The notes under the pieces are model-generated. The model worked only from the letters and a program-made list of their open reading frames with translations, ran no database searches and had not been told where the DNA came from. Shown here piece after piece: positions 1 through 64,000 of a stretch of DNA of 64,000 nucleotides. Origin of the DNA: a virus. How positions within the stretch are numbered: position 1 is the first letter of the stretch; every line of letters starts with the position of its first letter. A program made the translations under genes and the position numbers. The DNA lies in IMG/VR virus record IMGVR_UViG_3300028844_005639, one strand, 5' to 3'.

Positions 1-33
1 AAAAAAGCTCGAGAAGAAGCTACTGGTGCTTTA

Positions 34-1710
34 ATGCGTGGAAACACTTCACAAGGTGTGGCTAAGTTACAGCAGATTCGCCGCGAATGGGACGGTTACA
101 TGAACAATCCTAGCGGTCGTGGGTACCAGGCACAAAGATTCTATCAAGCTAAAGTTGCCGGAGATAAAGAGTATAAGACCATGGGTAAAGATCATTCAGG
201 AAAAGATATTACTCGAGGATTACAGAGCGCAGTTAAAGGCTGGCAAGAAGCTGGTACTTATGGCGCTATTGTCACAGACGAAGAAGGTAAAGCTACTGGA
301 GACTTTAGGGATTTCGCAGATCAAGCTGTACTGCCTCCTAAGTACTACAATGTAGAGAAAGAAGTTCAAAATTCGTTTAGAGCTTTGGGGCACACTAAGA
401 CTCAAGGGTTTATGGATGCCATGAATAATGGGGACATCAGTCTAGTCAATGTAGAAGGCGTACCTATGTTCAAAATGACTGGAAGAACAAGTACGCAGTC
501 TAACAAAAATCAGGTAGACCAACGTACTGTATCAATTATGAATGAGTGGCTGAATGGTCCTAAAGCTGAGTCAGCTGAATTCATGCAGTATACTCCAGAA
601 AAGCTTCAAGAAATTATTCGACAGGTAGGCAACTCAGCTTTGAAATTCGAACAAACTGTGGACCCTAATCGGTACCAACAAGTTCGAGGACTTGGCGGGA
701 GCGGTGCAGGCGGTGGCGCAGATAAGACTGCAATGACCCAAGCTTTACACAGTGTAGCTGAACAACTTCCTGGTGTAAAAGAAATTAGAGCACCTGGTTC
801 CAGGGACGGTTACACAGGATCAATACCTACATACGGTATCGGTATGCCTTACGAAGCAGTAGGTTCAACAGCAATGCAAAAAACCGATTTAAAGGCTTAC
901 GAACAAGAGGTTAAAGAATTTACTGCTCTTAAAAATCTCTATGAGTTTGAAGGTTCGGATAAAGAATTCGCTGAAGCATGGAACTTTGTAAACAAAGACA
1001 AGCAAAGTTTATTCCGACTAACATTATCTATGGGTGTAGCACCTACTGAAGCTGTTCGTACGGAACTACACAACATATCAAACAGCGCTACATACTTGGT
1101 ACCTGGAGCCAGCTCCCCGCTAAACCTAGGCCAATTAAAGAAACATATGCTAGGTGTTGAACTTGATGAAGATTTAACTCCGGAGCAGGAACAAGAATTT
1201 GAAGGTATGTGGGCAGCTCGTAAAGCTGAAGGATACCGTCCTACACAAGGAGGATTTGCTCTTGGGTTAGGTAACAAAAGTGTAGTGCAGTTAAATGAAG
1301 AGATTAGTCAACATCACCCGCTATCCCAACTAATCGGGGAAGCGGTACTTCCAAAAAATCCGGATACTAAAGAACGGGTAAAAAGTATTGACTTAGGTTA
1401 TAGAGACGAGTCTGGAAACCCACAACCTATTAAAGTAACTCCTAGGATAATACCTCGAGACGGTGGGGGATACAAATTAGTTACTGATATAGACATGCCG
1501 GCTAAAATGAGAAGTGATATAATGTCATATCTTACAAGTTCTGGACAAGCTAGGGTTCCTAAAAATGAAGCTGAGTATAAAGAACTAATAACATTAGCAG
1601 AAAACCCTCAAACTATTGCACGTTGGGAAAATAGTAGGTATCTTCGTTCAAGATACACTTCAGATTTGAATAAGGAAACGTCGAGTAAGAACGACATTGA
1701 TTATTACTAA
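34..1710 (+). CDS. virion-module protein of unknown function (558 aa), possibly 5'-truncated by the window edge
   Basis: Long ORF ending 5 nt upstream of the giant ORF on the same strand. The frame has no stop between nt 1 and 34, so the gene may start upstream of the window. No motif recognised. Confidence 0.6.
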   Translation: MRGNTSQGVAKLQQIRREWDGYMNNPSGRGYQAQRFYQAKVAGDKEYKTMGKDHSGKDITRGLQSAVKGWQEAGTYGAIVTDEEGKATGDFRDFADQAVLPPKYYNVEKEVQNSFRALGHTKTQGFMDAMNNGDISLVNVEGVPMFKMTGRTSTQSNKNQVDQRTVSIMNEWLNGPKAESAEFMQYTPEKLQEIIRQVGNSALKFEQTVDPNRYQQVRGLGGSGAGGGADKTAMTQALHSVAEQLPGVKEIRAPGSRDGYTGSIPTYGIGMPYEAVGSTAMQKTDLKAYEQEVKEFTALKNLYEFEGSDKEFAEAWNFVNKDKQSLFRLTLSMGVAPTEAVRTELHNISNSATYLVPGASSPLNLGQLKKHMLGVELDEDLTPEQEQEFEGMWAARKAEGYRPTQGGFALGLGNKSVVQLNEEISQHHPLSQLIGEAVLPKNPDTKERVKSIDLGYRDESGNPQPIKVTPRIIPRDGGGYKLVTDIDMPAKMRSDIMSYLTSSGQARVPKNEAEYKELITLAENPQTIARWENSRYLRSRYTSDLNKETSSKNDIDYY

Positions 1711-1715
1711 AAGCG

Positions 1716-4700
1716 ATGGGTAAACAAAAACGGGACTATAGCGACCCTACTTACGAAGAATTTCTATCCGCGGTAAATGAGGATCCTCAAAACCTTGAGC
1801 CGCCTACTACTTTAGATGGCGTAGAAGTGGAGCCTTTTATTCCACCTCAATCAGAGGAAGAGTTTAACGCACTTGTAAAAGAAGTTAAAGCTTCTGACAA
1901 CATTGGAAATAATTTTTCAGGTAGCGCAGATTTATCTGGTGGACGATTCGGAATCGGAGATACTAACCTAGATGACGATGGTGTTAGTCTATACCAGGTC
2001 CCACACTTAGAAGACCTTCGAGCACAAAGCCAAGGAGGTATGCGCCTATTAGGTAACGCTCTAACTAACTTTGGAATTGAAGCAGCTGCTGGTGTACTAA
2101 ACTTCGCCGGTACCATTATGGACTTCGAACAAATGGGTGACCTGATCAACGGCACTGAAATGGAGTTCTCAAACTTTTTTACTGATGCTGTTAACGGGGC
2201 CAAAGATAGTCTTGTTCAGGATGATGGAGCTATGTTTAAGATCTATCAGACTAAAGCAGCTCAGCAAGGTTTTGCTCCTACCGATTCCACTTGGTGGGCA
2301 AAAGGAGCAGGCACTTTTGGTACTTCAGTAGGTCTGATGGCCCCAGCATTGGCTGTAGGGTTTCTATCTGGTGGAGCTCTCGGAGCAGTTGGTGGGGCAG
2401 TAGCCGGTGCCACAGTCTCACGGTATGTAGAGAATACCATGGAAGCTTTTGAAGTTACAGACCGTCTATACAAAGATTTTATTCGTGAAGGTATGCCTGA
2501 AGAGCAGGCTCGAGAAAAAGCTGGAGCTCAAGGACGTAAAGTATGGATAGCTAACTCTGCAATGCTTCCTATCGATATAGCCCAGTTTATTATGTCGGCC
2601 GGTACTATGAAGGCTGCTAGTAAAATGGGCTTAGGTATGGCTAAAGCTATCGGTAAAGATGCCGCAACACAAATACCTCAAGAAGCTTTTGAAGAATTTT
2701 ACCAACACGTAACTGCTGAAGAAGCGGTAAGTGAAGGTTTAGGTAAGAGTGGTTTCTACGATCAAGGATTTACTTATCGATTAGGAGATTACGTACGTGA
2801 TGAACAAGCTTGGAATGCAGCTTTCTGGGGAGGTGTAGGAGGGGGAGTCTTCTCTGCAGCTAGTCCTATGATCCAAAAGAAAATGGAAAAGACTGCATTA
2901 TACAACGGTCTGTTAAATCAGTTTCGTCAAAAGGGAGATGCAGTACAGTTTGAAAAGACTAGTGCTACCATGGCCTACTCTACCGCTTTACAAGATCTAG
3001 AGAATACCGGTAGTTTAGATAAGAGTATTAGTACGCTTGATGCTATTGCTCAAGACGATAAACTAGAGCCTGAAGCTCGAGACCGTGTAACGTCACTCCG
3101 TACAGACTTAGAAGAAATTAATAAAGAGATTCCTGCGTGGCAAGACCAAGGTTATTCGAAAGCAGAGATTGCGAATCTTTCTAAGCTATCCATGGAACGT
3201 CGTGGTATCCAGCGTGCACGTAAGCAGCTTGATTCTGAAATCAGTGATCTCGAGAGTTCAATGATTGAAAACGATGCTATGACTCCAGGGGCCCTTGAAG
3301 TAAAGTCCGCTCAGACTAAAGCTGAAGCCTTATCTGAATTACAAAGATTCCTTACTCTCAAAGAACGTAACCAAGCGGCCCAAGAGCAGCAGATGGTTAC
3401 CGACGGGAAGAGTCCTGCAGAAATTGCTGCGTTTCAAGAAACTCGCAAGCATACTAAGACCATTTTAGGTCAGCTTAAAAAAGATGTCCCAGCTGCTGCT
3501 AAAGCTGCTGAAGAGGCAAAAGCTGCTTTTATAGAGTCTGAAGAATTTAATAATGACGTCGATACTCTAGAGGGTCAGACTTTAAGTACCATAGAGAATA
3601 AGTACTTCGAAGCTATAAGTAGACGTCAACAAGAGGACTATGCTTTAGGTCGCGTCAATCGTGATTTAAAAAAAGCCGGTACTCGTAGTTCTAAAAAAGC
3701 TACTGATCAACAAGCTGAGACAGAGAAAAAGAAAACTGAAGACGCAGTTAAGCAAGCGGCTAAAGATGAAAGCTCTATCGAGGAAATCAACAAACTCTTT
3801 AAACGTAATGACCCTATTACGTACACTGATGAAGAGGGGAACGAGGTCAAAGGTACTTTTCAAGGTACTAGCCAAAGTGGCGTAGCTGTAAAAGGAGAAG
3901 ACGGGGTTACCCGTCCAATAGCCAAAGACAAGTTTAGTCAAGCTATTGAAGAAAAACAAGCTTCTTTAGAAGGTACTACTGAGGATATTAATAAAACGGC
4001 TAGAGAAAAAACAAATGAATCTCCTGGTGGATGGGGAGCAGGCACTGTTGAAGAAACTGCTGCACCTAGTTCAGAAGCTAAAGGAGGCTGGGGAGAAGGT
4101 ACCACAGAAGGTGCTACTAAACCAGAAGCAGATCCTACTACTGAACCTGAAGTAGGCGTTGACAATAAAGTCGTTGATGAAGCTCATCGAGGGCCCGGGG
4201 AAGTATCGACTACTCCAGAAAATAAATCTATTGCTAGTGAGAAAAAGCGTCCTACTACAATTGCTTGGATCTCTGCCAACAATCCAAAGTACAGTGGAGA
4301 GCAGCATGATGCCGATAATAAAGCCACTACTGAATTCTTCGAAGCAGATAATACTACTGAAGGTCTCGAGGCTCGCGTAGTAATTAGCAATGAGATACAA
4401 GATTGGGATACTCAAGACTCCCCTTTAGATGTTGACGATGTAGATATTCAGCTTAACGTTTTAGACGATCAGGGTAACGAAATTAAGATTAACGACGGCC
4501 AAGTACGAGGATGGGTACACAAAACTAATTTCGAAGGGTACAAAACTGAAGCCCAGAAGAAACAAATAAGAACTATACGTCAAAACATGATTGACGCTGT
4601 TCGTGCGGGAAATGAAGTACGAGTTAAACTAGGCCCTAAGAAAGGAGGACAAATCTGGTATTCATCAGAAGTCAATACTCTTGAAGACATCTTTAAGAAA

Positions 4701-7700
4701 TCCTATGAGGATATCAATGTTTATGTAGTAGACAATACTGGGCAGTTGATGCCTGGTAACCCGATTGTTACAGCAATGCCTGATCACACCGGTAAGATAG
4801 CTGTAGTCTTCGAAGGATATGATGGCCAGCTTATTGCAGCTACTGGTGGTACCGCTAAGTATACTCCAGCACTTGCTGACGCCGCTATGATAGTATTACG
4901 TAACGCTACTAATTATTTAGGTAAATCGACTATCACTCCAAAGTTGGCTAAGTACCTAAGAGAGCACGAGTCTACTGAAGTTTCTGATGTCGGCACAATC
5001 TTTAATCTAGATCCTACTAAAGGAGATCTTCCTACACTCAACGAGTTATTAAACTTTTTCGTTGTGGAAGGTAGCCGGACAGAAGGCAACAAGAATGCTT
5101 TAAAAGCAAAAAAAGGAGAAGGTGTCACATACGTTTCGAATGGAAAAACTCGCTTAATCGATAATAAGTCTACTCCCGAAGAGACTCAAATGTTTAAAGA
5201 GCATTTACTAAGCCTCGGCTTTCCAGTACAAGCTCAGCATGTACAGACTCCTGCAGGCCGTAAATGGTATTACCAACACGGGATTTACAACTTTAAATTA
5301 AAGCCTACAGCTAAAGGAGTTCCTATACACACACCTACAATACATTTCTCGGAAAATATTGAGGCCATAGCTCCTAAAGAAAAAGCGACTCAAACTTCGA
5401 AAGCGTCTTCTATGGACAGCCGTATGGATGAGGTTAAGGCTGTCAGCCAAACTTTCTCTTTGTCTAAAGATGAGAAGAAGTACACTCGAGTAGTTGATGG
5501 TAAAACGTTAACATACGAGCGCGTTACTCAGTTTTACAAAGGCGAATCTACTGAGAAGACTCCGAAACCTGTCATGATTTCAGGAGGTATCATCGGTGAT
5601 AAGAATGACGAAATCTGGAGAGCTTTCTTCAATGGTGAGATTAAAACTGCTGAAGACATTCGTAAATATAAGTTCCAGAAGAAAAGTATTAAAGGGCAGA
5701 AGTTTGGTAAGAATCTTACAGACGCCCAGCTTGAGACCTTCTTAAATAGGCTCAAAGCTCTCCAAACTGATTTTGAAAAACAAGGGATGAAAGTCCTAGC
5801 TACTGATGTGGTAGTGTTCGATGACGTCGAGATGGTAGCAGGTACCGTAGATTTACTTCTTTACAATGATAAAGGGGATGTATGGATCTACGACATGAAG
5901 GCCATGAAGGGTAACAAATTTACTGAGCATTACGGCAAAGATCCTAACACTAAATATAATGCTACGTTCGATGGCGGGATGTCTGATAAAGAGGCACACT
6001 CGAATCAGCTGTCTGCCTACAGAGCACTTCTACACAACGCGTACGGGATGACCGCTAGTAAGTTAGCCATTCTTCCTACAGTAGTTTCTTACAACCCTGG
6101 AGACACGGATATTAACTTCAGTGACGTATTCGGTACTGACGAGCAAGAAATTAGATTCGAAGTTCTGAATCCTTACCCGGTAGCTATTAAAGACAAAGTT
6201 GTGCACCATGCAGATTCCGATCGAGTCTTAACTATCCGCAAAGGAAAAGTTACTAAAGACGTGACCAAGAAATCTGCAGACGATATCATGGACGGCCTTC
6301 TAGGAGATGGGTATAGTTCTACATTAGACGATTCTATTTCTAAAGAACGTCAGATGGACACTCAGACGCTAGATACTATCTTACCTTACTCTACTCGTAG
6401 AGTATCTACCATGGAAGAAACCATTACTGGTCTACTTACTTTAGGGGATGCAGATGTAATGACTGACATGTATGCTATGCAGAAAGCCGCTGCTTTTGGT
6501 GGCTCTACGTTCATGCAAGAGTTCGGATCCAAAGTAAAAGTAATTGTCCGATCAGGTCGAGAGATGAGTGCACGTCCTTCAATGGCGGGTAAAGACGCTT
6601 CAAGAACTATCGGTATTTACGAACCAGAAACGAACCAAGTAGTTATGAATAAGGACCTCATTCCTTACGCGACTCCTAACATGCTAGCACGTACTTTACT
6701 TCACGAGTTTGGCCACGCTGGTACAATCCACGTAATGCATATTTACGAAACCGATCGTACTTTACTAAGCGGCTTAGCACAAGACTATGTATCTACATTT
6801 TATGAGATGTATGATAACTTACAACTTACTGATTCCGAAAAAGCAAAGACACATGCTTTAAAAAGTCCTCAAGAATTTGTGGCTGAGTTTTTTGGTAATC
6901 AAAAATTCCGTCAATGGTCTGTTGAAAGATTAGTAGCCAATAATGAAAAAGCTACTGGAAACATTTTACGACGTTTATTCACTTTCTTCAAAGAGCTATT
7001 TCGATTCGGGTTTAAAGCGGCTATTAAAGCGCAACGTCCTGTTACTGCAGACCAGTTAATGGGAGAATTTGACGAAGCTTTCTCTGCTTCGATTAATGAT
7101 ATTCGAGTAGCTGCTAGAGGACTTGGCGGTTACTATGCTCAGGAAGTACAAGAACCCGGTGAAGCGACTCCGTCAGAATTAGACGCGCAAGAAACAAACG
7201 AAGTCTTAGACTTTATGCAGCTTGTATTCTTTACCCAGCTTCAAGGAGCCAAAAGCTCTGTTGTAAACCTTTCTTTAGACTTTGGCCAAGTGCGAGAAAA
7301 ATTAGCCACTCTATCTGAAGAAGCAGAAGCTTCTATTGCGAACGTATTTAAAAGAGCAGTTCTCCCAGAGAACTATGCGATTTTAGTAGGTCGCTTAAAT
7401 GATAGACTACGTCAAGCAGGTATCGTGATCAACGAAGAGGCGGAAAGCTCCATGAAAGAAATGGGAGAGTACGACAAAGCTTCTTTCACGATCAACCGTA
7501 AACAGAATGCGAATCTTGATGTAAAACTTATGGTAGCCAGTCTTCCAGAGATGGATGCAAAAGTTGATTCAGAGGGTAACTACACTTATACAGCAGCCAA
7601 AGGAGAACTTCTCGGTCTTGGTAAGCTGGCTCCTGCAAACGCTACTTGGTATGCAATACAGCATCTGTTAAAGAACCTGACTATTACTGAAGGCAACTCT

Positions 7701-10700
7701 GACGTGTATTCAACTATGCGTGAAAAGATCCGCCAGTTTACTCCATTCTATCCGAGTTTAGCGGTGCTAGGAAACTGGTTAGACAATGCTCCAGAGTATC
7801 GTCGAACACAGTTCATGAAAGCTTTTAACCTCCAAGAGATTACATTTATCTTGTACCAATTTAACGGTTATGGTAAAGACCTATCTGTTCGTCGAATGGA
7901 TACTACTTCTGTAAGTAAGCGTAACAATTTACTTGAGATGTGGAAGAATGGCTTTACTACAGCTTTCTTCCAAACGAATGAAAAGAATGAGGTCAAACTA
8001 ACTTCGAATGCTAAGATAGCGGTAGAGAGATTCAACGAACTCGCCAAAGAGACCTCTAGATTACGTAAAGGAGGCAAGCTCCCTAAGGAACACTTGGCCG
8101 ATTGGGCAACTTTCTTAAAAGACTCTGGTATAGGTATAGATCCTCGAACGCTCGAGTATGGTGCTACACTTCGAAATGAGTCTAATCCAGCCGATGGTTT
8201 ACAGCAGCTTATTAATACCACTTTCCGGTACGTATTTGCAAAAAGTAATTACGGTAATCCGCTAGCTAAGCTGGTTAACGAAGGAGTAAGCGTTGATGAA
8301 AATGGGGACATTCCTAACCCTATCAAGCATGCTGATTCTGAATCAAGTCTTAAATCTTTAGTCGAACTCGAGATGATGTTCCGACCTCAAATGAATGAAT
8401 CTACTGTATTAGGTGCTGATGGTGATAGTTACTGGGTTTTCCAAACCTATGACTACACGAACCTATTGATCGATGAGTTAAAAGCTAATCCTAAAATGGT
8501 GGACTCTTTACTTCAGATACCTTACCATAAGCATAGTTCTATTTTAAAACTGATGCAGAAATATGGTACAGACATCATCAAGGTAGACACCTGGAACAAC
8601 GCGCGTCGTATGAACGCTGCTGATAAAGGTACCAAGTATTCTCGTCTAGAGCGGCCAGATGACCTCCTGTTAAAAATGTGGGGATACACTAAAGGTGTGC
8701 TTCCTTACATCAACCAAGCGGATAAGTCTCGCCACTATGAGATTTCTCTAGACTTCAAAAAAATTAAAGAGCGTAATGGCGGCAAAGAAGTTATTTTACT
8801 TCCAGAAACGGCTATGCGTAAAGACGGTACTTGGGCTTTAGGGCGATCGGTTCCGTTAATGGCTTCATTGTTCTTAAACGAACTTAATGCTTCTCGTCTT
8901 GCTTGGGAACAAGTATTCGGAGATAACAAACTCCCGGACAACGAGCTTATTGAAGATTATCACTTTGTCAGAGATGAATCTGGGAACATGGTTAAAACTT
9001 TACCCAACGGCCTTCCCACTGGTTCTGTATTTTATTCGGATATTTTCCCGGAACTTTCTCCTGGCACAGGGCTAGCTGTAAGCTTAGACCTATATGATAG
9101 TAATGGTCGACCTAACGTAGCCAACAGCGAAGAGTACTACGCAGGTACTACAGGTGGTGGTAGTAAATTAATCCCGTCTTTCCAAAAAGCTTTCGAACCT
9201 TTAGTTCTAGCTAAGATCCTTCGTGAGAAAAACCGACTGCTACAAATAGCCGAAGACGATGGCCTTATCGAAAAAACGGATAGTGGTTATGACAATCTTA
9301 TTATCCCGGAAGAGCTTATAACAGAGTCTGGTACTTTAGAGAATCTGTTCATGACAGTGGCTGCAAGATCTATTTACGCTAATGCAGAAATCACATCATT
9401 GTTTTACGGGGACCGACGAGTCTTCTCTAAAATGAAGAAAGATTCAGACGGAGCTTACATGCAGGGAGTATTCTCATCTAGCCTTTCAAAAAGGGTTACT
9501 GGAGCTACTGCTGTTAAAGGGCGCCTTAGAATCGATGGTAAGCGAGTACGTAAAACGTATAAGGCTGCTGTCATTGCTGACATGATAACTTTCTCGGATA
9601 AACTACTCTCTGAAGAACACTTGAGAGAAGTGGCCAAAGCTACTGGAGAAAGCTTCAGCGCTATCAAAAGAATTTTCTCGGATCAGGGAAAAACTAAAAA
9701 CGAACAAACTGGTTCCGGGTACGACAACAACAACGCTGCAGATGCGCAAGCGTGGATTACCCTAGATAGGGCAAAAGAAATTTTTGAAGGGGAAGGTCTC
9801 TGGGACGACCAGATGGAGGACGCTTACGAGTCACTTAAAGCAGGAAAGCTAAAGCAAAGTGATGTAAAGCTTTTTAGCAAAGCTGTTAATTTAGCGCCTC
9901 AAAAGGGAGCTTACTTTGCGCCGATGGTTATTAACAACCAACGTGTGTCAGTCATGGACAAGTATTCTCAAGCTATTTTGTATCCGGGATTGACTAAAGG
10001 CACTGGACTAGACGGTTTGCGTTTAGCCATGGAAAGAAAAGTAGACGGCCAAAACGCAGTCGATGAGGTCATCACTCGTTCTGGTTCTAAAGGAGCAGTA
10101 CAAAAAGTAGCTACTATATTCGATAGCGACGGTAACATGTTAGACCAAGCAACGATCGAAAAAGAACTATTCACTACTGACCGGGAAAATAAGCATTGGG
10201 GACGTCAGGTAGAAATGAGTCCTAAAGCACTTAACGATAACACCTTAGTTAATACTCAGGTACGTAAAAACGTATTCGCTAATGTCGATCGGGAGTACGT
10301 ATATGAATCTGGCCGTAAAGGCGGAGAAATCTTAGCGGAAAAAAATGCGGTAATTTCTGAACTAAGTAATAGAGGTTTAGCAGAAGTTTCTGCTTTATAT
10401 GGTACAGACCCTGATGGCCGGTTTAGTGAACCAGCTATTCGTAAAGTGATGCGCGATGAGATGGTAGCGAACAACGCTCCTCAAGACCTTATTGATTCAC
10501 TTGATGGTACTACTAACTTAAACGCACTTCCTCAGGATCGAAAAACACTTTGGTATCGAATTGCTGCAGGAGTAGTAAAAAACACAGTTAAGCTTAAGCA
10601 ACTTGGTGGAGGGTTTATCCAAATGTCCATAGCTGGTATTTCAGATACTACTGAAGCAGGTGTTGTGGATCTTTCGTACTTGAAGGATTTAAAGAAGCTT

Positions 10701-13523
10701 AAGGAAATGCGTCGTAACATTATTTGGTTGAAAGACCGTAAGGACTTAGATCCGCCGATGATTAAAGACGGAAAACTTATCCCGGGACAGATTCTTCTTC
10801 CATACAAGTTCCTTAACCTAGTAGGCGGGGATGTTTCGAAGATTGATAAAAAGCTTCTTAACATGATCGGTTACCGTATTCCTAACCAAGGAGACGCCTC
10901 TACTGATTTACTTGAAGTAGTAGGATTCCTTCCAGAAGAGTATGGTGATACAGTAATTGCTTATGCAGAGATTACCGAAAAAACTGGTAGTGACTTCGAT
11001 ATTGATAAAATGTACATCATGGCCCCTAATTTCACGATGACTGAAGAAGGCTTAATCAAGACTCCTTACAATGAAGGAACATCTAAAGATGATGTTAAAG
11101 CACGTTACGAGATCTATTCAAAAACATTGGCAACTAAGCATGCCCTCTACGCAGAACTTGACAAAGTAGATTTTTGGAATCACCGTTCAAACTTAGTGCT
11201 AGACGCGGTTAAAGAAATCCTGAACGCCAAGTTTGCTAAGAATGACAATGCGTTAGCCTTTATAGCTATGATTGATAGTACGGAGTACGAAAACTCCAGT
11301 ATCCTAGACTCCATCAAGTCTTCGAATAACGTAGATATCTTATCGTTTGAAGAGTTCGCTAAGCTTCCGGTTACTGAACAGATTACTACTGAAGCTCTTC
11401 AAAACAGGTTTATGGATATCATGACAGAAGTTCTTTCGGAACCTTCTGGGTACATAAACATGATGACTCCATTGGAGTACCGTACCGCGGCTATTAAGAA
11501 AGACCTTAATCAAGTGCTAGAGGAATCCAATAGTACTCGAGATATTGATGCTTATGGTTTATCAGGACAGATTGATTCCAAGTATGCGTTTGCTGGAGGT
11601 AAAGCACAGCTTGGTGAGGTGATGAATTTCCTTCAGGACCACAGTGTGCGCCGTGAGGTAGGCCGTTTTATCAAAGCCGGACTCATAGACCTTAAAGCTG
11701 TAGAAACTCGTTTAGATGGGCGCTATGATGAAAACGGAGTGCCGTTGATGCAGATCTTTTCTGCGTACGCCTCGCTTCACGTAGATATTGCGACAGATCC
11801 TATCATTATCCGTGCAAACTGGTCTCAAGATACTACTAAAGTAGGATTGCTTATGCTGGCTGCTGGGTTACCTTATTCAAAAGTCGATCGGATTTTAAAT
11901 CAACCTATTATACGAGAGTACACTAAAAATAAACGACGCTTACGTGCAAAGTCTACTACACCTATCAAAAACAGTAACGGTAAGAAACTAAGTGCTTTTG
12001 AAGTAGCTGCTTTGAAATTTAATGAAGGTCAGAATATTAACGAAAAAGATTTACCAGTAACTGCTCCTAGTATGTTGACTAACAAAGTTTTAACGAGCCA
12101 GTTACAGTCAACAGGTAATGAACAGTTAGGTATCTTAGGTTTATACAAATTGTATGAAGACAACGCTAAAGAACTTACTCGAGGTATCCAAAATTCGAAG
12201 GTCGACAGCTCGCCGCCTAAACACCTTGTTGACGCATATGTTAAAGCGGACGTACGAGAAAAGATACAGCAGCATGATACTATAGGTAACTGGGATCAAA
12301 CTTTTGACCAAACTTTCTTAGGTACTATGTGGAAAAACTCTGTAACTACCCTCATTAACGGCTTACAGGACATAGCTATTGAAGGTACCCCAGCATTCCA
12401 AACAGCTATGAAAGAGTTCATGCATATGTCTGGACAAGATGTTTCAGTAGATGCGGTAGAGCAGTTCATGGAAGAGCTGTATGGAGCGTTCGCTTCAGGT
12501 TCTTCATTAAGCTTAACCGACGCGGAGTTTCAACGAATTTTTATAGGCAGCCAATCAGTGGCCCATAAAACTGTGGAGTATCAACAACCAGGCAGTCCGC
12601 TATACGGAAACGTATTTATTCAGTATCTGAATCCGAGTATTAAAACCGGAGATCACCCATCGATAGTCACAATTGATAACAACAATCAAATTTCAAATGA
12701 CGTTATCAACAATTTAAGAAACCAGTGGGTACAGCTTTATCGCCACGAAGATCCAGCTATTCGCGCTTATGCTTCTGACTTAGCTAAAGCGGCTTACCAC
12801 ACAAGTAATTTCAGGTATTCTACAAGAAGTATGTTGAAGTTACTGCCGGATCCTATCCTTCAAGACTTAGGGTATACAAAGTATGTAGAGGAGGCTATAT
12901 CTGGGAAGTTACAGGAAAGTAATTACTTATTGCCTATGATTAACCAAGTCTATAAGCACTTGTCAGACAACTCATCTTTGGTTCCTTTTGTTCCGTTTAA
13001 AGATATGCAGACAGTTCCAGTAGCTAACGAGTATAAAGACTATTTTCACAAAAGTCGCGTAGCATTAGTCGATGTCGAGAATAACCCAAAACTGGTTATT
13101 AAAAGCGATGGGAAAGATTTACTGCCTAACATGAAGCCCTTTATCTCCACCAAACTAAAAACAGGTAGTGAAGAGCAAGGGAATCGACGTCAAATAGATG
13201 CTACCATGATGTTCGTCGGTGTAACCAACAGTAAAGGCCGACAAAAAGCAATTTATGTTCGCACAAATACTCTAGGGTACTTCTCGGAAGGGAAGCGAGT
13301 AACAGAGTACAGCTTCTTCGAGTCCGGTAAGACTTCGAAGTTCTCTAAGAATAATGTACTTTTGTCTAAGGAGCAAAGAGGACTTATAGGGCAGTTCCTT
13401 AAGGAGAGTGCTGAAATAGCTAGTAGAGTCCAAGAAGATATGACTTTCTCAGCAGAACGTAGAGCACTGTCCCCGGAAAACGAAGAGAATCAAAAAATCA
13501 GTAAATTCTGTAGCACATCATGA
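1716..13523 (+). CDS. giant (3,935 aa) multidomain virion/ejected protein with a two-barrel RNA polymerase-like module (crAss-like vRNAP candidate), a PD-(D/E)XK nuclease-like module and an HExxH zincin motif
   Basis: Uninterrupted 11.8-kb ORF. Beta-like motif DEVITRSGSKGAVQKV (about nt 10064-10110) resembles GRHGNKGVISK. Beta-prime-like MIGYRIPNQG...TGSDFDIDKMYIMAP (nt 10863-11030) resembles NRAPTLH...NADFDGDQMAVHVP. PD-(D/E)XK pattern GTVDLLLY...VWIYDMKA...QLSAY (nt 5841-6020). LLHEFGHAG at nt 6696-6722. Gly-rich hydrophobic segment GAGTFGTSVGLMAPALAVGFLSGGALGAVGGAVAGA near aa 195-235. Confidence 0.85.
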   Translation: MGKQKRDYSDPTYEEFLSAVNEDPQNLEPPTTLDGVEVEPFIPPQSEEEFNALVKEVKASDNIGNNFSGSADLSGGRFGIGDTNLDDDGVSLYQVPHLEDLRAQSQGGMRLLGNALTNFGIEAAAGVLNFAGTIMDFEQMGDLINGTEMEFSNFFTDAVNGAKDSLVQDDGAMFKIYQTKAAQQGFAPTDSTWWAKGAGTFGTSVGLMAPALAVGFLSGGALGAVGGAVAGATVSRYVENTMEAFEVTDRLYKDFIREGMPEEQAREKAGAQGRKVWIANSAMLPIDIAQFIMSAGTMKAASKMGLGMAKAIGKDAATQIPQEAFEEFYQHVTAEEAVSEGLGKSGFYDQGFTYRLGDYVRDEQAWNAAFWGGVGGGVFSAASPMIQKKMEKTALYNGLLNQFRQKGDAVQFEKTSATMAYSTALQDLENTGSLDKSISTLDAIAQDDKLEPEARDRVTSLRTDLEEINKEIPAWQDQGYSKAEIANLSKLSMERRGIQRARKQLDSEISDLESSMIENDAMTPGALEVKSAQTKAEALSELQRFLTLKERNQAAQEQQMVTDGKSPAEIAAFQETRKHTKTILGQLKKDVPAAAKAAEEAKAAFIESEEFNNDVDTLEGQTLSTIENKYFEAISRRQQEDYALGRVNRDLKKAGTRSSKKATDQQAETEKKKTEDAVKQAAKDESSIEEINKLFKRNDPITYTDEEGNEVKGTFQGTSQSGVAVKGEDGVTRPIAKDKFSQAIEEKQASLEGTTEDINKTAREKTNESPGGWGAGTVEETAAPSSEAKGGWGEGTTEGATKPEADPTTEPEVGVDNKVVDEAHRGPGEVSTTPENKSIASEKKRPTTIAWISANNPKYSGEQHDADNKATTEFFEADNTTEGLEARVVISNEIQDWDTQDSPLDVDDVDIQLNVLDDQGNEIKINDGQVRGWVHKTNFEGYKTEAQKKQIRTIRQNMIDAVRAGNEVRVKLGPKKGGQIWYSSEVNTLEDIFKKSYEDINVYVVDNTGQLMPGNPIVTAMPDHTGKIAVVFEGYDGQLIAATGGTAKYTPALADAAMIVLRNATNYLGKSTITPKLAKYLREHESTEVSDVGTIFNLDPTKGDLPTLNELLNFFVVEGSRTEGNKNALKAKKGEGVTYVSNGKTRLIDNKSTPEETQMFKEHLLSLGFPVQAQHVQTPAGRKWYYQHGIYNFKLKPTAKGVPIHTPTIHFSENIEAIAPKEKATQTSKASSMDSRMDEVKAVSQTFSLSKDEKKYTRVVDGKTLTYERVTQFYKGESTEKTPKPVMISGGIIGDKNDEIWRAFFNGEIKTAEDIRKYKFQKKSIKGQKFGKNLTDAQLETFLNRLKALQTDFEKQGMKVLATDVVVFDDVEMVAGTVDLLLYNDKGDVWIYDMKAMKGNKFTEHYGKDPNTKYNATFDGGMSDKEAHSNQLSAYRALLHNAYGMTASKLAILPTVVSYNPGDTDINFSDVFGTDEQEIRFEVLNPYPVAIKDKVVHHADSDRVLTIRKGKVTKDVTKKSADDIMDGLLGDGYSSTLDDSISKERQMDTQTLDTILPYSTRRVSTMEETITGLLTLGDADVMTDMYAMQKAAAFGGSTFMQEFGSKVKVIVRSGREMSARPSMAGKDASRTIGIYEPETNQVVMNKDLIPYATPNMLARTLLHEFGHAGTIHVMHIYETDRTLLSGLAQDYVSTFYEMYDNLQLTDSEKAKTHALKSPQEFVAEFFGNQKFRQWSVERLVANNEKATGNILRRLFTFFKELFRFGFKAAIKAQRPVTADQLMGEFDEAFSASINDIRVAARGLGGYYAQEVQEPGEATPSELDAQETNEVLDFMQLVFFTQLQGAKSSVVNLSLDFGQVREKLATLSEEAEASIANVFKRAVLPENYAILVGRLNDRLRQAGIVINEEAESSMKEMGEYDKASFTINRKQNANLDVKLMVASLPEMDAKVDSEGNYTYTAAKGELLGLGKLAPANATWYAIQHLLKNLTITEGNSDVYSTMREKIRQFTPFYPSLAVLGNWLDNAPEYRRTQFMKAFNLQEITFILYQFNGYGKDLSVRRMDTTSVSKRNNLLEMWKNGFTTAFFQTNEKNEVKLTSNAKIAVERFNELAKETSRLRKGGKLPKEHLADWATFLKDSGIGIDPRTLEYGATLRNESNPADGLQQLINTTFRYVFAKSNYGNPLAKLVNEGVSVDENGDIPNPIKHADSESSLKSLVELEMMFRPQMNESTVLGADGDSYWVFQTYDYTNLLIDELKANPKMVDSLLQIPYHKHSSILKLMQKYGTDIIKVDTWNNARRMNAADKGTKYSRLERPDDLLLKMWGYTKGVLPYINQADKSRHYEISLDFKKIKERNGGKEVILLPETAMRKDGTWALGRSVPLMASLFLNELNASRLAWEQVFGDNKLPDNELIEDYHFVRDESGNMVKTLPNGLPTGSVFYSDIFPELSPGTGLAVSLDLYDSNGRPNVANSEEYYAGTTGGGSKLIPSFQKAFEPLVLAKILREKNRLLQIAEDDGLIEKTDSGYDNLIIPEELITESGTLENLFMTVAARSIYANAEITSLFYGDRRVFSKMKKDSDGAYMQGVFSSSLSKRVTGATAVKGRLRIDGKRVRKTYKAAVIADMITFSDKLLSEEHLREVAKATGESFSAIKRIFSDQGKTKNEQTGSGYDNNNAADAQAWITLDRAKEIFEGEGLWDDQMEDAYESLKAGKLKQSDVKLFSKAVNLAPQKGAYFAPMVINNQRVSVMDKYSQAILYPGLTKGTGLDGLRLAMERKVDGQNAVDEVITRSGSKGAVQKVATIFDSDGNMLDQATIEKELFTTDRENKHWGRQVEMSPKALNDNTLVNTQVRKNVFANVDREYVYESGRKGGEILAEKNAVISELSNRGLAEVSALYGTDPDGRFSEPAIRKVMRDEMVANNAPQDLIDSLDGTTNLNALPQDRKTLWYRIAAGVVKNTVKLKQLGGGFIQMSIAGISDTTEAGVVDLSYLKDLKKLKEMRRNIIWLKDRKDLDPPMIKDGKLIPGQILLPYKFLNLVGGDVSKIDKKLLNMIGYRIPNQGDASTDLLEVVGFLPEEYGDTVIAYAEITEKTGSDFDIDKMYIMAPNFTMTEEGLIKTPYNEGTSKDDVKARYEIYSKTLATKHALYAELDKVDFWNHRSNLVLDAVKEILNAKFAKNDNALAFIAMIDSTEYENSSILDSIKSSNNVDILSFEEFAKLPVTEQITTEALQNRFMDIMTEVLSEPSGYINMMTPLEYRTAAIKKDLNQVLEESNSTRDIDAYGLSGQIDSKYAFAGGKAQLGEVMNFLQDHSVRREVGRFIKAGLIDLKAVETRLDGRYDENGVPLMQIFSAYASLHVDIATDPIIIRANWSQDTTKVGLLMLAAGLPYSKVDRILNQPIIREYTKNKRRLRAKSTTPIKNSNGKKLSAFEVAALKFNEGQNINEKDLPVTAPSMLTNKVLTSQLQSTGNEQLGILGLYKLYEDNAKELTRGIQNSKVDSSPPKHLVDAYVKADVREKIQQHDTIGNWDQTFDQTFLGTMWKNSVTTLINGLQDIAIEGTPAFQTAMKEFMHMSGQDVSVDAVEQFMEELYGAFASGSSLSLTDAEFQRIFIGSQSVAHKTVEYQQPGSPLYGNVFIQYLNPSIKTGDHPSIVTIDNNNQISNDVINNLRNQWVQLYRHEDPAIRAYASDLAKAAYHTSNFRYSTRSMLKLLPDPILQDLGYTKYVEEAISGKLQESNYLLPMINQVYKHLSDNSSLVPFVPFKDMQTVPVANEYKDYFHKSRVALVDVENNPKLVIKSDGKDLLPNMKPFISTKLKTGSEEQGNRRQIDATMMFVGVTNSKGRQKAIYVRTNTLGYFSEGKRVTEYSFFESGKTSKFSKNNVLLSKEQRGLIGQFLKESAEIASRVQEDMTFSAERRALSPENEENQKISKFCSTS

Positions 13524-16500
13524 TATGTCCTAATGTAAACAGCCAGGAATGGCAGCACCTTGTAACTGCGGTAGGCGAAGATCTCGCTTATTATTTATGG
13601 GACGCCAATAACGGTAACCCAATGTCTATGACTCCGCAAGGAGAATTATCGCCATTGTACGACCAAATGCTGGACTATACTAACGGTAATGCTTTCGCTG
13701 CGTCAAAGCTTAAAGCGAGTGCTTACGATATCGCTTACCTACAAAGTAATGAGTGGCGTAAGGGTGCTGAGCCTAAGCTCGAAGTTAAAAGTAATGGCTC
13801 TTTGTACTTAGTACAGGATGTCGAAGGAGTTCCGTTTTACTACCGTATTAAGGCCCCAAGAACTACTACTAGTTTAAACTTCAATGATGCTGCTTCTATG
13901 GATGCGTATAAAGCTCCAGAGAACGAAGAAGACTTCAACACGAAGCTTGATATGATGCAAAAAAACTTCGCAGCATTTGACATAGACTTACAATTCGAAG
14001 GAGTGAATCCATCGATCGTGGCCATTAACGGCCGGATTCAACTTAACATGCCTTATCCTAACATATTAGCAGGGAAAGACAGTTTACTTCACGAGCATGG
14101 CCACATTTTAATCGAAGCTTTAGGTGGTATGAAAGATGACCACATAGCATTCGCTAGGCGTCAACTTGCAGGTACCAAGCTTGAAGAAGAGGTTACCAAA
14201 ATGTATCGTAGCCTAGATCAGGAATCTCTGGACAAAGAAATTATAGCACAAGCGGTAGGTATGAAGGCCGCGGAGCTTTTTGATGACTTAATGAAGCAGC
14301 GTAAATGGAAAGCTTGGCTTAAAGTTTACTTAAATCGATTGAAAGCTACACTAGGACTTAATCATGACGCAGTCATGGAACTAAGTCGCAAACTTCTTTT
14401 AGACGAATTAGCCTACACTGAGACCGACTTCCAAGCGGATGATAAGGTTTTAGGTACGCCATTCGAGCAACGTCAAACTGTTGAGGGGGTCCTAGAGAAT
14501 TTAATGGAACGAGTGCAGAGTTTGTATGCCCACTGGCAGCGTTTTAAAAACACAGACGCTATTGAACGTATGGGTCAGATGATTGAAGACATGGTAAACT
14601 TTAATGACATTCGATCGGCTATCGTGTACACCCAGAATGCAGAGCGAACTACGCTTAGGATCGAAAAAGACTTTGAAGAAATAGAAGCTAAACTCAAAGC
14701 TGGGGGATACATTACGGACGCAGAGTTTGAAAAACTTAGCCACCACCTCAAAAACATGCAACAGTTTGCTGGAGCTTTTAACTTGATTCCGGAAATTCAA
14801 GAATTGTTAGAAGCAGGTGAAATAGAATTCGGTAAGAAAGACTTAGTAGAGCTCGACTTTAAAGCCCCGGTAAAGACTTTAGGAGCAGTAGATGCCCGTC
14901 TCAAAAAGCTAGACAGGATGTACCAACGTATAATTCAAGAGTACACGGTCCAGCGCCACTATAAGGATATTGACATTGTGGAAAAAAACTGGGGACGAAA
15001 ATTCGAAAAAGAATACCACAAGCTCTACCGTAGCGCTGATCGTAAACGTCTAGGTAAAGAGGAGTACGATCGACGTAAACTAGCATTCATTAAGGAAAAG
15101 CTGGGAGAGAACCAGGCGACTATTGATGCCGAGTCTCAACAGTATTTACGTAATATGCTAGATAGACATATTGGATACGTTAGTGACATATCTTCACTTA
15201 CAGAATGGGCCTCGGATCCAAAATCCATTACTGATTCGGTTATGCAGATAGCCATAAAAATCATGGATAGAATCGATGAGGAAGTGCGCTTCGAGTTTCA
15301 ACAAGCACTTAGAGAACCTGTGGAAGCTTTTCAAAAATTTACAGCAGAACGAGGTAATCCTTTAAATCAGGAGGAGTTGTACAAAGGATTGTACGAAGAA
15401 ATCGACGGAGAAAAAACCGGATTTTACAACGGTAAGTTCCTAAGCTCCTTCTTGACTAATAAAAACGTATTGTGGAATGCTTATGCGGAAGCTAAAGAAG
15501 TAGATCCAAACGGTCCTAAAGAATTAGAAGCAAAAGCTGCATTCGAAGAGTGGAAGCTTGAGAACGAAGAACAACCTTATACAGCTGAGTTCTTAAAAAG
15601 GGTAACTGAGAATCGTGAACAATTTGTTCGTACAGAGGAGTATGTAAGGCTGAGTAAAGAACAGGCTAAAATCAGAAAGCGCTACATAATTAATGGAAGT
15701 TTCGCTTATGATAGACTCACTCCCGTAGACAAAGAAGCTTGGAACGCTAATGAAGCTGCACTTAAAGTAGAGCGGGAAGTTACTAAAGCGGAGAATAAAA
15801 CAGTACAAGAGGAATTTTTCAAGCTGTGGAAGTTTGTAGAAACTGCTCGTTACGAGAAAGTAAAGGACGAAAAACTTTTAGAAGGTACTGAGGCATACAA
15901 CGAATGGTATGTGGCTAATCATGATAAAGGTAAGGCTAAGCCCGCCTGGACTAAACTAGTGCCAAAAAGTGATGCTAACAATAATCCGAATTATCGGGAA
16001 CATTATACGACTCCGAAGTCGCAATGGTTAAACCCAGCTTGGGGGAACATGAAACAAATGATGGAGAACGAAAACAGTTCTGCGGGACAAATGTTGAAGT
16101 TCTTAAAAGAGAATGCTAATCGTGTGGATAAGGAATACGCGGGGAAAAGTCATCGTCGTAAGTATCTTACAAACGATGCTATGGACGACCTGATAGGGAT
16201 TCCGAAAGCGGAAAAACAGACTATCGAAAGGATAGCTGAGTCAGGCGTGCGTGCGGTATTTTGGGAAGGGTTAAAAGACAAACTGCAAAAAAGATCTACA
16301 GACACAGATCTAGAGATGGAAACTATGGATAACCCCGAGTGGGAAAAGTTCGTTAAAGTAGTTGTTGATGAGAATCACAAAGTAAAGCGATTCATTCCTA
16401 TCTACTTCCGAAACAGTCTAGCTAATAAAGCTGACCAATCTTATGACTTACTTTCACTAGAAATGATGGACTTGTATGCGGCTTTAAACTACAGCCGTAA

Positions 16501-18055
16501 AAGCAAATCCGAAGCAGACATCATGATCATTCAAGATGCTATGGCTAATCGAAAAGTAGCGCAGCAGAAAGGATTTAAGTATATGGTGAACTCTATCCTA
16601 CCTTGGATGAAGGGCGAAAACTTTAAACCGGTAAATATTGAGGGAGTGCACTCTAATGTTTATCAAGCCTTAGCTTCTACAGTAGAGAATCGATTATACA
16701 ACATCGGTGTACAAGATGCTGGGTCCGTCAAAATATTTGGAAAAAAGATTTCATTAAATAAACTATCCGACACTATTGCCGGATTCACTGGTTCCGTCAT
16801 GCTGACCTTCAACTGGCTGTCTGCAGGAGCTTCTGGACTACAGGGTAATATCCTGAACATGTCGGAAGCTTTTGGAGGCGTTAATATCAACGCGAAGAAT
16901 ATTAAAGCAGCGTACGCTTTGTATGCTGCTGATTTTGGGAATGTCCTTGCAGATGCTGGGCGTGTTGTACATAGAGCTAAGACTAACGCTTTACTCGAGT
17001 ACTTCAATCCGTCTGGTGCTTATCAAGGATTAGAAAGGCGTTTCTCTCAAAACAATATTATTCGACAAACAGCCGGTGCTGGTCTACATGCATTAAACTT
17101 TACCAACTGGCAGGAGCATCAAGTGCAAGGTACTTTAATGTACGCATTGCTTGATAGTTATGAAGTAGCTACTAAGTCCGGAGAAACTATGCCTTTACAC
17201 GAAGCTTTGGTAGTAGCCTCTAATGGTACTATTAGCTTTAATCCTGAAATCTCGCTGTCAGATAAGGAAATGAAAAGCTTACTGCTAGAGGCTTTCCGTA
17301 AGATTAAAGAAGTTACGAAGCAAAAGCATGGTAATTATGATCCAGCTAACAAAGCAAAAATGCAGCGAGTTATTGCTGGGCAACAAACTAGTATGCTACG
17401 TAAGTGGTTAGTACCAGGAGTACAACATCGCTTTCTCAATCTACGTTCCTTCAGTAAGGACTTCGAAGACATGGACGCCTACGAGTTAAGTTATAACGAA
17501 TCTTCTGGGCAATTTCAAGAAGGTATTTACACGACTACTTTAAGATTCTTACGCCAGTACCACAAAGAATTATTGGGACTTAAGTTTAAAGTAGCAGGAG
17601 CTGCCTGGGACGAGCTTACAGACGTGGAGCGAGGTAATATTCGCCAAACTGTATTTGAAGCTGGTATGATGGGCGCTACCTATTTAGCTTTTCTTGCTTT
17701 CTTATCGTTAGCAGAGGATGACGACGAATGGGCATATGTCCCAGCATTCTTCATGAGAAGATTATTTGGAGAACTTAGCTTCTATGTATGGCCGCCAGAG
17801 GCTTTCAAGATTTTACATTCGCCTGCAGCGACTGTATCTATGCTCGAGAGATTATCAGTGCTTGCTGTGCAAGCTATTTATGATATAGGAATGGTAGCTA
17901 CAGGAGGCGAAGCTACTCGATACGTGCAGAAACCGCACAAGGGGGAATTAAAATTGTGGAGACGTACTAAACAAGCTTTACCGATCGCATCTCAATTAGA
18001 ACGAAACGTTCAGAAGTCTCTGGAGTACCAACGTCGGATGATGGTTAACCAATAA
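13520..18055 (+). CDS. large (1,511 aa) virion/ejection-module protein with an N-terminal HExxH zincin motif and a C-terminal hydrophobic segment
   Basis: ATGA-type 4-nt overlap with the giant ORF. DSLLHEHGHILIEALGG has HEHGH at nt 14090-14104 (aa 191-195). C-terminal AGMMGATYLAFLAFLSLA looks like a TM helix. Confidence 0.8.
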   Translation: MICPNVNSQEWQHLVTAVGEDLAYYLWDANNGNPMSMTPQGELSPLYDQMLDYTNGNAFAASKLKASAYDIAYLQSNEWRKGAEPKLEVKSNGSLYLVQDVEGVPFYYRIKAPRTTTSLNFNDAASMDAYKAPENEEDFNTKLDMMQKNFAAFDIDLQFEGVNPSIVAINGRIQLNMPYPNILAGKDSLLHEHGHILIEALGGMKDDHIAFARRQLAGTKLEEEVTKMYRSLDQESLDKEIIAQAVGMKAAELFDDLMKQRKWKAWLKVYLNRLKATLGLNHDAVMELSRKLLLDELAYTETDFQADDKVLGTPFEQRQTVEGVLENLMERVQSLYAHWQRFKNTDAIERMGQMIEDMVNFNDIRSAIVYTQNAERTTLRIEKDFEEIEAKLKAGGYITDAEFEKLSHHLKNMQQFAGAFNLIPEIQELLEAGEIEFGKKDLVELDFKAPVKTLGAVDARLKKLDRMYQRIIQEYTVQRHYKDIDIVEKNWGRKFEKEYHKLYRSADRKRLGKEEYDRRKLAFIKEKLGENQATIDAESQQYLRNMLDRHIGYVSDISSLTEWASDPKSITDSVMQIAIKIMDRIDEEVRFEFQQALREPVEAFQKFTAERGNPLNQEELYKGLYEEIDGEKTGFYNGKFLSSFLTNKNVLWNAYAEAKEVDPNGPKELEAKAAFEEWKLENEEQPYTAEFLKRVTENREQFVRTEEYVRLSKEQAKIRKRYIINGSFAYDRLTPVDKEAWNANEAALKVEREVTKAENKTVQEEFFKLWKFVETARYEKVKDEKLLEGTEAYNEWYVANHDKGKAKPAWTKLVPKSDANNNPNYREHYTTPKSQWLNPAWGNMKQMMENENSSAGQMLKFLKENANRVDKEYAGKSHRRKYLTNDAMDDLIGIPKAEKQTIERIAESGVRAVFWEGLKDKLQKRSTDTDLEMETMDNPEWEKFVKVVVDENHKVKRFIPIYFRNSLANKADQSYDLLSLEMMDLYAALNYSRKSKSEADIMIIQDAMANRKVAQQKGFKYMVNSILPWMKGENFKPVNIEGVHSNVYQALASTVENRLYNIGVQDAGSVKIFGKKISLNKLSDTIAGFTGSVMLTFNWLSAGASGLQGNILNMSEAFGGVNINAKNIKAAYALYAADFGNVLADAGRVVHRAKTNALLEYFNPSGAYQGLERRFSQNNIIRQTAGAGLHALNFTNWQEHQVQGTLMYALLDSYEVATKSGETMPLHEALVVASNGTISFNPEISLSDKEMKSLLLEAFRKIKEVTKQKHGNYDPANKAKMQRVIAGQQTSMLRKWLVPGVQHRFLNLRSFSKDFEDMDAYELSYNESSGQFQEGIYTTTLRFLRQYHKELLGLKFKVAGAAWDELTDVERGNIRQTVFEAGMMGATYLAFLAFLSLAEDDDEWAYVPAFFMRRLFGELSFYVWPPEAFKILHSPAATVSMLERLSVLAVQAIYDIGMVATGGEATRYVQKPHKGELKLWRRTKQALPIASQLERNVQKSLEYQRRMMVNQ

Positions 18056-18127
18056 GAAACGAGTGGCAGTACTTTAGCCTGGCTGTGTTTACGAACCTCA
18101 CTCATTAATGCTTGCACTCTATTTAGC

Positions 18128-18200
18128 ACGAGAGGTAAGACTCAAACTTACAACCTTCGGTTTTGCAGACCACTGCCTACATCCCCTCGGCCACACTGAC
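18128..18200 (-). pseudogene. degenerate tRNA-like element (anticodon-loop-like CUGCAAA, GCA)
   Basis: The minus-sense sequence has a class-II-like D arm (UG-GCC-GAGGGGAUGUA-GGC), an anticodon-arm-like hairpin and a T-arm-like hairpin GUAAG-UUUGAGU-CUUAC. The T loop has U where C56 is expected. The flanking 7-mers GUCAGUG and CUCUCGU do not form an acceptor stem. Confidence 0.3.
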
Positions 18201-18211
18201 TTGTTTAAAAC

Positions 18212-18247
18212 AAAAAAGGCCCTCATTTCTGAGAGCCCTTTCTGTCC
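18212..18247. terminator. bidirectional intrinsic-terminator-like hairpin
   Basis: AAAAAAGGCCCTCA-TTTC-TGAGAGCCCTTTCT: a stem of about 9 bp with one C.A mismatch, flanked by an A run upstream and a T-rich tract downstream. It lies about 160 nt after the stop of the 1,511-aa ORF. Confidence 0.5.
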
Positions 18248-18360
18248 TATGTGCTTACCTAAATTGCTTCGTTAGCGACAATGACGGTCAGGGCCCTCTG
18301 TAGAGACGGCTATTCTAAACCACTTATTAATCGCTGTACATTTCATAATCGTACTATTAG

Positions 18361-18442
18361 TTGCGGGAGAGGGACTTGAACCCTCGAGGCCAAAGGCGGT
18401 GGGTTATGAGCCCACTGAGATACCAACTTCTCGCACCCCGCA
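18361..18442 (-). tRNA. tRNA with anticodon CAU (Met or Ile2 type) and an unusually long 13-nt variable region
   Basis: Manual fold: acceptor UGCGGGG/UCCCGCA (6 Watson-Crick pairs plus G.U), anticodon arm GUGGG-CUCAUAA-CCCAC, variable CGCCUUUGGCCUC (GCC/GGC mini-stem), T arm GAGGG-UUCAAGU-CCCUC, discriminator A, no encoded CCA. The junction between acceptor and D stem is irregular: either a 3-nt linker or a C.A pair in the D stem. Confidence 0.65.
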
Positions 18443-18451
18443 ATAAGTGGA

Positions 18452-18484
18452 CAAAGTTAGTGTAAAATAATCCACAGTACCAAA
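18452..18484 (-). promoter_or_regulatory. Bacteroidota-type promoter (TTTG-N21-TAACTTTG) for the tRNA(CAU) gene
   Basis: Minus-strand TAACTTTG (plus CAAAGTTA, 18452-18459) matches the -7 consensus TAnnTTTG and ends 9 nt upstream of the tRNA 5' end. TTTG lies at 18484-18481. Confidence 0.45.
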
Positions 18485-18502
18485 CTTTTTATTACTAATC
18501 TG

Positions 18503-18592
18503 CAGAGAAAAGTGGCTCCGACCCACATCCAAGGATTACTCGGACCAGCTGCTTAGCAGGCAGTGCCTATACTCCAGGTAGGTTTACTTTCT
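18503..18592 (-). pseudogene. degenerate class-II tRNA-like element (anticodon loop CUGCUAA, GCU/Ser-like)
   Basis: D arm CCUA-CCUGGAGUA-UAGG, anticodon arm (A)CUGC-CUGCUAA-GCAG(C), long variable arm UCCGAG-UAAUC-CUUGGA. The T arm is aberrant (GUGG-GUCGGAG-CCAC) and I could not find a convincing acceptor stem. Confidence 0.3.
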
Positions 18593-18762
18593 ATTTTGTG
18601 AGATAGCAGAGACTTAAACTCCGCAAGGTTAAAGGGTTACAATCTCGACCAGTATCTTTTTATATCCCGTATGAAAAACGGTAGTATTCTACCCTTTTCG
18701 GTTATTTTTAGGCGCATCACAGGAAAAATGGGCGCAAATCGGTATTATCCTACCGTTTTTGA

Positions 18763-18842
18763 ACTCTAGGTGGGAGTCGAACTCACAACCTAAAAGAGCA
18801 TGAGCCTAAATCATGTGCGTGAACCAATTTCGCCACACGCCT
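18763..18842 (-). pseudogene. degenerate tRNA-like element (anticodon loop UUUAGGC, UAG/Leu-like)
   Basis: UG-GCG-AAAUUGGUUCA-CGC D arm, very similar to bacterial tRNA-Leu. Perfect anticodon stem CAUGA/UCAUG. T arm GUGAG-UUCGACU-CCCAC with one A.C mismatch. The flanking 7-mers AGGCGUG and CUAGAGU cannot pair. UGGCGAAAU is duplicated 16 nt upstream. Confidence 0.35.
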
Positions 18843-18860
18843 ATTTCGCCATACGGGCAT

Positions 18861-18900
18861 AAAAAAACCTCTCGCTGTTTCCAGGAGAGGTTTTGTGTTT
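18861..18900. terminator. intrinsic-terminator-like hairpin (bidirectional)
   Basis: AAAAAAA-CCTCTC-gctgtttccag-GAGAGG-TTTTGTGTTT. Confidence 0.5.
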
Positions 18901-19011
18901 GATCAAAAACAATGTTTTGTTCTACACCATAGCTCCCCTGTTACCATTGCTGGTCAGTAACGAACTATAGAGCGTAGAATTTCTCATGAGGGCAAAAATA
19001 GTAAAAACTAT

Positions 19012-19491
19012 TTAAACTATAATACCTAAAGCCACCCTTGGGTGTAATTTTAATGCCGTTTCACATTGACCCTTAGTAGCCATAAGCGCTTTTTTAAGGT
19101 TATCAGGCAAATGTTCTGGGTGATTTTCCATGCCGTGTGAGATAAACATCATGTTACATCCGATGTGTCCGATATGAGGAAGACTACTTTCAGGATCCAA
19201 GTATTCACCGTTTTGCAATGCTACAATATGCCTCAGGAGACTATCTAGCAATTGGTTAAACGGGAAGCCATCTTTCCACTGGTCTCGACCACTACGGATC
19301 ACTTTCAGGTTTTTAGCCTCATTCGGTGTAATGTCGACACCTTGTACTTCTTTTCCTTCCTTATCTTCGAAGACTGAGTATTTGTGCGCTCCATAAGCTA
19401 GCACATCCGCCACAGGCTTTAGACTTTCCATATCGATATAGCTGTACTGGGTTTTACCAGTATTGTATCTTAAGGCTTCCTTAGAACTCAT
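19012..19491 (-). CDS. DUF5664-like protein (dATP/dGTP diphosphohydrolase N-terminal-domain family)
   Basis: The pattern GK..Y......L..VADVLAYGAHKY ... W..G.....LLDSLLRHI.A...GE.LD.ES.L.HIGH..CN..F matches my memory of the phage DUF5664/PF18909 signature. Confidence 0.5.
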   Translation of the reverse strand: MSSKEALRYNTGKTQYSYIDMESLKPVADVLAYGAHKYSVFEDKEGKEVQGVDITPNEAKNLKVIRSGRDQWKDGFPFNQLLDSLLRHIVALQNGEYLDPESSLPHIGHIGCNMMFISHGMENHPEHLPDNLKKALMATKGQCETALKLHPRVALGIIV

Positions 19492-20077
19492 CGAGTAGTT
19501 TTTGAATCTTAGATTGTTTAACTCCGAACATAGAATCCGCCATCAATGCGCCCAAGTCTGCACGTAATCCGTAGTACTTTTTCTCCAACGCTTTGTCTAC
19601 ACAAGGTTCATTCAACGCTGCTTTAAGCATTGCGTTATCTGCTGTAAGCTCCCTGTTTTTGATCCTAAGTTCTTTGACTTTTTTGTAAGCTATAGCTTTA
19701 GTGGTGTTGTTTTCTAAAGCGGCGCTAAACGCAATTTCAGCTTTGTGTAATTTGTCTCGAGCTTCTTTAACTTGGGACTTAAATTCTTCAAACTTTTTTC
19801 GATACAGAGCAGTTAATTTTTTGTCTTGAATTACGACATACTTTTTATCGACTATTGTATCTCGAGTAGGATAACCATAAAATCTCTGATACGTTTGTAC
19901 GGGTTCTTGTTTTACAACGATTTTAAGGCTGTCTAGTTTATCAGGATCTACGTCAGGTAATTTAGCACGATTGTCTGCTTGTACTACTACTCGCTTAAAA
20001 TCCAGAAGAGTATTATACTCCTCTAAAGGAATCTTGACAAAACTTTTAATTTTGTCTTCTTTCGATTTGGTACTCAT
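19481..20077 (-). CDS. hypothetical protein (198 aa, coiled-coil-rich)
   Basis: ORF at the head of this minus-strand gene run. It overlaps the next gene by 11 nt. Confidence 0.65.
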   Translation of the reverse strand: MSTKSKEDKIKSFVKIPLEEYNTLLDFKRVVVQADNRAKLPDVDPDKLDSLKIVVKQEPVQTYQRFYGYPTRDTIVDKKYVVIQDKKLTALYRKKFEEFKSQVKEARDKLHKAEIAFSAALENNTTKAIAYKKVKELRIKNRELTADNAMLKAALNEPCVDKALEKKYYGLRADLGALMADSMFGVKQSKIQKLLDEF

Positions 20078-20104
20078 ATAAGTAATTTAAAATTAGAAAA
20101 TTAG

Positions 20105-20176
20105 CAGTCTTAGAAGGATTTGAACCCTCATTTCCTGGTCCGTAGCCAGGTGTTTTGTCCGTTAAACTATGGGACT
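20105..20176 (-). tRNA. tRNA-Arg (anticodon ACG) with two adjacent C.A mismatches in the acceptor stem
   Basis: AGUCCCA-UA-GUUU-AACGGACA-AAAC-A-CCUGG-CUACGGA-CCAGG-AAAU-GAGGG-UUCAAAU-CCUUC-UAAGACU-G. D, anticodon and T arms are canonical and A20 is present. Acceptor pairs 5:68 and 6:67 are C.A. Confidence 0.75.
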
Positions 20177-20182
20177 AATTAG

Positions 20183-20257
20183 GGAGTCTATTGGGATTCG
20201 AATCCAAGTTACCTGCACTACAAGCAGGCGTGTTAGACCAATTACACTATAGACTCC
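20183..20257 (-). tRNA. tRNA with anticodon GUA (Tyr codons) on a tRNA-His-type body (G-1:C73, short variable loop)
   Basis: G(-1)-GAGUCUA-U-A-GUGU-AAUUGGUCUA-ACAC-G-CCUGC-UUGUAGU-GCAGG-UAAC-UUGGA-UUCGAAU-CCCAA-UAGACUC-C. This gives an 8-bp acceptor including G-1:C73, with A53.C61 in the T stem. Confidence 0.75.
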
Positions 20258-20265
20258 ATGTGCTT

Positions 20266-20631
20266 TTAATAAGGAGTGATGATCCGCTTAAGCTTGTAAT
20301 GCCGTGCAAGTTTAATCATACTTTCTGTGCCTTTACTTCGGCCGTTCCAAAATATGATAGCTCTTTGGGCATAGCGAGCCATTTCACCATTCCGTATTAT
20401 ACCTCCTGCTTTTGGAAACGTATTCCAATCAGCGGGAAATTGTGTCAGTTTGTAATCTTTCTCCTTTGCGTACTGCTCTCCAAGTTTGTCAGCTCCGCGT
20501 GCGGTACCACTAACAATCTCAATAGTGTGAGTTTTCTTGAACTTACGTAAAGCTTTGTCACAAACTTGTTTAAGCAGGGAGTAGTCTTCAAAATCTCTGC
20601 CCCCTGCGATGATCACTTTTAAGTGTTTCAT
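20266..20631 (-). CDS. SLOG-superfamily protein (DUF2493/YspA-like)
   Basis: VIIAGGRDF...IVSGTARGADKLGEQYA...FPADW......AGGIRNGEM......AIIFWNGRSKGTESMI matches the DUF2493 (SLOG) pattern common in phages. Confidence 0.6.
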   Translation of the reverse strand: MKHLKVIIAGGRDFEDYSLLKQVCDKALRKFKKTHTIEIVSGTARGADKLGEQYAKEKDYKLTQFPADWNTFPKAGGIIRNGEMARYAQRAIIFWNGRSKGTESMIKLARHYKLKRIITPY

Positions 20632-21665
20632 TTGTCTAGTCTTACTCCGATGAATACGGGGAACCTAGGTAACCCATCATCAGTCTCTTCAAAGTATCGA
20701 ATCTCTGCAGTCTGGCCTATGATGCTATGATCGAGAAGTAATTCTCTTCGTGCAGTATGAGACATTTTCGGCGTAGCCTTGAAAGATTTACCGTTGTGTT
20801 CACATACTACGACAGCTTGGTCAGGTCTCGCCTCCATAGGAACTAGTCCTACAATCTTACATGCGAGATCTTTGAAGTCCTTATACTTTAGCAAATTCGA
20901 AGAACGGCCGTTAAGTTTATATCCTGCAGTTCCCCATCGAACGATACTACCTTCATAACCATCGTTTAAGAATTTTGCATGATAGTGATCAAGCTCTTCT
21001 TTACTATTAATTAGGTACGTAGGAACTATTTCAACCGTGTCGTAATCTTCTACAATTTCTGCCAGTCGTTTATACCGAGTAAAGAAAGGCTCATCAGAGA
21101 CCAAGTCGTATACATGAAACTTCACGCTTTCAGACTCTTCACCACGATACTTTTTGATGAGCTTCATATTCTCTTGGAATGAAATTCCATGAGCGTAAAG
21201 CTCCCCATCTAGAATCTGATGCGTAGAATCCATGATGTCATTAACGATGTGGTCCATGGTTTCAATTTTTCCGCCAGTGCGAGATGTCAAAGAACGTTTG
21301 CTGTACAATGCACGCATACCATCTAATTTAGGCTGTACGAAACATGGGTACTCTACTTTTTTAACTTCCTTATCGAAAGACTTAGCTAACATCGGAAGAA
21401 TTACTGTGGTATTCTCAGCTTCTTCTTGCGTTCGAAAGTAATCTTCCTTCAGCTTCTCGGTTATTTTAGAGTTCATTTGTAGAACAGCTTGCTCCGTACC
21501 AGTAGTCTCGTTCGCTCGACCAACGTTTTTAGGCGTTGCGGTTTTACGACTTTCAGCATGTTTTCCATCGATGAGGCCATACTGTTCGATAATTTCGTCT
21601 CCTGTAGTGGAGATCTTCCAGACTCTAATTTTTCCTTTAGAGTCTTTCTTAAATAGTTGTGTCAT
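20628..21665 (-). CDS. lig: ATP-dependent DNA ligase
   Basis: Motif I VQPKLDGMRAL, motif IV DGYEGSIVRW, motif V NLLKYKDFKD. I place the start at Met39 of the track ORF (MTQLFKKDSKGKIRVW, ATG 21665-21663). The upstream extension overlaps the opposite-strand ORF. Confidence 0.85.
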   Translation of the reverse strand: MTQLFKKDSKGKIRVWKISTTGDEIIEQYGLIDGKHAESRKTATPKNVGRANETTGTEQAVLQMNSKITEKLKEDYFRTQEEAENTTVILPMLAKSFDKEVKKVEYPCFVQPKLDGMRALYSKRSLTSRTGGKIETMDHIVNDIMDSTHQILDGELYAHGISFQENMKLIKKYRGEESESVKFHVYDLVSDEPFFTRYKRLAEIVEDYDTVEIVPTYLINSKEELDHYHAKFLNDGYEGSIVRWGTAGYKLNGRSSNLLKYKDFKDLACKIVGLVPMEARPDQAVVVCEHNGKSFKATPKMSHTARRELLLDHSIIGQTAEIRYFEETDDGLPRFPVFIGVRLDK

Positions 21666-21709
21666 TAAATTTAGGTTTAAAGGATTATAAAAAACTTGTA
21701 CCTTAGTAC

Positions 21710-21985
21710 ATGCAAAAATTGATTTTTCTTCTATTGTTTCTAACAGCCTGCTTTCCAGAAGGTTATATAACAACCCCAAGCCCCTCTATAGAGAACTCTG
21801 GAGACAGAACTTTATGGTCCTGCAGTTCAAGACCTGGAGTAGTCCTTGAAAAAATAGAAACAGATAGGTACATGCTTATGCGTAGATCCATATCAGGAGA
21901 GTGGAAGAATATTCGAGAGTATTATATTCCCGACAATAGTTTACCAGCTTCTGCTTACGGTATTCTGAATTGTTTTAACGACTAG
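21710..21985 (+). CDS. small predicted lipoprotein encoded on the opposite strand inside the minus-strand block
   Basis: MQKLIFLLLFLTAC is a signal peptide with a lipobox (L-T-A-C). The ORF fills the gap between the ligase start and the deaminase stop and overlaps the deaminase 3' end by 11 nt (convergent). Confidence 0.4.
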   Translation: MQKLIFLLLFLTACFPEGYITTPSPSIENSGDRTLWSCSSRPGVVLEKIETDRYMLMRRSISGEWKNIREYYIPDNSLPASAYGILNCFND

Positions 21986-22484
21986 TTAATCGCTTTTTGT
22001 AAGCGCTATCTTCATCGATAGGCATGTCCCAATACTTTATTCTCACATTCACTTCTTTAAACATGGTTAAAGCGGCTTCATGGCTATTGTTCCAGCGGCC
22101 TTCTTCAAGCGGCACGGTTACAATTCTAGTAATGCCTGCTTGAATAATAGCTCCAGCACAAGTAGCACATGGAAACTTTGTACAATATAACGTACAGTTT
22201 TCAACATTTTTACCATGTCTACCAGCTGTAATGATTGCGTTAATCTCTGCGTGCGTAGTGTATAAGTACTTCATAGGTCTTTCAAACCTTTCTTTTACTC
22301 CATCATCTACGCCCACAGGAAAACCGTTATAGCCTTCGGATACAATGTATCTTCCATTTACAATAACAGCACCTACACCAGTGTTATGGTCTTTACTCCA
22401 AGCAATTAAATCTATAGCTCGGTTCATGAACCTACAGTCCCAGCGGTCTACAATCTCTTCTTCAAAGGTCAGTGTATTTTTCAT
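21975..22484 (-). CDS. dCMP deaminase (ComEB/cytidine-deoxycytidylate deaminase family)
   Basis: THAEINAI and PCATCAGAIIQAGI zinc-binding motifs. Start chosen at MKNTLTFEEE (ATG 22484-22482), overlapping the stop of the upstream ORF. Confidence 0.85.
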   Translation of the reverse strand: MKNTLTFEEEIVDRWDCRFMNRAIDLIAWSKDHNTGVGAVIVNGRYIVSEGYNGFPVGVDDGVKERFERPMKYLYTTHAEINAIITAGRHGKNVENCTLYCTKFPCATCAGAIIQAGITRIVTVPLEEGRWNNSHEAALTMFKEVNVRIKYWDMPIDEDSAYKKRLTSR

Positions 22485-22702
22485 TTTCGTTCTATAAGTT
22501 TTGATCCTGTCATTAGTAAATTTCCAAGGAACACCCAATAAACATAAGGTGAACCCTCTCTGTGTGATTTGTGGTGATATTCCCAAAAAGATCCTTCTGA
22601 ATCTATTACTCGATTAGTCATCGGTACTTTGGCAACTAATTCTGTAGGAAATTTAGGGTAATTGGAAATACGTTTTGGACATAAATCTTCGAAAGCTGTC
22701 AT
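22481..22702 (-). CDS. hypothetical protein (73 aa)
   Basis: Fits exactly between dUTPase and dCMP deaminase, with overlapping start/stop junctions at both ends. Confidence 0.5.
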   Translation of the reverse strand: MTAFEDLCPKRISNYPKFPTELVAKVPMTNRVIDSEGSFWEYHHKSHREGSPYVYWVFLGNLLMTGSKLIERK

Positions 22703-23163
22703 TATTTTCCCGTTGAGCCGTAGCCACCTTCGCCTCTTTGAGATTCTGATAATTCAGATACCTCAATAAGTTCAATCTGTGGGTAAGGCATAATGATAAG
22801 CTGGGCTACTCTATCACCTACTTTGTAGGGTTGTAATATAAGGGGTTCGAATCTCTCAAGTTGTGCAGCACTAGTCCAACGTCTATGAGGACGCATAGTA
22901 ACAGAGATTTCTCCCCTGTATCCTGAATCAATAACTCCCACACAGTTAGCCACACTGTAGTCATACTTACGTATAGACGAGCGTGGGAATAGAAGCCCCA
23001 CAAATCCTTTTGGTATTTCTACAGCTAATCCTGTCGAATAGACTAACATTTCTTTGTCTATTACTGTAATGTCTGTAGCTACTAGGTCTAACCCAGCGTC
23101 TCCATCTTTGGCATATTTCGGGACAACTGCATCTGGGTGCAATTTTTTAATGTTTACTTTCAT
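22702..23163 (-). CDS. dut: dUTP diphosphatase (trimeric dUTPase)
   Basis: Motifs AGLDLVA, FPRSSIRK, GVIDSGYRGEI and RGEGGYGSTGK. Confidence 0.9.
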   Translation of the reverse strand: MKVNIKKLHPDAVVPKYAKDGDAGLDLVATDITVIDKEMLVYSTGLAVEIPKGFVGLLFPRSSIRKYDYSVANCVGVIDSGYRGEISVTMRPHRRWTSAAQLERFEPLILQPYKVGDRVAQLIIMPYPQIELIEVSELSESQRGEGGYGSTGK

Positions 23164-23405
23164 AATACAAAATTTGCTTCTCCTTTTTTAGTTTTCCAAC
23201 GTAATGCTAACCAGCCTGTAGGTATATAATGACTAGTTTGGTACGCATCAAAAATTCTATGTCCTCCAGTATCACTTACATGTAAGTATAAAGGAGCGTC
23301 GATAAGTAATTTTTTCCCATTAGCTAGGGTATACTCACGCCATTTCTCTGTAGAAATGTCTTTAAAGTCTAATTCAGACTCGTTGATAAAATTAGGTGTT
23401 TTCAT
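23160..23405 (-). CDS. hypothetical protein (81 aa)
   Basis: ORF with a 4-nt overlap with dut. Confidence 0.6.
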   Translation of the reverse strand: MKTPNFINESELDFKDISTEKWREYTLANGKKLLIDAPLYLHVSDTGGHRIFDAYQTSHYIPTGWLALRWKTKKGEANFVL

Positions 23406-23694
23406 TTTTCTTTTTTAGGTATCGAGCATGGATTCTTTCCATTTTTTGGTTCATGCTCTGTAAGTACTTTCCCATAAGGTCATCGTCCTCCAAACGATGC
23501 TTGAACCACTCTAGCCTAATTTCTAGGTCAGCAGCTTCTTCAATCATCTCGATGGTGATTAACTCCTTGTTAGGATGATTACGTGCTTGCTGAATTGCAA
23601 GACTTAGTTCTGTGGCTTCTTCTGCCAGTTTGTCAAGGTTTAGCTGGTCGCTGTTCATTTCGTCCATCTCCTCTAATAGTGTTTTGGGCATCAT
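23392..23694 (-). CDS. MazG-like all-alpha NTP pyrophosphohydrolase (candidate)
   Basis: KLAEEATELSLAI (EExxE) and IEEAADLEIRLEW (E/D-x-x-D) fit the MazG-type metal-binding helices. Confidence 0.45.
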   Translation of the reverse strand: MMPKTLLEEMDEMNSDQLNLDKLAEEATELSLAIQQARNHPNKELITIEMIEEAADLEIRLEWFKHRLEDDDLMGKYLQSMNQKMERIHARYLKKKNENT

Positions 23695-23926
23695 TTAATA
23701 TTTGAATTTTATTATCAGTTTCTATCCACAGTCTAGCACCACAACTAAGTGGTTTATCCGGGCTATAGATGACTCTTGCAGCCTCTTTCCCATCTTGTCC
23801 GTAGATAATAGCCTCGTTCCCATAGTCATTAGACTTATAAGTTTTACAGGTTATTACAGGCTCGTTTGTCCCGTGAATCCTGTTTGACGCTATTTTTTGT
23901 TTGTTTACATGAATTCTTGTCTTCAT
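23633..23926 (-). CDS. hypothetical protein (97 aa)
   Basis: ORF whose 3' 62 nt overlap the next gene. No motif recognised. Confidence 0.5.
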   Translation of the reverse strand: MKTRIHVNKQKIASNRIHGTNEPVITCKTYKSNDYGNEAIIYGQDGKEAARVIYSPDKPLSCGARLWIETDNKIQILNDAQNTIRGDGRNEQRPAKP

Positions 23927-23979
23927 ACTTCTCTTTTAAAAAGAGGGAGTACAACCAGCACTCCCTCCCCATGTATGTA

Positions 23980-26604
23980 TTAACCGCACTTGGAGCTTCC
24001 ACAATCCAAGCATTTAAGGCACCCTTCTTCAAGGCGCAAGTTAGTAGAACCACAGTCTTCACATTTAGCACGATCAAGTAGATCATCATCAGAGATGTAC
24101 TTCTTTAACGTACGCGCTAAAGCTTTACCAAATCCAACGATCGAATCTTCAGACTTGTCTAACTGCTCTGCTACGTACTGGACAGGTGTCCCGTGCCGTA
24201 AACAAGTTGAAGCTAAACGTGTAGCCAAAGCTTCACCATTAGTTGTAAATTCAGTAATCGGTATCTCCTCATCTTCGAAGACTAGGTAATAGGTATGACG
24301 AGCTTTGCGCACTATTTTACCTTTAGCAAGATGCTTAGCATATTCTCCGTGCACTGCAAATACCTCATAAGGTTTACCCTCTTTGAGGCCCACAATAACG
24401 GTGAACCGTTCTCCTTTACCAGTTACATGATAGATGTCACAATCTAGCGACTTCCCACGCTTTATAGCATCGTGCTGAGCAAACTCATCACTACTATCGT
24501 CTGACGTTACTAGTACGCCCGTACGGCATCCATCGCGGTAAACTGTTACACCTTTAAGTCCTTGCTCCCAAGATGCTTCATAAATGGCTGCAATGTCTTC
24601 TTGCGTAGCATCATTAGGCAAATTGATAGTGGAGGAAATACTATGTGTAGTGTACTTTTGAATGATTCCTTGGATCTCAACACGCTTAATCCAGTCAATG
24701 TCTGGAGCACATGAGCCCATCCACGGTGAGTTAGCAAATGTTAATTTAACATGTTGCTCGTTTGTAATATCCACATCAACAATTTCAGGATTACCTGAAC
24801 TATCTTTGTGAATCTCTACTCGTATACCTGAAGCTTGTATCCAGTCATTCAGTTTTGGGTGCACAACTGGATAATGCATCCATGAATCTCCGTTTTGGTC
24901 TTTCGAGTCTTCACGGAAACCTTCATCCCCCGGATTACCTTTCTTCTTCCTTATGTAGTAAGGTGCAAAGAGAGGCTCGAGTCCTGAAGTAGTCTGGGCC
25001 ATCAAGGAAACAGTTCCTGTCGGGGCTACAGTAGACCACGATACATTTCGTCGGCCGTATTCTTTCATCCTCCAAAACTGTTCTTTGAACTCTGATTGTA
25101 GCATCTTGTAAAACGAATTTTCCGGATAATAGTAGTATCGTTGGTAAGTACGCTCTGATTCATATTCTTTCTCAAAATCGTAACCTTCAAAAGACCCATG
25201 AAGAATTGCTAAATCAATAGAACAGTCTAACTGAGCTTTAAAGATAGTCTTGAACACGATGTTAATAGCGTCCATACCTAATTCAGAGTCGTAAGAAAGT
25301 CCTATAGCGGCTAGCATATCGCCTAAAGCAGTGATTCCAGAACCTGTACGTCGACTAGACTGTGCTGTTTCTAGAATCTTATTCCAAAGATCTAGTTCTA
25401 CGCGTTTAGTCTCTTCAGGTAAGTCATCTCTACCAATCTTTTCAATAATGTTCAAAATAGCTTCGATTTCTAAATCGACTAAATCATCTGCAAGTCGTTG
25501 CATTTCGTACGCTAACTCGTACAGCTTGTCTAAGTCTAATTCTGCATTATCCGTAAACGGATCTTTAACAGCGGCTAATAAATTTAAAGCCATTAAACGA
25601 CACGCGTCATAGGGTTGCATAAAAATTTCCCCACATGGGTTTGTAGTTACGCCCTTAAACTGGGGATACACACTTTCTGGAGAGTAGTCATGATGCCGAT
25701 CGACAAACATTTGTCCTGGTTCAGCATTGTCCCAAGCGTTAAACACGATAGCGTCATAAATTTCTTTCGCTTTGACTACTTTGTAAAAACCTATTTGGTT
25801 TCCCTGGCCGTCAGAAAGTGGAGCTAACTGTTCCCGAAGTTTGTGCACTTCAAAAAAATTAGCTGGCAATTTGACGTCACAAGGGAATCTAAGAACGTAA
25901 TCCTCATCTTTTTTAACCGCTTCCATGAAGTCATCGGTTAGCATTACAGAGACGTTAGCCCCGGTAACCGCAGATTTATCTTGCTTCATGTTTACGAAGT
26001 CCAGAATGTCTGGATGACGAACATCCATTGTAATCATAAGTGCACCTCGTCGACCTCCTTGGGCCACTTCTCGAGTGGAGTTAGAGTATCGATGCATGAA
26101 ACTGGCAGCTCCTGTAGAAGTCTTTGCAGCGTTGCTGACGTTAGTTCCTGAAGGTCTAAGCGTAGAGAGGTCAATTCCTACACCTCCACGACGTTTCATC
26201 AGCTGGACAAGTTCTTCATCCTTCTGCATAATTCCGCCGTAGCTGTCCTTTGGTTGGCCGATGACAAAGCAATTAGACAAAGAGCCTACTTTATCTTCAC
26301 GTCCTAGCATAGCCATAACGGAACCTTGAGGAATAATCTGCTTAAACTTATCGAAGTATTCGAAAATTCGATCGTAAGATAAGTCTTCTCTGTTTTGGCC
26401 GTAGGTACTTAACGCATTAAGCATGCGATCGTCTGTTTCCATACCTTCTATAAACGTACGTTGACGTTCGATTTCCCAGAATTTGTGGGCAAGTCGGCGA
26501 TGCATATCTTCCGGAGTCTCTTCTCCAGGAGCTGCGTATTTACTAAGCCACGCAGAAGCTGCTAGCTCATCGCCATTAAAGTATTCGAGTAGTTTTTCTA
26601 CCAT
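23980..26604 (-). CDS. nrdJ: class II (adenosylcobalamin-dependent) ribonucleotide reductase
   Basis: N-terminal ELAASAWLSKYA, active-site TNPCGEI, and a C-terminal CxxC...CxxC ribbon (CEDCGS...CLKCLDCGSSKCG). At 874 aa it fits the monomeric NrdJ type. Confidence 0.85.
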   Translation of the reverse strand: MVEKLLEYFNGDELAASAWLSKYAAPGEETPEDMHRRLAHKFWEIERQRTFIEGMETDDRMLNALSTYGQNREDLSYDRIFEYFDKFKQIIPQGSVMAMLGREDKVGSLSNCFVIGQPKDSYGGIMQKDEELVQLMKRRGGVGIDLSTLRPSGTNVSNAAKTSTGAASFMHRYSNSTREVAQGGRRGALMITMDVRHPDILDFVNMKQDKSAVTGANVSVMLTDDFMEAVKKDEDYVLRFPCDVKLPANFFEVHKLREQLAPLSDGQGNQIGFYKVVKAKEIYDAIVFNAWDNAEPGQMFVDRHHDYSPESVYPQFKGVTTNPCGEIFMQPYDACRLMALNLLAAVKDPFTDNAELDLDKLYELAYEMQRLADDLVDLEIEAILNIIEKIGRDDLPEETKRVELDLWNKILETAQSSRRTGSGITALGDMLAAIGLSYDSELGMDAINIVFKTIFKAQLDCSIDLAILHGSFEGYDFEKEYESERTYQRYYYYPENSFYKMLQSEFKEQFWRMKEYGRRNVSWSTVAPTGTVSLMAQTTSGLEPLFAPYYIRKKKGNPGDEGFREDSKDQNGDSWMHYPVVHPKLNDWIQASGIRVEIHKDSSGNPEIVDVDITNEQHVKLTFANSPWMGSCAPDIDWIKRVEIQGIIQKYTTHSISSTINLPNDATQEDIAAIYEASWEQGLKGVTVYRDGCRTGVLVTSDDSSDEFAQHDAIKRGKSLDCDIYHVTGKGERFTVIVGLKEGKPYEVFAVHGEYAKHLAKGKIVRKARHTYYLVFEDEEIPITEFTTNGEALATRLASTCLRHGTPVQYVAEQLDKSEDSIVGFGKALARTLKKYISDDDLLDRAKCEDCGSTNLRLEEGCLKCLDCGSSKCG

Positions 26605-27338
26605 TTTATTACTTGGTTATTGTTACGTGTTAAAATCTCGTTAATCTCTTCGAAGTGTGGACAGTCCCAGAATTCGTCAGCAAATGCAGATTGCATAGGC
26701 TCATGAAATTCAAGCACATGGTGAAACTCACGCATTCGATCCGTTATATAGGATTGCGCATGTTTCCCCCAAGCACAGAAAATTACTCCAGAGCTATTTT
26801 CTGTAATGGCTTGTAGGACTTTTTTAGTCCACGGTGCCCACAACTTTAAGTGGGCACTATGGTTTTCTCTTCTAGCGGTCAACGCTGTATTCAGGAGCAA
26901 AACTCCTTGATCCGCCCAATGGGCTAGGTCGTAGTAAGCAAAAAACAATGGAGATTTTTTCCATTCATCTTTTTCTATATGGTCTACGCACTCTTCAATT
27001 TTACGAAGTGGGTAGCTCACAGGTTTTATATCATTGATGTCATCGTTGATCATACCGTAAGCTAATCCGTTAGCAGTGCCATTTCTCAAAGGTTCTCTTC
27101 CTAGGATGACTACGCGTAAGTCTTTCCAAGGTGTAGCTTGAAAAGCATTAAACACGAGGTCACGGCTAGGAACAGTCATTCCTGTCGAGTATTCATTAGT
27201 AACGATTTCCATCAAATTACTAAGTCCTTTCGACTTTAGAGTGTCTGCGAGAAGATCGGTCCAGTCTTTACCCAGCCGCTTTTCCCAGAACTCCTTTTTT
27301 TGCCATGGCTTCTTCATGATTACTTCGTATTTTCTCAA
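26598..27338 (-). CDS. family-1 uracil-DNA glycosylase (UNG) homolog with altered active-site motifs
   Basis: FNAF...[23 protein letters not shown] aligns with UNG [41 protein letters not shown] aligns with [31 protein letters not shown] aligns with GVVFLLWGSHAQ. HEPMQSA aligns with HPSPLSA. The start may instead be MKKPWQ (27317). Confidence 0.75.
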   Translation of the reverse strand: [246 protein letters not shown]

Positions 27339-27960
27339 ACGAATCTATGAGATGTTCTTCCCATTTCATCACCTGAGCAGTGTTTAATAACTCCTTCTTT
27401 TTATAGGGTTTTTCCCATATCTCTGCACCTTGTAAATCCACTGGACTCATAGGTGAAGAGAATCGTTTTTCCTGTGCTTTTCGAAGTATGGGATCCTGTC
27501 TAAAGATTCTCTGAATGAGTTTCTCACCAGATTGGTCTCGTTGATGGAGCTTACCATTATAAAGCACGTTTTCAATGCAAAGGTTTTTGGCCCTAACATC
27601 GTACTTAGAATAATGGCCTCGCTTAAATAGTTCGACTTCAGAGGCAAACTCTTCAGGCACTTGGAAGATATACATTCCAAGTTTGCCTGAACAGATGTCT
27701 GATTCTCCTATAAATGTATCTAGCGAAGTTACCATCTCCACAAAGCGTTCGTAAGTTAAACCTCGGCGTTTTTGCTGATGGTTGTAAACTACAAGGACTA
27801 TGTGATTCCCTTCTATATCCGGAGCCATGTCGGTTCCAAGATACGCATTGACAAATCGATCTCTAATAATGGCCCCTTGAACGCCGACTAACGGCGCTAA
27901 AAAGTAGGCAGCTTTAGTGATAGGATTTATCTCCTTCGGTAACTTAATGAATTTTGACAT
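27268..27960 (-). CDS. hypothetical protein (230 aa)
   Basis: Long ORF with no motif recognised. Its 3' end overlaps the UNG-like ORF by 50-70 nt. Confidence 0.65.
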   Translation of the reverse strand: MSKFIKLPKEINPITKAAYFLAPLVGVQGAIIRDRFVNAYLGTDMAPDIEGNHIVLVVYNHQQKRRGLTYERFVEMVTSLDTFIGESDICSGKLGMYIFQVPEEFASEVELFKRGHYSKYDVRAKNLCIENVLYNGKLHQRDQSGEKLIQRIFRQDPILRKAQEKRFSSPMSPVDLQGAEIWEKPYKKKELLNTAQVMKWEEHLIDSFEKIRSNHEEAMAKKGVLGKAAG

Positions 27961-27971
27961 TCAGTAATGGT

Positions 27972-28982
27972 TTAAATAGGTAAGAAGTTGTTTTCATAAA
28001 ATTCGAGAGGGTAATCCCAGCTACTAGCTACAGTGTGCCAGTGAAGTCTCTCAAACGCTTGCTTAATTCCTTCATAATTATAGCTTCTCTTTTCAGGAAT
28101 TCCGCCGAACATTCCTATGGTTATACTTTCGTTCGAAAGTTTGTAAGGAATAGGGAGACGGTCTCGTTCTTGTGAAGATGCTACTAAAAAATAAAAGTCA
28201 GTTTGATAATCGTTCCAGCCTAATTCTTTAGCTTTAGCTTCCACCCAATCAGCCATAGCTAATAGGTAAAAACTTCCCTGAAAGTCATACCGGTATTTCC
28301 AAAAGTTTTTGCTAAAATGTAACGGACTGTCCGCAGTAGTTTTAACATCAAAAATTCGTATAACTTTGTTTTCCAGATCGATAGAAACTCCATCTATTTC
28401 TGCCTTACAGAGTATACTCTTGTATTCAAAAGTACGAATAACTTTAGGAAAGTATTGAAATTTACCTGAATTTTCAAAGAAAGTTTTTGTGTATTCTCCG
28501 TACTGCAGGTTGTCCGCAGAATAGCGAGCATTTGCTACCATTTCTGCCGTAACTTCTACCTTACCTTTACCGTCAATTAGACTACGATAATAATCATCGT
28601 ATTCTTTCACTTTCTTTAAAAGTGTTTCTGGTTTGTAAGACTGGCCATAACTTACTGCTGCAGAAATTTCTACAATAGCGTCATGACATTCGTCTAGGTC
28701 ATAAACCGGTTCTGGTAGAGAAGCTAGCGTATCAAGTACTTGACGTACTCCGCTATTTTCCGTCGGTTTCTTTCCTTCGAAGGTATAGTAGGTTTTGGAA
28801 AACGCACTAGGGTCCGTTAAAAAGCAATCGACTAAACTGCCGAAATCAAAGTAATCCTTTCTTTCGTTTAAAGGAGTTTCCACGGCTATTTTGTATCTGG
28901 CCGGGTCGGATAATATCAGTTTTAAAGTCGATTGATTTTTCGCTTCGATCGATCTGTATTCTGGCTCTTGATTTTCGTTCAT
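27972..28982 (-). CDS. PD-(D/E)XK-family nuclease (RecB/Cas4/exonuclease-like) candidate
   Basis: EIDGVSIDLENKVIRIFDVKTTADS ... YDFQGSFY fits the D...(D/E)xK...QxxxY pattern. Confidence 0.55.
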   Translation of the reverse strand: MNENQEPEYRSIEAKNQSTLKLILSDPARYKIAVETPLNERKDYFDFGSLVDCFLTDPSAFSKTYYTFEGKKPTENSGVRQVLDTLASLPEPVYDLDECHDAIVEISAAVSYGQSYKPETLLKKVKEYDDYYRSLIDGKGKVEVTAEMVANARYSADNLQYGEYTKTFFENSGKFQYFPKVIRTFEYKSILCKAEIDGVSIDLENKVIRIFDVKTTADSPLHFSKNFWKYRYDFQGSFYLLAMADWVEAKAKELGWNDYQTDFYFLVASSQERDRLPIPYKLSNESITIGMFGGIPEKRSYNYEGIKQAFERLHWHTVASSWDYPLEFYENNFLPI

Positions 28983-29079
28983 CTTCTTCTCTCATTTTGC
29001 GAACTATTTCGCGTGCTTCTTCGTCTGAACCACCGTAATCTCCGGTGACCAGCTCGAGGTAAGTTTTTGTATAGCTCAT
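28846..29079 (-). CDS. small hypothetical protein (77 aa); its 3' 137 nt overlap the next gene out of frame
   Basis: Starts 2 nt after the stop of the RusA-like gene. The first ~32 aa (MSYTKTYLELVTGDYGGSDEEAREIVRKMREE) look protein-like. The remainder overlaps the start of the nuclease gene. Confidence 0.3.
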   Translation of the reverse strand: MSYTKTYLELVTGDYGGSDEEAREIVRKMREEDERKSRARIQIDRSEKSIDFKTDIIRPGQIQNSRGNSFKRKKGLL

Positions 29080-29080
29080 G

Positions 29081-29575
29081 TTAAAAAGGTGTTATGCAGC
29101 AGCGGATTTCTCTATCTTCAAAATCCTTGCACTCTTCCCAGTGGTATCCCACTTCTTGGACGTATGACACATTATCATCCGGGAGTATACCTTGTTCGAC
29201 AATTAAGTCGTTTAAGATTTTAACCCAAATAGCTGCTAAATTGTCAATATCCCAAGTAGGTTGATAGCCTTTCTTAGGCTTAGTCCACTTAATAGCTCCG
29301 CCACGAAACGATACTGCTTTCCAATTAATGGGAGCGACTATCGTGTAATGGATCTTGACCGGATATTTACTCATCGATACTTGTCCTGGTATATAAGGTC
29401 TAGCAAACTCTTTGATGCTGTTCTTCAGATTGCTACGAATTATGCGGTGCATACCGCTGTACATAGCGTTAAATCCTATCTTCAACATTTTAAGCCTAGA
29501 CTGAGGGACGTGACTTATAAATTCTGGTATTGTGAACTCAAGTTTCTGCTGCTGTTTCATAGAGAGAGTACTCAA
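29081..29575 (-). CDS. RusA-like Holliday-junction resolvase
   Basis: TWDIDNLAAIWVKILNDLIVEQGILPDDNVSYV aligns with E. coli RusA [28 protein letters not shown]. Confidence 0.6.
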   Translation of the reverse strand: MSTLSMKQQQKLEFTIPEFISHVPQSRLKMLKIGFNAMYSGMHRIIRSNLKNSIKEFARPYIPGQVSMSKYPVKIHYTIVAPINWKAVSFRGGAIKWTKPKKGYQPTWDIDNLAAIWVKILNDLIVEQGILPDDNVSYVQEVGYHWEECKDFEDREIRCCITPF

Positions 29576-29605
29576 AGATACTCCCTCTTTTAAAACTACA
29601 GTAAT

Positions 29606-30898
29606 TTAAAGAACGACTGTTCTCATTTTAATTGCCCTTCGCATCGTACCAAGTACTTCACCCATCTCTCTAACGAGCTGAGCATCAAGCTCATAATTGT
29701 GAAGTTTGATACGTTGTCCTTGACTCTTTTCTTTGTACTCGGTGATCAGATTTTTTAAGTTATCTGCCGAATAGTTAGCATAATCAATAGCATATGAACC
29801 AGGTGAAAAAGGAATAATTTCCCCGTTTTCATCTGTTTCTACGAGTCCAAAAGGTAAATACTCGCAGCATCTAAATTTAGTGTTATCATACTCAGGTACG
29901 GCTACTACGTTCATAGGGTTCACAAGTACGTAAATAGCTACTCCTCCATATCGGAGATTGTACTTTTTACTCATAACATGTAATCCCGTTGAACACGGTG
30001 CATTAGACTCCTCATCACAAGATTCCCGTGGCATATAAACCGGATGTCCGATTCTGATACTCATAGTCCTTGTGTGGTGGTCTGTGTACACTGTGGCTTT
30101 CTTTTTCTGGTTAGCTAAATCTGGGCCGGTAAATTGGCCATAGATTTGTCCTAATGAGGCAACGGTTTGCCAGTATTTATCTTCAGCTACAGTGATTCCT
30201 TTCTGATACAACGATCGATACTCATCACTTCCGTCAGTGTGCTTATTCACTTGCACTACGTAATCGAATAATGAATGAGGTGTATCTTTCTGCACTCGAG
30301 CGCATTCCGACATAATGAATTGTTCCAGCGTGCGGTCTTCTTCAGAACTTTGATTCTTGATATCAACACAGCGTTGGGCTATGATCATTCCGGAATCAGT
30401 AATTGAAAATTCTCCAGTAGACAGCCATTTAAACAGGTCAGCTCTAGATATGTCGTTAGGATTCAACATACACCATTGCCAGAAATTCAAGATGGCATTT
30501 AAAGAGTACTTAGATTCAGAATTGTTGTGTGCGTCTAAAACAGCATCACATACAGCCGCTGGTACTGGTACCGGATAATTGTCAAAGAAAGGAAGCCCGT
30601 CTCTACCAAGTACAAAACGAGTAGTAACTTTCAGCAAATCCATAGACTTTGCTTCGCGTTCTTCTCGAGTCCAAACTACCGGAGCATAGTGCTCCAGTAA
30701 TTCTTCTTCTACTTTTTGATTCTTAGGCTTAATCGCATTAATGAAATCTTGGTAAGTGCATTCATGATCTTCGTTCATAGCGTCATTCGCCAGAGTTACA
30801 AAGTCATCAAACTGCTCTTCAGAGATCTTATTAACTTGCAATACTTGTCCATCTACCACAAAAGTTGCGATAGAGTTTATCAATTTACATTTAATCAT
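29606..30898 (-). CDS. hypothetical protein (430 aa); possible partner of the upstream GHKL ATPase
   Basis: 4-nt overlap with the GHKL ATPase gene. No motif recognised. Confidence 0.65.
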   Translation of the reverse strand: MIKCKLINSIATFVVDGQVLQVNKISEEQFDDFVTLANDAMNEDHECTYQDFINAIKPKNQKVEEELLEHYAPVVWTREEREAKSMDLLKVTTRFVLGRDGLPFFDNYPVPVPAAVCDAVLDAHNNSESKYSLNAILNFWQWCMLNPNDISRADLFKWLSTGEFSITDSGMIIAQRCVDIKNQSSEEDRTLEQFIMSECARVQKDTPHSLFDYVVQVNKHTDGSDEYRSLYQKGITVAEDKYWQTVASLGQIYGQFTGPDLANQKKKATVYTDHHTRTMSIRIGHPVYMPRESCDEESNAPCSTGLHVMSKKYNLRYGGVAIYVLVNPMNVVAVPEYDNTKFRCCEYLPFGLVETDENGEIIPFSPGSYAIDYANYSADNLKNLITEYKEKSQGQRIKLHNYELDAQLVREMGEVLGTMRRAIKMRTVVL

Positions 30899-33414
30899 TT
30901 TTTTAGTATAAGCACACGCTTTTTAAGCGCGGGGTCGTTAAAATTATGAAGCTCTGAATGTAGGGCATCCAAAGTTTCGTTACAATTTCTCTCAATTCTT
31001 AGGCCATTACGGTAGGTAAAGTGACCACTATCGATGTCTTTTTGCAGCTGCTCGATATCATCAATAACCATTTTAGCCACTTCTTCTGTTTCAGGTTCAA
31101 ACTTAGTGTAGAATCTGGAATGCAGTCTAATCTTAACTGCTTTTGCATATTCTACTTTTAAGTAAGTCGGAGTATGGGACATTAAGTAAGCGACTAAACC
31201 TATTTTTCGATAATAAGTTTCGAGAGTATCCACCAATGATTCGAATTCCTCTTCGTACGAGTGTCCGGCTTTGTGGTACAATCGATGTAGCTCTTCTAAA
31301 AACGGTTCCCAATCACTTGACATCCTTCTTTTCACTTTTTTGTCCCAATACCTTAGACGTTGAAAAGCTTCCGTAATATGTTCCGGCACCATGTTTCCAT
31401 AAAGATCCATCATCTCTTGGTATTTATTGCTAGCTGCAGCAATCGCGTCTCCGTGCTTTACCGTAAAGTACAAGCGCGAAAGTTGTTTGTATTCAGTGCT
31501 CATATAATCTTCAATTGATATAGCGTTAGGAATAAGTGCCATAACCTTCTTGTTTGTTTGAGAAACTGTATAGATGGCTACATTGCGTTTATAATGCATT
31601 TCAGACGTATTTTGAGGGATATCAAACGTGTATCGAAAAAATGCAAGACCTGCTAATAGATCTAACTCTTTACGAGTACCATAAATTACCTTTTGAGTTT
31701 TCGAAATGAGAGCAGGCTTTAGATTAACGCTATTAGTACGTTTTTCATAGGTAGTGCATCCACCATCATTTCGAACTTGTAAAGTGAACACACCCGCAGG
31801 TACTTCATCCTCTGTTCTAATGTATCCCGGAAGCTTTGAACTAGCTTTATAAGCGTCAATCCAATCATCGGTTACAGTAAAACTTTTGTATGAGTGAGAG
31901 TGTGCCTTTAAAAACTCTCTAACGTAGCCTTCCATTTGTTGGATTAACTTAGTTATTCGAGCTTCCCAGGCTGCTTTAGTCTCTGCAAGATTGTCTCGAT
32001 AAATGACAATGTTTAACAAAGCCAACCAGTGCTCAAAAGGATATTTCTTGTACTGGTAAGTGTAAAATTTATTTCTATTGAAACTAGGCTTTAACCAATC
32101 TTCAATAATAAAAGCGGTTTTAAACTTATCGTGATCTTTGTCATTAGCGATTCGAAATAATGGGGTTCTTTTATCATCTATTTCAGAATTGTACCCGAAC
32201 CAGTTTGGGTAGCCACTAGAATTAGCCTTCCCTAAGTACGAATTTTTAGCTAACTTTTTCGTTGTCTTTAGACTACATTCTTTACGAACATCAACAAAGT
32301 TTCTAGAAAACCATTTATGATCTTGATACCATTTTTCTAACTCAGTGCCTTTAAAAGGTTTAAATGAAGTAGCACGGTAACTTAAAACAGGAGATATACT
32401 ATTGTGATCCTCATTTAAGTCTAGTTTAACCTCATCAGTAAAGTTTAAATAACGCTTAACCTCGTTGTTAGACTCGATATACTCTACAAAATCGTCCGTG
32501 TAATCTGTTTGTTTATCGTAACGACTTTGTAACTCTTTTATAGCTAGTTCAATCTTATCATTAAGCACTTCTACAGAGCCTCTTGAGTATTCGATGTCTT
32601 CTCGAGAAGGTGTAGGAATAAGCTCCCCAATACTAAACTTTAAAGCTACCGGAATATTGATCCGCGGTATACTTAATTCTGCCCACGAAATAGGATAAGC
32701 TACATGTCCTAAACAGATATGCATCTCATCAAAAGGTTGGGCCCCTGTTCTGTAAGTAAAGTGGTTACCTTCGATCAGTTGGAAATCATTCTCCAAAGCT
32801 TGACCTTCGAAGTATATGTTGGGAAAGTAAGCTAATTGTTTCAAGCACTCTTCCTCGAACTTTCGTTTGTCGTAAGAGTCTTTAATCAGTCCTCTAATCC
32901 TAGTACCGTTTCTTTTATCGGTAGGTTGTTCATAGAGTTTCTCACCTGCTGGAATACCGTCAGCTTGTTTAGACATAATCCAAGCAGACTCTATACCATC
33001 ATGGCGGGAGCGGATTTCAAAAGAATCAGTGTAGGATAGAAACGACTTAGCACCTAGTCCGAACCCTCCTATTAAGGCATTCGTCTGGTCTTTAGTAGTA
33101 CTACCGTAGTTAAAGTAGATGTTGTTAAGACGTTCAGAACTAAGTCCTACACCAAAATCTTCAAACTCTACGAAATAACCTTCGTCTGAGTCTACGATAC
33201 GTACAGTGATAGGCTCGCCGTCGTTACCGGCTTCCACAGTAGCATCCCAGGCGTTTGAAGAATATTCTCGAACGATAGATCCTATAGGATTTTTGTACAG
33301 ATTACTCAGAATCGTGTACATTTTAGACAAGTTAGCAGCATCGATTGTACTTTGTACTTTTTCGAATGTTTCTCCTTTGACTAAGTTTCTTGTTTTATCT
33401 TCTGCAAATTTCAT
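30895..33414 (-). CDS. GHKL (HSP90/MutL/histidine-kinase-like) ATPase-domain protein, rIIA-like candidate
   Basis: N box VREYSSNAWDA, G1 box EDFGVGLS, G2 box LIGGFGLGAKS in the first ~130 aa of an 839-aa protein. Confidence 0.6.
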   Translation of the reverse strand: MKFAEDKTRNLVKGETFEKVQSTIDAANLSKMYTILSNLYKNPIGSIVREYSSNAWDATVEAGNDGEPITVRIVDSDEGYFVEFEDFGVGLSSERLNNIYFNYGSTTKDQTNALIGGFGLGAKSFLSYTDSFEIRSRHDGIESAWIMSKQADGIPAGEKLYEQPTDKRNGTRIRGLIKDSYDKRKFEEECLKQLAYFPNIYFEGQALENDFQLIEGNHFTYRTGAQPFDEMHICLGHVAYPISWAELSIPRINIPVALKFSIGELIPTPSREDIEYSRGSVEVLNDKIELAIKELQSRYDKQTDYTDDFVEYIESNNEVKRYLNFTDEVKLDLNEDHNSISPVLSYRATSFKPFKGTELEKWYQDHKWFSRNFVDVRKECSLKTTKKLAKNSYLGKANSSGYPNWFGYNSEIDDKRTPLFRIANDKDHDKFKTAFIIEDWLKPSFNRNKFYTYQYKKYPFEHWLALLNIVIYRDNLAETKAAWEARITKLIQQMEGYVREFLKAHSHSYKSFTVTDDWIDAYKASSKLPGYIRTEDEVPAGVFTLQVRNDGGCTTYEKRTNSVNLKPALISKTQKVIYGTRKELDLLAGLAFFRYTFDIPQNTSEMHYKRNVAIYTVSQTNKKVMALIPNAISIEDYMSTEYKQLSRLYFTVKHGDAIAAASNKYQEMMDLYGNMVPEHITEAFQRLRYWDKKVKRRMSSDWEPFLEELHRLYHKAGHSYEEEFESLVDTLETYYRKIGLVAYLMSHTPTYLKVEYAKAVKIRLHSRFYTKFEPETEEVAKMVIDDIEQLQKDIDSGHFTYRNGLRIERNCNETLDALHSELHNFNDPALKKRVLILKK

Positions 33415-34436
33415 GGGATAAGAATAGTATTTAGGTAAGATTCGGTGTAAGCTTGACCTTTATAGCGTCGCATGTCGGATACATCCTTCACATTTTCGTT
33501 TGCTTCCGTTATAAAGAAGTAATCAAGGTCATATTGTTCTGATAGTTTTTCCGTATTAACACGTCCAGCAGGGTCATCGTCGTACAAGAGAACGACTTTT
33601 TCGAATCTTTCTTTGTATTCGTGCATTACGGGATCGTTGATGGGGATGCTCTCCGCTTGGGGAGCTATTGATGGATACCCTAGTTCGTAGAGCGTCATCA
33701 CATCTTTTAAGGATTTCGTAATAACTAAGAGTTGTCCGGTATCGGGAAGCATGCTGTATCCCTGATGAACCTTCCAGTCCGCGTTGTTGATGAATTTCCC
33801 TTGATTCCTCTGCCGGTTTGGCTGATAAATCTTGAAGCTCACGCGCCCATCTTTGAATTCTTTGTAAGCGTATGCTAATGAATCGCATTTTTGAATGTTT
33901 CCGTTAAAGAACACATAGCTAATAGGAGACACATTAAACGCTTCTAACGTCTTTTTGTGGACTCCGTAGCTAGACCAGTACTCTTTATCTCCTAACGACC
34001 ATGAGCGGCGTTTAATGGAGATTTCTACTAAAGAAGTGTTTTTGTCGTAATCTTTCTGTTCTGGGATGTTAACAACCGTAGGTATGTTTCCTATAGGTTG
34101 GTACTCCAGATGATTAAGTTGAAAGTCTGTACAAATTTTACGGATAGCGTCAAAATACTTGATAAATCCGAATAAGTGTTGCACTAAATTAAAGCAGTCT
34201 CCCTTTTCTCCAGTAGCGAAGTCTTTGTACATCAACTTTCCGTTGTTAGAACCATAGAATACGTTGAATGAAGGGATGCTGTCTTTACGTAACGGGCTGT
34301 TAAAAGCTTTACGTAGAGGAAAATCGCCGAGATAGTGTCTGAATATCTGGTAATCATCAATCGATTCTAAGATAAGTTCTCTACTGGCAAGTGGTTTTAA
34401 GTCATAGGTCTGACTATTAAGGTCAATTTCTTCCAT
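33411..34436 (-). CDS. DnaG-like primase homolog (zinc-binding-domain-like N-terminus without Cys/His ligands, plus TOPRIM-like domain)
   Basis: SPLRKDSIPSFNV...YKDFATGEKGDCFNLV aligns with DnaG CPFHNEKTPSFTV...YHCFGCGAHGNAIDFL. LLVITKSLKDVMTL aligns with the TOPRIM VEGYMDV. VVLLYDDDPAGR is the DxD motif. Confidence 0.55.
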   Translation of the reverse strand: MEEIDLNSQTYDLKPLASRELILESIDDYQIFRHYLGDFPLRKAFNSPLRKDSIPSFNVFYGSNNGKLMYKDFATGEKGDCFNLVQHLFGFIKYFDAIRKICTDFQLNHLEYQPIGNIPTVVNIPEQKDYDKNTSLVEISIKRRSWSLGDKEYWSSYGVHKKTLEAFNVSPISYVFFNGNIQKCDSLAYAYKEFKDGRVSFKIYQPNRQRNQGKFINNADWKVHQGYSMLPDTGQLLVITKSLKDVMTLYELGYPSIAPQAESIPINDPVMHEYKERFEKVVLLYDDDPAGRVNTEKLSEQYDLDYFFITEANENVKDVSDMRRYKGQAYTESYLNTILIP

Positions 34437-34484
34437 AGGTTATCAAAAAAAAATGGGGGCCAAATAAATGACCCCCATATGGTT

Positions 34485-35078
34485 CTACCAATCTTTCTCA
34501 TCCGTGGCAGGTGCTTCTGCAACTGCTGTGGATGTTCCAACTTCAGACTCTGAATCGGCTTCGAGTCTAGTCATTCGATCAACGCCTCCTTTAGTAAGTC
34601 GAGACTCACTTGCCGGCACGCTCATCGATTCGATCATAGGTGCGAATCCTCGCACACTAATGTATTTCGAAGGCTTGTTGGTGGTTCCGTAGTTCGTGAA
34701 GATTCTATATGTAGCGCTAGGCTTAAACTCTTTAGAGAGTTTGCCCATAATCTTATCTAGAGCTTCTTCAGTAGTTTCGAACTTTGGCAACTTGGTTCCC
34801 TCTCCAATGATGGCATTTACTAGATGCTTCAATAGCGTAGCTTGTGTCTTCCATTTCTTCGGAGCCCACTCGTTACGATTGATATCTACGTAATAAAAGC
34901 CAAAATTGATTTCTTTGTCGTTAGCGTCTTTAAAGAAGATTTTCCAATCAGGTGTAGAATCATCTGTGGTTTTCTTCTCGATCTTAGAGATCTTAACGTT
35001 TTCAACTGCTCCAGGTTCTCCATCATTGAAGATGGATACTTCCTTCACATCATACTCATTGGAATTTAAATCGATCAT
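34485..35078 (-). CDS. hypothetical protein with an acidic C-terminal tail ending in DW; candidate ssDNA-binding protein
   Basis: Sits in the replication module. The C-terminus is ...SESEVGTSTAVAEAPATDEKDW. Assignment of function is positional and by analogy only. Confidence 0.45.
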   Translation of the reverse strand: MIDLNSNEYDVKEVSIFNDGEPGAVENVKISKIEKKTTDDSTPDWKIFFKDANDKEINFGFYYVDINRNEWAPKKWKTQATLLKHLVNAIIGEGTKLPKFETTEEALDKIMGKLSKEFKPSATYRIFTNYGTTNKPSKYISVRGFAPMIESMSVPASESRLTKGGVDRMTRLEADSESEVGTSTAVAEAPATDEKDW

Positions 35079-35109
35079 GTACTAAAAATTTAAAAGTGTA
35101 AAAAATATG

Positions 35110-35781
35110 CTACCAGTCATCCTCGTCATCTTCTCCAATGACGGCAGGTGCTTTGGTAGCGGGTTCTGCTTCTTCTTCTTCTTCCGCTTCGTTTTCCTCC
35201 GTTGCTTGTACAATTGCAGGAGATTCAACTTCAGCTTCTAAAGATTCTGGTTCTAAAACTACTTCCGCTTCAGAAGTTAACTCTTCGACTTCCTCTACAT
35301 CAATATTTGTAGTAGGTACGCCTAAAGTAAGTTTACTTTCTGCAGGTTCTTCAGTTTCTTCAGATACTTCCATAAGCATAAGAGGTACCCAGTTGGCGTC
35401 CAGATCTTCATCGTGCTGGACATTGTCCATAAACTCGAAGTAAGTATCTTTTGACGTGTCAAGTTCTAGCACTTTAGCAATATGGCTAAAACTCTTGCTG
35501 TCCAGGAATGTTCCTTTTTGGCTTAGTTTTAGAACAGCATCGCTGTCTAATCCTTTACCAGAAACATTCACTAGCATTACAAGGTCGCCTTCAAACGAAA
35601 AAGCGATCTGTTGATCTTCCTTCGTGAGGTCAAATTCAAGGGCATCTAGAGCCTTCGAATTTAGATTAAAGCGCTTTCCAAAGCGTTTACCTTTGTCAAG
35701 CTCCATAGTCATGACTTCAGTATCAGGAAAGAGTTCTTTTGCGCGTGGTTTGCGCTGTTTAGGGATTCCTAAGTTCAACAT
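35110..35781 (-). CDS. hyperacidic protein (223 aa) ending in EDDEDDW
   Basis: The C-terminal ~90 aa are dominated by E/D (EVSEETEEPAESK...ATEENEAEEEEEAEPATKAPAVIGEDDEDDW). Confidence 0.7.
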   Translation of the reverse strand: MLNLGIPKQRKPRAKELFPDTEVMTMELDKGKRFGKRFNLNSKALDALEFDLTKEDQQIAFSFEGDLVMLVNVSGKGLDSDAVLKLSQKGTFLDSKSFSHIAKVLELDTSKDTYFEFMDNVQHDEDLDANWVPLMLMEVSEETEEPAESKLTLGVPTTNIDVEEVEELTSEAEVVLEPESLEAEVESPAIVQATEENEAEEEEEAEPATKAPAVIGEDDEDDW

Positions 35782-35802
35782 GTTGATTAAGTATTTAGGA
35801 AA

Positions 35803-36618
35803 TTAGATATTGAGGGTTTCACGGACTTTGTCAATTACAGTCTGCATGTTGTTCGGAATGAGTGTATCTTCAAACATCTCCATAGAACGTGCATTGTATT
35901 GTCCCCAACGACGGGTAACAAACTTGTAACTATCTGGTCCGTATTCACCGTCTTCATTCGGATCGACGTGTGTACACAACATCACATCGTAGTAACTATC
36001 AGGTAAGAATTTTTCTTCAAGCATTTTACCAAGAGGTACCAGGATCTTATACGTATCAGTGTTGGTATCCATTACTTGGTGAAATTCAGTTATGATAACA
36101 AGATCGTCTCGTAACGTATCAGTGTGCAAGAAAAAAGCCCGAAGTGCATCTGCTGCAAGGTCGTAAAAACGTGAATACGCTTTATTACCAACAGCTGAGT
36201 CCATGAATTCCTTACTTACTGAAATCTTAGAGATATAGTGAGTAAAGTCAGGCATAAACACATTTTTGATTTCAGGCATGTGTTCAGAAATGATAGATAG
36301 GTAAATAGGAAGCTGCCGGATATGGTCTACAAGAGCCCAGTTTCCAGAGTATTTAGCTTCTTTACGTTTGTTCATGAGGTTCAGGAATACAGAATAACGA
36401 TTCGTTACTCCCATCGCCTCCATGAGTGCTTCAGTGTTAGGACTATTCTGAGTCCTAGCGTCTAAAAGTTGGTTTAGTTCCTTTCCATTTTCATCCTGCA
36501 GATAAAGTCGCTTTTTACTCGGTGAGAGTACGAAGTTTTCTTCACCTTTACGCATGAACGAACGGGAGAAAGATTTGCCCGTGTTGTAACCGCCGGTTAC
36601 ACCTATTCGGTAAGCCAT
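35803..36618 (-). CDS. P-loop NTPase of unknown family
   Basis: Walker A GVTGGYNTGKSFS and a Walker-B-like DLVIITEF. Confidence 0.6.
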   Translation of the reverse strand: MAYRIGVTGGYNTGKSFSRSFMRKGEENFVLSPSKKRLYLQDENGKELNQLLDARTQNSPNTEALMEAMGVTNRYSVFLNLMNKRKEAKYSGNWALVDHIRQLPIYLSIISEHMPEIKNVFMPDFTHYISKISVSKEFMDSAVGNKAYSRFYDLAADALRAFFLHTDTLRDDLVIITEFHQVMDTNTDTYKILVPLGKMLEEKFLPDSYYDVMLCTHVDPNEDGEYGPDSYKFVTRRWGQYNARSMEMFEDTLIPNNMQTVIDKVRETLNI

Positions 36619-36686
36619 AAAATGATTGTTTTAAATAAGTAAATGATTGGTTCTCTGGTTATTGAGAGCCTGTAAAGATACGATTA

Positions 36687-36809
36687 CTATTCGACTTGAG
36701 CAAGAGTATCGTCAATAAAAGAGTCTATAAGTTCAGTTCTTTTTTCTAAGAAATCTGGCTCTCCTCCAAATTTTTTTGAAGAAGATACTGCGTGATAATA
36801 AGGTGTCAT
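36687..36809 (-). CDS. small hypothetical protein (40 aa), below the ORF-track size cutoff
   Basis: ATG at 36809-36807 overlaps the TGA of the upstream gene (ATGA). Translation: MTPYYHAVSSSKKFGGEPDFLEKRTELIDSFIDDTLAQVE. Confidence 0.35.
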   Translation of the reverse strand: MTPYYHAVSSSKKFGGEPDFLEKRTELIDSFIDDTLAQVE

Positions 36810-37033
36810 TGTATATAAATTTCAGCCCATCCTTTTTCTCCTTGTTCAGCATTAGCATTTAACCCTTCAGCTTTTAAATCTGATTCAAGTTGTTCTGCAG
36901 CTTCCCAAAGTTTTGGTTCTGGTACTTGATCATGTTCATCGTCAAAGTATGTAGCACCTTTACATTCATAACGTGTAGTATCTTCATCTACTACTAATTC
37001 GAAAGTGAATCCGTCAATAGTTCTATTTTTCAT
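36806..37033 (-). CDS. hypothetical protein (75 aa)
   Basis: ORF with a 4-nt overlap with the ThyX-like gene. Confidence 0.6.
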   Translation of the reverse strand: MKNRTIDGFTFELVVDEDTTRYECKGATYFDDEHDQVPEPKLWEAAEQLESDLKAEGLNANAEQGEKGWAEIYIQ

Positions 37034-38118
37034 GATTCTACAATTTCTCGATATTGAATAAATCCTTTGAAGTTTCTGCTATAACCTCCATATGCGTTAG
37101 GATAAAAATCTGCATGGGTCATAGTTTTAGCACAATGTTCGAAAGGACTAGCATGCCCATTCTTAGCTAGACGGTCATGTAACTTTAGGTCAGCTTCATA
37201 ATCATCTTTTCCTTCGAAGTTATTGTAACTTATTCGCGCGCAACGGGCTGTAGCAATTTTTATTTTAGCTTCAGTCGTAAGAGGATGTTCCTTTCTTTCA
37301 AAAGAGTTGTGAGTTATTTCTACAAAGCGAGGGTCTTTATGGACGATTTTATCTTCAATATCCGCTATTGAAAACTTATCACCAAAAGGAATATGCCATT
37401 CTCCAGCTTTCAATAGTGTAGGCTTGTTTTCATTGTACAAGTCCCACATCTTTTCTGCCAGCATAGAGATATGAATTTCTGCTCCCCCTGTATTAGCTTT
37501 CAATTTAAACAATAGCTCTGTTTCATGTTCCATAGAAGCTGTAATAAGGGGAGAAGTGCCTGCTTCAATTTCATATTGTACATAGTCTTGCCAACTACGA
37601 AATTGACTAAAATATTGAGGACACCTTAACTTGAAGAAGTTCTCGTATTCTGTAGCTGTTACGATAACCGTATGCCACATGAAAGGTTCGAGAAGTCTGT
37701 TACAAAGTTGTTTGGTTACTCCGTGAGTATTTAAAGAGAATGCTGTATTTACAGCTTTGTCTCTAGCCATAAGCCAAGCTGTTTTAGCTGTATCATGGTC
37801 ACTTCTAAACTTAAGTATTCCAGATTTTTTCTCATTGTCGGGAGTCAAATACTCAGTACCTTGCATACCCTTATGGTCTTTCTGAAAAGCGATAGGTATA
37901 AAAGGATGATTCTGTACTTTATCAAGCATCTTTTCAAATGGAATAGCCCTAGAGCTTGCAGAGTTTCTGCTGAACATTCTATGCGTATTAAACTCTGCGA
38001 GTACGATACGTGGAAATGTTACAACGAACGTAATGATTCTATCACCCTGTTCGTTCTTGGAATCAGCTACTATCGTAGCATCGATTCCATTATAGTTGTG
38101 ATCTTTCAACGATTTCAT
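37030..38118 (-). CDS. ThyX-family (flavin-dependent thymidylate synthase-like) protein with a divergent signature and rearranged segment order
   Basis: IITFVVTFPRIVLAEFNTHRMFSRNSASSRA resembles the ThyX strand plus RHRxxSxxxxSxRY. NRLLEPFMWHTVIVTATEYENFFKLR resembles ARxxLP...T.N.R...HF..LR. ARCARISYNNF...NGHASPFEH lies near the C-terminus. Confidence 0.65.
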   Translation of the reverse strand: MKSLKDHNYNGIDATIVADSKNEQGDRIITFVVTFPRIVLAEFNTHRMFSRNSASSRAIPFEKMLDKVQNHPFIPIAFQKDHKGMQGTEYLTPDNEKKSGILKFRSDHDTAKTAWLMARDKAVNTAFSLNTHGVTKQLCNRLLEPFMWHTVIVTATEYENFFKLRCPQYFSQFRSWQDYVQYEIEAGTSPLITASMEHETELLFKLKANTGGAEIHISMLAEKMWDLYNENKPTLLKAGEWHIPFGDKFSIADIEDKIVHKDPRFVEITHNSFERKEHPLTTEAKIKIATARCARISYNNFEGKDDYEADLKLHDRLAKNGHASPFEHCAKTMTHADFYPNAYGGYSRNFKGFIQYREIVES

Positions 38119-38368
38119 AGTCTTCTAAAATTTTAATAAACCGACCGGTCCAGTTTTCGTTAAACCAAAGCTTATCTACAATCATAGTATTCTCACCGGA
38201 GGCAAAAAATTCGACTTTACAGCCGTCTCCTAGGTAGCGCTCTAACAATTCAAGCTTAATAGTGCCTTGACCATCGTTTCGAGCGCTGCCAGTTCTACGA
38301 TAGATATGGTAGCTTTTTTCGTATTTGTAGGTTGATTTAAAAATCACTCCTTTTTTAGGCGGTTTCAT
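38090..38368 (-). CDS. hypothetical protein (92 aa)
   Basis: ORF between the helicase and ThyX-like genes, overlapping both slightly. Confidence 0.55.
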   Translation of the reverse strand: MKPPKKGVIFKSTYKYEKSYHIYRRTGSARNDGQGTIKLELLERYLGDGCKVEFFASGENTMIVDKLWFNENWTGRFIKILEDYEIVERSQL

Positions 38369-39459
38369 ACTCTTAAGTTTTCGTATTCACGTTTGCGATT
38401 CATCACTCTGTCCCAAAGAGTATGATCCTGTTCTATTTCTTCAGGAGTAGGAAGCTCTTTAAAGTAACCAGTGGCTCCTTGAAAAAAGAGACCTGTAGCC
38501 AAGCTATCACGTCCGTCTCTATTCTTCAAAATATGAAGCGATCGATAATATTCCTCGATAGCACTATCTCCCATGATTTTGTATCCACGATGCTTATCTA
38601 AACCATACTTGTATGGGTAGAATAATGCCATCACAGTATCTGCATCCTCTTGTGAATTACCCGTTTCTTTGAAATCAGACAGCTGAGGTTCTAATTGATT
38701 CTCTCGACGTCTGTCCATACCTTCAATAGAGCGGTTAAATTGTGATAATGGTACCGGGGAAAGCCCGAAGTTGTTTCTAAAAAATACTAACATACGACTA
38801 GTACGATCGATAATTCCTTTTTGAGAACTGTCTCCTTTGTTTCCTGTAAGTAGTCCCAAGTGGTCAATGATACAAACTGTAATCAGTTTAGGATTATGCG
38901 GGATATATTTGTCTAGGATTTTTTCTTTCTGGTTTTTCCATACTACTGAACCTCGCTTTTCGAAATACTCTAAAAGCACTTTATACATGTAGTTTGGACT
39001 AGCCGCTGTGTGAAAAAAGATTTTGTTGTCAATAAGGTTTTCAAACCGGTCTTCGTAATCGTCGATAAGACTCTCAATTTGTGGATTGATATTCAAGTTA
39101 CCCATAGAGTAGATCTCATTGTAACTTGACAGCATTTTATGCTCTTCATAAATAAGAGTACTCAACAGCTTAGCGATTTTTCTTTCTGGAGCAATCTCTA
39201 GTGAAAAGTAAATGATTTCGAGATCAAAAAACGGATCGGGATCATTCATAATATGCTGTAATGGTCTCATCACGTAGTTTGTATCTACGAATGCTGACTT
39301 ACCCGTACCAGGAGCTCCACCAATAAGGTCATAACGACCTTTTTGAATGTTGCACAGTAAGTTAGACACTTTAGGTAATCCCATAGGGATGCCTCTAAAA
39401 TGTCCTTCCTTACCTAGTCGGATATTTTCTTTTACTTTTTGCCAAAGACTTTGTGCCAT
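38365..39459 (-). CDS. DnaB/T7 gp4-like replicative helicase (RecA-fold ATPase domain)
   Basis: Walker A LIGGAPGTGKSAFVD, Walker B VCIIDHLGLL, and a later LSQFNR...E pattern typical of DnaB_C. Confidence 0.65.
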   Translation of the reverse strand: MAQSLWQKVKENIRLGKEGHFRGIPMGLPKVSNLLCNIQKGRYDLIGGAPGTGKSAFVDTNYVMRPLQHIMNDPDPFFDLEIIYFSLEIAPERKIAKLLSTLIYEEHKMLSSYNEIYSMGNLNINPQIESLIDDYEDRFENLIDNKIFFHTAASPNYMYKVLLEYFEKRGSVVWKNQKEKILDKYIPHNPKLITVCIIDHLGLLTGNKGDSSQKGIIDRTSRMLVFFRNNFGLSPVPLSQFNRSIEGMDRRRENQLEPQLSDFKETGNSQEDADTVMALFYPYKYGLDKHRGYKIMGDSAIEEYYRSLHILKNRDGRDSLATGLFFQGATGYFKELPTPEEIEQDHTLWDRVMNRKREYENLRV

Positions 39460-40007
39460 TAGAATTGTTTTACGTTAGTAGTGTGAGTAGCGTCATCGTC
39501 GACGTACTGTTCCCACATACAATTATTGATTATTCTTTCTGGATTCGGTAAGAACTGCATGCTGTTACGACGGCGATGATTTGCTATCATGTTTTCCGTG
39601 CCTTTTACAGCATCTGCATGCTCTTCGCCGGTAGTTACTTTAAGCTCATACTTATGTTTAAGTTTATTGTACATCGTCGTACTTGCTGCCTTTGTTCGAA
39701 AGACGCGAGTTCCTACTCTAGGTGGAATCAAAATCCACCATTCATCGAAATTTATTCCAGATTTACTTAGCCCCATCAATTTGCGAGCTTTAGCACCTAG
39801 TACAGTTTCTTTGAATCTCAGTCCAGATTTACTGAGGATAAAATCAGTATTATCTTTGATACGATTTCTCATAGCTAATGCTCCTGGCCGTGTAAATAGC
39901 TTTTCAATAAGTTTCCATTCTTTGTGATACATCAACCAGAGTAATACATACTCGTCTGTTGAGATACTAGCATTATGGCACTTATGTAAATCTACTTCGA
40001 CTTTCAT
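39459..40007 (-). CDS. hypothetical protein (182 aa)
   Basis: ORF tightly packed between neighbouring genes. Confidence 0.6.
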   Translation of the reverse strand: MKVEVDLHKCHNASISTDEYVLLWLMYHKEWKLIEKLFTRPGALAMRNRIKDNTDFILSKSGLRFKETVLGAKARKLMGLSKSGINFDEWWILIPPRVGTRVFRTKAASTTMYNKLKHKYELKVTTGEEHADAVKGTENMIANHRRRNSMQFLPNPERIINNCMWEQYVDDDATHTTNVKQF

Positions 40008-40252
40008 CGATCCTTTAACCTTGGATTAGCTTTAGATTCTTTCAAAGCTGCTAACCAACGGGCTTTAGCTTTAACAGGATCTTTTCGCTTACTTACGTAA
40101 ATCCAAGTACGGTCATCGATTTCGATTTTCTGCAACTTGTTTAAGTCCGGAGATACTTCTTTGCAAAAGGCCAATAAAGCCCCCCGTTCTGCTTTTAGAT
40201 TTATTCCACTTATGTAGCCACCTTTTGGTTTCGCTATTCGTTTTCTTGGCAT
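40004..40252 (-). CDS. hypothetical basic protein (82 aa)
   Basis: ORF with a 4-nt overlap with the next gene. Lys/Arg-rich. Confidence 0.6.
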   Translation of the reverse strand: MPRKRIAKPKGGYISGINLKAERGALLAFCKEVSPDLNKLQKIEIDDRTWIYVSKRKDPVKAKARWLAALKESKANPRLKDR

Positions 40253-40334
40253 CCTAATTTGTATTACATTTGTACCACTTCCTTATTCTTAGGTTTTCTA
40301 GCTTCTGGGGATCGCATCCTGCGGTCCCTTTCTT

Positions 40335-41567
40335 TTACTTAAAGTGTTCAAAAAAGTCTTCCAAACTATCTACCCAGATACTTTGAATGTCTTTATCTCG
40401 CTTCTCTAACCAGCTAACTTCCTGCGTATTAGGAGTGTACAGATTAACTATAATCGCTTGTTTACCTTCTTGAGCCCGAATAATTCGGCCACGGCGCTGT
40501 GTACTTACAAGCTTTGTTGAATCACCAGCTACAACTATTCCTAAACTGACTTCCGGCACATCTAATCCAGCATTAACTGCTTTTACAGATGATACCACTC
40601 TTTTCTTAGTTCTCTTGTCTTTGAATACACGTAGAGCTTCTCTTTGAGCTTTTAGTCCTTTAAGAATTACTGGCTTCCCTTTTTTATTAACTCCCGAGCA
40701 TTCTACTTTACTGTGTAAAGTGACACAAATGTCTCCTAATTCATTTTGAATAGCATCCGCAAAGTCTGTAGTTTGGCAGAAGGTCAAAGCCATACGATCA
40801 TCAAAAAATCGTACAATTTCTCCTACCGCTTCAACTTTACGAGGATTATTCATGCATAAGTTCTTACGTTTACCGATAGCAGCGTAATACCTAGCAGCAA
40901 GTCCACGTTTTGCAGGATCACTACTTCTAGCATACAGCTGAGCTGTTTGAAACGCTTGTCCTCCGTACCCTAACTTTGCAGAAAGGTGACGTACGTAGTT
41001 ATTCGCTTTTTGATAGGCTTTTTCTTCCTCAGTATCAAAATTAATAGGAATGTTATAGACAGTAAAATCTGACACCCAGCCATTTTCTAAGCACTCGTCA
41101 ATAAGCACTTGGTCAATAACTGGACAAAAATCTTCAATCATTATTTCTCGACCGTCCGCTCGATTAACTGTAGCGGTCAATCCTATACGGTATTTGTGGG
41201 GAATTTGTGCTGCATAAGCGAACGTGTCTGCAGGTAGAGTATGAATCTCATCATAAACCACTAAGTCCGCAGACAATTCTTGGTAATTCTTCGCAGCAGT
41301 ATTGATCACAAAGACCTCAACATTAGGAAGTTTCCAAAGCTTATGGTGAATCCAAGATTCCCATTGAGTCTTCAAAGCCCTAGTAGGAACTACTACAATT
41401 GTATTAGTAGCAAAACCGCGTTCGTACATTCCTCGAATAGCCATTAAGGCTGCCCAAGTTTTACCGAAACCAGTAGCGGCTTCTAAAGTACCTACACAAT
41501 CATTCTGGAACCATTTGCGGCAAAACACTCGTTGCCTTTCTGTTTTTGTTTCGAAATTCATGTGCAA
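40335..41567 (-). CDS. superfamily 2 (DEAH-type) DNA helicase
   Basis: Motif I EAATGFGKTWAAL, motif II LVVYDEIHTL, motif III GLTATVNR, motif VI QRRGRIIR. Confidence 0.8.
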   Translation of the reverse strand: MHMNFETKTERQRVFCRKWFQNDCVGTLEAATGFGKTWAALMAIRGMYERGFATNTIVVVPTRALKTQWESWIHHKLWKLPNVEVFVINTAAKNYQELSADLVVYDEIHTLPADTFAYAAQIPHKYRIGLTATVNRADGREIMIEDFCPVIDQVLIDECLENGWVSDFTVYNIPINFDTEEEKAYQKANNYVRHLSAKLGYGGQAFQTAQLYARSSDPAKRGLAARYYAAIGKRKNLCMNNPRKVEAVGEIVRFFDDRMALTFCQTTDFADAIQNELGDICVTLHSKVECSGVNKKGKPVILKGLKAQREALRVFKDKRTKKRVVSSVKAVNAGLDVPEVSLGIVVAGDSTKLVSTQRRGRIIRAQEGKQAIIVNLYTPNTQEVSWLEKRDKDIQSIWVDSLEDFFEHFK

Positions 41568-41757
41568 TAGGTATTAGGACTTTTGTAGAATATGACTTGT
41601 TACCAATTTGGTAACACATGTAATACTCTTTAAGGTTTTCTTTGGCCAAACTATCCATACGGTGTTTGAAAAGGGTTAAATCATCTACCACTAGAGGCGT
41701 AGGGGACATACATCCCCCAGCCAATAGAGCTATAATTAAAATAGTAATCTTATGCAT
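41500..41757 (-). CDS. small predicted lipoprotein (85 aa)
   Basis: MHKITILIIALLAGGC is a signal peptide with a lipobox. Its 3' end overlaps the helicase start by ~65 nt. Confidence 0.45.
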   Translation of the reverse strand: MHKITILIIALLAGGCMSPTPLVVDDLTLFKHRMDSLAKENLKEYYMCYQIGNKSYSTKVLIPIAHEFRNKNRKATSVLPQMVPE

Positions 41758-42424
41758 CAGTTATTTGATCGCTTTGGTGCTCACGTATACGCTTTTCAAG
41801 CTGACGTGGTGGAATAAACTCCACTACAGTAACTCGAAAGTACGGCACTAATTCTTCAATTACGAGGGGTTCTACTTCTTCCCATGTAGCGCCGCCAATA
41901 CCGCAGCCGATTAATGGTATTCCTAGTCTAAAATCGTTTCCGCCCCATTCGGTCGCAAATTTACGAAAACTTAGTCTACAAGCATCTACATCAAATGTAG
42001 CTCCTGGAGTAGTTTGTGTGTAGAAATTAATTACCCCACATAAATCAACAAGTTTTGTCTGCCTTTCAACCATCATAGATAGCCAGCAAGAATAGTTTCC
42101 TAAGCGACGTATCCCAGTTGATATAGGATAATCTCGATCAGCTTCGTAAGCTCTCGGAAAAGCTTCTTTAACAGCAAGTGCTATTCCAGCACCCATGACA
42201 TTTTGGCAGTTAGCTCCGTGGCCTATAAAATCAAATTCGCCTTTTAAAGCAAGTTCGATGAGGTCACCTTGTACGGTATTATAACTCATGATTTTTGAGA
42301 GGTTAAGTGTTTCTGCTGCGTTTTCTTTTTTACGAAAGGAGTGGCGTAATTCAAAGAGTATAATCCCCCCAAACATAGCAGAAAGTGATAAGACGATTAT
42401 AACGTCAATTATTGATAGTTCCAT
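41750..42424 (-). CDS. membrane-anchored macrodomain protein (TARG1/OARD1/DarG-like)
   Basis: GDLIELALKGEFDFIGHGANCQNVMGAGIALAVKEAFP and FRLGIPLIGCGIGGATWEEVEPLVIEEL align with TARG1 GDLF...[24 protein letters not shown] and [26 protein letters not shown]. N-terminal TM helix IIDVIIVLSLSAMFGGIILF. Start taken at MELSII (ATG 42424), directly after the polA stop. Confidence 0.7.
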   Translation of the reverse strand: MELSIIDVIIVLSLSAMFGGIILFELRHSFRKKENAAETLNLSKIMSYNTVQGDLIELALKGEFDFIGHGANCQNVMGAGIALAVKEAFPRAYEADRDYPISTGIRRLGNYSCWLSMMVERQTKLVDLCGVINFYTQTTPGATFDVDACRLSFRKFATEWGGNDFRLGIPLIGCGIGGATWEEVEPLVIEELVPYFRVTVVEFIPPRQLEKRIREHQSDQITDA

Positions 42425-42425
42425 G

Positions 42426-44420
42426 TTATTTTTTCCAATGACTCGCAATCTCTGCGTCTGCAGGGATAGGAACCGATTCACAAAATCGTGCTGCCGCATT
42501 TTCCATACAATCTTTAAGCACCACTTTGACCTGTTCTTGGATCACCGCGGGGCATTCTAACTGTATTTCATCATGCGCCATAACTACAATCTTAACTTCG
42601 TTTATGTAATCGTTTTCTTGAATCCAACGCATTACGTAAATAGCAGCCAGTTTGGTCATGTCTGCAGCTGTACCTTGAATAGGAAAGTTTAGTCCCTTTC
42701 TCTGAAACGTGCCTTGAAGCTGAAAATACTCTTTCACCAAAGGCTTAAATTCCTGCTGAAATTCGAAGTTATCCTCGGCTTTAGCTGTCCTGTATCTCTC
42801 CCAAAAACCCGTAGCACTTACTTGCTTCTTTAAGCTTAAGTATTTGTCATATCCGCCAAGGAATGAACGTCTACCAGACTTACTGTTAATCAGTACGTAA
42901 CCGTGTTTTAATGGAAAATCAGCCGCTTTTTTAAAGTAGCTTTTCAGTCCCGGAAATTTATCCATGAAGTATTTATAGGCTGCATCAGCTACTTCAATAG
43001 CAATACCGAGATTATCAGCAATGGTTTTACCATTACCTCCGTACGGTATTGCAAAAGTTCCAGGTTTCACAAACTGTCTTTTTTCAGGATGCAGAGCTTT
43101 AATCTTTTGATGAGTAAGACTTCGCAACTCTGGATAGACTGCCTGTGCCATCAAACAGTGTATATCCTTGGTAGGATCGTTCACATAAGCAAGGTACTCT
43201 CTATCACGACTCATGTCCGCTAGTACTCTAGTTTCTTGACCAGAGTAATCCGCTCCTACAATAACATTACCGGCTTCTGCTGTAAAGCATTTTCTAGTAT
43301 GGTCTGCAGGTAAGTTCTGAATATTCGGATCATCTGAAGAAATACGTCCGGTATCCTTAATTTGCCTAAACGATGAATGAATTCTACCTGTCAAAGGTTT
43401 AATGTACTCGAGATAATTTTCTCCGTAAGTAGAAACTACTTTGGCAGCTTTTGAATATGCTTCGTAAAGGTTTAAGATAGGAAAATTTGCGGCGAACTTC
43501 ATAATGAACTTGAGCTCCACAGTATGCTTTTTGGTCTTCGAATTAAGAGTATCTATACCTAGTCCTTTAAACAACATTTTGACTTGTTGGTCAGAGCCCC
43601 AATTGATAATTACACCTTCGGTACCATCTGCAGGTTCCCCCTCAGCGTTAAACATTTCCCCTTGGTAACTGATAAACTGCGAAGTAGGATGTTTTTTTAA
43701 AACATAGTCATTAAGTTCTTGAATGGCTTTTGACAAGTTTATCTTGTCTTGAACCATTTTTTCTCTCCATTTCTTCTGATCTAAATGGATACCACCGTGA
43801 CTCATGTAAGTCATCGGTACTACAAATTTGTTTTCCAGGTTGGCTACTCTAAGAAGATCTTGTTTTTCAAGCGCTTTAGATTGCGCTTCATGGAGTTTAT
43901 GTAAGTACTTTACATCATCTGCAGCATAGACTACTACTCTAGTAGAAAGTCCTTCTCGATGAATGTGGCCCCGAACACTCTTATCTAATTGAACTTTTAA
44001 GTATCGATCAGCACAAGATGCAAGCCCACGATAACCTTTAAACAGCAGTAAACCAGTTGTAAGTACAGATTCTTGAAGAAATGTATCAATACATTGCATT
44101 GGATAAACGCCATGATGGAATAGAAATCGTAAATCAAAGTTCAAGTTATGTCCTATGATCGTAGATTCTTCGATAATGTCTTTAAAAGCTTTAAGCGGTA
44201 CAGTAGTATTGTCTATGACATACTGATCAGAGCCGCCATCAGAGAGCTGCGTACAGAGTAGTTCGCAACTAAATGGGTCTAATCCTTTAGTTTCAGTATC
44301 TAAAGCCAAGAGAGGAGCCCCTTTAAGGGCTTCTCTAGCTTTTTCAACATTCACTTTACGTATTAAATCTGGCGAGTACTGGTCAAATAACTCAGTCTGC
44401 TCCGTTATTAGATAAATCAT
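42426..44420 (-). CDS. polA: family A DNA polymerase with 3'-5' exonuclease domain
   Basis: Exo I LALDTETKG, Exo II IGHNLNFDLRFL, Exo III YAADDVKYL. Pol motif A VGADYSGQETRVLA, motif B RQFVKPGTFAIPYGG, motif C VMAHDEIQLE. Start chosen at MIYLITEQ. The track ORF extends to 44462. Confidence 0.9.
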   Translation of the reverse strand: MIYLITEQTELFDQYSPDLIRKVNVEKAREALKGAPLLALDTETKGLDPFSCELLCTQLSDGGSDQYVIDNTTVPLKAFKDIIEESTIIGHNLNFDLRFLFHHGVYPMQCIDTFLQESVLTTGLLLFKGYRGLASCADRYLKVQLDKSVRGHIHREGLSTRVVVYAADDVKYLHKLHEAQSKALEKQDLLRVANLENKFVVPMTYMSHGGIHLDQKKWREKMVQDKINLSKAIQELNDYVLKKHPTSQFISYQGEMFNAEGEPADGTEGVIINWGSDQQVKMLFKGLGIDTLNSKTKKHTVELKFIMKFAANFPILNLYEAYSKAAKVVSTYGENYLEYIKPLTGRIHSSFRQIKDTGRISSDDPNIQNLPADHTRKCFTAEAGNVIVGADYSGQETRVLADMSRDREYLAYVNDPTKDIHCLMAQAVYPELRSLTHQKIKALHPEKRQFVKPGTFAIPYGGNGKTIADNLGIAIEVADAAYKYFMDKFPGLKSYFKKAADFPLKHGYVLINSKSGRRSFLGGYDKYLSLKKQVSATGFWERYRTAKAEDNFEFQQEFKPLVKEYFQLQGTFQRKGLNFPIQGTAADMTKLAAIYVMRWIQENDYINEVKIVVMAHDEIQLECPAVIQEQVKVVLKDCMENAAARFCESVPIPADAEIASHWKK

Positions 44421-44775
44421 AAGCGATGTTTTTAAAGGTAATGTCGTGCGTACTGAGGTCATCTTCGTTTAATATGCCAGTTTCGACTAATGCGCTAATT
44501 CTATAATTGAAGACAGCGTCGTCTAGCATAGCACAAGTTTCAGGATCACATAACGCATATTCTCCGTTAGGCATCAGTTCTCTCCAAGAGCCATTCGAGA
44601 TAAACACCGCTAATCGATGTAATTGCGTTTTGCCTATGAAGAATTTTTTTCGTGAAAACCACAGCTTAACTATGTACTTATCCTGTTCTTCATTATAAAT
44701 AGGTAGCACATTAGCAATGTGGTCATAGTACCATGTAAGTTTCATCTCTCTATTGGTTTTTTGTTTTTGATGCAC
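44392..44775 (-). CDS. hypothetical protein (127 aa)
   Basis: First ORF downstream of the tmRNA on the minus strand. Confidence 0.6.
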   Translation of the reverse strand: MHQKQKTNREMKLTWYYDHIANVLPIYNEEQDKYIVKLWFSRKKFFIGKTQLHRLAVFISNGSWRELMPNGEYALCDPETCAMLDDAVFNYRISALVETGILNEDDLSTHDITFKNIAYDLSNNGAD

Positions 44776-44840
44776 AGGTTTACCAGCAGGGTCTCAGCCG
44801 TAGCTACCCTGTGGTCTAACTGTCTACATAATTGGTGTTT

Positions 44841-45252
44841 TGGTGGAGGCGCCGAGATTCGAACTCGGGTCCATATTGTACTCACTACAATTTTTCTACA
44901 TGTTTAGGATAGAGCCGAGCTCTCCATGGATCAAAAACTTTTTGTGGTGTATAAGGCTCACACTTAAGTAGAGGTTTACGATCATTATCTCGATTCTGTG
45001 AACACGCCCTACCACTAACTTAGTGGCCAAGACAGGCTTCTTAGGCAGCCATTGCAACCTCACGTACTTCTGTCTCCGCTGGGCGAAAAGAGATTACGTT
45101 GTTTTTCTCGGCAGCCAAAACGTCAGCTTTGGTACCTAGTGTTGAATCTACGTTGCCGTTTATTCATGATAATACGTATTTTTAGAGTGTCAATATCATT
45201 CACTCACATGCTTACAATTCTAACGTTACAACTGTCTATTCCAATCGCCCCC
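44841..45252 (-). ncRNA. ssrA: transfer-messenger RNA (tmRNA, SsrA), phage-encoded
   Basis: 5' GGGGGCG pairs with 3' CGCCUCC with a G3.U70 wobble. Discriminator A plus encoded CCA. T arm CCGAG-UUCGAAU-CUCGG. 5' GGGGGCGAUUGGAAUAGACAG and 3'-proximal CAUGUAGAAA resemble Bacteroidota tmRNAs. The internal tag frame ends ...EVAMAA-UAA. Confidence 0.85.
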
Positions 45253-45261
45253 ATAGGTTTG

Positions 45262-45269
45262 CAAAAATA
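45262..45269 (-). promoter_or_regulatory. -7 box TATTTTTG (TAnnTTTG) 9 nt upstream of the tmRNA 5' end
   Basis: Plus-strand CAAAAATA at 45262-45269. The spacing to the RNA 5' end is the same as at the tRNA(CAU) promoter. Confidence 0.45.
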
Positions 45270-45299
45270 AAAAAAGCCCCAACAATATTGTCAAGGCTC
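45264..45299 (-). terminator. intrinsic terminator downstream of groEL
   Basis: Minus sense: AGCCUUGACAA-ua-UUGUUGGGGCU, an ~11-bp stem including G.U pairs, followed by UUUUUUUAUUUUU. Confidence 0.65.
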
Positions 45300-45324
45300 T
45301 TTTTATTCCACTAATTATTCAACT

Positions 45325-47273
<1,949 letters not shown>

Positions 47274-47448
47274 ATTACTGTGTGTTAAAGCCACTCAATG
47301 CGAGGGCAGTATTTATTCTTAAATCCTTTGATTGCTTCTATAGTAGGGGAATCTTCAGCCTTATTTCCGACTTTTTTAGATAACCACTCAACTAGGGTAG
47401 TGGCGGCAAAGATAACCAAAATGATTAATGCTACTTTTACTATTTATT

Positions 47449-47991
47449 TTACTTTGTCTTCAGAGGGTTAGCAAGAGTAGCTAAAGCTTCAAGCACATTA
47501 GCTCGAGCTTCTTCTGAATTTTCTACCTCTTTATCGAATTTACTCTCAAATTCAAGACGCCATTCATGGTCACCGTCACCATAAGGTAGTAACTTGATGT
47601 AATCTGTTTTAGCTAAATTCATAAGCTGTATGCAGATTACAAGTCTTTTAATAGCAAAATCAAAATGTAAAGCAGTAGTTTTTTCTGGAACTTGGCCGTA
47701 AGAGTAATAAAAAGCAATGAATATAGGATCCAGGACACAACTTGGATTCGAATCCAACATGGTACCAAGTGCTACATTATCTTGCCGAAACTCTTCAAAC
47801 AGTTTAAAACACTGATAATCAGCGTTGCTTAGAGATAAAAGAAAGCCAAATAAAGTATTCGCACCTTGTTTTACCCAATCAGTTACAAACTCGGATACTA
47901 AACTACTAGTCCGGCTCTCCAATTGTCTAAGTTTTGTAGATTCTCCTTGAATAAGCTTATTTAGCAAGGCTTTGTAATCTTCTTTGTTCAT
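47449..47991 (-). CDS. hypothetical protein (180 aa)
   Basis: ORF with the first ATG at 47991 (MNKEDYK). The track start at 48021 is non-ATG. Confidence 0.6.
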   Translation of the reverse strand: MNKEDYKALLNKLIQGESTKLRQLESRTSSLVSEFVTDWVKQGANTLFGFLLSLSNADYQCFKLFEEFRQDNVALGTMLDSNPSCVLDPIFIAFYYSYGQVPEKTTALHFDFAIKRLVICIQLMNLAKTDYIKLLPYGDGDHEWRLEFESKFDKEVENSEEARANVLEALATLANPLKTK

Positions 47992-48100
47992 GATAAAGGT
48001 TAAAGGTGAGATAAAACTCACGTAGAGCTCCAGCAGCCTTTAGTAGACTGCTGAAAAAACTCTTACATGAGGTTTTAGTTACTTGTGAGACCAACGTCGC

Positions 48101-48379
48101 TTAGAAAAGCTCTGATTGGAATCCTTCAAGTCGGCCTAAGCCTTTTTTGTAACCTTCGATCGCGTCTTCAACTTCGACAAGTGCGCCGAAATCCAAGTTT
48201 ACACTACTTAGCATAGCAGTTCTTTCTTTTTGGGCTCTACCCAGAGATTGCTTTGTGGCTAAGATGTCCGCTTGCAATTGAAGCTGCTTTTGTTCTACCA
48301 GAGACTGTACTGCCTCTTGGTCTTTCTCCTCTTGTGATTTTGACAAGAGTTCGAGGTACTTTGACTGATTTTCCGCCAT
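48101..48379 (-). CDS. hypothetical coiled-coil protein (92 aa)
   Basis: Heptad-like sequence rich in E, Q and L. Its 5' 143 nt lie inside the 3' end of the upstream ORF in another frame. Confidence 0.5.
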   Translation of the reverse strand: MAENQSKYLELLSKSQEEKDQEAVQSLVEQKQLQLQADILATKQSLGRAQKERTAMLSSVNLDFGALVEVEDAIEGYKKGLGRLEGFQSELF

Positions 48380-49166
48380 TTTGTACGTATTTATCTAAAT
48401 TAGCTAATTGTGCTGATATTGTATCAGCGTTAAATACAGGTTTATCCTGTGTTGTGTAGTACCCTTCCGGGTCTAAAATTTTACAAAACTGTTCAACTGA
48501 GACAGTACTATCTCCAGATTCTAAGTATGCTCCCCTAATACGGTTAATTCCGTAACTTCCTTCTGCTAATGAATCTGTACCTTCTATGTAAATTAATGCA
48601 TCACCTGTCGGCGGGATTGTAAACATACTACGTACAGTATCTGAAGAATGCCAATATGGAGAATTCCTTAAAATATTCTGTATACTCTTAGGCAAAAGTT
48701 CTCCTTCTTTGACAAGTACATCAACGTGAAAATAGTTATCCACATAATTGTGTAATTTCTTCCCAGTCATGTATAGCTTGCTATCCGAGAGTACAGTAGC
48801 TTTACTATGTACCCAAGGAAGCTGTATGCCAGCGTCATCAGCAGCTAATGCTACTGTAGACAAGAATTTAGGCAGAGATATTAATTGGTACCCTGACTTA
48901 GAATTTTGAAAATGCAGTGTATTAGCCCAAGAAGCTTTATTTGCTGCCGGTAATGCAAAAGCTGGAATATGAGTGGTTACAAGACTCTTCCTTGGAATAG
49001 GATTGCCTGAAGCATAAGTAAGAAATCCTTCCCGACACAGCCAATCAAATTGTGTTTCAAGCACTGTAGGTATTTCATTAGGAGGACGATCCATGACTAC
49101 AACAGTTTTACTAGTTAAGTATGGGTTAAGAGCTTGTTGAAAAGCTTGTATTTCATTTTCAGTCAT
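48237..49166 (-). CDS. hypothetical protein (~309 aa)
   Basis: Long ORF with ATG at 49166 (the track start at 49184 is TTG). The last ~47 aa are low-complexity and overlap the next ORF. Confidence 0.6.
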   Translation of the reverse strand: MTENEIQAFQQALNPYLTSKTVVVMDRPPNEIPTVLETQFDWLCREGFLTYASGNPIPRKSLVTTHIPAFALPAANKASWANTLHFQNSKSGYQLISLPKFLSTVALAADDAGIQLPWVHSKATVLSDSKLYMTGKKLHNYVDNYFHVDVLVKEGELLPKSIQNILRNSPYWHSSDTVRSMFTIPPTGDALIYIEGTDSLAEGSYGINRIRGAYLESGDSTVSVEQFCKILDPEGYYTTQDKPVFNADTISAQLANLDKYVQNGGKSVKVPRTLVKITRGERPRGSTVSGRTKAASIASGHLSHKAISG

Positions 49167-49245
49167 GCTGTAAGTTTTAAACAACTCAATCAGAGAGCCC
49201 TTTAATAAGGGCCCTCGATTAAGTCATCAATGAGTAGTGTGATTT

Positions 49246-49743
49246 TTACTCTTCTCCAGCAGCGTCAACCAAAGAAGCTACTTCTTCTTCTTCGGAAACT
49301 TCTGTTTCTCCAGTTAAGATGTAACCAGCTCTGCTAAAATGCTGACGGATGTTCGCTTCATTGGTGGCATCACCAAATACGATAACTGTTGCTGAGTTAG
49401 CAATGGTATCTCCTTCAGGCTTTTCAATCGTGTAAGGCTCTACAGCACGTTGCACGAAGTAACCTTCTACAAGATCTCCAGCTTGAAGATCATGTCCGAA
49501 ATGTGCTTCACCGATTGGCATACCGTCTGCATCTTTCTCAAGATAAGATTTTGGCCATGCGTTAAATCGTGAAGACTTCGAAGGTGTCTTGATCTTACGG
49601 TTCACTCCACCAATCACTTGATTCATAAAGCCCAAAGACTTCACACCAATCTGATTGTATGTAGCACCATTTTTGTCAGTTTTCTCAATGTTAGAGGTAA
49701 CTTCTAGAACAGTTTTCTCTACAGGTGTATTAGAATTTTTCAA
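49246..49743 (-). CDS. hypothetical protein (165 aa) with an acidic C-terminus
   Basis: ORF with an apparent TTG start. The C-terminus is ...ETEVSEEEEVASLVDAAGEE. Confidence 0.55.
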   Translation of the reverse strand: MKNSNTPVEKTVLEVTSNIEKTDKNGATYNQIGVKSLGFMNQVIGGVNRKIKTPSKSSRFNAWPKSYLEKDADGMPIGEAHFGHDLQAGDLVEGYFVQRAVEPYTIEKPEGDTIANSATVIVFGDATNEANIRQHFSRAGYILTGETEVSEEEEVASLVDAAGEE

Positions 49744-49755
49744 TTTGTTTCAATT

Positions 49756-50169
49756 TTAATTTAGGTTAAGGAAAATAGGATTAAGTACTTTAATCACAGT
49801 CTCTTTACGCTCGGTAAATTCACGCTCGTCAAGAAGACGGTACTTACATTCACGCCTAAGGAAGTCAATTCTTCCCCAAACTTTACTTCCGATGTGACCT
49901 CGGAAATTTTTTGGAATCACAATATCTCTGTTGTTGTAGATTTTGATTCCTTTTCTTTCAAGAACTTTAGCACAACCAGCTTCATCAAATTCACGACGTT
50001 TAGCATACCGCTTTTGTCCGTCATTTTTCATTGAAGCCCACTCTGCTGTAGACATAAAAGGAGGTTTTGGAGCAGTCACTGCTCCTGTACCATGTGCCGG
50101 CTTCATCACATTCTCATAATGCTTGTAGTTTCTCTCCAGCACTCTATCGATTGATTTCTGTCGTCTCAT
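49756..50169 (-). CDS. hypothetical basic protein (137 aa)
   Basis: ORF, tightly packed. Confidence 0.6.
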   Translation of the reverse strand: MRRQKSIDRVLERNYKHYENVMKPAHGTGAVTAPKPPFMSTAEWASMKNDGQKRYAKRREFDEAGCAKVLERKGIKIYNNRDIVIPKNFRGHIGSKVWGRIDFLRRECKYRLLDEREFTERKETVIKVLNPIFLNLN

Positions 50170-50171
50170 GA

Positions 50172-50549
50172 TTAATATCCTAATTTGTTTGATTCTCGAT
50201 TGCTTTTTTCTTTTTTCTTGATGTTGTTGATAAACACATGTCGTTTACCCTTACCATCATAGTAGATAGCATACACTACTCTTGGTATGTCATGTTGTAG
50301 GATCGGATTAGCTAACTCAAGACCCTGAACCTTTTTCATTTTAGGTTTCCCGGTTTTCTTGACGGTAACAATTTTCCCATCCTTAGTTTTCACGGGCTTT
50401 AAGACGTCAACTTGACAAATCTCTTTAGCACGTTCCAAGGTTTTGACCAACATTGACTTAACGCTTCCGTTGTTCCAAGGTAGTATGATCAATCGCTGCG
50501 TCGTAACATTTTCATACCCAGCGTAGTATATTTTCTCTGTTTTAGGCAT
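50172..50549 (-). CDS. hypothetical protein (125 aa from MPKTEKIYY)
   Basis: The internal ATG at 50549 reduces the overlap with the upstream ORF to 8 nt. The track ORF extends to 50627. Confidence 0.55.
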   Translation of the reverse strand: MPKTEKIYYAGYENVTTQRLIILPWNNGSVKSMLVKTLERAKEICQVDVLKPVKTKDGKIVTVKKTGKPKMKKVQGLELANPILQHDIPRVVYAIYYDGKGKRHVFINNIKKKEKSNRESNKLGY

Positions 50550-51099
50550 GACTTTTACGAGTTTTGCGATTAGACTTTTTGTTTTTCTTTGCGAACGCTG
50601 CTTCACGCTCGAGTCGTTTCTTCTCAATGAAGATTAAGTACGGATCTGGTTCAATAGGACCAAGGAATTGATACTCCTTAGCCTTTTCTATAAACTCTTG
50701 CACGAACTTGGGAGTACTGATACCCAAATATTCGAAGAGCTCTGCAGGCTTGATCTTATCAATCATTACAATTGATGCATCGGATACCAACATACCTTCA
50801 GTGAAGAAACCTATTTCTCGGATTCTATAGAACCCTTTGGAGTCTGTGATAATCTCATCCAAAGACACTTTATGCCCATCTACGTATGTTTCTAGACACT
50901 TTTCTTCAGTGTTCCAGCAACATAGTACTAAAGGGTTATGTTTCTTCGGAAATACAATTCCTCGTGTTGTTCCGAATTGTTCTCCACGTAATCGGATTAG
51001 TATCCTACGTTTAGACTTGTATTCAGCAACATTTCTAGCAATCTTCTCGTCCTCGAGAGAGATGTGCACACCATCAATGGTTTTAAACTTCCGATCCAT
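50542..51099 (-). CDS. hypothetical protein (~185 aa)
   Basis: ORF with the start uncertain. ATG candidates at 51150, 51138 and 51099. Confidence 0.55.
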   Translation of the reverse strand: MDRKFKTIDGVHISLEDEKIARNVAEYKSKRRILIRLRGEQFGTTRGIVFPKKHNPLVLCCWNTEEKCLETYVDGHKVSLDEIITDSKGFYRIREIGFFTEGMLVSDASIVMIDKIKPAELFEYLGISTPKFVQEFIEKAKEYQFLGPIEPDPYLIFIEKKRLEREAAFAKKNKKSNRKTRKSHA

Positions 51100-51298
51100 G
51101 ATCTTCGATTTTTGATTCAACTTCAGCCTGTTGGCCATACTTATCCTCATACTCTTGTTCTATGCGGGCCCACTCTTGGTCGGTCTCGTCATAGTCAAGC
51201 ATGCCGGCTTCTCTTAGCCGTTTGTACCCTACTTGGTCATCTCGTCGAAGACCTAGTTTGGGCAGTACGCGTCTCTCCGTTATAGGTAGATTAGTCAT
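51083..51298 (-). CDS. hypothetical acidic protein (71 aa)
   Basis: First ORF downstream of the 0.8-kb non-coding island. Confidence 0.5.
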   Translation of the reverse strand: MTNLPITERRVLPKLGLRRDDQVGYKRLREAGMLDYDETDQEWARIEQEYEDKYGQQAEVESKIEDHGSEV

Positions 51299-51957
51299 AC
51301 TTATGGTATTAAATGAAATTCAAGGTGCCTACCTCGAACAATCCTCTAAGAGTCAAGTTCTTTCGTCACATCAGACTGTAATAAAAGAAAGATGAATAAT
51401 TTAGCACCATCCTTACGAATGGTCTAGCTGCCAACTCCTCAATATATACGAAACCATAGCAACTACTTTAGTTTCTTTATCTTACAGCATACAGCTAAAT
51501 GTAGTATGACTGATTACATCTGTAAGCCCTCTCAAATGGCATTTCAAGGGTACATTGTGTAAGGTTATATAGGCTATCAAATCAACTATCCAATTAAGCT
51601 CACATGACGAGCACCTACTTTCCCTTACTTTTCTTTTGAATTCTATGTCTCCCCTGAGTCATGATCTGACGGGTGGCATAGAGTCAATATATACTTCGCT
51701 GATTTTCAACTCCCAGTATATATCTATCAAGGTTTCAAGGTTTAACCTTTTCAATATAATAAGTAGAATCCGGCTTTAGGCAACACTCTTCGGTTAGAGT
51801 GATTGAAGGGTTTTTGACCCACCCACCTGCGAACAGGCCCTGCGAACAGGTGATCTCACGCACTCGGTTTTATTATGTGCTGGCTTCACCTACTTATTAA
51901 ATCTTCCCGAGTATAGCTCCTGTAGTTACCCGCTAACACTCAGGCTCGAGAAGACAG

Positions 51958-51977
51958 AGCTCCATCGGAGTTTTTTT
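51958..51977 (+). terminator. weak intrinsic-terminator-like hairpin on the plus strand inside the non-coding island
   Basis: AGCUCC-AUC-GGAGUU followed by a U run (T7 at 51971-51977). Confidence 0.3.
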
Positions 51978-52102
51978 CTCGTAAATTTCTGCGTAGCGCA
52001 GGACTTGAAACTGCATCTCATTGAGCATTTAAGAAAGCTTCCCTTCTAAGTTCTTCAATTCGATCCTTGCTGATTTACTTAGCAAGAGCTACGACTAGTA
52101 TC

Positions 52103-52306
52103 TTAAAACCAACCAATGAAATACCAAATCGCCGCTAATACTGAAAGTAAAAGAGCCGGTACAGTAATATCGATTGTTTGTGCTTTTTTCGTGAAGACTG
52201 CAAGCAAGTTAATTGCTATTACAAACCCTGAATACACCATGACTGCTAGCCACAGTATATTCAGTAGTAAGTGCCAGTTCATGACAATAGTGTTATCAAG
52301 AACCAC
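52103..52306 (-). CDS. small membrane protein (67 aa, two predicted TM helices)
   Basis: WHLLLNILWLAVMVYSGFVIAINLLAVF and VPALLLSVLAAIWYFIGWF. Confidence 0.55.
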   Translation of the reverse strand: MVLDNTIVMNWHLLLNILWLAVMVYSGFVIAINLLAVFTKKAQTIDITVPALLLSVLAAIWYFIGWF

Positions 52307-52375
52307 ATTATTGTAAGAAAGCCTATCACCGGGATGGCTTCGAAGATCTTCTTTTTCATGAGTTTCAATTTAGGA

Positions 52376-52615
52376 TTAAGGTAATGCCATGCATTCTACT
52401 GATTCCGAAGACAAGACGATATCAATGAGACCATCTTCTACTACTTCTGAATGTATCACGTCCATGGTTGCCATGATACTACACAATTGGTGAAGGTTAA
52501 TGTTTAGACCAGTTATGATCAACATTCCTAAACCAGCTTCAACACATCTCCTTCTGGAAATGCATCGAGCTGTAAGGCTTGCGTAACTCTTTCTACTTTG
52601 TAAGTAAATGAACAT
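52376..52615 (-). CDS. hypothetical protein (79 aa)
   Basis: ATG-initiated ORF in an otherwise unoccupied gap. Composition is unremarkable. Confidence 0.35.
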   Translation of the reverse strand: MFIYLQSRKSYASLTARCISRRRCVEAGLGMLIITGLNINLHQLCSIMATMDVIHSEVVEDGLIDIVLSSESVECMALP

Positions 52616-52634
52616 AACGCTATAGATTTAATAG

Positions 52635-52943
52635 TTATCTGTCCCAACGATACTGACAATCAGAAATACGTTGAGTTAAGTACATACCCTTAGGATTAGC
52701 TTCAGCTAGTCCTGGATAGTCAGAGGTGACAACAACATCATAATTCATGTTGTATTCGAGTCCGCAAAATTCAATGCGTTCCGATAGTATGATACTGTTA
52801 GGTATAGGTGTGCCTTGTCCTGTGACTAACCAAGATTGGTATCTACAGGAGTAACAAGGTGATGGATCATTACAGGCAGTAAGAAATACTGCCCATAATG
52901 CCATCATCACAGCGGTGACCAAGTTGTTTCTTTGTTTTTTCAT
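52635..52943 (-). CDS. predicted lipoprotein (102 aa)
   Basis: MKKQRNNLVTAVMMALWAVFLTAC is a signal peptide with a lipobox. Confidence 0.6.
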   Translation of the reverse strand: MKKQRNNLVTAVMMALWAVFLTACNDPSPCYSCRYQSWLVTGQGTPIPNSIILSERIEFCGLEYNMNYDVVVTSDYPGLAEANPKGMYLTQRISDCQYRWDR

Positions 52944-53194
52944 GTGTAAGGGTAATTATCATTATCGTAGTCCGGATCAAGATAATCATCATCATCGTCT
53001 GATGTGATAAACATGTCGATGCCTATGAAAACACCCATCAGACAGAATAAGAGAATCCATCCCCGAACGACTCCATGAGTCATCACTTGAAAAAAGTCGA
53101 AACTTCCTAAAGACACTAGCCAGGATAAGCTTACCACTATAAGTGGAAGACAGCAAATGACTAAGATTGTGACTACTTGTTTAGCTTCTTTCAT
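52940..53194 (-). CDS. small membrane protein (84 aa) with an acidic tail
   Basis: Two hydrophobic helices, then SDDDDDYLDPDYDNDNYPYT. Confidence 0.55.
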   Translation of the reverse strand: MKEAKQVVTILVICCLPLIVVSLSWLVSLGSFDFFQVMTHGVVRGWILLFCLMGVFIGIDMFITSDDDDDYLDPDYDNDNYPYT

Positions 53195-53661
53195 GATACA
53201 TGGGAGGTTTTGATTCTTGTAACACCTAACTTACGGTAATGATTTAAAAGACGAATCAATAAGCGATAACCAGGAACTGCATGACCTGTTTCAATAGCAG
53301 ACAATGCAGAAGGAGTGATGTCGACTTCTTTGGCCACATCAGTAGCAGATAAATCAGTCTTTTTTCGAAGCACACGTAGATCTGCTCCACTTGGTACCAC
53401 AGGTACTATGATTTCTACAATTTTCTTTGAGTTTTGTAGGTCTTTGACTTGTCCTTTTAACACAATCACAGTGTTTAAAAGCTCTCTATTTTTTACTTCA
53501 AGCTTTTTTTGTACTCTTTCAAGGTCCTGAATGTCAGTCTTAAGAGCGGCGATTTTACTTTTATCCACTCCATCCTGTTCTAAAACTGTTCCGGAATCAC
53601 GTAGTTTTCTGAGTTCGTTGTTGAGATCAGTAAGAGTGTCAATTTCGATTTCTATTTTCAT
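53191..53661 (-). CDS. XRE-family helix-turn-helix protein with an N-terminal coiled coil
   Basis: LRVLRKKTDLSATDVAKEVDITPSALSAIETGHAVPGYRLLIRLLNHY. Start chosen at MKIEIEID (ATG 53661). The track extension to 53742 runs through a tandem repeat. Confidence 0.65.
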   Translation of the reverse strand: MKIEIEIDTLTDLNNELRKLRDSGTVLEQDGVDKSKIAALKTDIQDLERVQKKLEVKNRELLNTVIVLKGQVKDLQNSKKIVEIIVPVVPSGADLRVLRKKTDLSATDVAKEVDITPSALSAIETGHAVPGYRLLIRLLNHYRKLGVTRIKTSHVS

Positions 53662-53674
53662 TACGATTAGTTTA

Positions 53675-53700
53675 GGTGGGTGAATAAGGTGGGTGAATAA
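53675..53700. repeat. perfect tandem duplication of a 13-mer (GGTGGGTGAATAA x2) directly upstream of the XRE-HTH gene
   Basis: nt 53675-53687 and 53688-53700 are identical. Confidence 0.9.
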
Positions 53701-53955
53701 AAGAGAGAGACTATCCCCGTAACCATGGATGCGTCTCCCCAATCAAGACATTCCTATCTTGATCTATACTGTTTGTGCGTGAAAGGCGGTTGTTTACCGG
53801 GAATTCCTTACACAAGTTTATAGCGGTTTAGTTACACGTAAGTTACGACCAACTAAACTCTTGTTGGTGTACGCGTGAGACCATCTACCTCAATGGATAG
53901 ACATTATAGATGACCAGCTGTATCTCTAGGCTAATCAAATAGGCATGCTTTATTT

Positions 53956-54240
53956 TCAATATTGTGTGCATTCAGTACATAGTTCAACATACATGTCTTT
54001 GTAACATGATTTGTCAAAATTACTGTTTTCTGTAACGCTGTTAAGGTACATTTCAATCATAAATGCTTTTTCAAGCTCGGTAGCAACATGGTCTAACGGC
54101 CATCTGCTATGTGATGATTTCTCTGTACTACCATCAGTCCATTCAATACAAGTTTGAGTGTAATAGATGCGATAGATGTATTGTTCTTTTTCACAAGCTG
54201 TGCTTAAGAGTAAGATTAAGGATAAGATGAATAGTTTCAT
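53956..54240 (-). CDS. predicted lipoprotein (94 aa)
   Basis: MKLFILSLILLLSTAC is a signal peptide with a lipobox. Confidence 0.6.
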   Translation of the reverse strand: MKLFILSLILLLSTACEKEQYIYRIYYTQTCIEWTDGSTEKSSHSRWPLDHVATELEKAFMIEMYLNSVTENSNFDKSCYKDMYVELCTECTQY

Positions 54241-54512
54241 GATGCTTGTTGTGAATAAATGAGTTAAATCATCACTATCTACAGTGCAGTCACAACCTCT
54301 CGGTGCGCCTAGGTCAGCCTCCTCTGCATGGATAGTTTTACGTAGCGAATTACGATGCTCAATTATTGTTGTTTTAGTAGAGAGTGATGATTACAATTTT
54401 AACTTTTTTCTAAAATAACGCTATGTATTAGCGAATGAGATGTAGAATGTGCTTTGATAAAAGTGGTGAAAAGAGGGGAAATGTTCCACCAAGCCACTCA
54501 CTTACGTGCGCA

Positions 54513-54541
54513 CAAAACTAAATGAAAGCCTCTCATAGCAA
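54513..54541 (-). promoter_or_regulatory. Bacteroidota-type promoter TTG-N18-TAGTTTTG
   Basis: Plus-strand CAAAACTA at 54513-54520 gives minus-strand TAGTTTTG. Minus-strand TTG is at 54541-54539. It points toward the lipoprotein gene at 54240. Confidence 0.4.
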
Positions 54542-54646
54542 GGGAAAGCGCATATCGGTTGCTTTCGAAGGAAAGGATGTAAGTAACCATGCATGAATGC
54601 AGCAAAGAGGATGTATGAAGGTATGTATGCGTATGCGAGAGAGCCT

Positions 54647-54694
54647 CTCTGTTTGGCCTGTGTAAAGGTATCGTCCTCGACAGACCAAACAGAG
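54647..54694. other. long hairpin (15-bp stem with one C.A mismatch, 18-nt loop)
   Basis: CTCTGTTTGGCCTGT (54647-54661) pairs with ACAGACCAAACAGAG (54680-54694). It lies 28 nt downstream of the stop of the 54722-54967 gene and has no U tract. Confidence 0.7.
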
Positions 54695-54721
54695 AAGCCA
54701 CCTTGCGGTGACCTCTAGCAA

Positions 54722-54967
54722 CTATGGAAGAGCCAACCAGGTTGACTTCTGTGGCTTCCCGTCATCGTCTAACCACTCGTTGGTGGTCTCGACAAGTCCG
54801 TGTTCAGCAATAGGTTCAGTGATGTCGTCACCAACCTTCAGAGTCTTGGCAACCTCGTTGGAAACTCGGCAAAAGACTATTTGAGTAGCCCAGCCTGATG
54901 TTCCTTTCTCGATGGTAAGTGTTTTAGAATCGTCTTTTCTATTCGCAATTTTCGTAATAATAAGCAT
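54722..54967 (-). CDS. hypothetical protein (81 aa), first gene of the minus-strand block
   Basis: ORF adjacent to the divergent control region. Confidence 0.55.
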   Translation of the reverse strand: MLIITKIANRKDDSKTLTIEKGTSGWATQIVFCRVSNEVAKTLKVGDDITEPIAEHGLVETTNEWLDDDGKPQKSTWLALP

Positions 54968-55380
54968 GTCAATTTCGTTTTTAGTTAGACATAAGGGGGA
55001 TACCGAATCCGCCCAAAAATCCGCGGGGGGTTTTGGTTAGGTGGTCTCCACTACAACACACGCTAGCTTTGAAAAAAAATATTGAAAAAAAATTTTAGGA
55101 TTTTTCTAAGAGGTAGGGGGGGGGTAAATTATTAGTGTCCAGAGTTAGTGCGGGTTTAAAACTTAGGATCCACCTAGGTTATACGTACAGGAGTGCGGCT
55201 TTAGTGTAGCTTTGTGGAAAAGGGAAATGGTAGTATAGGGAGTTTCCGCTTTCCAGTATAGGGTAGTAAATAGAGTAGAAGTATCTACTATAGGTTTTTC
55301 ACGTACCTTTTTGCCTTCGAAAGGCCAGTGTTTGTCGTGTAAGTGATTGATAACCAGTAAACACTAATTCTCATACCGTG

Positions 55381-55468
55381 TGAATAGTATTATCACCAGC
55401 TATGAGAATAGTGTTATCACCCAGGATGATAATAGTATTATCACAGCTTGTGAGAATAGTGCTAAATC
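55381..55468. repeat. four phased direct repeats (iteron-like), period exactly 24 bp
   Basis: The core AATAGT starts at 55383, 55407, 55431 and 55455. Units are TGAATAGTATTATCAC, GAGAATAGTGTTATCAC, GATAATAGTATTATCAC and GAGAATAGTGCT (the last is degenerate). Confidence 0.85.
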
Positions 55469-55541
55469 GGCCCTGTAAAAAAGTCTTACCCTCAGCGACT
55501 TAGAGAAAAAATACTTGATCCGAGAAAATAATTATCATTTA

Positions 55542-55574
55542 TTGATAATAGTTTGGATAGTATTCGTACATTTG
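55542..55574 (+). promoter_or_regulatory. Bacteroidota-type promoter for the plus-strand block (-7 box TACATTTG)
   Basis: TACATTTG at 55567-55574 lies 20 nt upstream of the ATG at 55594. The -33 element is weak (TTG at 55542 or TTTG at 55552, both at non-ideal spacing). Confidence 0.4.
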
Positions 55575-55593
55575 TCCACAAGAAAATCAAGAT

Positions 55594-55779
55594 ATGGCAC
55601 CAGACAACCACGAAATAATGAAGACCGCAGATGGTAGAACCATCCCGGTCAGGAAACGACCAGTAGCTGACAAGCAGACGTATGACGTTGTCCAATTAGT
55701 TAAGACTCTAATCCAAGCTTTACCCAACGATGAGGATCTTGGGAAAGCCGTAAGGAAGTTATTTAATCCAGAACAATAG
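55594..55779 (+). CDS. hypothetical protein (61 aa)
   Basis: First ORF after the promoter. Confidence 0.55.
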   Translation: MAPDNHEIMKTADGRTIPVRKRPVADKQTYDVVQLVKTLIQALPNDEDLGKAVRKLFNPEQ

Positions 55780-55794
55780 TATCCGGGCTTTATA

Positions 55795-55998
55795 ATGGCA
55801 GAGCAGGAGAATAAAGTATCATCAGAAGATACACCTGGTTGGGGAGACCAACTAGAAAAAGCCTTTAATAAGACTGGAGTTACCCGTGCAGTGAATAAGA
55901 TCACTAAGGGGAAAGACTGTGGTTGTAAGAAAAGGAAGAAGCAAGTAAATAACGCGGAGAAGAAGATAAAACGATTCCTCTCCAATAAATCTAAGTAA
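55795..55998 (+). CDS. hypothetical basic protein (67 aa)
   Basis: ORF with a Lys-rich C-terminus and a CGCKKRKK stretch. Confidence 0.55.
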   Translation: MAEQENKVSSEDTPGWGDQLEKAFNKTGVTRAVNKITKGKDCGCKKRKKQVNNAEKKIKRFLSNKSK

Positions 55999-56307
55999 AT
56001 GAATGAACTAATTAATCCAAAAGGTTCAAGGAAGGAAGACCACCCTCAAGATAGATTTCAATTCGAAGACCCGAATGAACTTCAGATATGGTATGACTCT
56101 ACCTTAAAGTTAGCGCCTATACATTACAGTAAGGAGGTTAATACGGATTCGATGCTCGAGACCCCAGAAAATTATTTGGACGAGGCTATGGCTGATGCTG
56201 ATAGGATTGTAATTGAGGTTCGGGAGAGAATGGATACGTTGAGGAAAGAGGCAGCATCTCGTAGAAGTACGGGAGGAAGTTCCTTTTACCTGGCGAATCA
56301 GTACTAG
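55999..56307 (+). CDS. hypothetical protein (102 aa)
   Basis: The ATG immediately follows the previous stop. Confidence 0.6.
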   Translation: MNELINPKGSRKEDHPQDRFQFEDPNELQIWYDSTLKLAPIHYSKEVNTDSMLETPENYLDEAMADADRIVIEVRERMDTLRKEAASRRSTGGSSFYLANQY

Positions 56308-56325
56308 TCACTTTCACCACTATGG

Positions 56326-56619
56326 ATGAGAAAACGCTGGATAAAGATACGTATGAATCGGAAGTATAGCATATTAAGCCTTCTAGATGATGACTTAGGT
56401 AAAGCCTTACAAATTATCCTTGACCAAACAGATCAGCACACGTATAAGTGGCAATCAACCAAGGAAAACCGTCAGGCCATGGCTAGGCAAATGGACAAGT
56501 CTCCGGCTACAGTTTCTCGCTATATCGATAGACTGAAAGCTAAAGATATCCTAATAACTTTTGAAGAGTACCAGAGAGGTACATACATGATAAACCGACA
56601 ATTGATAAATTTTGCATAA
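56326..56619 (+). CDS. winged-helix DNA-binding protein (MarR/Rrf2-like) candidate
   Basis: RQAMARQMDKSPATVSRYIDRLKAKDILITFEEYQRGTYMINRQLI. The start may be Met10 (56353). Confidence 0.55.
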   Translation: MRKRWIKIRMNRKYSILSLLDDDLGKALQIILDQTDQHTYKWQSTKENRQAMARQMDKSPATVSRYIDRLKAKDILITFEEYQRGTYMINRQLINFA

Positions 56620-56795
56620 TGGCTATCAACACTAAAACAGATGTTTACAGAGTCAGCCAAAGTGTGTGTTTGTCGTCGGACGTGCACAAAGTGTACATTA
56701 CTAAGAAGCAAGCCTGTAAGCTTATAGGCACGCTACTAATTCTAATCTTCACGCCTTTAAAGAAGGGAAGTGGAAACCATAAATTTAAGATATGA
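56619..56795 (+). CDS. small hypothetical protein (58 aa), below the ORF-track size cutoff
   Basis: TAATG junction with the previous gene and ATGA junction with the next. Translation MAINTKTDVYRVSQSVCLSSDVHKVYITKKQACKLIGTLLILIFTPLKKGSGNHKFKI, with one hydrophobic segment. Confidence 0.45.
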   Translation: MAINTKTDVYRVSQSVCLSSDVHKVYITKKQACKLIGTLLILIFTPLKKGSGNHKFKI

Positions 56796-57541
56796 GTGAT
56801 ACTCAGAATAAAGAACGTGATGAGCACGAAGCTCCGCGACCAGCAAGACGCGCTAAACCTACTATAAGAGGTAAGCGAAATCAAAACCCTAAAAGCACTA
56901 TGCGTCAAGAGTTGTTCCAGGGCTTGAATATGTTGACTAACCAGCTAATGCAGGTACAGCGACAAGTACAAACTCAGAATGAAGCTTTAGGTAAACTAGG
57001 TCAGTTTGTGGCCGATCGATTCGAAACTTACGTAGATGACCTTCCATTACTTCTAGAGAGTAAGGAGCAACCCTTACAAGAGGCATGTGAGAAAGGTGAT
57101 TACATACACTATTTCGGACCTGTTTGGTACCACGCTAAAGCGGAGCAAGATTACGCTGAGCTTGTAGAGGCCAATAAGGGTAACAAGAAAAAACTTCCAG
57201 AGTTTAGCAAAGCTGACAATTATGTCCGCATCGAGTTCCTACTTGATAAGTGGAACTGGGAGGACTTCGATCAAGACAAAGGAGCGGTTACATTCAGCCA
57301 TCCGGAATTAGGAGAAGAGGTTATCAAGGTGAAAGACCCTGAAAAGACTCAGCCTAATCAGATCTGGGAAATGCTTTACTGGCAACTTATGGGCGAGGAC
57401 GTAGAAGCCAAGCTTAAAGAGCGTGTAGAAGCAGCCCAAAGACGAGAAGATGCTAAAGTCCGTTCCAAGGTTGCAGCAGCTCAAGAACAAATGAAGGAGG
57501 ACAAAAAGAAGTCTAGTAAACTAGAGATAGTTGGACGATAG
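56792..57541 (+). CDS. hypothetical protein (249 aa) with a basic N-terminus
   Basis: Long ORF with no motif recognised. Confidence 0.65.
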   Translation: MSDTQNKERDEHEAPRPARRAKPTIRGKRNQNPKSTMRQELFQGLNMLTNQLMQVQRQVQTQNEALGKLGQFVADRFETYVDDLPLLLESKEQPLQEACEKGDYIHYFGPVWYHAKAEQDYAELVEANKGNKKKLPEFSKADNYVRIEFLLDKWNWEDFDQDKGAVTFSHPELGEEVIKVKDPEKTQPNQIWEMLYWQLMGEDVEAKLKERVEAAQRREDAKVRSKVAAAQEQMKEDKKKSSKLEIVGR

Positions 57542-57726
57542 TGGAATCCATCCTTTCATTCTTACTTACATCATACCTGCTGAAGTTCGGGGATCCATTT
57601 AAGATCCCTGGCTTCACGCCGGATGATTCTCGTACCCTAGATACCTTCCATCACTACGAGTATGGGCCCGTTTTATATTTAGGTAAAAAAAAGTTTGTCA
57701 GTTTGAAGGAGTTTAAGAAAAAGTAG
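57541..57726 (+). CDS. hypothetical protein (61 aa, GTG start)
   Basis: ORF with a non-ATG start. Confidence 0.35.
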   Translation: MESILSFLLTSYLLKFGDPFKIPGFTPDDSRTLDTFHHYEYGPVLYLGKKKFVSLKEFKKK

Positions 57727-57777
57727 TACCTTTGTCTAGGTGCTAGCAACACCTTAGTAGCGGACCTAATAAAAATA

Positions 57778-58296
57778 TTGATGGTAGAAACAATCCGAAA
57801 ACAAGCAGAACCCGTTGGAGCACTGACTCCACACAACGACGTAGTAGAGGGGTACCTAGAGTACCTCTCAAACTACTTCGAACTGTCTGATGTTTCGGAG
57901 GCGTTAATAAAATACGTGTTATCGAATTACCAGTTATTTGAATTTTTTCCCGGAACCAGTGGGGAGTTTTCAAGATTTAATGAATCCGTAAATGGTAAAT
58001 ATTCGATAAGTGGGATCAAGAAAGCATTCTATGCCCTTGTTTCTCAGGGATGCTTTCAGCGAGCGGCTCGAGGGCTGTACGTTCTGAATGCATCCCTGTT
58101 CCCCACTTATACTGCCCATACGAACGTAATGTACGTCGTACAAAAAATCATGCCTACCAAGCATACAATGAAAACGATGGCGATGAATCCGGTAGAGGAA
58201 GGCCGTGGAGGATCACATATTGTGGTCCTCTCCGACTCTACCTATCAAGTCATTAAAAAAGACTATCCAGAAGTAACCTCACTTTTTGAATCATGA
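57778..58296 (+). CDS. putative winged-helix DNA-binding protein, paralog of the next gene
   Basis: EGYLEYLSNYFELSDVSEALIKYVLSNY and KKAFYALVSQGCFQRAARGLYVLNASLF. Confidence 0.55.
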   Translation: MMVETIRKQAEPVGALTPHNDVVEGYLEYLSNYFELSDVSEALIKYVLSNYQLFEFFPGTSGEFSRFNESVNGKYSISGIKKAFYALVSQGCFQRAARGLYVLNASLFPTYTAHTNVMYVVQKIMPTKHTMKTMAMNPVEEGRGGSHIVVLSDSTYQVIKKDYPEVTSLFES

Positions 58297-59063
58297 GAAC
58301 AGCATATGTTATAGAAGGGGGCGAGGACCAAGTGTTTAAGGAATACTACAAGTTGCTGAATAACTTCATCGACTTAACACCGGTTGAGATTTCAATAATC
58401 TCACAGCTCGTGTACCATTACTTTCAGACAGAAGGCGCTAAAGAAAAAATTCGTTGGCAGTGGACATTCTCCACAGATACTCGTCAACAAATTCGTGAGA
58501 CCTTAGATATGTCGACGAATAACTTTAACACAAATCTGACAAACTTAAGAAAGAAGATGTTTGATGGAGAACCTGTCATACAAAAAACCGAGGGCTACGA
58601 AAGTATCCACCCGAAGTTAATTATCAAACCTGGAACTCTAAGCGGAGGCCAACAAGGCTTTCAAGTGCTCCTAAACTTCTACATCACTTCGAAGGAAGTA
58701 GTGGAAGAGCAACCTCCAGTAGAATCCGTTGTAGAGGATCCTAAATTAGAAACTCCGGTTCTAGAGGGTAGCTCAGCTGCTGTTGAAGTAAGTGACGCGC
58801 CTGTTAAAGAAAGAATCCAAGAAATCGTAGAAAATGCATATAAAGCAAAAAGAGATGATCAGCAAGGTGGCCAAGAAGTACAACTTGACCTCGACGGAGG
58901 TGGAGAAAATCTGGAAGACCCAGTTCCGCCTTCTAAAAAAAATAATGGCGGACGCCGTCCCGCAAGACGGTCAAAAGACTTACGACCCCAATCGTTTCAT
59001 GATATTGATCCTACCAAAGCTGGGGAGGTTCGTACCAAACCACAGGAAGATACAGGCCATTAA
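58293..59063 (+). CDS. putative DNA-binding protein, paralog of the previous gene, with a disordered acidic/basic tail
   Basis: KEYYKLLNNFIDLTPVEISIISQLVYHY parallels the N-terminus of the previous gene. The last ~75 aa overlap the HU-like ORF in another frame. Confidence 0.55.
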   Translation: MRTAYVIEGGEDQVFKEYYKLLNNFIDLTPVEISIISQLVYHYFQTEGAKEKIRWQWTFSTDTRQQIRETLDMSTNNFNTNLTNLRKKMFDGEPVIQKTEGYESIHPKLIIKPGTLSGGQQGFQVLLNFYITSKEVVEEQPPVESVVEDPKLETPVLEGSSAAVEVSDAPVKERIQEIVENAYKAKRDDQQGGQEVQLDLDGGGENLEDPVPPSKKNNGGRRPARRSKDLRPQSFHDIDPTKAGEVRTKPQEDTGH

Positions 59064-59109
59064 CCAAAGAATTTTAAACCGTGATAAGGATAACACAGGA
59101 TCAGTTTAA
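58834..59109 (+). CDS. HU/IHF-like DNA-binding protein candidate
   Basis: EMISKVAKKYNLTSTEVEKIWKTQFRLLKKIM...ILPKLGRFV follows the HU-family N-terminal helix-helix-strand pattern. Lies wholly or largely inside the 3' part of the previous ORF. Confidence 0.45.
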   Translation: MHIKQKEMISKVAKKYNLTSTEVEKIWKTQFRLLKKIMADAVPQDGQKTYDPNRFMILILPKLGRFVPNHRKIQAINQRILNRDKDNTGSV

Positions 59110-59581
59110 TATTGCCGTAGATTTTTGGGATGCGATTCCGGGGCTTAAGGGTATACCTAGTTTAGAGCCTTATTTAAAGATGAAGCACAGCTCTGCTATT
59201 ATGTGGGGCGCCATACACCACTGTCACCCAGAAAGTCCTTTATACCACTATGTAGGTAAAGAGGACGAGATTAAAATTATGGTGGAGTCTATGGGAGTAA
59301 AGGACTATAACTTTGAAGATTACAAGGATTTAACAGACATCCTTACAGATTTAGCCACTACTGAACTTGAACGCACTATGTCGTTTTATGAAAATAAACT
59401 ACGCGAACGTAGGGAGTTTATAAGCAACATTCCTTATGAGCTATCAACGGCCGATCAGTTAGATAAGATGATGATGAATTCTATTAAAATGTCAGAAGCC
59501 TATTCTAAACTGCAGAAGACTGTACGTGAGGAGGCAGACTTTTCCGCTAAAATGTCGGAATCAGATACCGACGAATTATAA
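59081..59581 (+). CDS. hypothetical protein (166 aa, GTG start); small terminase subunit is possible from position only
   Basis: ORF upstream of the packaging genes. No motif recognised. Confidence 0.5.
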   Translation: MIRITQDQFNIAVDFWDAIPGLKGIPSLEPYLKMKHSSAIMWGAIHHCHPESPLYHYVGKEDEIKIMVESMGVKDYNFEDYKDLTDILTDLATTELERTMSFYENKLRERREFISNIPYELSTADQLDKMMMNSIKMSEAYSKLQKTVREEADFSAKMSESDTDEL

Positions 59582-59585
59582 TATT

Positions 59586-59885
59586 ATGAAAAAGAAATCT
59601 ACTCTTAAGCGACTAACTTTTAAGCACATGTTCCAATGGTTGTGGGTCACTAATAAATGGTGGTACATCGCTGCTCCAGTAAGTATAGTACAGTTTATTC
59701 TGGTACTTATTTTCTTAGATTTTTCGGAGACGGCTTCTTATATTGGCATGGGCATCTCCTTACTATTGTTGGTTTTTATGTGGGCCTCTGGTTTAAACCT
59801 GTACACTAAGAATTACGACTTAGCTAAACTACACCCTTATCACGATCACAGTAAAAGATTCTGGAACATATGGGACTACAGATAA
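59586..59885 (+). CDS. small membrane protein (99 aa, two TM helices)
   Basis: WWYIAAPVSIVQFILVLIFL and YIGMGISLLLLVFMWASGL. Start chosen at MKKKSTLK. Confidence 0.55.
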   Translation: MKKKSTLKRLTFKHMFQWLWVTNKWWYIAAPVSIVQFILVLIFLDFSETASYIGMGISLLLLVFMWASGLNLYTKNYDLAKLHPYHDHSKRFWNIWDYR

Positions 59886-60412
59886 TACCTAAAGGATTTC
59901 ACAATTCTCTAGTGTTGCCAAAAATAGTACGTAACGCAGATAAAATTACCGGCCTACGATCGGTTTTTAAGATCAGTAATGGTTGGTACAGCCCGGACAA
60001 GGAAAACGATACGAATAAAATTTGGGGAGTAACTCACTACCCTAAAGATTACAAAAGAGCCTCTATCCGTTTTGGTTGGAGGCCGATTTCTGGATCCCCA
60101 GGTACCTTAGATCTTGTAGCTTACATGTACGTTGCGGGAGAACGTAGTATCGTATCTATGATGAGCTTTAAATCTGATCAAGCCATGGAGACCGTTATGG
60201 TGTTCAATAAAAATCTAGGAGAAATTTCCTTATATGGAAACCAAGGAAGTAACATCTCCACAGTAACTTTAATCTACGATGTAGCAGCTTTTGATAACTC
60301 AATACTACGTACGCATACTCCATATTTCGGAGGGCAGGCAAAAGCTCCACATACTATTTGTGTGAATGTGTACGACTTTAAAGTCTACGCTAACGATGGT
60401 GACGCCGGATAA
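59870..60412 (+). CDS. hypothetical protein (180 aa)
   Basis: ORF directly upstream of the large terminase. Confidence 0.6.
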   Translation: MGLQIIPKGFHNSLVLPKIVRNADKITGLRSVFKISNGWYSPDKENDTNKIWGVTHYPKDYKRASIRFGWRPISGSPGTLDLVAYMYVAGERSIVSMMSFKSDQAMETVMVFNKNLGEISLYGNQGSNISTVTLIYDVAAFDNSILRTHTPYFGGQAKAPHTICVNVYDFKVYANDGDAG

Positions 60413-62657
60413 ACATGAATGGATGCACATCAATAATGATGTGTTCCGAGTTTCTGAGTACCCGAACTATAATCCAGTAACAGAGAGATTCCGTCGTGTA
60501 AGCTGGTATAAGGGCCAAAAACGAAAATGTATAGAAGGTGCCTGGAGTAGCGGTAAATGGATTCCAGGACCTCTTTATTATTACATAAACTTCCACCACA
60601 TTAAGCATGAGGACGAGTCCTCTGTTTCTGAGACGATTACATTACCCTGGCTCCGCGACATTGATTGGGAGCTTTTCCTCGTTTATGAAGAGGCTCGAGG
60701 ATTCTCCGGGTTTTCTGAAGATGCTGAATACACCTGTGACAGAAACTACGGTCCCGAGAAAGAACTGGCGCTACGTTTAGGCCGTATTACAGAAGAGCAG
60801 CTTAAGACTCGTATTTATGTACCAGCCCGTGAATATTTACGTATGTGGCACGGAGCTTCAAAAGGAAAGCCTCTTTATAAGAATCAAGCCCAACATGTAC
60901 TTAGTATCCAAGCTCGGGGAGGAGGAAAGTCATACGCGTCATCCGCGATCGTCGCACACAACTTCTTATTTGACGGGGCCACAGATTACGATGAGTATCT
61001 TCGAAGAAAAGCAGACGGGAACCCCTATACGTCTGATTCCATTGTTGGGGCCATCGATACAAAATACACTTTACCAGTATTCAGTAAGATTGAGATCGGT
61101 CTAGACTATTTGCCTGGTAAAACACATTTCGCCGGCCGAGAGTATGCTAGTCCTTTTATGGTCAGTCATCATGGGTCTTTAGCCCCTAACCGTGAATGGT
61201 CTTCGAAGAATGGATCCTTACTTCGTCACCGTACGTTCCGGGACAATCCACTAGCTGCCAACGGTACTCGTGCAAACCTTGTGTTCCTGGATGAGGTAGG
61301 CTTCATGGGTAATATTAAGGAAGCTTGGGGAGCGATTGAAGCCCTCCAGGCATCAAAGCAGTTTCGCCGTCTTGTTATATGGGCCCTAGGAACCGGAGGT
61401 TACGTATCAGGAAAAGCACAACTCTGGGCAGAGAACATGTTCCGGAACCCTAAAGCAAACAACTGTCTGGAGTTTCCGGACATCTATGATTTAACGAATA
61501 AACCGATTGGTTACTTTGTTCCTTACGAATTAACCTTGAACGAATTTAAGGAGGGTAAGAATAAAATTACCAACTTAGAGAAGTCAAGACTCTTTATCGA
61601 AGAAACTAGAAACGCAGCTAAAGAAGATCCTAACCCGACGACTTATATCACTACCGTGATTAACGGGCCTCAAAAACCTTCAGAAGCTTTTTTAGTTGTA
61701 GAAGGAGGATACTTTCCAGCATTCCAGTTAAAAGACCGGTACCAATACTTGATGCAAAACCAGCATATCCTGGATCACACGTTCAAGGGGACAATACTCT
61801 TTGATGACGCCGGGCTACCACAGTTCCACCTAAATACTAATCTAAAACCTATCAGGTCTTTTCCACTTACTGACGAAGCTAAAGAGGGGGCCTTAGAAAT
61901 CTTTCAAAAACCTCAACGAGAATTTTCTACCGGGCAAGTCGCCCAGAATAGGTACATCATCGGTTGTGATACTGTAGATAAGGCCAGGTCTACTACAGAC
62001 TCTTTATTCTGCATCATTGTCTTCGATCGATGGTCAAGAAAAATCGTAGCTGAGTATACCGGCCGGACTGATAATCCCAACGACGCGTATGCTCGCGTAC
62101 TTAAGCTTGCCCTGTACTATAACGCTAAAGTCATGTACGAGCAGGCCCTCACGGGGCTTTACACTTACATGGATCACCAAAAGCGATTATCTCTTTTAGC
62201 TGATACTCCTTCAGCACTTCGAAACAGGAAAACTTATAAGCCGGGCACGAATACTTCGAAAGGAGTTCCTCCCTCGGAAAGTACCAACAGACAAGGTCGA
62301 GAATTTATCTTAACCTGGTTAAAGGAAAAATTAGACCTTACAAATCTGGATTATACTCCGATACAGACTATAGAGTCTCCTGCCATACTTCGAGAACTTA
62401 TCAATTGGAATCCTCAAGCGGGTAACTACGATAGAGTTTCTGCGTTAATTATGGTAATGTGGTACGACAACACTCTTTATAGAGAGACCGCGGAACAAGC
62501 TGCAGAACATAAAAGTAGAGCTCTACATCCTTACTATAAGAAAATGAAGCTTGTTAAGAAGGATCTCGGTGACGCAGGTATAAAAGCGCAAGATCCTAGA
62601 ATAAAAGAAATTATCACACTCGCTGAAAGAGCGGAGAAGATGAATAAAAAATCGTAG
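60396..62657 (+). CDS. terL: terminase large subunit
   Basis: Walker A-like SIQARGGGKSYASS, Walker B NLVFLDEVGFM, and a C-terminal nuclease-like IIGCDTVDK. Size and position upstream of the portal fit. Confidence 0.7.
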   Translation: MVTPDKHEWMHINNDVFRVSEYPNYNPVTERFRRVSWYKGQKRKCIEGAWSSGKWIPGPLYYYINFHHIKHEDESSVSETITLPWLRDIDWELFLVYEEARGFSGFSEDAEYTCDRNYGPEKELALRLGRITEEQLKTRIYVPAREYLRMWHGASKGKPLYKNQAQHVLSIQARGGGKSYASSAIVAHNFLFDGATDYDEYLRRKADGNPYTSDSIVGAIDTKYTLPVFSKIEIGLDYLPGKTHFAGREYASPFMVSHHGSLAPNREWSSKNGSLLRHRTFRDNPLAANGTRANLVFLDEVGFMGNIKEAWGAIEALQASKQFRRLVIWALGTGGYVSGKAQLWAENMFRNPKANNCLEFPDIYDLTNKPIGYFVPYELTLNEFKEGKNKITNLEKSRLFIEETRNAAKEDPNPTTYITTVINGPQKPSEAFLVVEGGYFPAFQLKDRYQYLMQNQHILDHTFKGTILFDDAGLPQFHLNTNLKPIRSFPLTDEAKEGALEIFQKPQREFSTGQVAQNRYIIGCDTVDKARSTTDSLFCIIVFDRWSRKIVAEYTGRTDNPNDAYARVLKLALYYNAKVMYEQALTGLYTYMDHQKRLSLLADTPSALRNRKTYKPGTNTSKGVPPSESTNRQGREFILTWLKEKLDLTNLDYTPIQTIESPAILRELINWNPQAGNYDRVSALIMVMWYDNTLYRETAEQAAEHKSRALHPYYKKMKLVKKDLGDAGIKAQDPRIKEIITLAERAEKMNKKS

Positions 62658-62685
62658 TTTTGTACATTACTAGAGATTTATCCAA

Positions 62686-64000
62686 ATGAGTTATACGTCA
62701 TCCAAAAAAAGTAGGGCGCCCCAAATCCAGCAGTTTCCATATCAGAAACTACCAGATAGCCGAAAAGGAGAAAAGTGGGCCAAAGAATGTGTAGATGTAG
62801 CCTGCGACATTTTTCTTTACCATAATGAAAACATTCGCGCTTCCCAGCGTAATAAAATTATCAACTACAACTTGTTCTCAGGCATCATTGATCACGATGA
62901 TGTAGAAAAATTGTGTGACCCACACCAGTTAGGTATCGATGACTTCAAAGATACTTTCCGCCATATGGGGATAGGAAACAACAAAATCCGTTTACTTATC
63001 GGAGAAGAGCGCAAGCGTAAAGACGATTTTCGCGTATTTCTAAGTTCTTCCGACGCAGATGGTATAGGAGAAAAGGAACAACAACGTAAAACCTTACTAT
63101 TAGAAAAAGTCAACGAGGTTATCCAAAACCAGGATCTCCCGGACGATATGCTAGAAATAGAGATGAACAAGTTTACAGATTACTTAAAGTATGAGTGGCA
63201 GGATCATCGAGAAATCGTTGCAAACAAAATATTGAAACGTGAATATTCACGTAATGAGTTAAAGAATAAGTTTTCAGAAAGCTTTGCCGACTGGCTTATT
63301 TCCGGTGAGTGTATTATGTACGCTGGCGTAGAAGGTAACGAACCTGTAGCCCGTAAATGTAATCCATTACAGATGTTTACTTTAGGTGCCGCGGACAACA
63401 AGCGCATCGAAACTTCGGAGATTATTGTAGAGTACGGGTATCTAGGAAGAGGCCAAGTAATTGACCGTTACTTTGACTTCCTTTCGAATGACGATATTGA
63501 GAGTATCGAAACCGGTGGAGAATTAGCTAAAGGTTCCACATGGTCAGATGATCCAGGATTTTTACCGTATCCGAATGTTGGAGAAATGTCCGATAACGGC
63601 ATTCTACTTTTTGATGCTAAATACAGTCACGTCTTTACCGGCGCTTATGATACTCAAGGTAATGTACGCGTTGTAAAAGTAAACTGGAGAAGTAGACGAC
63701 GTATCTTTAAACTAGCTTACGTCGACCAATTCGGTGACACTCAGTATAAGTACGTTGCTGACACTTACAAAGCTGACCCTTCTAAAGGAGAACGAATTGT
63801 TCGTACTCTTTGGGTTAACGAATGGTGGGAAGGAACTAAGATAGGAGAGAATATTTATGTAGATATACGTCCAATTCCATTTGCTGCAAAATCTCTAGTA
63901 AATCCTAGCAAAGGAACTCCGAACTATATCGGTATGATTAACTCGACTAACCAGAGTCTTGCAATCAGTCTCATGGACATCATCAAGCCTTACGATTATC
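62686..64000 (+). CDS. portal protein candidate (3'-partial; continues beyond the window)
   Basis: I read an uninterrupted frame from ATG 62686 to nt 64000 (>438 codons). It is absent from the ORF track, presumably because it has no stop in the window. It immediately follows terL. The minus-strand track ORFs at 62892-63170 and 63204-63407 are its shadows. Confidence 0.6.
   Translation, partial: MSYTSSKKSRAPQIQQFPYQKLPDSRKGEKWAKECVDVACDIFLYHNENIRASQRNKIINYNLFSGIIDHDDVEKLCDPHQLGIDDFKDTFRHMGIGNNKIRLLIGEERKRKDDFRVFLSSSDADGIGEKEQQRKTLLLEKVNEVIQNQDLPDDMLEIEMNKFTDYLKYEWQDHREIVANKILKREYSRNELKNKFSESFADWLISGECIMYAGVEGNEPVARKCNPLQMFTLGAADNKRIETSEIIVEYGYLGRGQVIDRYFDFLSNDDIESIETGGELAKGSTWSDDPGFLPYPNVGEMSDNGILLFDAKYSHVFTGAYDTQGNVRVVKVNWRSRRRIFKLAYVDQFGDTQYKYVADTYKADPSKGERIVRTLWVNEWWEGTKIGENIYVDIRPIPFAAKSLVNPSKGTPNYIGMINSTNQSLAISLMDIIKPYDY

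Follow-up and report, generated by a model that had tools for sequence, protein, structure and literature searches.

The window analyzed here is the whole stretch of viral DNA, with a length of 64,000 nucleotides. On its minus strand it carries a tRNA gene with the anticodon GUA, which is called the GUA tRNA below. The gene was identified as a match to Rfam RF00005 at 20183-20256 (59.5 bits, E 2.5e-10, model positions 1-71 of 71), above the gathering threshold of 29 bits and covering a full-length cloverleaf. ARAGORN called it as tRNA-Tyr (gta) at 20182-20256. The original prediction had placed a tRNA at 20183-20257, and these coordinates are supported by both programs; the strand, which had been left unstated, is the minus strand. 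The features at the locus are as follows.

20266..20631, minus strand: SLOG-family gene of 121 aa, directly upstream of the tRNA, used as synteny anchor (Pfam PF10686, 59.8 bits)
20257, minus strand: G-1, an additional encoded G at the 5' end, able to pair with C73 (sequence and MFE fold)
20183..20256, minus strand: tRNA body from G1 (20256) to the discriminator C73 (20183) (Rfam RF00005, ARAGORN)
20218..20221, minus strand: anticodon G34 (20221), U35 (20220) and A36 (20219), followed by G37 (20218) (loop sequence UUGUAGU)
20195..20203, minus strand: T loop bounded by the mismatch A53 (20203). C61 (20195) (Rfam alignment, ARAGORN brackets)
20177..20182, minus strand: 3' trailer CUAAUU, a 6-nt spacer before the next tRNA (sequence)
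20105..20176, minus strand: neighbouring tRNA-Arg(ACG) with the mismatches C5.A68 and C6.A67 (Rfam 55.9 bits and ARAGORN)

The GUA tRNA is a class I tRNA with a variable region of 4 nt. Its acceptor stem consists of seven Watson-Crick pairs (GAGUCUA/UAGACUC, with G1-C72), its D stem of four and its anticodon stem of five, and 20 of the 21 stem pairs are Watson-Crick, A53.C61 being the sole exception. In the MFE fold the acceptor helix is carried on through G-1:C73 (z = -3.9 compared with shuffles). The CCA end is not encoded, as the genome reads C-U-A at this point. Hence Rfam, ARAGORN and the MFE fold together recovered all parts of the predicted molecule, namely the class I cloverleaf, the extra G pairing with C73, the loop UUGUAGU, the anticodon GUA and G37. 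The mismatch A53.C61 is also present, but its use as a sign of decay did not hold. Since isolated stem mismatches occur frequently among related phage tRNAs (13 in 14 genes of L073 and 22 in 22 genes of G003), A53.C61 alone says little on decay.

An origin of the GUA tRNA as a tandem duplicate of the neighbouring tRNA-Arg was rejected, as the similarity of the two is ordinary and 28% of the pairs of different isotype score equally high. A scan for promoters and terminators beside the GUA tRNA, performed without Bacteroidota and phage promoter models, gave nothing useful.

The nucleotide-metabolism, ligase and rII-like genes of the window match phage families. Its ribonucleotide reductase is nearest to those of crAss-like phages and one cyanophage (about 46-50% identity), and its GroEL to those of Chitinophagales and Crocinitomix, both Bacteroidota (60-62%). 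The phage is an uncultured, crAss-like phage. The two ORFs that flank the tRNA pair, together with the next ORF, are letter-identical on at least 8 contigs (JGI, Logan and ENA; up to 92,086 bases long), and therefore belong to a real, recurrent, circulating phage. The ligase cluster is present on 11 contig records. The ligase ORF (20628-21779, minus strand) is listed from a TTG start with 383 aa. It probably starts at Met39, judging from the members of the same cluster, which have 345 or 381 aa, and from relatives that align from about residue 38. Such a start would leave roughly 300 non-coding bases upstream (21666-21974).

No homologous GUA tRNA was found in IMG/VR, the GenBank phages or 401 Bacteroidota genomes. 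Exact-pattern scans of IMG/VR were made with the anticodon arm (positions 36 and 37 set to N), with the D arm, and with the T arm joined to the acceptor; they gave matches in coding sequences or none. BLAST of the GUA tRNA gave only sub-significant matches in the GenBank phages and nothing meaningful in the 401 Bacteroidota genomes. The top match in the GenBank phages, the tRNA-His of Xanthomonas phage XbC2, had an E of 0.7 and was not counted as evidence. For a spurious ORF on the plus strand, overlapping the anticodon, an exact look-up gave no match.

Histidine and tyrosine identity marks

Identity positions were surveyed in a non-redundant set of 171 tRNAs (8 His and 163 non-His calls) taken from 4 related phages and about 33 Bacteroidota genomes. 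Every one of the 8 tRNA-His has C73, compared with only two of the 163 non-His calls, which are the GUA tRNA itself and one odd tRNA-Lys. G at position -1 was observed in 5/8 tRNA-His (4/5 from Bacteroidota and 1/3 from phages) compared with 13/163 non-His calls (8%). Apart from the GUA tRNA, the two marks were found together in tRNA-His only, with the exception of one odd Lys. The loop UUGUGGU is carried by five of the eight tRNA-His (four from Bacteroidota and one from phage G003), and the loop UUGUAGU of the GUA tRNA differs from it at a single position, by a G36-to-A transition. The GUA tRNA has G37, whereas 51 of the 55 tRNAs with A36 in the survey carry A37. Sequence and survey together confirmed that the histidine identity marks G-1 and C73 are joined to a tyrosine anticodon.

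The histidine-type body that had been proposed could be upheld for position -1, C73 and the context of the anticodon loop, but not for the rest of the molecule. Global identity of the GUA tRNA to His tRNAs is 57-62%, which is not above that to Lys, Val, Asn and Gln tRNAs. A His covariance model (R2, 7 sequences) gave 54.7 bits for the GUA tRNA and up to 61.6 bits for non-His class I tRNAs, so that this model is not isotype-specific. Because both nearest-neighbour identity and the His covariance model fail to discriminate isotypes, the claim of a His-like body was dropped. By the same two measures the body is generic, and the detailed parallel that had been drawn to the layout of E. coli tRNA-His was overstated. 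With bacterial tRNA-His the GUA tRNA shares the encoded G-1, C73, G1-C72, the class I build and U33-G34-U35. G37 is also common to it and many bacterial tRNA-His, as in the 34GUGG37 of T. thermophilus (PMC4357726). It differs from them in A36, by which the anticodon GUG is absent and UAY instead of CAY is read, and in A53.C61.

Some further tRNAs in the survey genomes are unusual. The tRNA-His of phages G003 (L055:1652-1727) and G002 (L048:1500-1573), both complete crAss-like genomes and more distant than L073, keep C73 and GUG and have T at -1. An encoded G-1, normally required by bacterial HisRS, would be missing from them. Judging from these two crAss-like phages, an encoded G-1 is not obligatory in the phage group. 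In the Crocinitomix MAG G006, a tRNA-Lys(CTT) bears both G-1 and C73 (L230), and contig C9 (L226/L308) of the same MAG carries an array of 8 tRNAs with unusual genes, including a 'Stop-TTA', a second Tyr and a second His. The array is possibly the tRNA island of a mobile element or prophage. In phage G002, another class I tRNA is read as Tyr(gta) by ARAGORN (L044:1501-1575). It has G73 and a Met/Ile-like body, the register of its anticodon stem is ambiguous (UGU is possible), and it is isolated and distant from the tRNA array of G002.

For the comparison with tyrosine tRNAs, 20 tRNA-Tyr from Bacteroidota genomes and the tRNA-Tyr of phage L073 were used as 21 proper tRNA-Tyr. All 21 are class II with a length of 82-86 nt, A73, A37 and the loop CUGUAA[A/C]. 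The anticodon arm of Bacteroidota tRNA-Tyr is highly conserved; a 15-base pattern of it matched 25/31 genomes and gave 0 control matches. A Tyr covariance model (R1) built from 14 Bacteroidota tRNA-Tyr gave 36.9 bits for the GUA tRNA, compared with 95-105 bits for held-out Bacteroidota Tyr and 77.8 bits for the L073 Tyr. Genuine tRNA-His scored 35.9-43.8 bits on this model, and the GUA tRNA lies in the same non-Tyr range. The check with covariance models, in which a normal tRNA-Tyr score had been named beforehand as counting against the prediction, hence gave a background score with the Tyr model.

With bacterial class II tRNA-Tyr the GUA tRNA has the anticodon GUA (with U35) and G1-C72 in common. 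It lacks the long variable arm, has C73 in place of A73, and carries U32, G37 and U38 where tRNA-Tyr has C32, A37 and A38. On every structural test run, the GUA tRNA is not a tyrosine tRNA by build. This agrees with the expectation that it is not built like bacterial tRNA-Tyr, given the 36.9 bits on the Tyr model against 78-105 bits for proper tRNA-Tyr and the class II build and A73 of all of the latter.

Synteny with phage L073 and the tRNA array

The closest relative found is phage L073, with a ligase identity of 66%. The SLOG gene of the window is 62% identical to L073:5444-5827, and in L073 a tRNA-His(GUG) follows 29 nt after that ORF. The junctions of the GUA tRNA and of the L073 tRNA-His are the same, with ACAUG|G at the 5' end and C72-C73-C-UAA at the 3' end. 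The module of SLOG gene and tRNA is found upstream of the ligase in L073 but on its downstream side in the window, with the adjacency of SLOG gene and tRNA retained. The comparison with related phages that had been suggested for the gene thus showed a syntenic tRNA-His(GUG) in the same slot. The bodies of the two tRNAs are only about 55% identical, and for this reason they may, on sequence grounds, represent a positional replacement rather than strict orthologues. Among 14 IMG/VR and 48 metagenome loci with relatives of the ligase, tRNAs were found nearby in L073 only, and the SLOG homologue L325 in IMG/VR has no adjoining tRNA.

In L073 the order is Pro-Asp-Gly-Gln, SLOG gene and His, ligase and a dATP/dGTP-diphosphohydrolase-like ORF, and Leu-Leu-Ser-Thr-Tyr-Met-Asn-Lys-Trp. 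The good tRNA genes left in the window according to ARAGORN are only the GUA tRNA, the tRNA-Arg(ACG) and an initiator-like tRNA-Met. In addition, the following remnants were identified.

18127..18200, minus strand: tRNA relic with a Cys-like 5' half and a Trp 3' half, acceptor stem broken (Rfam 35.4 bits)
18597..18683, minus strand: approximate positional counterpart of the L073 class II tRNA-Tyr, a T-arm-like remnant (alignment, weak evidence)
18769..18836, minus strand: tRNA relic with a Leu(UAG)-like 5' part and a 3' end like that of L073 tRNA-Thr (Rfam 27.9 bits, below gathering)

In the relic at 18127-18200, six non-canonical stem positions were marked by Rfam, and its halves could be aligned to the Trp of L073 and the Cys of G002. 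A GCA anticodon arm lies within the Cys-like 5' half, and the 3' half is near-identical to the L073 tRNA-Trp. From this alignment, the relic looks like a deletion between adjacent tRNA genes at a common anticodon-arm sequence. The T stem of the relic at 18769-18836 reads GUGAG compared with GUGGG in L073 Thr, and this G-to-A change gives an A.C mismatch. Polarized against L073, this change is, like G36A, of the G-to-A type. A conserved block begins exactly after the L073 tRNA-Tyr. At 18597-18683, neither Rfam (E<=1) nor ARAGORN called a tRNA. Taken from these alignments, the tRNA array appears to be in the process of being lost: three adjoining tRNAs are broken relics and the slot of the class II tRNA-Tyr is degraded.

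The initiator-like tRNA-Met is found in both phages (18360-18442, minus strand, in the window and L073:8378-8461). It reads UGCGGGG...CCCGCAA, with U1-A72 and three G-C pairs that close the anticodon stem. An insertion of 11-13 nt in its variable region is shared by the two phages, inside a conserved block with 79% identity, and the Rfam score is 46 bits.

In the three tRNAs called by ARAGORN in the window (18360-18442, 20104-20176 and 20182-20256), all four non-GU stem mismatches are A.C (4/4, counted post hoc), compared with 3/13, 2/22 and 1/7 of such mismatches in three related phages. In this small post hoc sample, the A.C mismatches are consistent with a bias towards G-to-A (or T-to-C) changes.

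Origin and possible function of the GUA tRNA

That the GUA tRNA is a tRNA-His by origin is well supported, and a high probability is assigned to it, because it has C73, G-1 and the loop context U32, U33, G37 and U38 and occupies the same slot as the tRNA-His(GUG) of L073. Of the three options that had been offered for the gene, a His gene with a G36-to-A change obtained the strongest new support, from the synteny with L073, the shared junctions and the UUGUGGU loops. The GUA tRNA is most probably (with a rough probability of 0.55) a mutated tRNA-His in which G36-to-A changed GUG to GUA, and which would still be of the HisRS type and a weak decoder of UAY. Because the stems are nearly perfect, whereas a gene long without function should resemble the collapsed neighbours, the change must be very recent or selection must still act on the gene. 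From the sequence context, the favoured view is that G36A arose recently and is neutral or slightly deleterious, since the tRNA array is eroding and a strong activity would damage the phage proteins. The ORFs of the window contain 721 Tyr codons (4.1%) and 1.9% His; this codon usage is unremarkable and not decisive.

As a mutated tRNA-His, the GUA tRNA would be co-transcribed with the SLOG gene and the tRNA-Arg. RNase P leaves G-1 on bacterial pre-tRNA-His. Here it would cut one base early, owing to the pairing of G-1 with C73, and this would give the 8-bp acceptor helix that HisRS recognizes. For HisRS, G-1:C73 is the major determinant and the anticodon a minor one, and microhelices with that pair are charged (PMC9976931). 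Charging by HisRS is expected for the same reason, and HisRS would be the likeliest synthetase for the GUA tRNA, with an efficiency lowered about ten-fold. In the T. thermophilus complex, the mutation K397Q, which affects the contact to G36, costs about 9-fold (PMC4357726). Among the determinants for TyrRS, A73 and U35 are critical ones, the former being conserved across all domains (PMC9976931). TyrRS should reject the GUA tRNA, in which A73 and the long variable arm are missing. The expected charging and RNase P behaviour are drawn by analogy from E. coli and T. thermophilus and not from the Bacteroidota host. MiaA needs A37 for i6A and TrmD needs G36-G37. On the ribosome the GUA tRNA would pair with UAY, and would do so poorly, given A36-G37, the weak A36-U pair and a presumably unmodified G37. 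The net effect would be at most a low level of Tyr-to-His misreading, and the phage would lose its own supply of tRNA-His.

The GUA tRNA belongs with tRNA genes of a known kind, those with a shifted anticodon or dual identity, among which a His/Tyr case from a phage would be new. Like the GUA tRNA, tRNA-ProX of Streptomyces and Kitasatospora combines identity elements for one amino acid with an anticodon for a different one, and for both the host synthetase is expected to charge despite the wrong anticodon (PMC11415595). However, tRNA-ProX is conserved across species, has A33 and A15-A48 and is often accompanied by a dedicated ProRSx, whereas the GUA tRNA is found in one genome with no partner enzyme seen in the window. 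In the yeast mitochondrial tRNA-Thr(UAG), which is derived from tRNA-His (PMC3113583), an altered anticodon region likewise reads the codons of another amino acid. There, G-1 was lost, ThrRS co-evolved and a true codon reassignment resulted; the GUA tRNA keeps G-1:C73, and His identity would be expected. Phage tRNAs that escape defence systems (PMC10264068), such as the tRNA-Tyr of T5 against retron-Eco7 (PMC11555353), resemble it in the unusual anticodon loop and the Tyr anticodon. They keep their cognate identity and a normal isotype architecture, in contrast to the mismatch of anticodon and identity in the GUA tRNA.

Several other explanations were weighed against a mutated tRNA-His. The intact, high-scoring cloverleaf next to decayed tRNAs, the presence of the full major HisRS identity set (PMC9976931), the natural precedent of tRNA-ProX in Streptomyces (PMC11415595) and the flanking genes that are identical on 8 contigs from three sources would fit an intact tRNA of HisRS identity that is kept under selection. 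It would be charged by HisRS via G-1:C73 and insert His at UAY codons during infection, as a deliberate or regulated mistranslation, in one variant as a replacement of the decayed tRNA-Tyr, or have another selected role that depends on GUA. Such a tRNA is nevertheless unlikely: the only syntenic relative, L073, has GUG, a proteome-wide exchange of Tyr for His at the 721 Tyr codons would strike the own proteins of the phage, a loop with A36-G37 is poor for codons that start with U, as reflected by A37 in 51/55 of the A36 tRNAs, and no dedicated synthetase was seen within the window. Charging by the host TyrRS through the GUA anticodon, as proposed for a working tyrosine tRNA recruited from tRNA-His in place of the lost class II tRNA-Tyr, is quite unlikely. 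A73 is a Tyr determinant in all domains and the GUA tRNA has C73 and G-1, which favour HisRS; it also lacks the long variable arm and A37, and its Tyr covariance score is at background. That tRNA-His took another identity in yeast mitochondria (PMC3113583) speaks for recruitment, but this switch required the loss of G-1, which is still encoded here. Recruitment would also agree with the degraded slot of the class II tRNA-Tyr, with U35 as a critical TyrRS determinant and G1-C72 of the bacterial Tyr type (PMC9976931), and with the usefulness of a phage tRNA-Tyr against defences that degrade tRNA-Tyr (PMC11555353).

As a single base separates the loop from a normal His loop, A36 might come from an error in assembly or sequencing, or be a minority allele in a population that carries a normal tRNA-His(GUG). 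This is improbable, because one-base consensus errors are rare in an assembled region of high complexity, the flanking proteins are letter-identical on 8 contigs, which indicates a stable sequence, and the A.C mismatch in the T stem and the two in the tRNA-Arg are of the same kind, suggesting real mutations. It is very improbable that the RNA acts outside translation, as a decoy or cleavage-resistant stand-in for host tRNAs with GUN anticodons that are hit by anticodon nucleases, for which correct charging would be unneeded. Phage tRNAs with altered anticodon loops do evade tRNA-targeting defences (PMC10264068), tRNA-Tyr is a known target of defence (PMC11555353) and the loop with A36-G37 is unusual, but the published cases rescue translation and hence need correct charging, and nothing at the GUA tRNA points to a nuclease system or a decoy role. 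The least probable explanation is an A-to-inosine (or read-as-G) editing that restores I53-C61 and a GUI anticodon reading CAY, and thereby a normal tRNA-His. All four non-GU mismatches are A.C, and with A36 and A53 read as G a canonical tRNA-His would result. Against this, at least one A.C mismatch sits in a dead relic and is simply G-to-A compared with L073, and the four events are few and were counted post hoc. To our knowledge, editing of this kind in stems or at position 36 is not known in bacteria or phages.

We know of natural dual-identity tRNAs from a few bacteria only and of none from a virus. If a tRNA inserting His at UAY codons were maintained here, no earlier His/Tyr case of natural dual identity would be on record, and it would also be the first virus-encoded tRNA that mistranslates. 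If GUA is fixed and the RNA is made, the gene would be a natural test of the tRNA identity rules. Should the change be no more than a fresh mutation, the gene would be of practical value, as pipelines would annotate the gene as tRNA-Tyr by its anticodon, almost certainly with the wrong amino acid. Because HisRS reads the end of the acceptor helix and not the anticodon, one transition makes a tRNA-His a potential Tyr-to-His mistranslator. The locus would further represent the tRNA array of a crAss-like phage caught in the middle of its loss, by deletions between adjacent tRNA genes and by point changes, which informs on the turnover of phage tRNA repertoires.

What the first reader, a model, noticed from the sequence alone, without database searches (positions are those of the whole stretch)
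44841..45252. Phage-encoded tmRNA with an apparently very long (38-codon) tag ending in AMAA
The tRNA-like domain is textbook: a G3.U70 acceptor, discriminator A, encoded CCA and a UUCGAAU T loop. The only frame that ends in an ...AA-stop opens after an in-frame UGA (45166-45164). If resumption is at GGC 45157 (about nt 96 of the RNA, the usual location; Bacteroidota tags start with Gly), it reads GNVDSTLGTKADVLAAEKNNVISFRPAETEVREVAMAA-UAA (stop at 45043-45041). Typical tags are about 10-11 residues. This one contains an internal ...ADVLAA followed by 22 more codons, as if a stop had been lost or a second degron had been added. A phage tmRNA with a different tag could redirect the fate of rescued nascent chains or counter ribosome-stalling defences.
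Basis: partly seen in the sequence, partly recalled or inferred. Interest (0 to 1): 0.7.

Follow-up and report, generated by a model that had tools for sequence, protein, structure and literature searches.

The report
Phage tmRNA with a read-through tag
An uncultured marine crAss-like phage carries a real ribosome-rescue RNA (tmRNA) whose peptide tag is 38 codons long, longer than any I could find on record, because a 13-base insertion knocked the original stop codon out of frame.

Summary
Infernal (Rfam RF00023) calls a full-length tmRNA at 44841-45252 (-) with 74.9 bits. It places the resume codon at GGC 45157, and the frame reads 38 codons to UAA 45043-45041, ending in VAMAA. ARAGORN misses the gene only because it rejects tags longer than 33 codons; once the tag is shortened in silico it calls the same resume codon.

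The host genome is a ~92-kb marine crAss-like phage, probably infecting Bacteroidota. The gene sits between groES-groEL and DNA polymerase.

The main new result is that this RNA is a divergent member of a large family of tmRNAs on IMG/VR viral contigs that I could not find in the literature (family-profile E 1e-17). Of 104 full-length members, 94 encode a conserved 21-22-residue tag, and most lie next to a ClpC-like ATPase and an M42-like peptidase. Aligned to that family, the window copy has a 13-nt insertion immediately before the family stop codon. This shifts the stop out of frame, so reading continues through formerly non-coding RNA.

The new end, AMAA, is a Bacteroidota-type degron and is unlikely by chance (P about 0.003). 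Expression and function are untested. I rate it a new variant of a known kind, of moderate interest.

The parts
44841..45252 (-). One-piece tmRNA (ssrA) gene, 412 nt, with encoded CCA
   Evidence: Rfam RF00023 gives 74.9 bits, E 2.9e-27, full model. A profile of the viral tmRNA family matches at 51.5 bits, E 1.1e-17, full length.
45246..45252 (-). Acceptor stem, 5' strand (RNA nt 1-7, GGGGGCG)
   Evidence: Seven pairs with nt 402-408, including G3.U406, the alanine identity pair.
44841..44868 (-). T arm (nt 385-401, loop UUCGAAU), acceptor 3' strand (402-408), discriminator A409 and CCA (410-412)
   Evidence: Base pairs checked. The covariance-model alignment has posterior probability '*' here.
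45169..45205 (-). Pseudoknot 1 (stem 1: nt 48-52/64-68; stem 2: nt 54-60/78-84)
   Evidence: Complementarity checked. In variant L005, the SNP U82>C turns G56.U82 into G-C in this register.
45164..45166 (-). In-frame UGA (nt 87-89) that closes the tag frame upstream
   Evidence: Read directly from the sequence.
45155..45157 (-). Resume codon GGC (nt 96-98)
   Evidence: Placed here by the covariance-model alignment, by ARAGORN on shortened versions, and by alignment with the family's resume codon.
45110..45157 (-). Family-homologous part of the tag, codons 1-16 (GNVDSTLGTKADVLAA)
   Evidence: hmmalign to the family profile shows two in-frame deletions (9 + 6 nt) relative to the 21-codon family tag. 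At peptide level only GNV and TLG are retained.
45097..45109 (-). 13-nt insertion GAGAAAAACAACG (nt 144-156) that shifts the frame
   Evidence: It forms insert columns in hmmalign, between the last family tag codon and the family stop. It is present in all population variants examined.
45094..45096 (-). UAA at the family's stop position (nt 157-159), now out of frame
   Evidence: Aligned with the TAA of all eight family representatives.
45044..45109 (-). Tag extension, codons 17-38 (EKNNVISFRPAETEVREVAMAA)
   Evidence: Read directly. It aligns with the family's non-coding post-stop region, including the ACAGAAGT motif at nt 180-187, window 45066-45073.
45041..45043 (-). Functional stop codon UAA (nt 210-212)
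   Evidence: First in-frame stop. An alternative small hairpin GGCU[GCCUAAGA]AGCC was predicted in one fragment but is not in the MFE fold of a wider fragment.
45110..45136 (-). Hairpin A inside the tag frame (nt 117-143)
   Evidence: Free energy -13.0 kcal/mol, z -3.5 against shuffles.
45062..45099 (-). Hairpin B inside the extension (nt 154-191)
   Evidence: Free energy -12.7 kcal/mol, z -2.2. The L005 SNP U167>C is synonymous and turns a G.U pair into G-C here.
44908..45040 (-). Pseudoknot domain (nt 213-345), poorly resolved; a hotspot of SNPs in the population
   Evidence: Low posterior probability in the covariance-model alignment. All six SNPs of variant L249 fall at nt 285-336.
44896..44908 (-). 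CCUAAACAUGUAG motif (nt 345-357), helix 2 3' strand, shared with the viral family
   Evidence: This pattern retrieved the family. Pairing of nt 42-47 with 350-355 was checked.
45263..45304 (-). groEL intrinsic terminator hairpin plus U-run, directly upstream of the tmRNA; it overlaps a possible Bacteroidota -7 box TAtTTTTG (45262-45269)
   Evidence: Free energy -17.3 kcal/mol, z -5.5. The promoter motif is my own reading of the sequence and is an inference only.
45325..47294 (-). groES (46968-47294) and groEL (45325-46968), immediately upstream
   Evidence: Pfam Cpn10 and Cpn60_TCP1. The nearest GroEL sequences are from Bacteroidota bacteria at 63-66% identity.
42426..44745 (-). Downstream genes: a 117-aa ORF (44392-44745) and family A DNA polymerase (42426-44462)
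   Evidence: Pfam DNA_pol_A and the 3'-5' exonuclease domain. Identity to crAss-like phages is 33-37%.

Best explanation
This is a one-piece tmRNA gene carried by an uncultured ~92-kb marine crAss-like phage that probably infects a member of the Bacteroidota. It is a divergent member of a large family of tmRNAs on viral contigs whose normal tag is a conserved 21-22-residue peptide.

In this copy, a 13-nt insertion directly in front of the family's stop codon put that stop out of frame. The tag frame therefore continues for 22 more codons through sequence that is non-coding in the relatives. It ends at a new UAA after ...VAMAA.

Inferred mechanism, step by step:
- Host alanyl-tRNA synthetase charges the RNA, using the G3.U70-type pair, discriminator A and CCA.
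- Host SmpB and EF-Tu deliver it to stalled ribosomes. No smpB was found in the window.
- Translation resumes at GGC (nt 96) and adds Ala plus 38 residues, unwinding two hairpins on the way, then terminates.
- The C-terminal AMAA, which is the ending of natural Cytophagia/Chitinophagia tags, hands the product to host ClpXP-type proteases.

What is shown: the gene, its frame, its family membership and the insertion. What is inferred: expression, charging, tagging and proteolysis.
For: Gene and frame:
- Full-length Rfam hit.
- ARAGORN calls the same termini and resume codon once the tag is 33 codons or fewer.
- The tRNA-like domain, helix 2, pseudoknot 1 and the 11-nt spacer are intact.

Family membership:
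- The family profile matches the whole RNA at 51.5 bits, E 1.1e-17.
- The same profile matches 120 bacterial tmRNA loci only over the 3' tRNA-like end.
- 94 of 104 family members have 21-22-residue tags. Their codon-position differences are 11963/6856/14713 for positions 1/2/3, and 56% of single-nucleotide codon differences are synonymous. These tags are therefore translated and under selection.

Stop loss:
- hmmalign puts the 13-nt insertion between the last tag codon and the family TAA.
- It also puts the conserved post-stop motif ACAGAAGT inside the window's frame.

The new end is not junk:
- In 20,000 dinucleotide shuffles of the downstream sequence, the read-through ends in Ala-Ala in 0.3% of cases and in hydrophobic-Ala-Ala in 0.09%.
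- Bacteroidota tags end in A[LM]AA.

Population data:
- The gene with its insertion is identical in that region across seven contigs from different samples.
- The only change in the tag frame is synonymous.
- The six SNPs of L249 all lie in the pseudoknot domain and none in the 117-nt frame (Fisher p 0.03).

Phage context.
Against: - No relative shares the extension, so the 38-codon frame has no comparative support of its own.
- At peptide level the tag matches the family only at GNV and TLG. The alignment around the insertion has moderate posterior probability.
- In 51 of 76 family members the stop lies in the apical loop of helix 5. In the window neither the old nor the new stop does so in the MFE fold.
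- SNPs are 17-fold enriched in the tmRNA relative to its flanks (6/412 against 4/4588, p 5e-5). One contig breaks inside the gene. Both observations fit relaxed constraint as well as tolerance of change in the pseudoknot domain.
- The Rfam score (74.9 bits) is well below the 146-173 bits of bacterial tmRNAs scanned here.
- No smpB or Clp gene was found among the ORFs tested, and about 28 kb of the phage genome was not seen.
- There are no expression data.
Confidence: 0.6

Rival explanations
1. The gene is a decaying or neutral passenger. It was acquired from a phage of the 21-residue-tag family without that family's Clp-like and M42-like partners. Its tag lost constraint, the stop was lost by accident, and the RNA is no longer used, or is used only to release ribosomes with the tag sequence irrelevant.
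For: - The conserved family tag is almost unrecognisable here.
- The Clp-like and M42-like neighbours are absent from the window.
- SNP density is 17 times that of the flanking genes.
- Helix 5 with the stop in its loop is not predicted.
- The family-profile score is 51.5 bits against a family median of 282.
Against: - All parts needed for charging, SmpB binding and frame setting are intact: acceptor stem with G.U, T arm, pseudoknot 1, spacer and the U-A upstream signal.
- No SNP in any variant hits the acceptor stem or T arm, and the only change in the tag frame is synonymous.
- An AMAA end is expected in only 0.1-0.3% of random read-throughs.
- The gene is retained in every assembly of the phage.
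Confidence: 0.2
2. The origin is different: AMAA-UAA is the ancestral tag end, or was copied from a host ssrA. About 29 codons were inserted between GN and VAMAA by internal insertion or duplication of the tag-coding region, rather than by loss of a stop.
For: - Both ends match the Bacteroidota pattern G[NE]xx[YF]A[LM]AA.
- The last four codons plus stop (GCA AUG GCU GCC UAA) differ at one base from those of a Chitinophagaceae tmRNA, L222.
- Among 120 bacterial loci, L222 is the only full-length nhmmer hit to the window RNA.
Against: - The family profile aligns the extension, including the 8-mer ACAGAAGT, with the family's post-stop RNA, and aligns a TAA at the family stop position.
- The whole RNA is of normal family length (412 nt against 378-420), so the tag is long because the frame is longer, not because RNA was added.
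- Tests for internal duplication were not significant: p 0.05-0.28 and p about 0.1 for each half against known tags.
Confidence: 0.12
3. Translation resumes further downstream, for example at GCG nt 174, which would give AETEVREVAMAA. The real tag would then be of normal length.
For: That peptide has 12 residues, starts with Ala and ends in AMAA (read).
Against: - The candidate codon lies 90 nt after pseudoknot 1 and lacks the A-rich upstream signal with U(-5)A(-4).
- Infernal, ARAGORN and homology with 94 family members all place the resume codon at nt 96.
- Every candidate is in the same frame, so only the length would change.
Confidence: 0.05

Closest known systems
Standard one-piece bacterial tmRNA (Rfam RF00023), Bacteroidota type
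   Same: - tRNA-like domain with a G3.U70-type pair.
- Helix 2 and pseudoknot 1.
- Resume codon about 11 nt after pseudoknot 1.
- Gly resume codon followed by Asn.
- Tag ending in A-M-A-A, as in Cytophagia and Chitinophagia.
   Different: - The tag is 38 codons, against a uniform 9 in free-living Bacteroidota.
- The stop is not in a predicted helix 5 loop.
- The pseudoknot domain is short and poorly alignable.
- The gene lies in a phage genome.
Family of tmRNAs on IMG/VR viral contigs with a conserved 21-22-residue tag
   Same: - Full-length profile match, E 1e-17.
- Same pseudoknot 1 layout.
- GGC AAC GU. resume region.
- CCUAAACRUGUAG and ACAGAAGU motifs.
- Similar total length.
   Different: - The family tag is largely lost, and the stop is displaced by a 13-nt insertion.
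- There is no ClpC-like ATPase or M42-like peptidase nearby; groES-groEL sits there instead.
- The profile score is far below the family median.
Known phage-encoded tmRNAs (mycobacteriophage Bxz1 group, Bacillus phage G, Pelagibacter/OM43 myophages such as Melnitz)
   Same: - A complete ssrA in a lytic-type phage genome (PMC4131195; PMC9004378).
- Bxz1 also has a tag (25 residues) about twice as long as the mycobacterial host tag (about 12 residues from my memory).
   Different: - No sequence relation was detected.
- Melnitz-type tmRNAs are two-piece.
- None is reported with a tag beyond 31-35 residues.
- None of the crAss-like-phage papers I opened describes a crAss-like phage tmRNA; most of the 18 hits were not read.
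Long-tag tmRNAs of Mollicutes and of the Bacteroidota endosymbiont Cardinium
   Same: Tags are much longer than the usual 10-11 residues: 24-31 in Mycoplasma and Phytoplasma, 27 in Cardinium.
   Different: - Those tags are conserved within their lineages. From my own knowledge (Gur and Sauer 2008), the Mycoplasma tags are recognised by Lon rather than ClpXP.
- Here the length comes from a recent frame extension, and the end is a ClpXP-type AMAA.

Membership tests
tmRNA (RF00023) | Covariance-model score above the curated gathering threshold over the full model | tested here: met
   74.9 bits against a threshold of 47, model positions 1-374, E 2.9e-27.
tmRNA (RF00023) | tRNA-Ala-like acceptor stem with G3.U70, discriminator A, CCA and T arm, but no anticodon arm | tested here: met
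   Seven-pair acceptor stem with G3.U406, A409, CCA, and T arm CCGAG/CUCGG with loop UUCGAAU.
tmRNA (RF00023) | Pseudoknot 1 followed by a short single-stranded A-rich spacer and the resume codon | tested here: met
   Stems at nt 48-52/64-68 and 54-60/78-84, an 11-nt spacer ending in AAUAAAC, and GGC at nt 96.
tmRNA (RF00023) | Short tag frame (reported range 8-35 residues) ending in a hydrophobic Ala-rich degron | tested here: inconclusive
   The degron-like end VAMAA is present. The length of 38 codons is outside the 8-35 range quoted in PMC8012679 and above the maximum of 31 in ARAGORN's table of about 605 tags.
tmRNA (RF00023) | Stop codon in the loop of helix 5 | tested here: inconclusive
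   Not in the MFE fold of a 63-nt fragment. A 4-bp hairpin with UAA in its loop appears in another fragment. There is no covariation to decide between them.
tmRNA (RF00023) | Partner protein SmpB available; the RNA is expressed, charged with Ala and used in trans-translation | not testable with these tools
   No smpB among the ORFs scanned. Host SmpB is assumed. There are no expression data.
   nhmmer gives 51.5 bits, E 1.1e-17, profile positions 2-387. Bacterial tmRNAs match only positions 313-388.
   Only GNV and TLG are retained. The family-position TAA is out of frame after a 13-nt insertion.
   tblastn of both proteins finds nothing in the 64-kb window. About 28 kb of the phage genome was not available.
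crAss-like phages (Crassvirales-related) | Large terminase and family A polymerase closest to crAss-like phages, with giant virion-associated proteins | tested here: met
   TerL is 31% identical to Cellulophaga phage phi14:2, and all TerL hits are crAss-like phages of Bacteroidota. PolA is 33-37% identical to cr108_1, IAS virus and crAss001. ORFs of 3935 and 1511 aa are present. Formal taxonomy was not tested.

The most novel reading that the evidence does not exclude
Phage tmRNAs may use long, sequence-specific tags as addresses for machinery that the phage chooses. In the large viral family found here, the conserved 21-residue tag would be read by the co-encoded ClpC-like ATPase and M42-like peptidase, giving a complete phage-borne tag-and-destroy module. 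The window's copy would be that system transplanted into a crAss-like phage without its partners. After losing its stop, it would have been re-addressed to the host protease by acquiring a host-type AMAA end, next to a phage GroES/GroEL.
Probability: 0.15. Interest if true: 0.8.

Novelty: new variant of a known kind. Interest (0 to 1): 0.55.

Why it matters
Phage-encoded tmRNAs are known (about 2% of phage genomes, PMC9004378), but their role is unsettled.

This case matters for three reasons:
- It gives a tag longer than the quoted 8-35-residue range, with a traceable mutational origin: a frameshifting insertion before the stop. The new end looks selected. If so, the tag is translated in vivo and its C-terminus matters to the phage.
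- It exposes a blind spot in annotation. ARAGORN is the tool used by Pharokka and most phage surveys. It cannot report tags above 33 codons, and it missed or mis-framed 97 of 104 members of the related viral family.
- It led to that family, whose conserved 21-residue tag sits next to a Clp-like unfoldase and a peptidase. This makes the question 'what do phage tmRNAs tag proteins for?' directly testable.

Tried and rejected
Searches for close relatives that found nothing useful:
- blastn of the tmRNA and tblastn of the tag against GenBank phages gave no hits.
- Exact and degenerate patterns from the tRNA-like domain in IMG/VR gave only unrelated tmRNAs.
- A JGI metagenome scan gave 16 chance hits.
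- GTDB genomes gave no exact match. The degenerate pattern hit many phyla, and only the single Bacteroidota locus aligned full-length.
- Loci around polymerase relatives at 40-55% identity contained no tmRNA.
- Loci around GroEL relatives contained no tmRNA either.
- The small ORFs flanking the tmRNA have no homologues in those relatives.

Ideas considered and rejected:
- Tandem duplication of the tag: not significant.
- Each half of the tag resembling a complete known tag (Leifsonia, Roseiflexus, cyanobacteria): p about 0.1.
- A suppressor tRNA or recoding: the giant ORFs are intact under the standard code, and my visual reading of the fourth tRNA-like hit suggests anticodon GCA (Cys); no tool confirmed this.
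- A riboswitch or other RNA family at the locus: none found.
- An attP remnant: rejected because the full-length gene is present.
- Bacterial tmRNAs missed by ARAGORN having long tags: those checked are of normal length, 349-353 nt.

Things that did not work:
- RNAalifold on a MAFFT alignment of the family's helix 5 gave no consensus because the gaps were not consistent with the structure. I used per-sequence folds instead.
- Look-ups of three population variants: two were not on record and one succeeded.
Full report
**The observation**

Infernal with Rfam RF00023 reports one full-length tmRNA at window 44841-45252 on the minus strand: 74.9 bits against a gathering score of 47, E 2.9e-27.
- A seven-pair acceptor stem with G3.U406.
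- Discriminator A and an encoded CCA.
- A T arm with loop UUCGAAU.
- A two-stem pseudoknot 1 (nt 48-52/64-68 and 54-60/78-84).
- An 11-nt A-rich spacer.
- GGC at RNA nt 96 (window 45157).

The frame is closed upstream by UGA at nt 87-89. It reads GNVDSTLGTKADVLAAEKNNVISFRPAETEVREVAMAA and then UAA at nt 210-212, window 45043-45041.

**Why ARAGORN misses it**

ARAGORN finds three tRNAs in the window but no tmRNA. I mutated the sequence in silico. Placing a stop after ADVLAA, or deleting five or more codons so that the tag is 33 codons or fewer, makes ARAGORN call a tmRNA with the same termini and resume nt 96. With 34 to 38 codons it calls nothing. The miss is therefore a length cut-off in the program, not a defect in the gene.

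**Where the gene sits**

The window is phage DNA. It carries a large terminase, RIIA/RIIB, ribonucleotide reductase, a DnaB-like helicase, ThyX, dUTPase, a ligase and two giant ORFs of 3935 and 1511 aa.
- The terminase is closest to Cellulophaga phage phi14:2 (31% identity), and it hits only crAss-like phages of Bacteroidota.
- The polymerase is 33-37% identical to those of crAss-like phages.

The tmRNA lies 72 nt downstream of a groES-groEL pair. The nearest relatives of that GroEL are Bacteroidota bacteria at 63-66% identity. A strong terminator hairpin separates groEL from the tmRNA.

The same arrangement occurs in ENA, JGI and Logan assemblies from several marine samples, on contigs up to 92 kb. 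It is therefore not an assembly chimera.

The nearest polymerase relatives (55% identity and below) have no tmRNA in the equivalent place.

**How unusual the length is**

- A review gives 8-35 residues as the range of tag lengths (PMC8012679).
- ARAGORN's built-in table of about 605 tags runs from 6 to 31 residues.
- In that table every free-living Bacteroidota tag is a 9-mer of the form G[EN]xx[YF]A[LM]AA. The AMAA ending occurs in Cytophagia and Chitinophagia.
- Phage tmRNAs as such are known: 402 of 18,146 phage genomes carry one (PMC9004378), including the mycobacteriophage Bxz1 group and Bacillus phage G (PMC4131195).
- Bxz1 already has a 25-residue tag.
- A small IMG/VR sample contained viral tags of 24-31 residues.

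**Relatives**

Direct searches found no close relative.

- 104 of these carry full-length tmRNAs of about 378-420 nt, plus a few outliers.
- Many align with the window RNA over its whole length.
- A profile built from 50 representatives scores the window RNA at 51.5 bits, E 1.1e-17, across positions 2-387.
- The same profile matches 120 bacterial tmRNA loci only at the 3' tRNA-like end.

In 94 of the 104 members, reading from the homologous GGC or GGN resume codon gives a 21-22-residue tag with a clear profile. Examples are GNVLSKMETLGLVRESEVTVA, GNVLDNLSVVGLIATEQVTVA and GETFAKLQAVGLLRTEEVYAA. There are 50 distinct tag sequences.

Among the 53 distinct 21-codon frames:
- Pairwise differences fall 11963/6856/14713 on codon positions 1/2/3.
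- 56% of single-nucleotide codon differences are synonymous.

This is the signature of a translated peptide under selection. In 51 of 76 distinct sequences, the stop lies in the apical loop of a predicted helix 5.

ARAGORN calls only 28 of the 104, and gives the homology-consistent tag in only 7. I found none of these tag strings in the searchable literature, nor in ARAGORN's table.

**What happened to the window's tag**

hmmalign of the window RNA and eight family members to the family profile shows the following:
- The same resume region (..AC|GGC AAC GU.).
- Two in-frame deletions of 9 and 6 nt, which reduce 21 codons to 16.
- A 13-nt insertion, GAGAAAAACAACG (nt 144-156), lying exactly between the last tag codon and the TAA that every relative uses as its stop.

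Because 13 is not a multiple of three, that TAA (nt 157-159) is now out of frame.

Downstream, the window's codons E-T-E-V (GAG ACA GAA GUA) align with ACAGAAGT. This motif occurs in 62 of 95 relatives, 42-76 nt after their stop. The extension is therefore formerly non-coding RNA.

The total length of the RNA (412 nt) is ordinary for the family. The tag is long because the frame is longer, not because the RNA is longer.

Peptide similarity to the family is limited to GNV and TLG. The alignment around the insertion has only moderate posterior probability, so I treat the stop-loss path as likely rather than proven.

**Is the extension used?**

An open frame of 22 more codons is not surprising. 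It occurs in 22% of shuffles, and the same shifted frame is open for 17 or more codons in 19 of 95 relatives.

Ending in Ala-Ala is surprising: 0.3% of shuffles do so, and 0.09% end in hydrophobic-Ala-Ala. VAMAA also matches the host-phylum degron.

The last four codons plus stop differ at one base from those of a Chitinophagaceae tmRNA. Gene conversion from a host ssrA is therefore possible.

Population data are thin but consistent:
- Four contigs are identical to the window across the tmRNA.
- L005 has four changes in the first 203 nt. The one in the tag frame is synonymous (UUU>UUC) and also turns a G.U pair into G-C in hairpin B. Another turns a G.U pair into G-C in pseudoknot 1.
- L249 has six changes, all in the pseudoknot domain (nt 285-336), and none in the 117-nt frame (Fisher p 0.03).

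Against this, SNPs are 17-fold enriched in the tmRNA relative to flanking genes (p 5e-5). The canonical arrangement of the stop in the helix 5 loop is not predicted. A decaying gene therefore remains a real alternative.

**Mechanism and rivals**

I consider it most likely (about 0.6) that this is a working tmRNA. It would depend on host alanyl-tRNA synthetase, SmpB and EF-Tu, resume at GGC, add Ala plus 38 residues, and deliver products to host ClpXP-type proteases through the AMAA end.

The rivals are:
- A neutral or decaying passenger (0.2).
- A different origin of the long frame, by internal insertion or a host-derived end (0.12).
- A downstream resume site that would give a normal-length tag (0.05).

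No smpB, clp or lon gene was found among the ORFs tested, but about 28 kb of the genome was not available.

**The family's neighbourhood**

In family loci for which at least 8 kb was held:
- 45 of 59 carry a ClpC/ClpA-like double AAA+ ATPase. It is always on the tmRNA strand, at a median distance of 2.8 kb.
- 46 of 59 carry an M42/M20-like peptidase, at a median distance of 1.6 kb.
- Other neighbours are ORFans or PHROGs of unknown function, with almost no NCBIfam hits.

Close homologues of the ATPase (85-100% identity) are all unnamed metagenomic proteins, on contigs up to 309 kb. The best GenBank phage hits are 630-640-kb 'huge phages' at 57% identity.

A viral origin is therefore plausible but not proven. 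This suggests, but does not show, that the conserved long tag is the address for a phage-encoded unfoldase and peptidase. The window's phage lacks these genes in the 64 kb seen and has GroES/GroEL beside the tmRNA instead.

**Verdict**

The finding is real and the reading of it was essentially right. It is a new variant of a known kind: a phage tmRNA whose tag was lengthened to a record 38 codons by a frameshifting insertion before the stop, and which has a host-type degron at the new end. Function is untested. Interest is moderate. It is raised by the link to a large viral tmRNA family that I did not find described, and by the demonstrated blind spot in the standard annotation tool.

Noticed in passing
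It has a conserved 21-22-residue tag, for example GNVLSKMETLGLVRESEVTVA, with 50 distinct variants and a codon pattern that indicates purifying selection. The tags are absent from ARAGORN's table and from the searchable literature, and the tmRNA has no blastn hit in GenBank phages.
   Followed up: partly
L312:3380-5437 (+) and L312:5467-6540 (+); L433:6806-8842 (-) and L433:3404-4450 (-): A ClpC/ClpA-like double AAA+ ATPase (~680 aa) and an M42/M20-like peptidase lie within a few kb of the family tmRNA in about three quarters of the loci with enough flank. The ATPase is always on the same strand as the tmRNA. This may be a phage-borne module for tagging, unfolding and degrading proteins.
   Followed up: partly
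window 44841-45252 and the family loci: ARAGORN v1.2.41 cannot report tmRNAs with tags longer than 33 codons. It called only 28 of 104 family members, and only 7 with the homology-consistent tag. Phage surveys and Pharokka rely on it, so tmRNA counts and tag lists for phages are probably biased.
   Followed up: yes
window 45325-47294 (-): A crAss-like phage encodes a groES-groEL pair directly upstream of the tmRNA. The nearest relatives of its GroEL are Bacteroidota bacteria at 63-66% identity. GroEL-bearing IMG/VR phages at 56-59% identity have no tmRNA beside the gene.
   Followed up: partly
window 44908-45040 (RNA nt 213-345); loci L249 and L005: Population SNPs are concentrated in the tmRNA. 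L249 has 6 in 412 nt against 4 in 4588 nt of flank. L005 has 4 in 203 nt against 2 in 4716 nt, and its contig ends inside the gene. The cause is unresolved: relaxed constraint, a recombination patch or diversification.
   Followed up: partly
window 18127-18200 (-): A fourth tRNA-like hit from Rfam only (35.4 bits), not called by ARAGORN. It lies next to tRNA-Met, tRNA-Arg(ACG) and tRNA-Tyr. My visual reading of the anticodon loop suggests GCA (Cys), not a suppressor, but the acceptor pairing looked poor.
   Followed up: partly
L335, L349, L364, L344, L357, L322 (IMG/VR): Other, unrelated viral tmRNAs have long acidic tags of 24-31 residues, for example ADEEYRDLLAEAEQIFNNADAYVPEEALLAA and AKTEVDMAPSLAEADAILAKFGWAEEAAVAA. 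With Bxz1's 25-mer, this hints that long tags are common in phage tmRNAs.
   Followed up: no
L240:994-1072 (+): A mini element of about 80 nt that consists of a tmRNA-like tRNA-like domain only (GGGGGCGATTGGCATCGACAG...CCACCGCCTCCACA). It recalls the domain-only molecule of mycobacteriophage DS6A mentioned in PMC4131195.
   Followed up: no
L239, L241, L242, L244, L245 (IMG/VR contigs up to 76 kb): Five related contigs share a conserved stretch that starts with a tmRNA-like 5' end (GGGGGCGGTTGGTGTTGACAGGG). No matching 3' end was recognisable within 460 nt, and neither ARAGORN nor nhmmer gave a call.
   Followed up: no
window 19012-19491 (-): An ORF with the N-terminal domain of dATP/dGTP diphosphohydrolase (PF18909). 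It sits among nucleotide-metabolism genes (dUTPase, dCMP deaminase, ThyX, ribonucleotide reductase). No PurZ-like gene was found among the ORFs tested.
   Followed up: partly
window 1716-18055 (+): Two giant ORFs of 3935 and 1511 aa have no Pfam or PHROG hit. They are presumably the crAss-type giant virion proteins.
   Followed up: no
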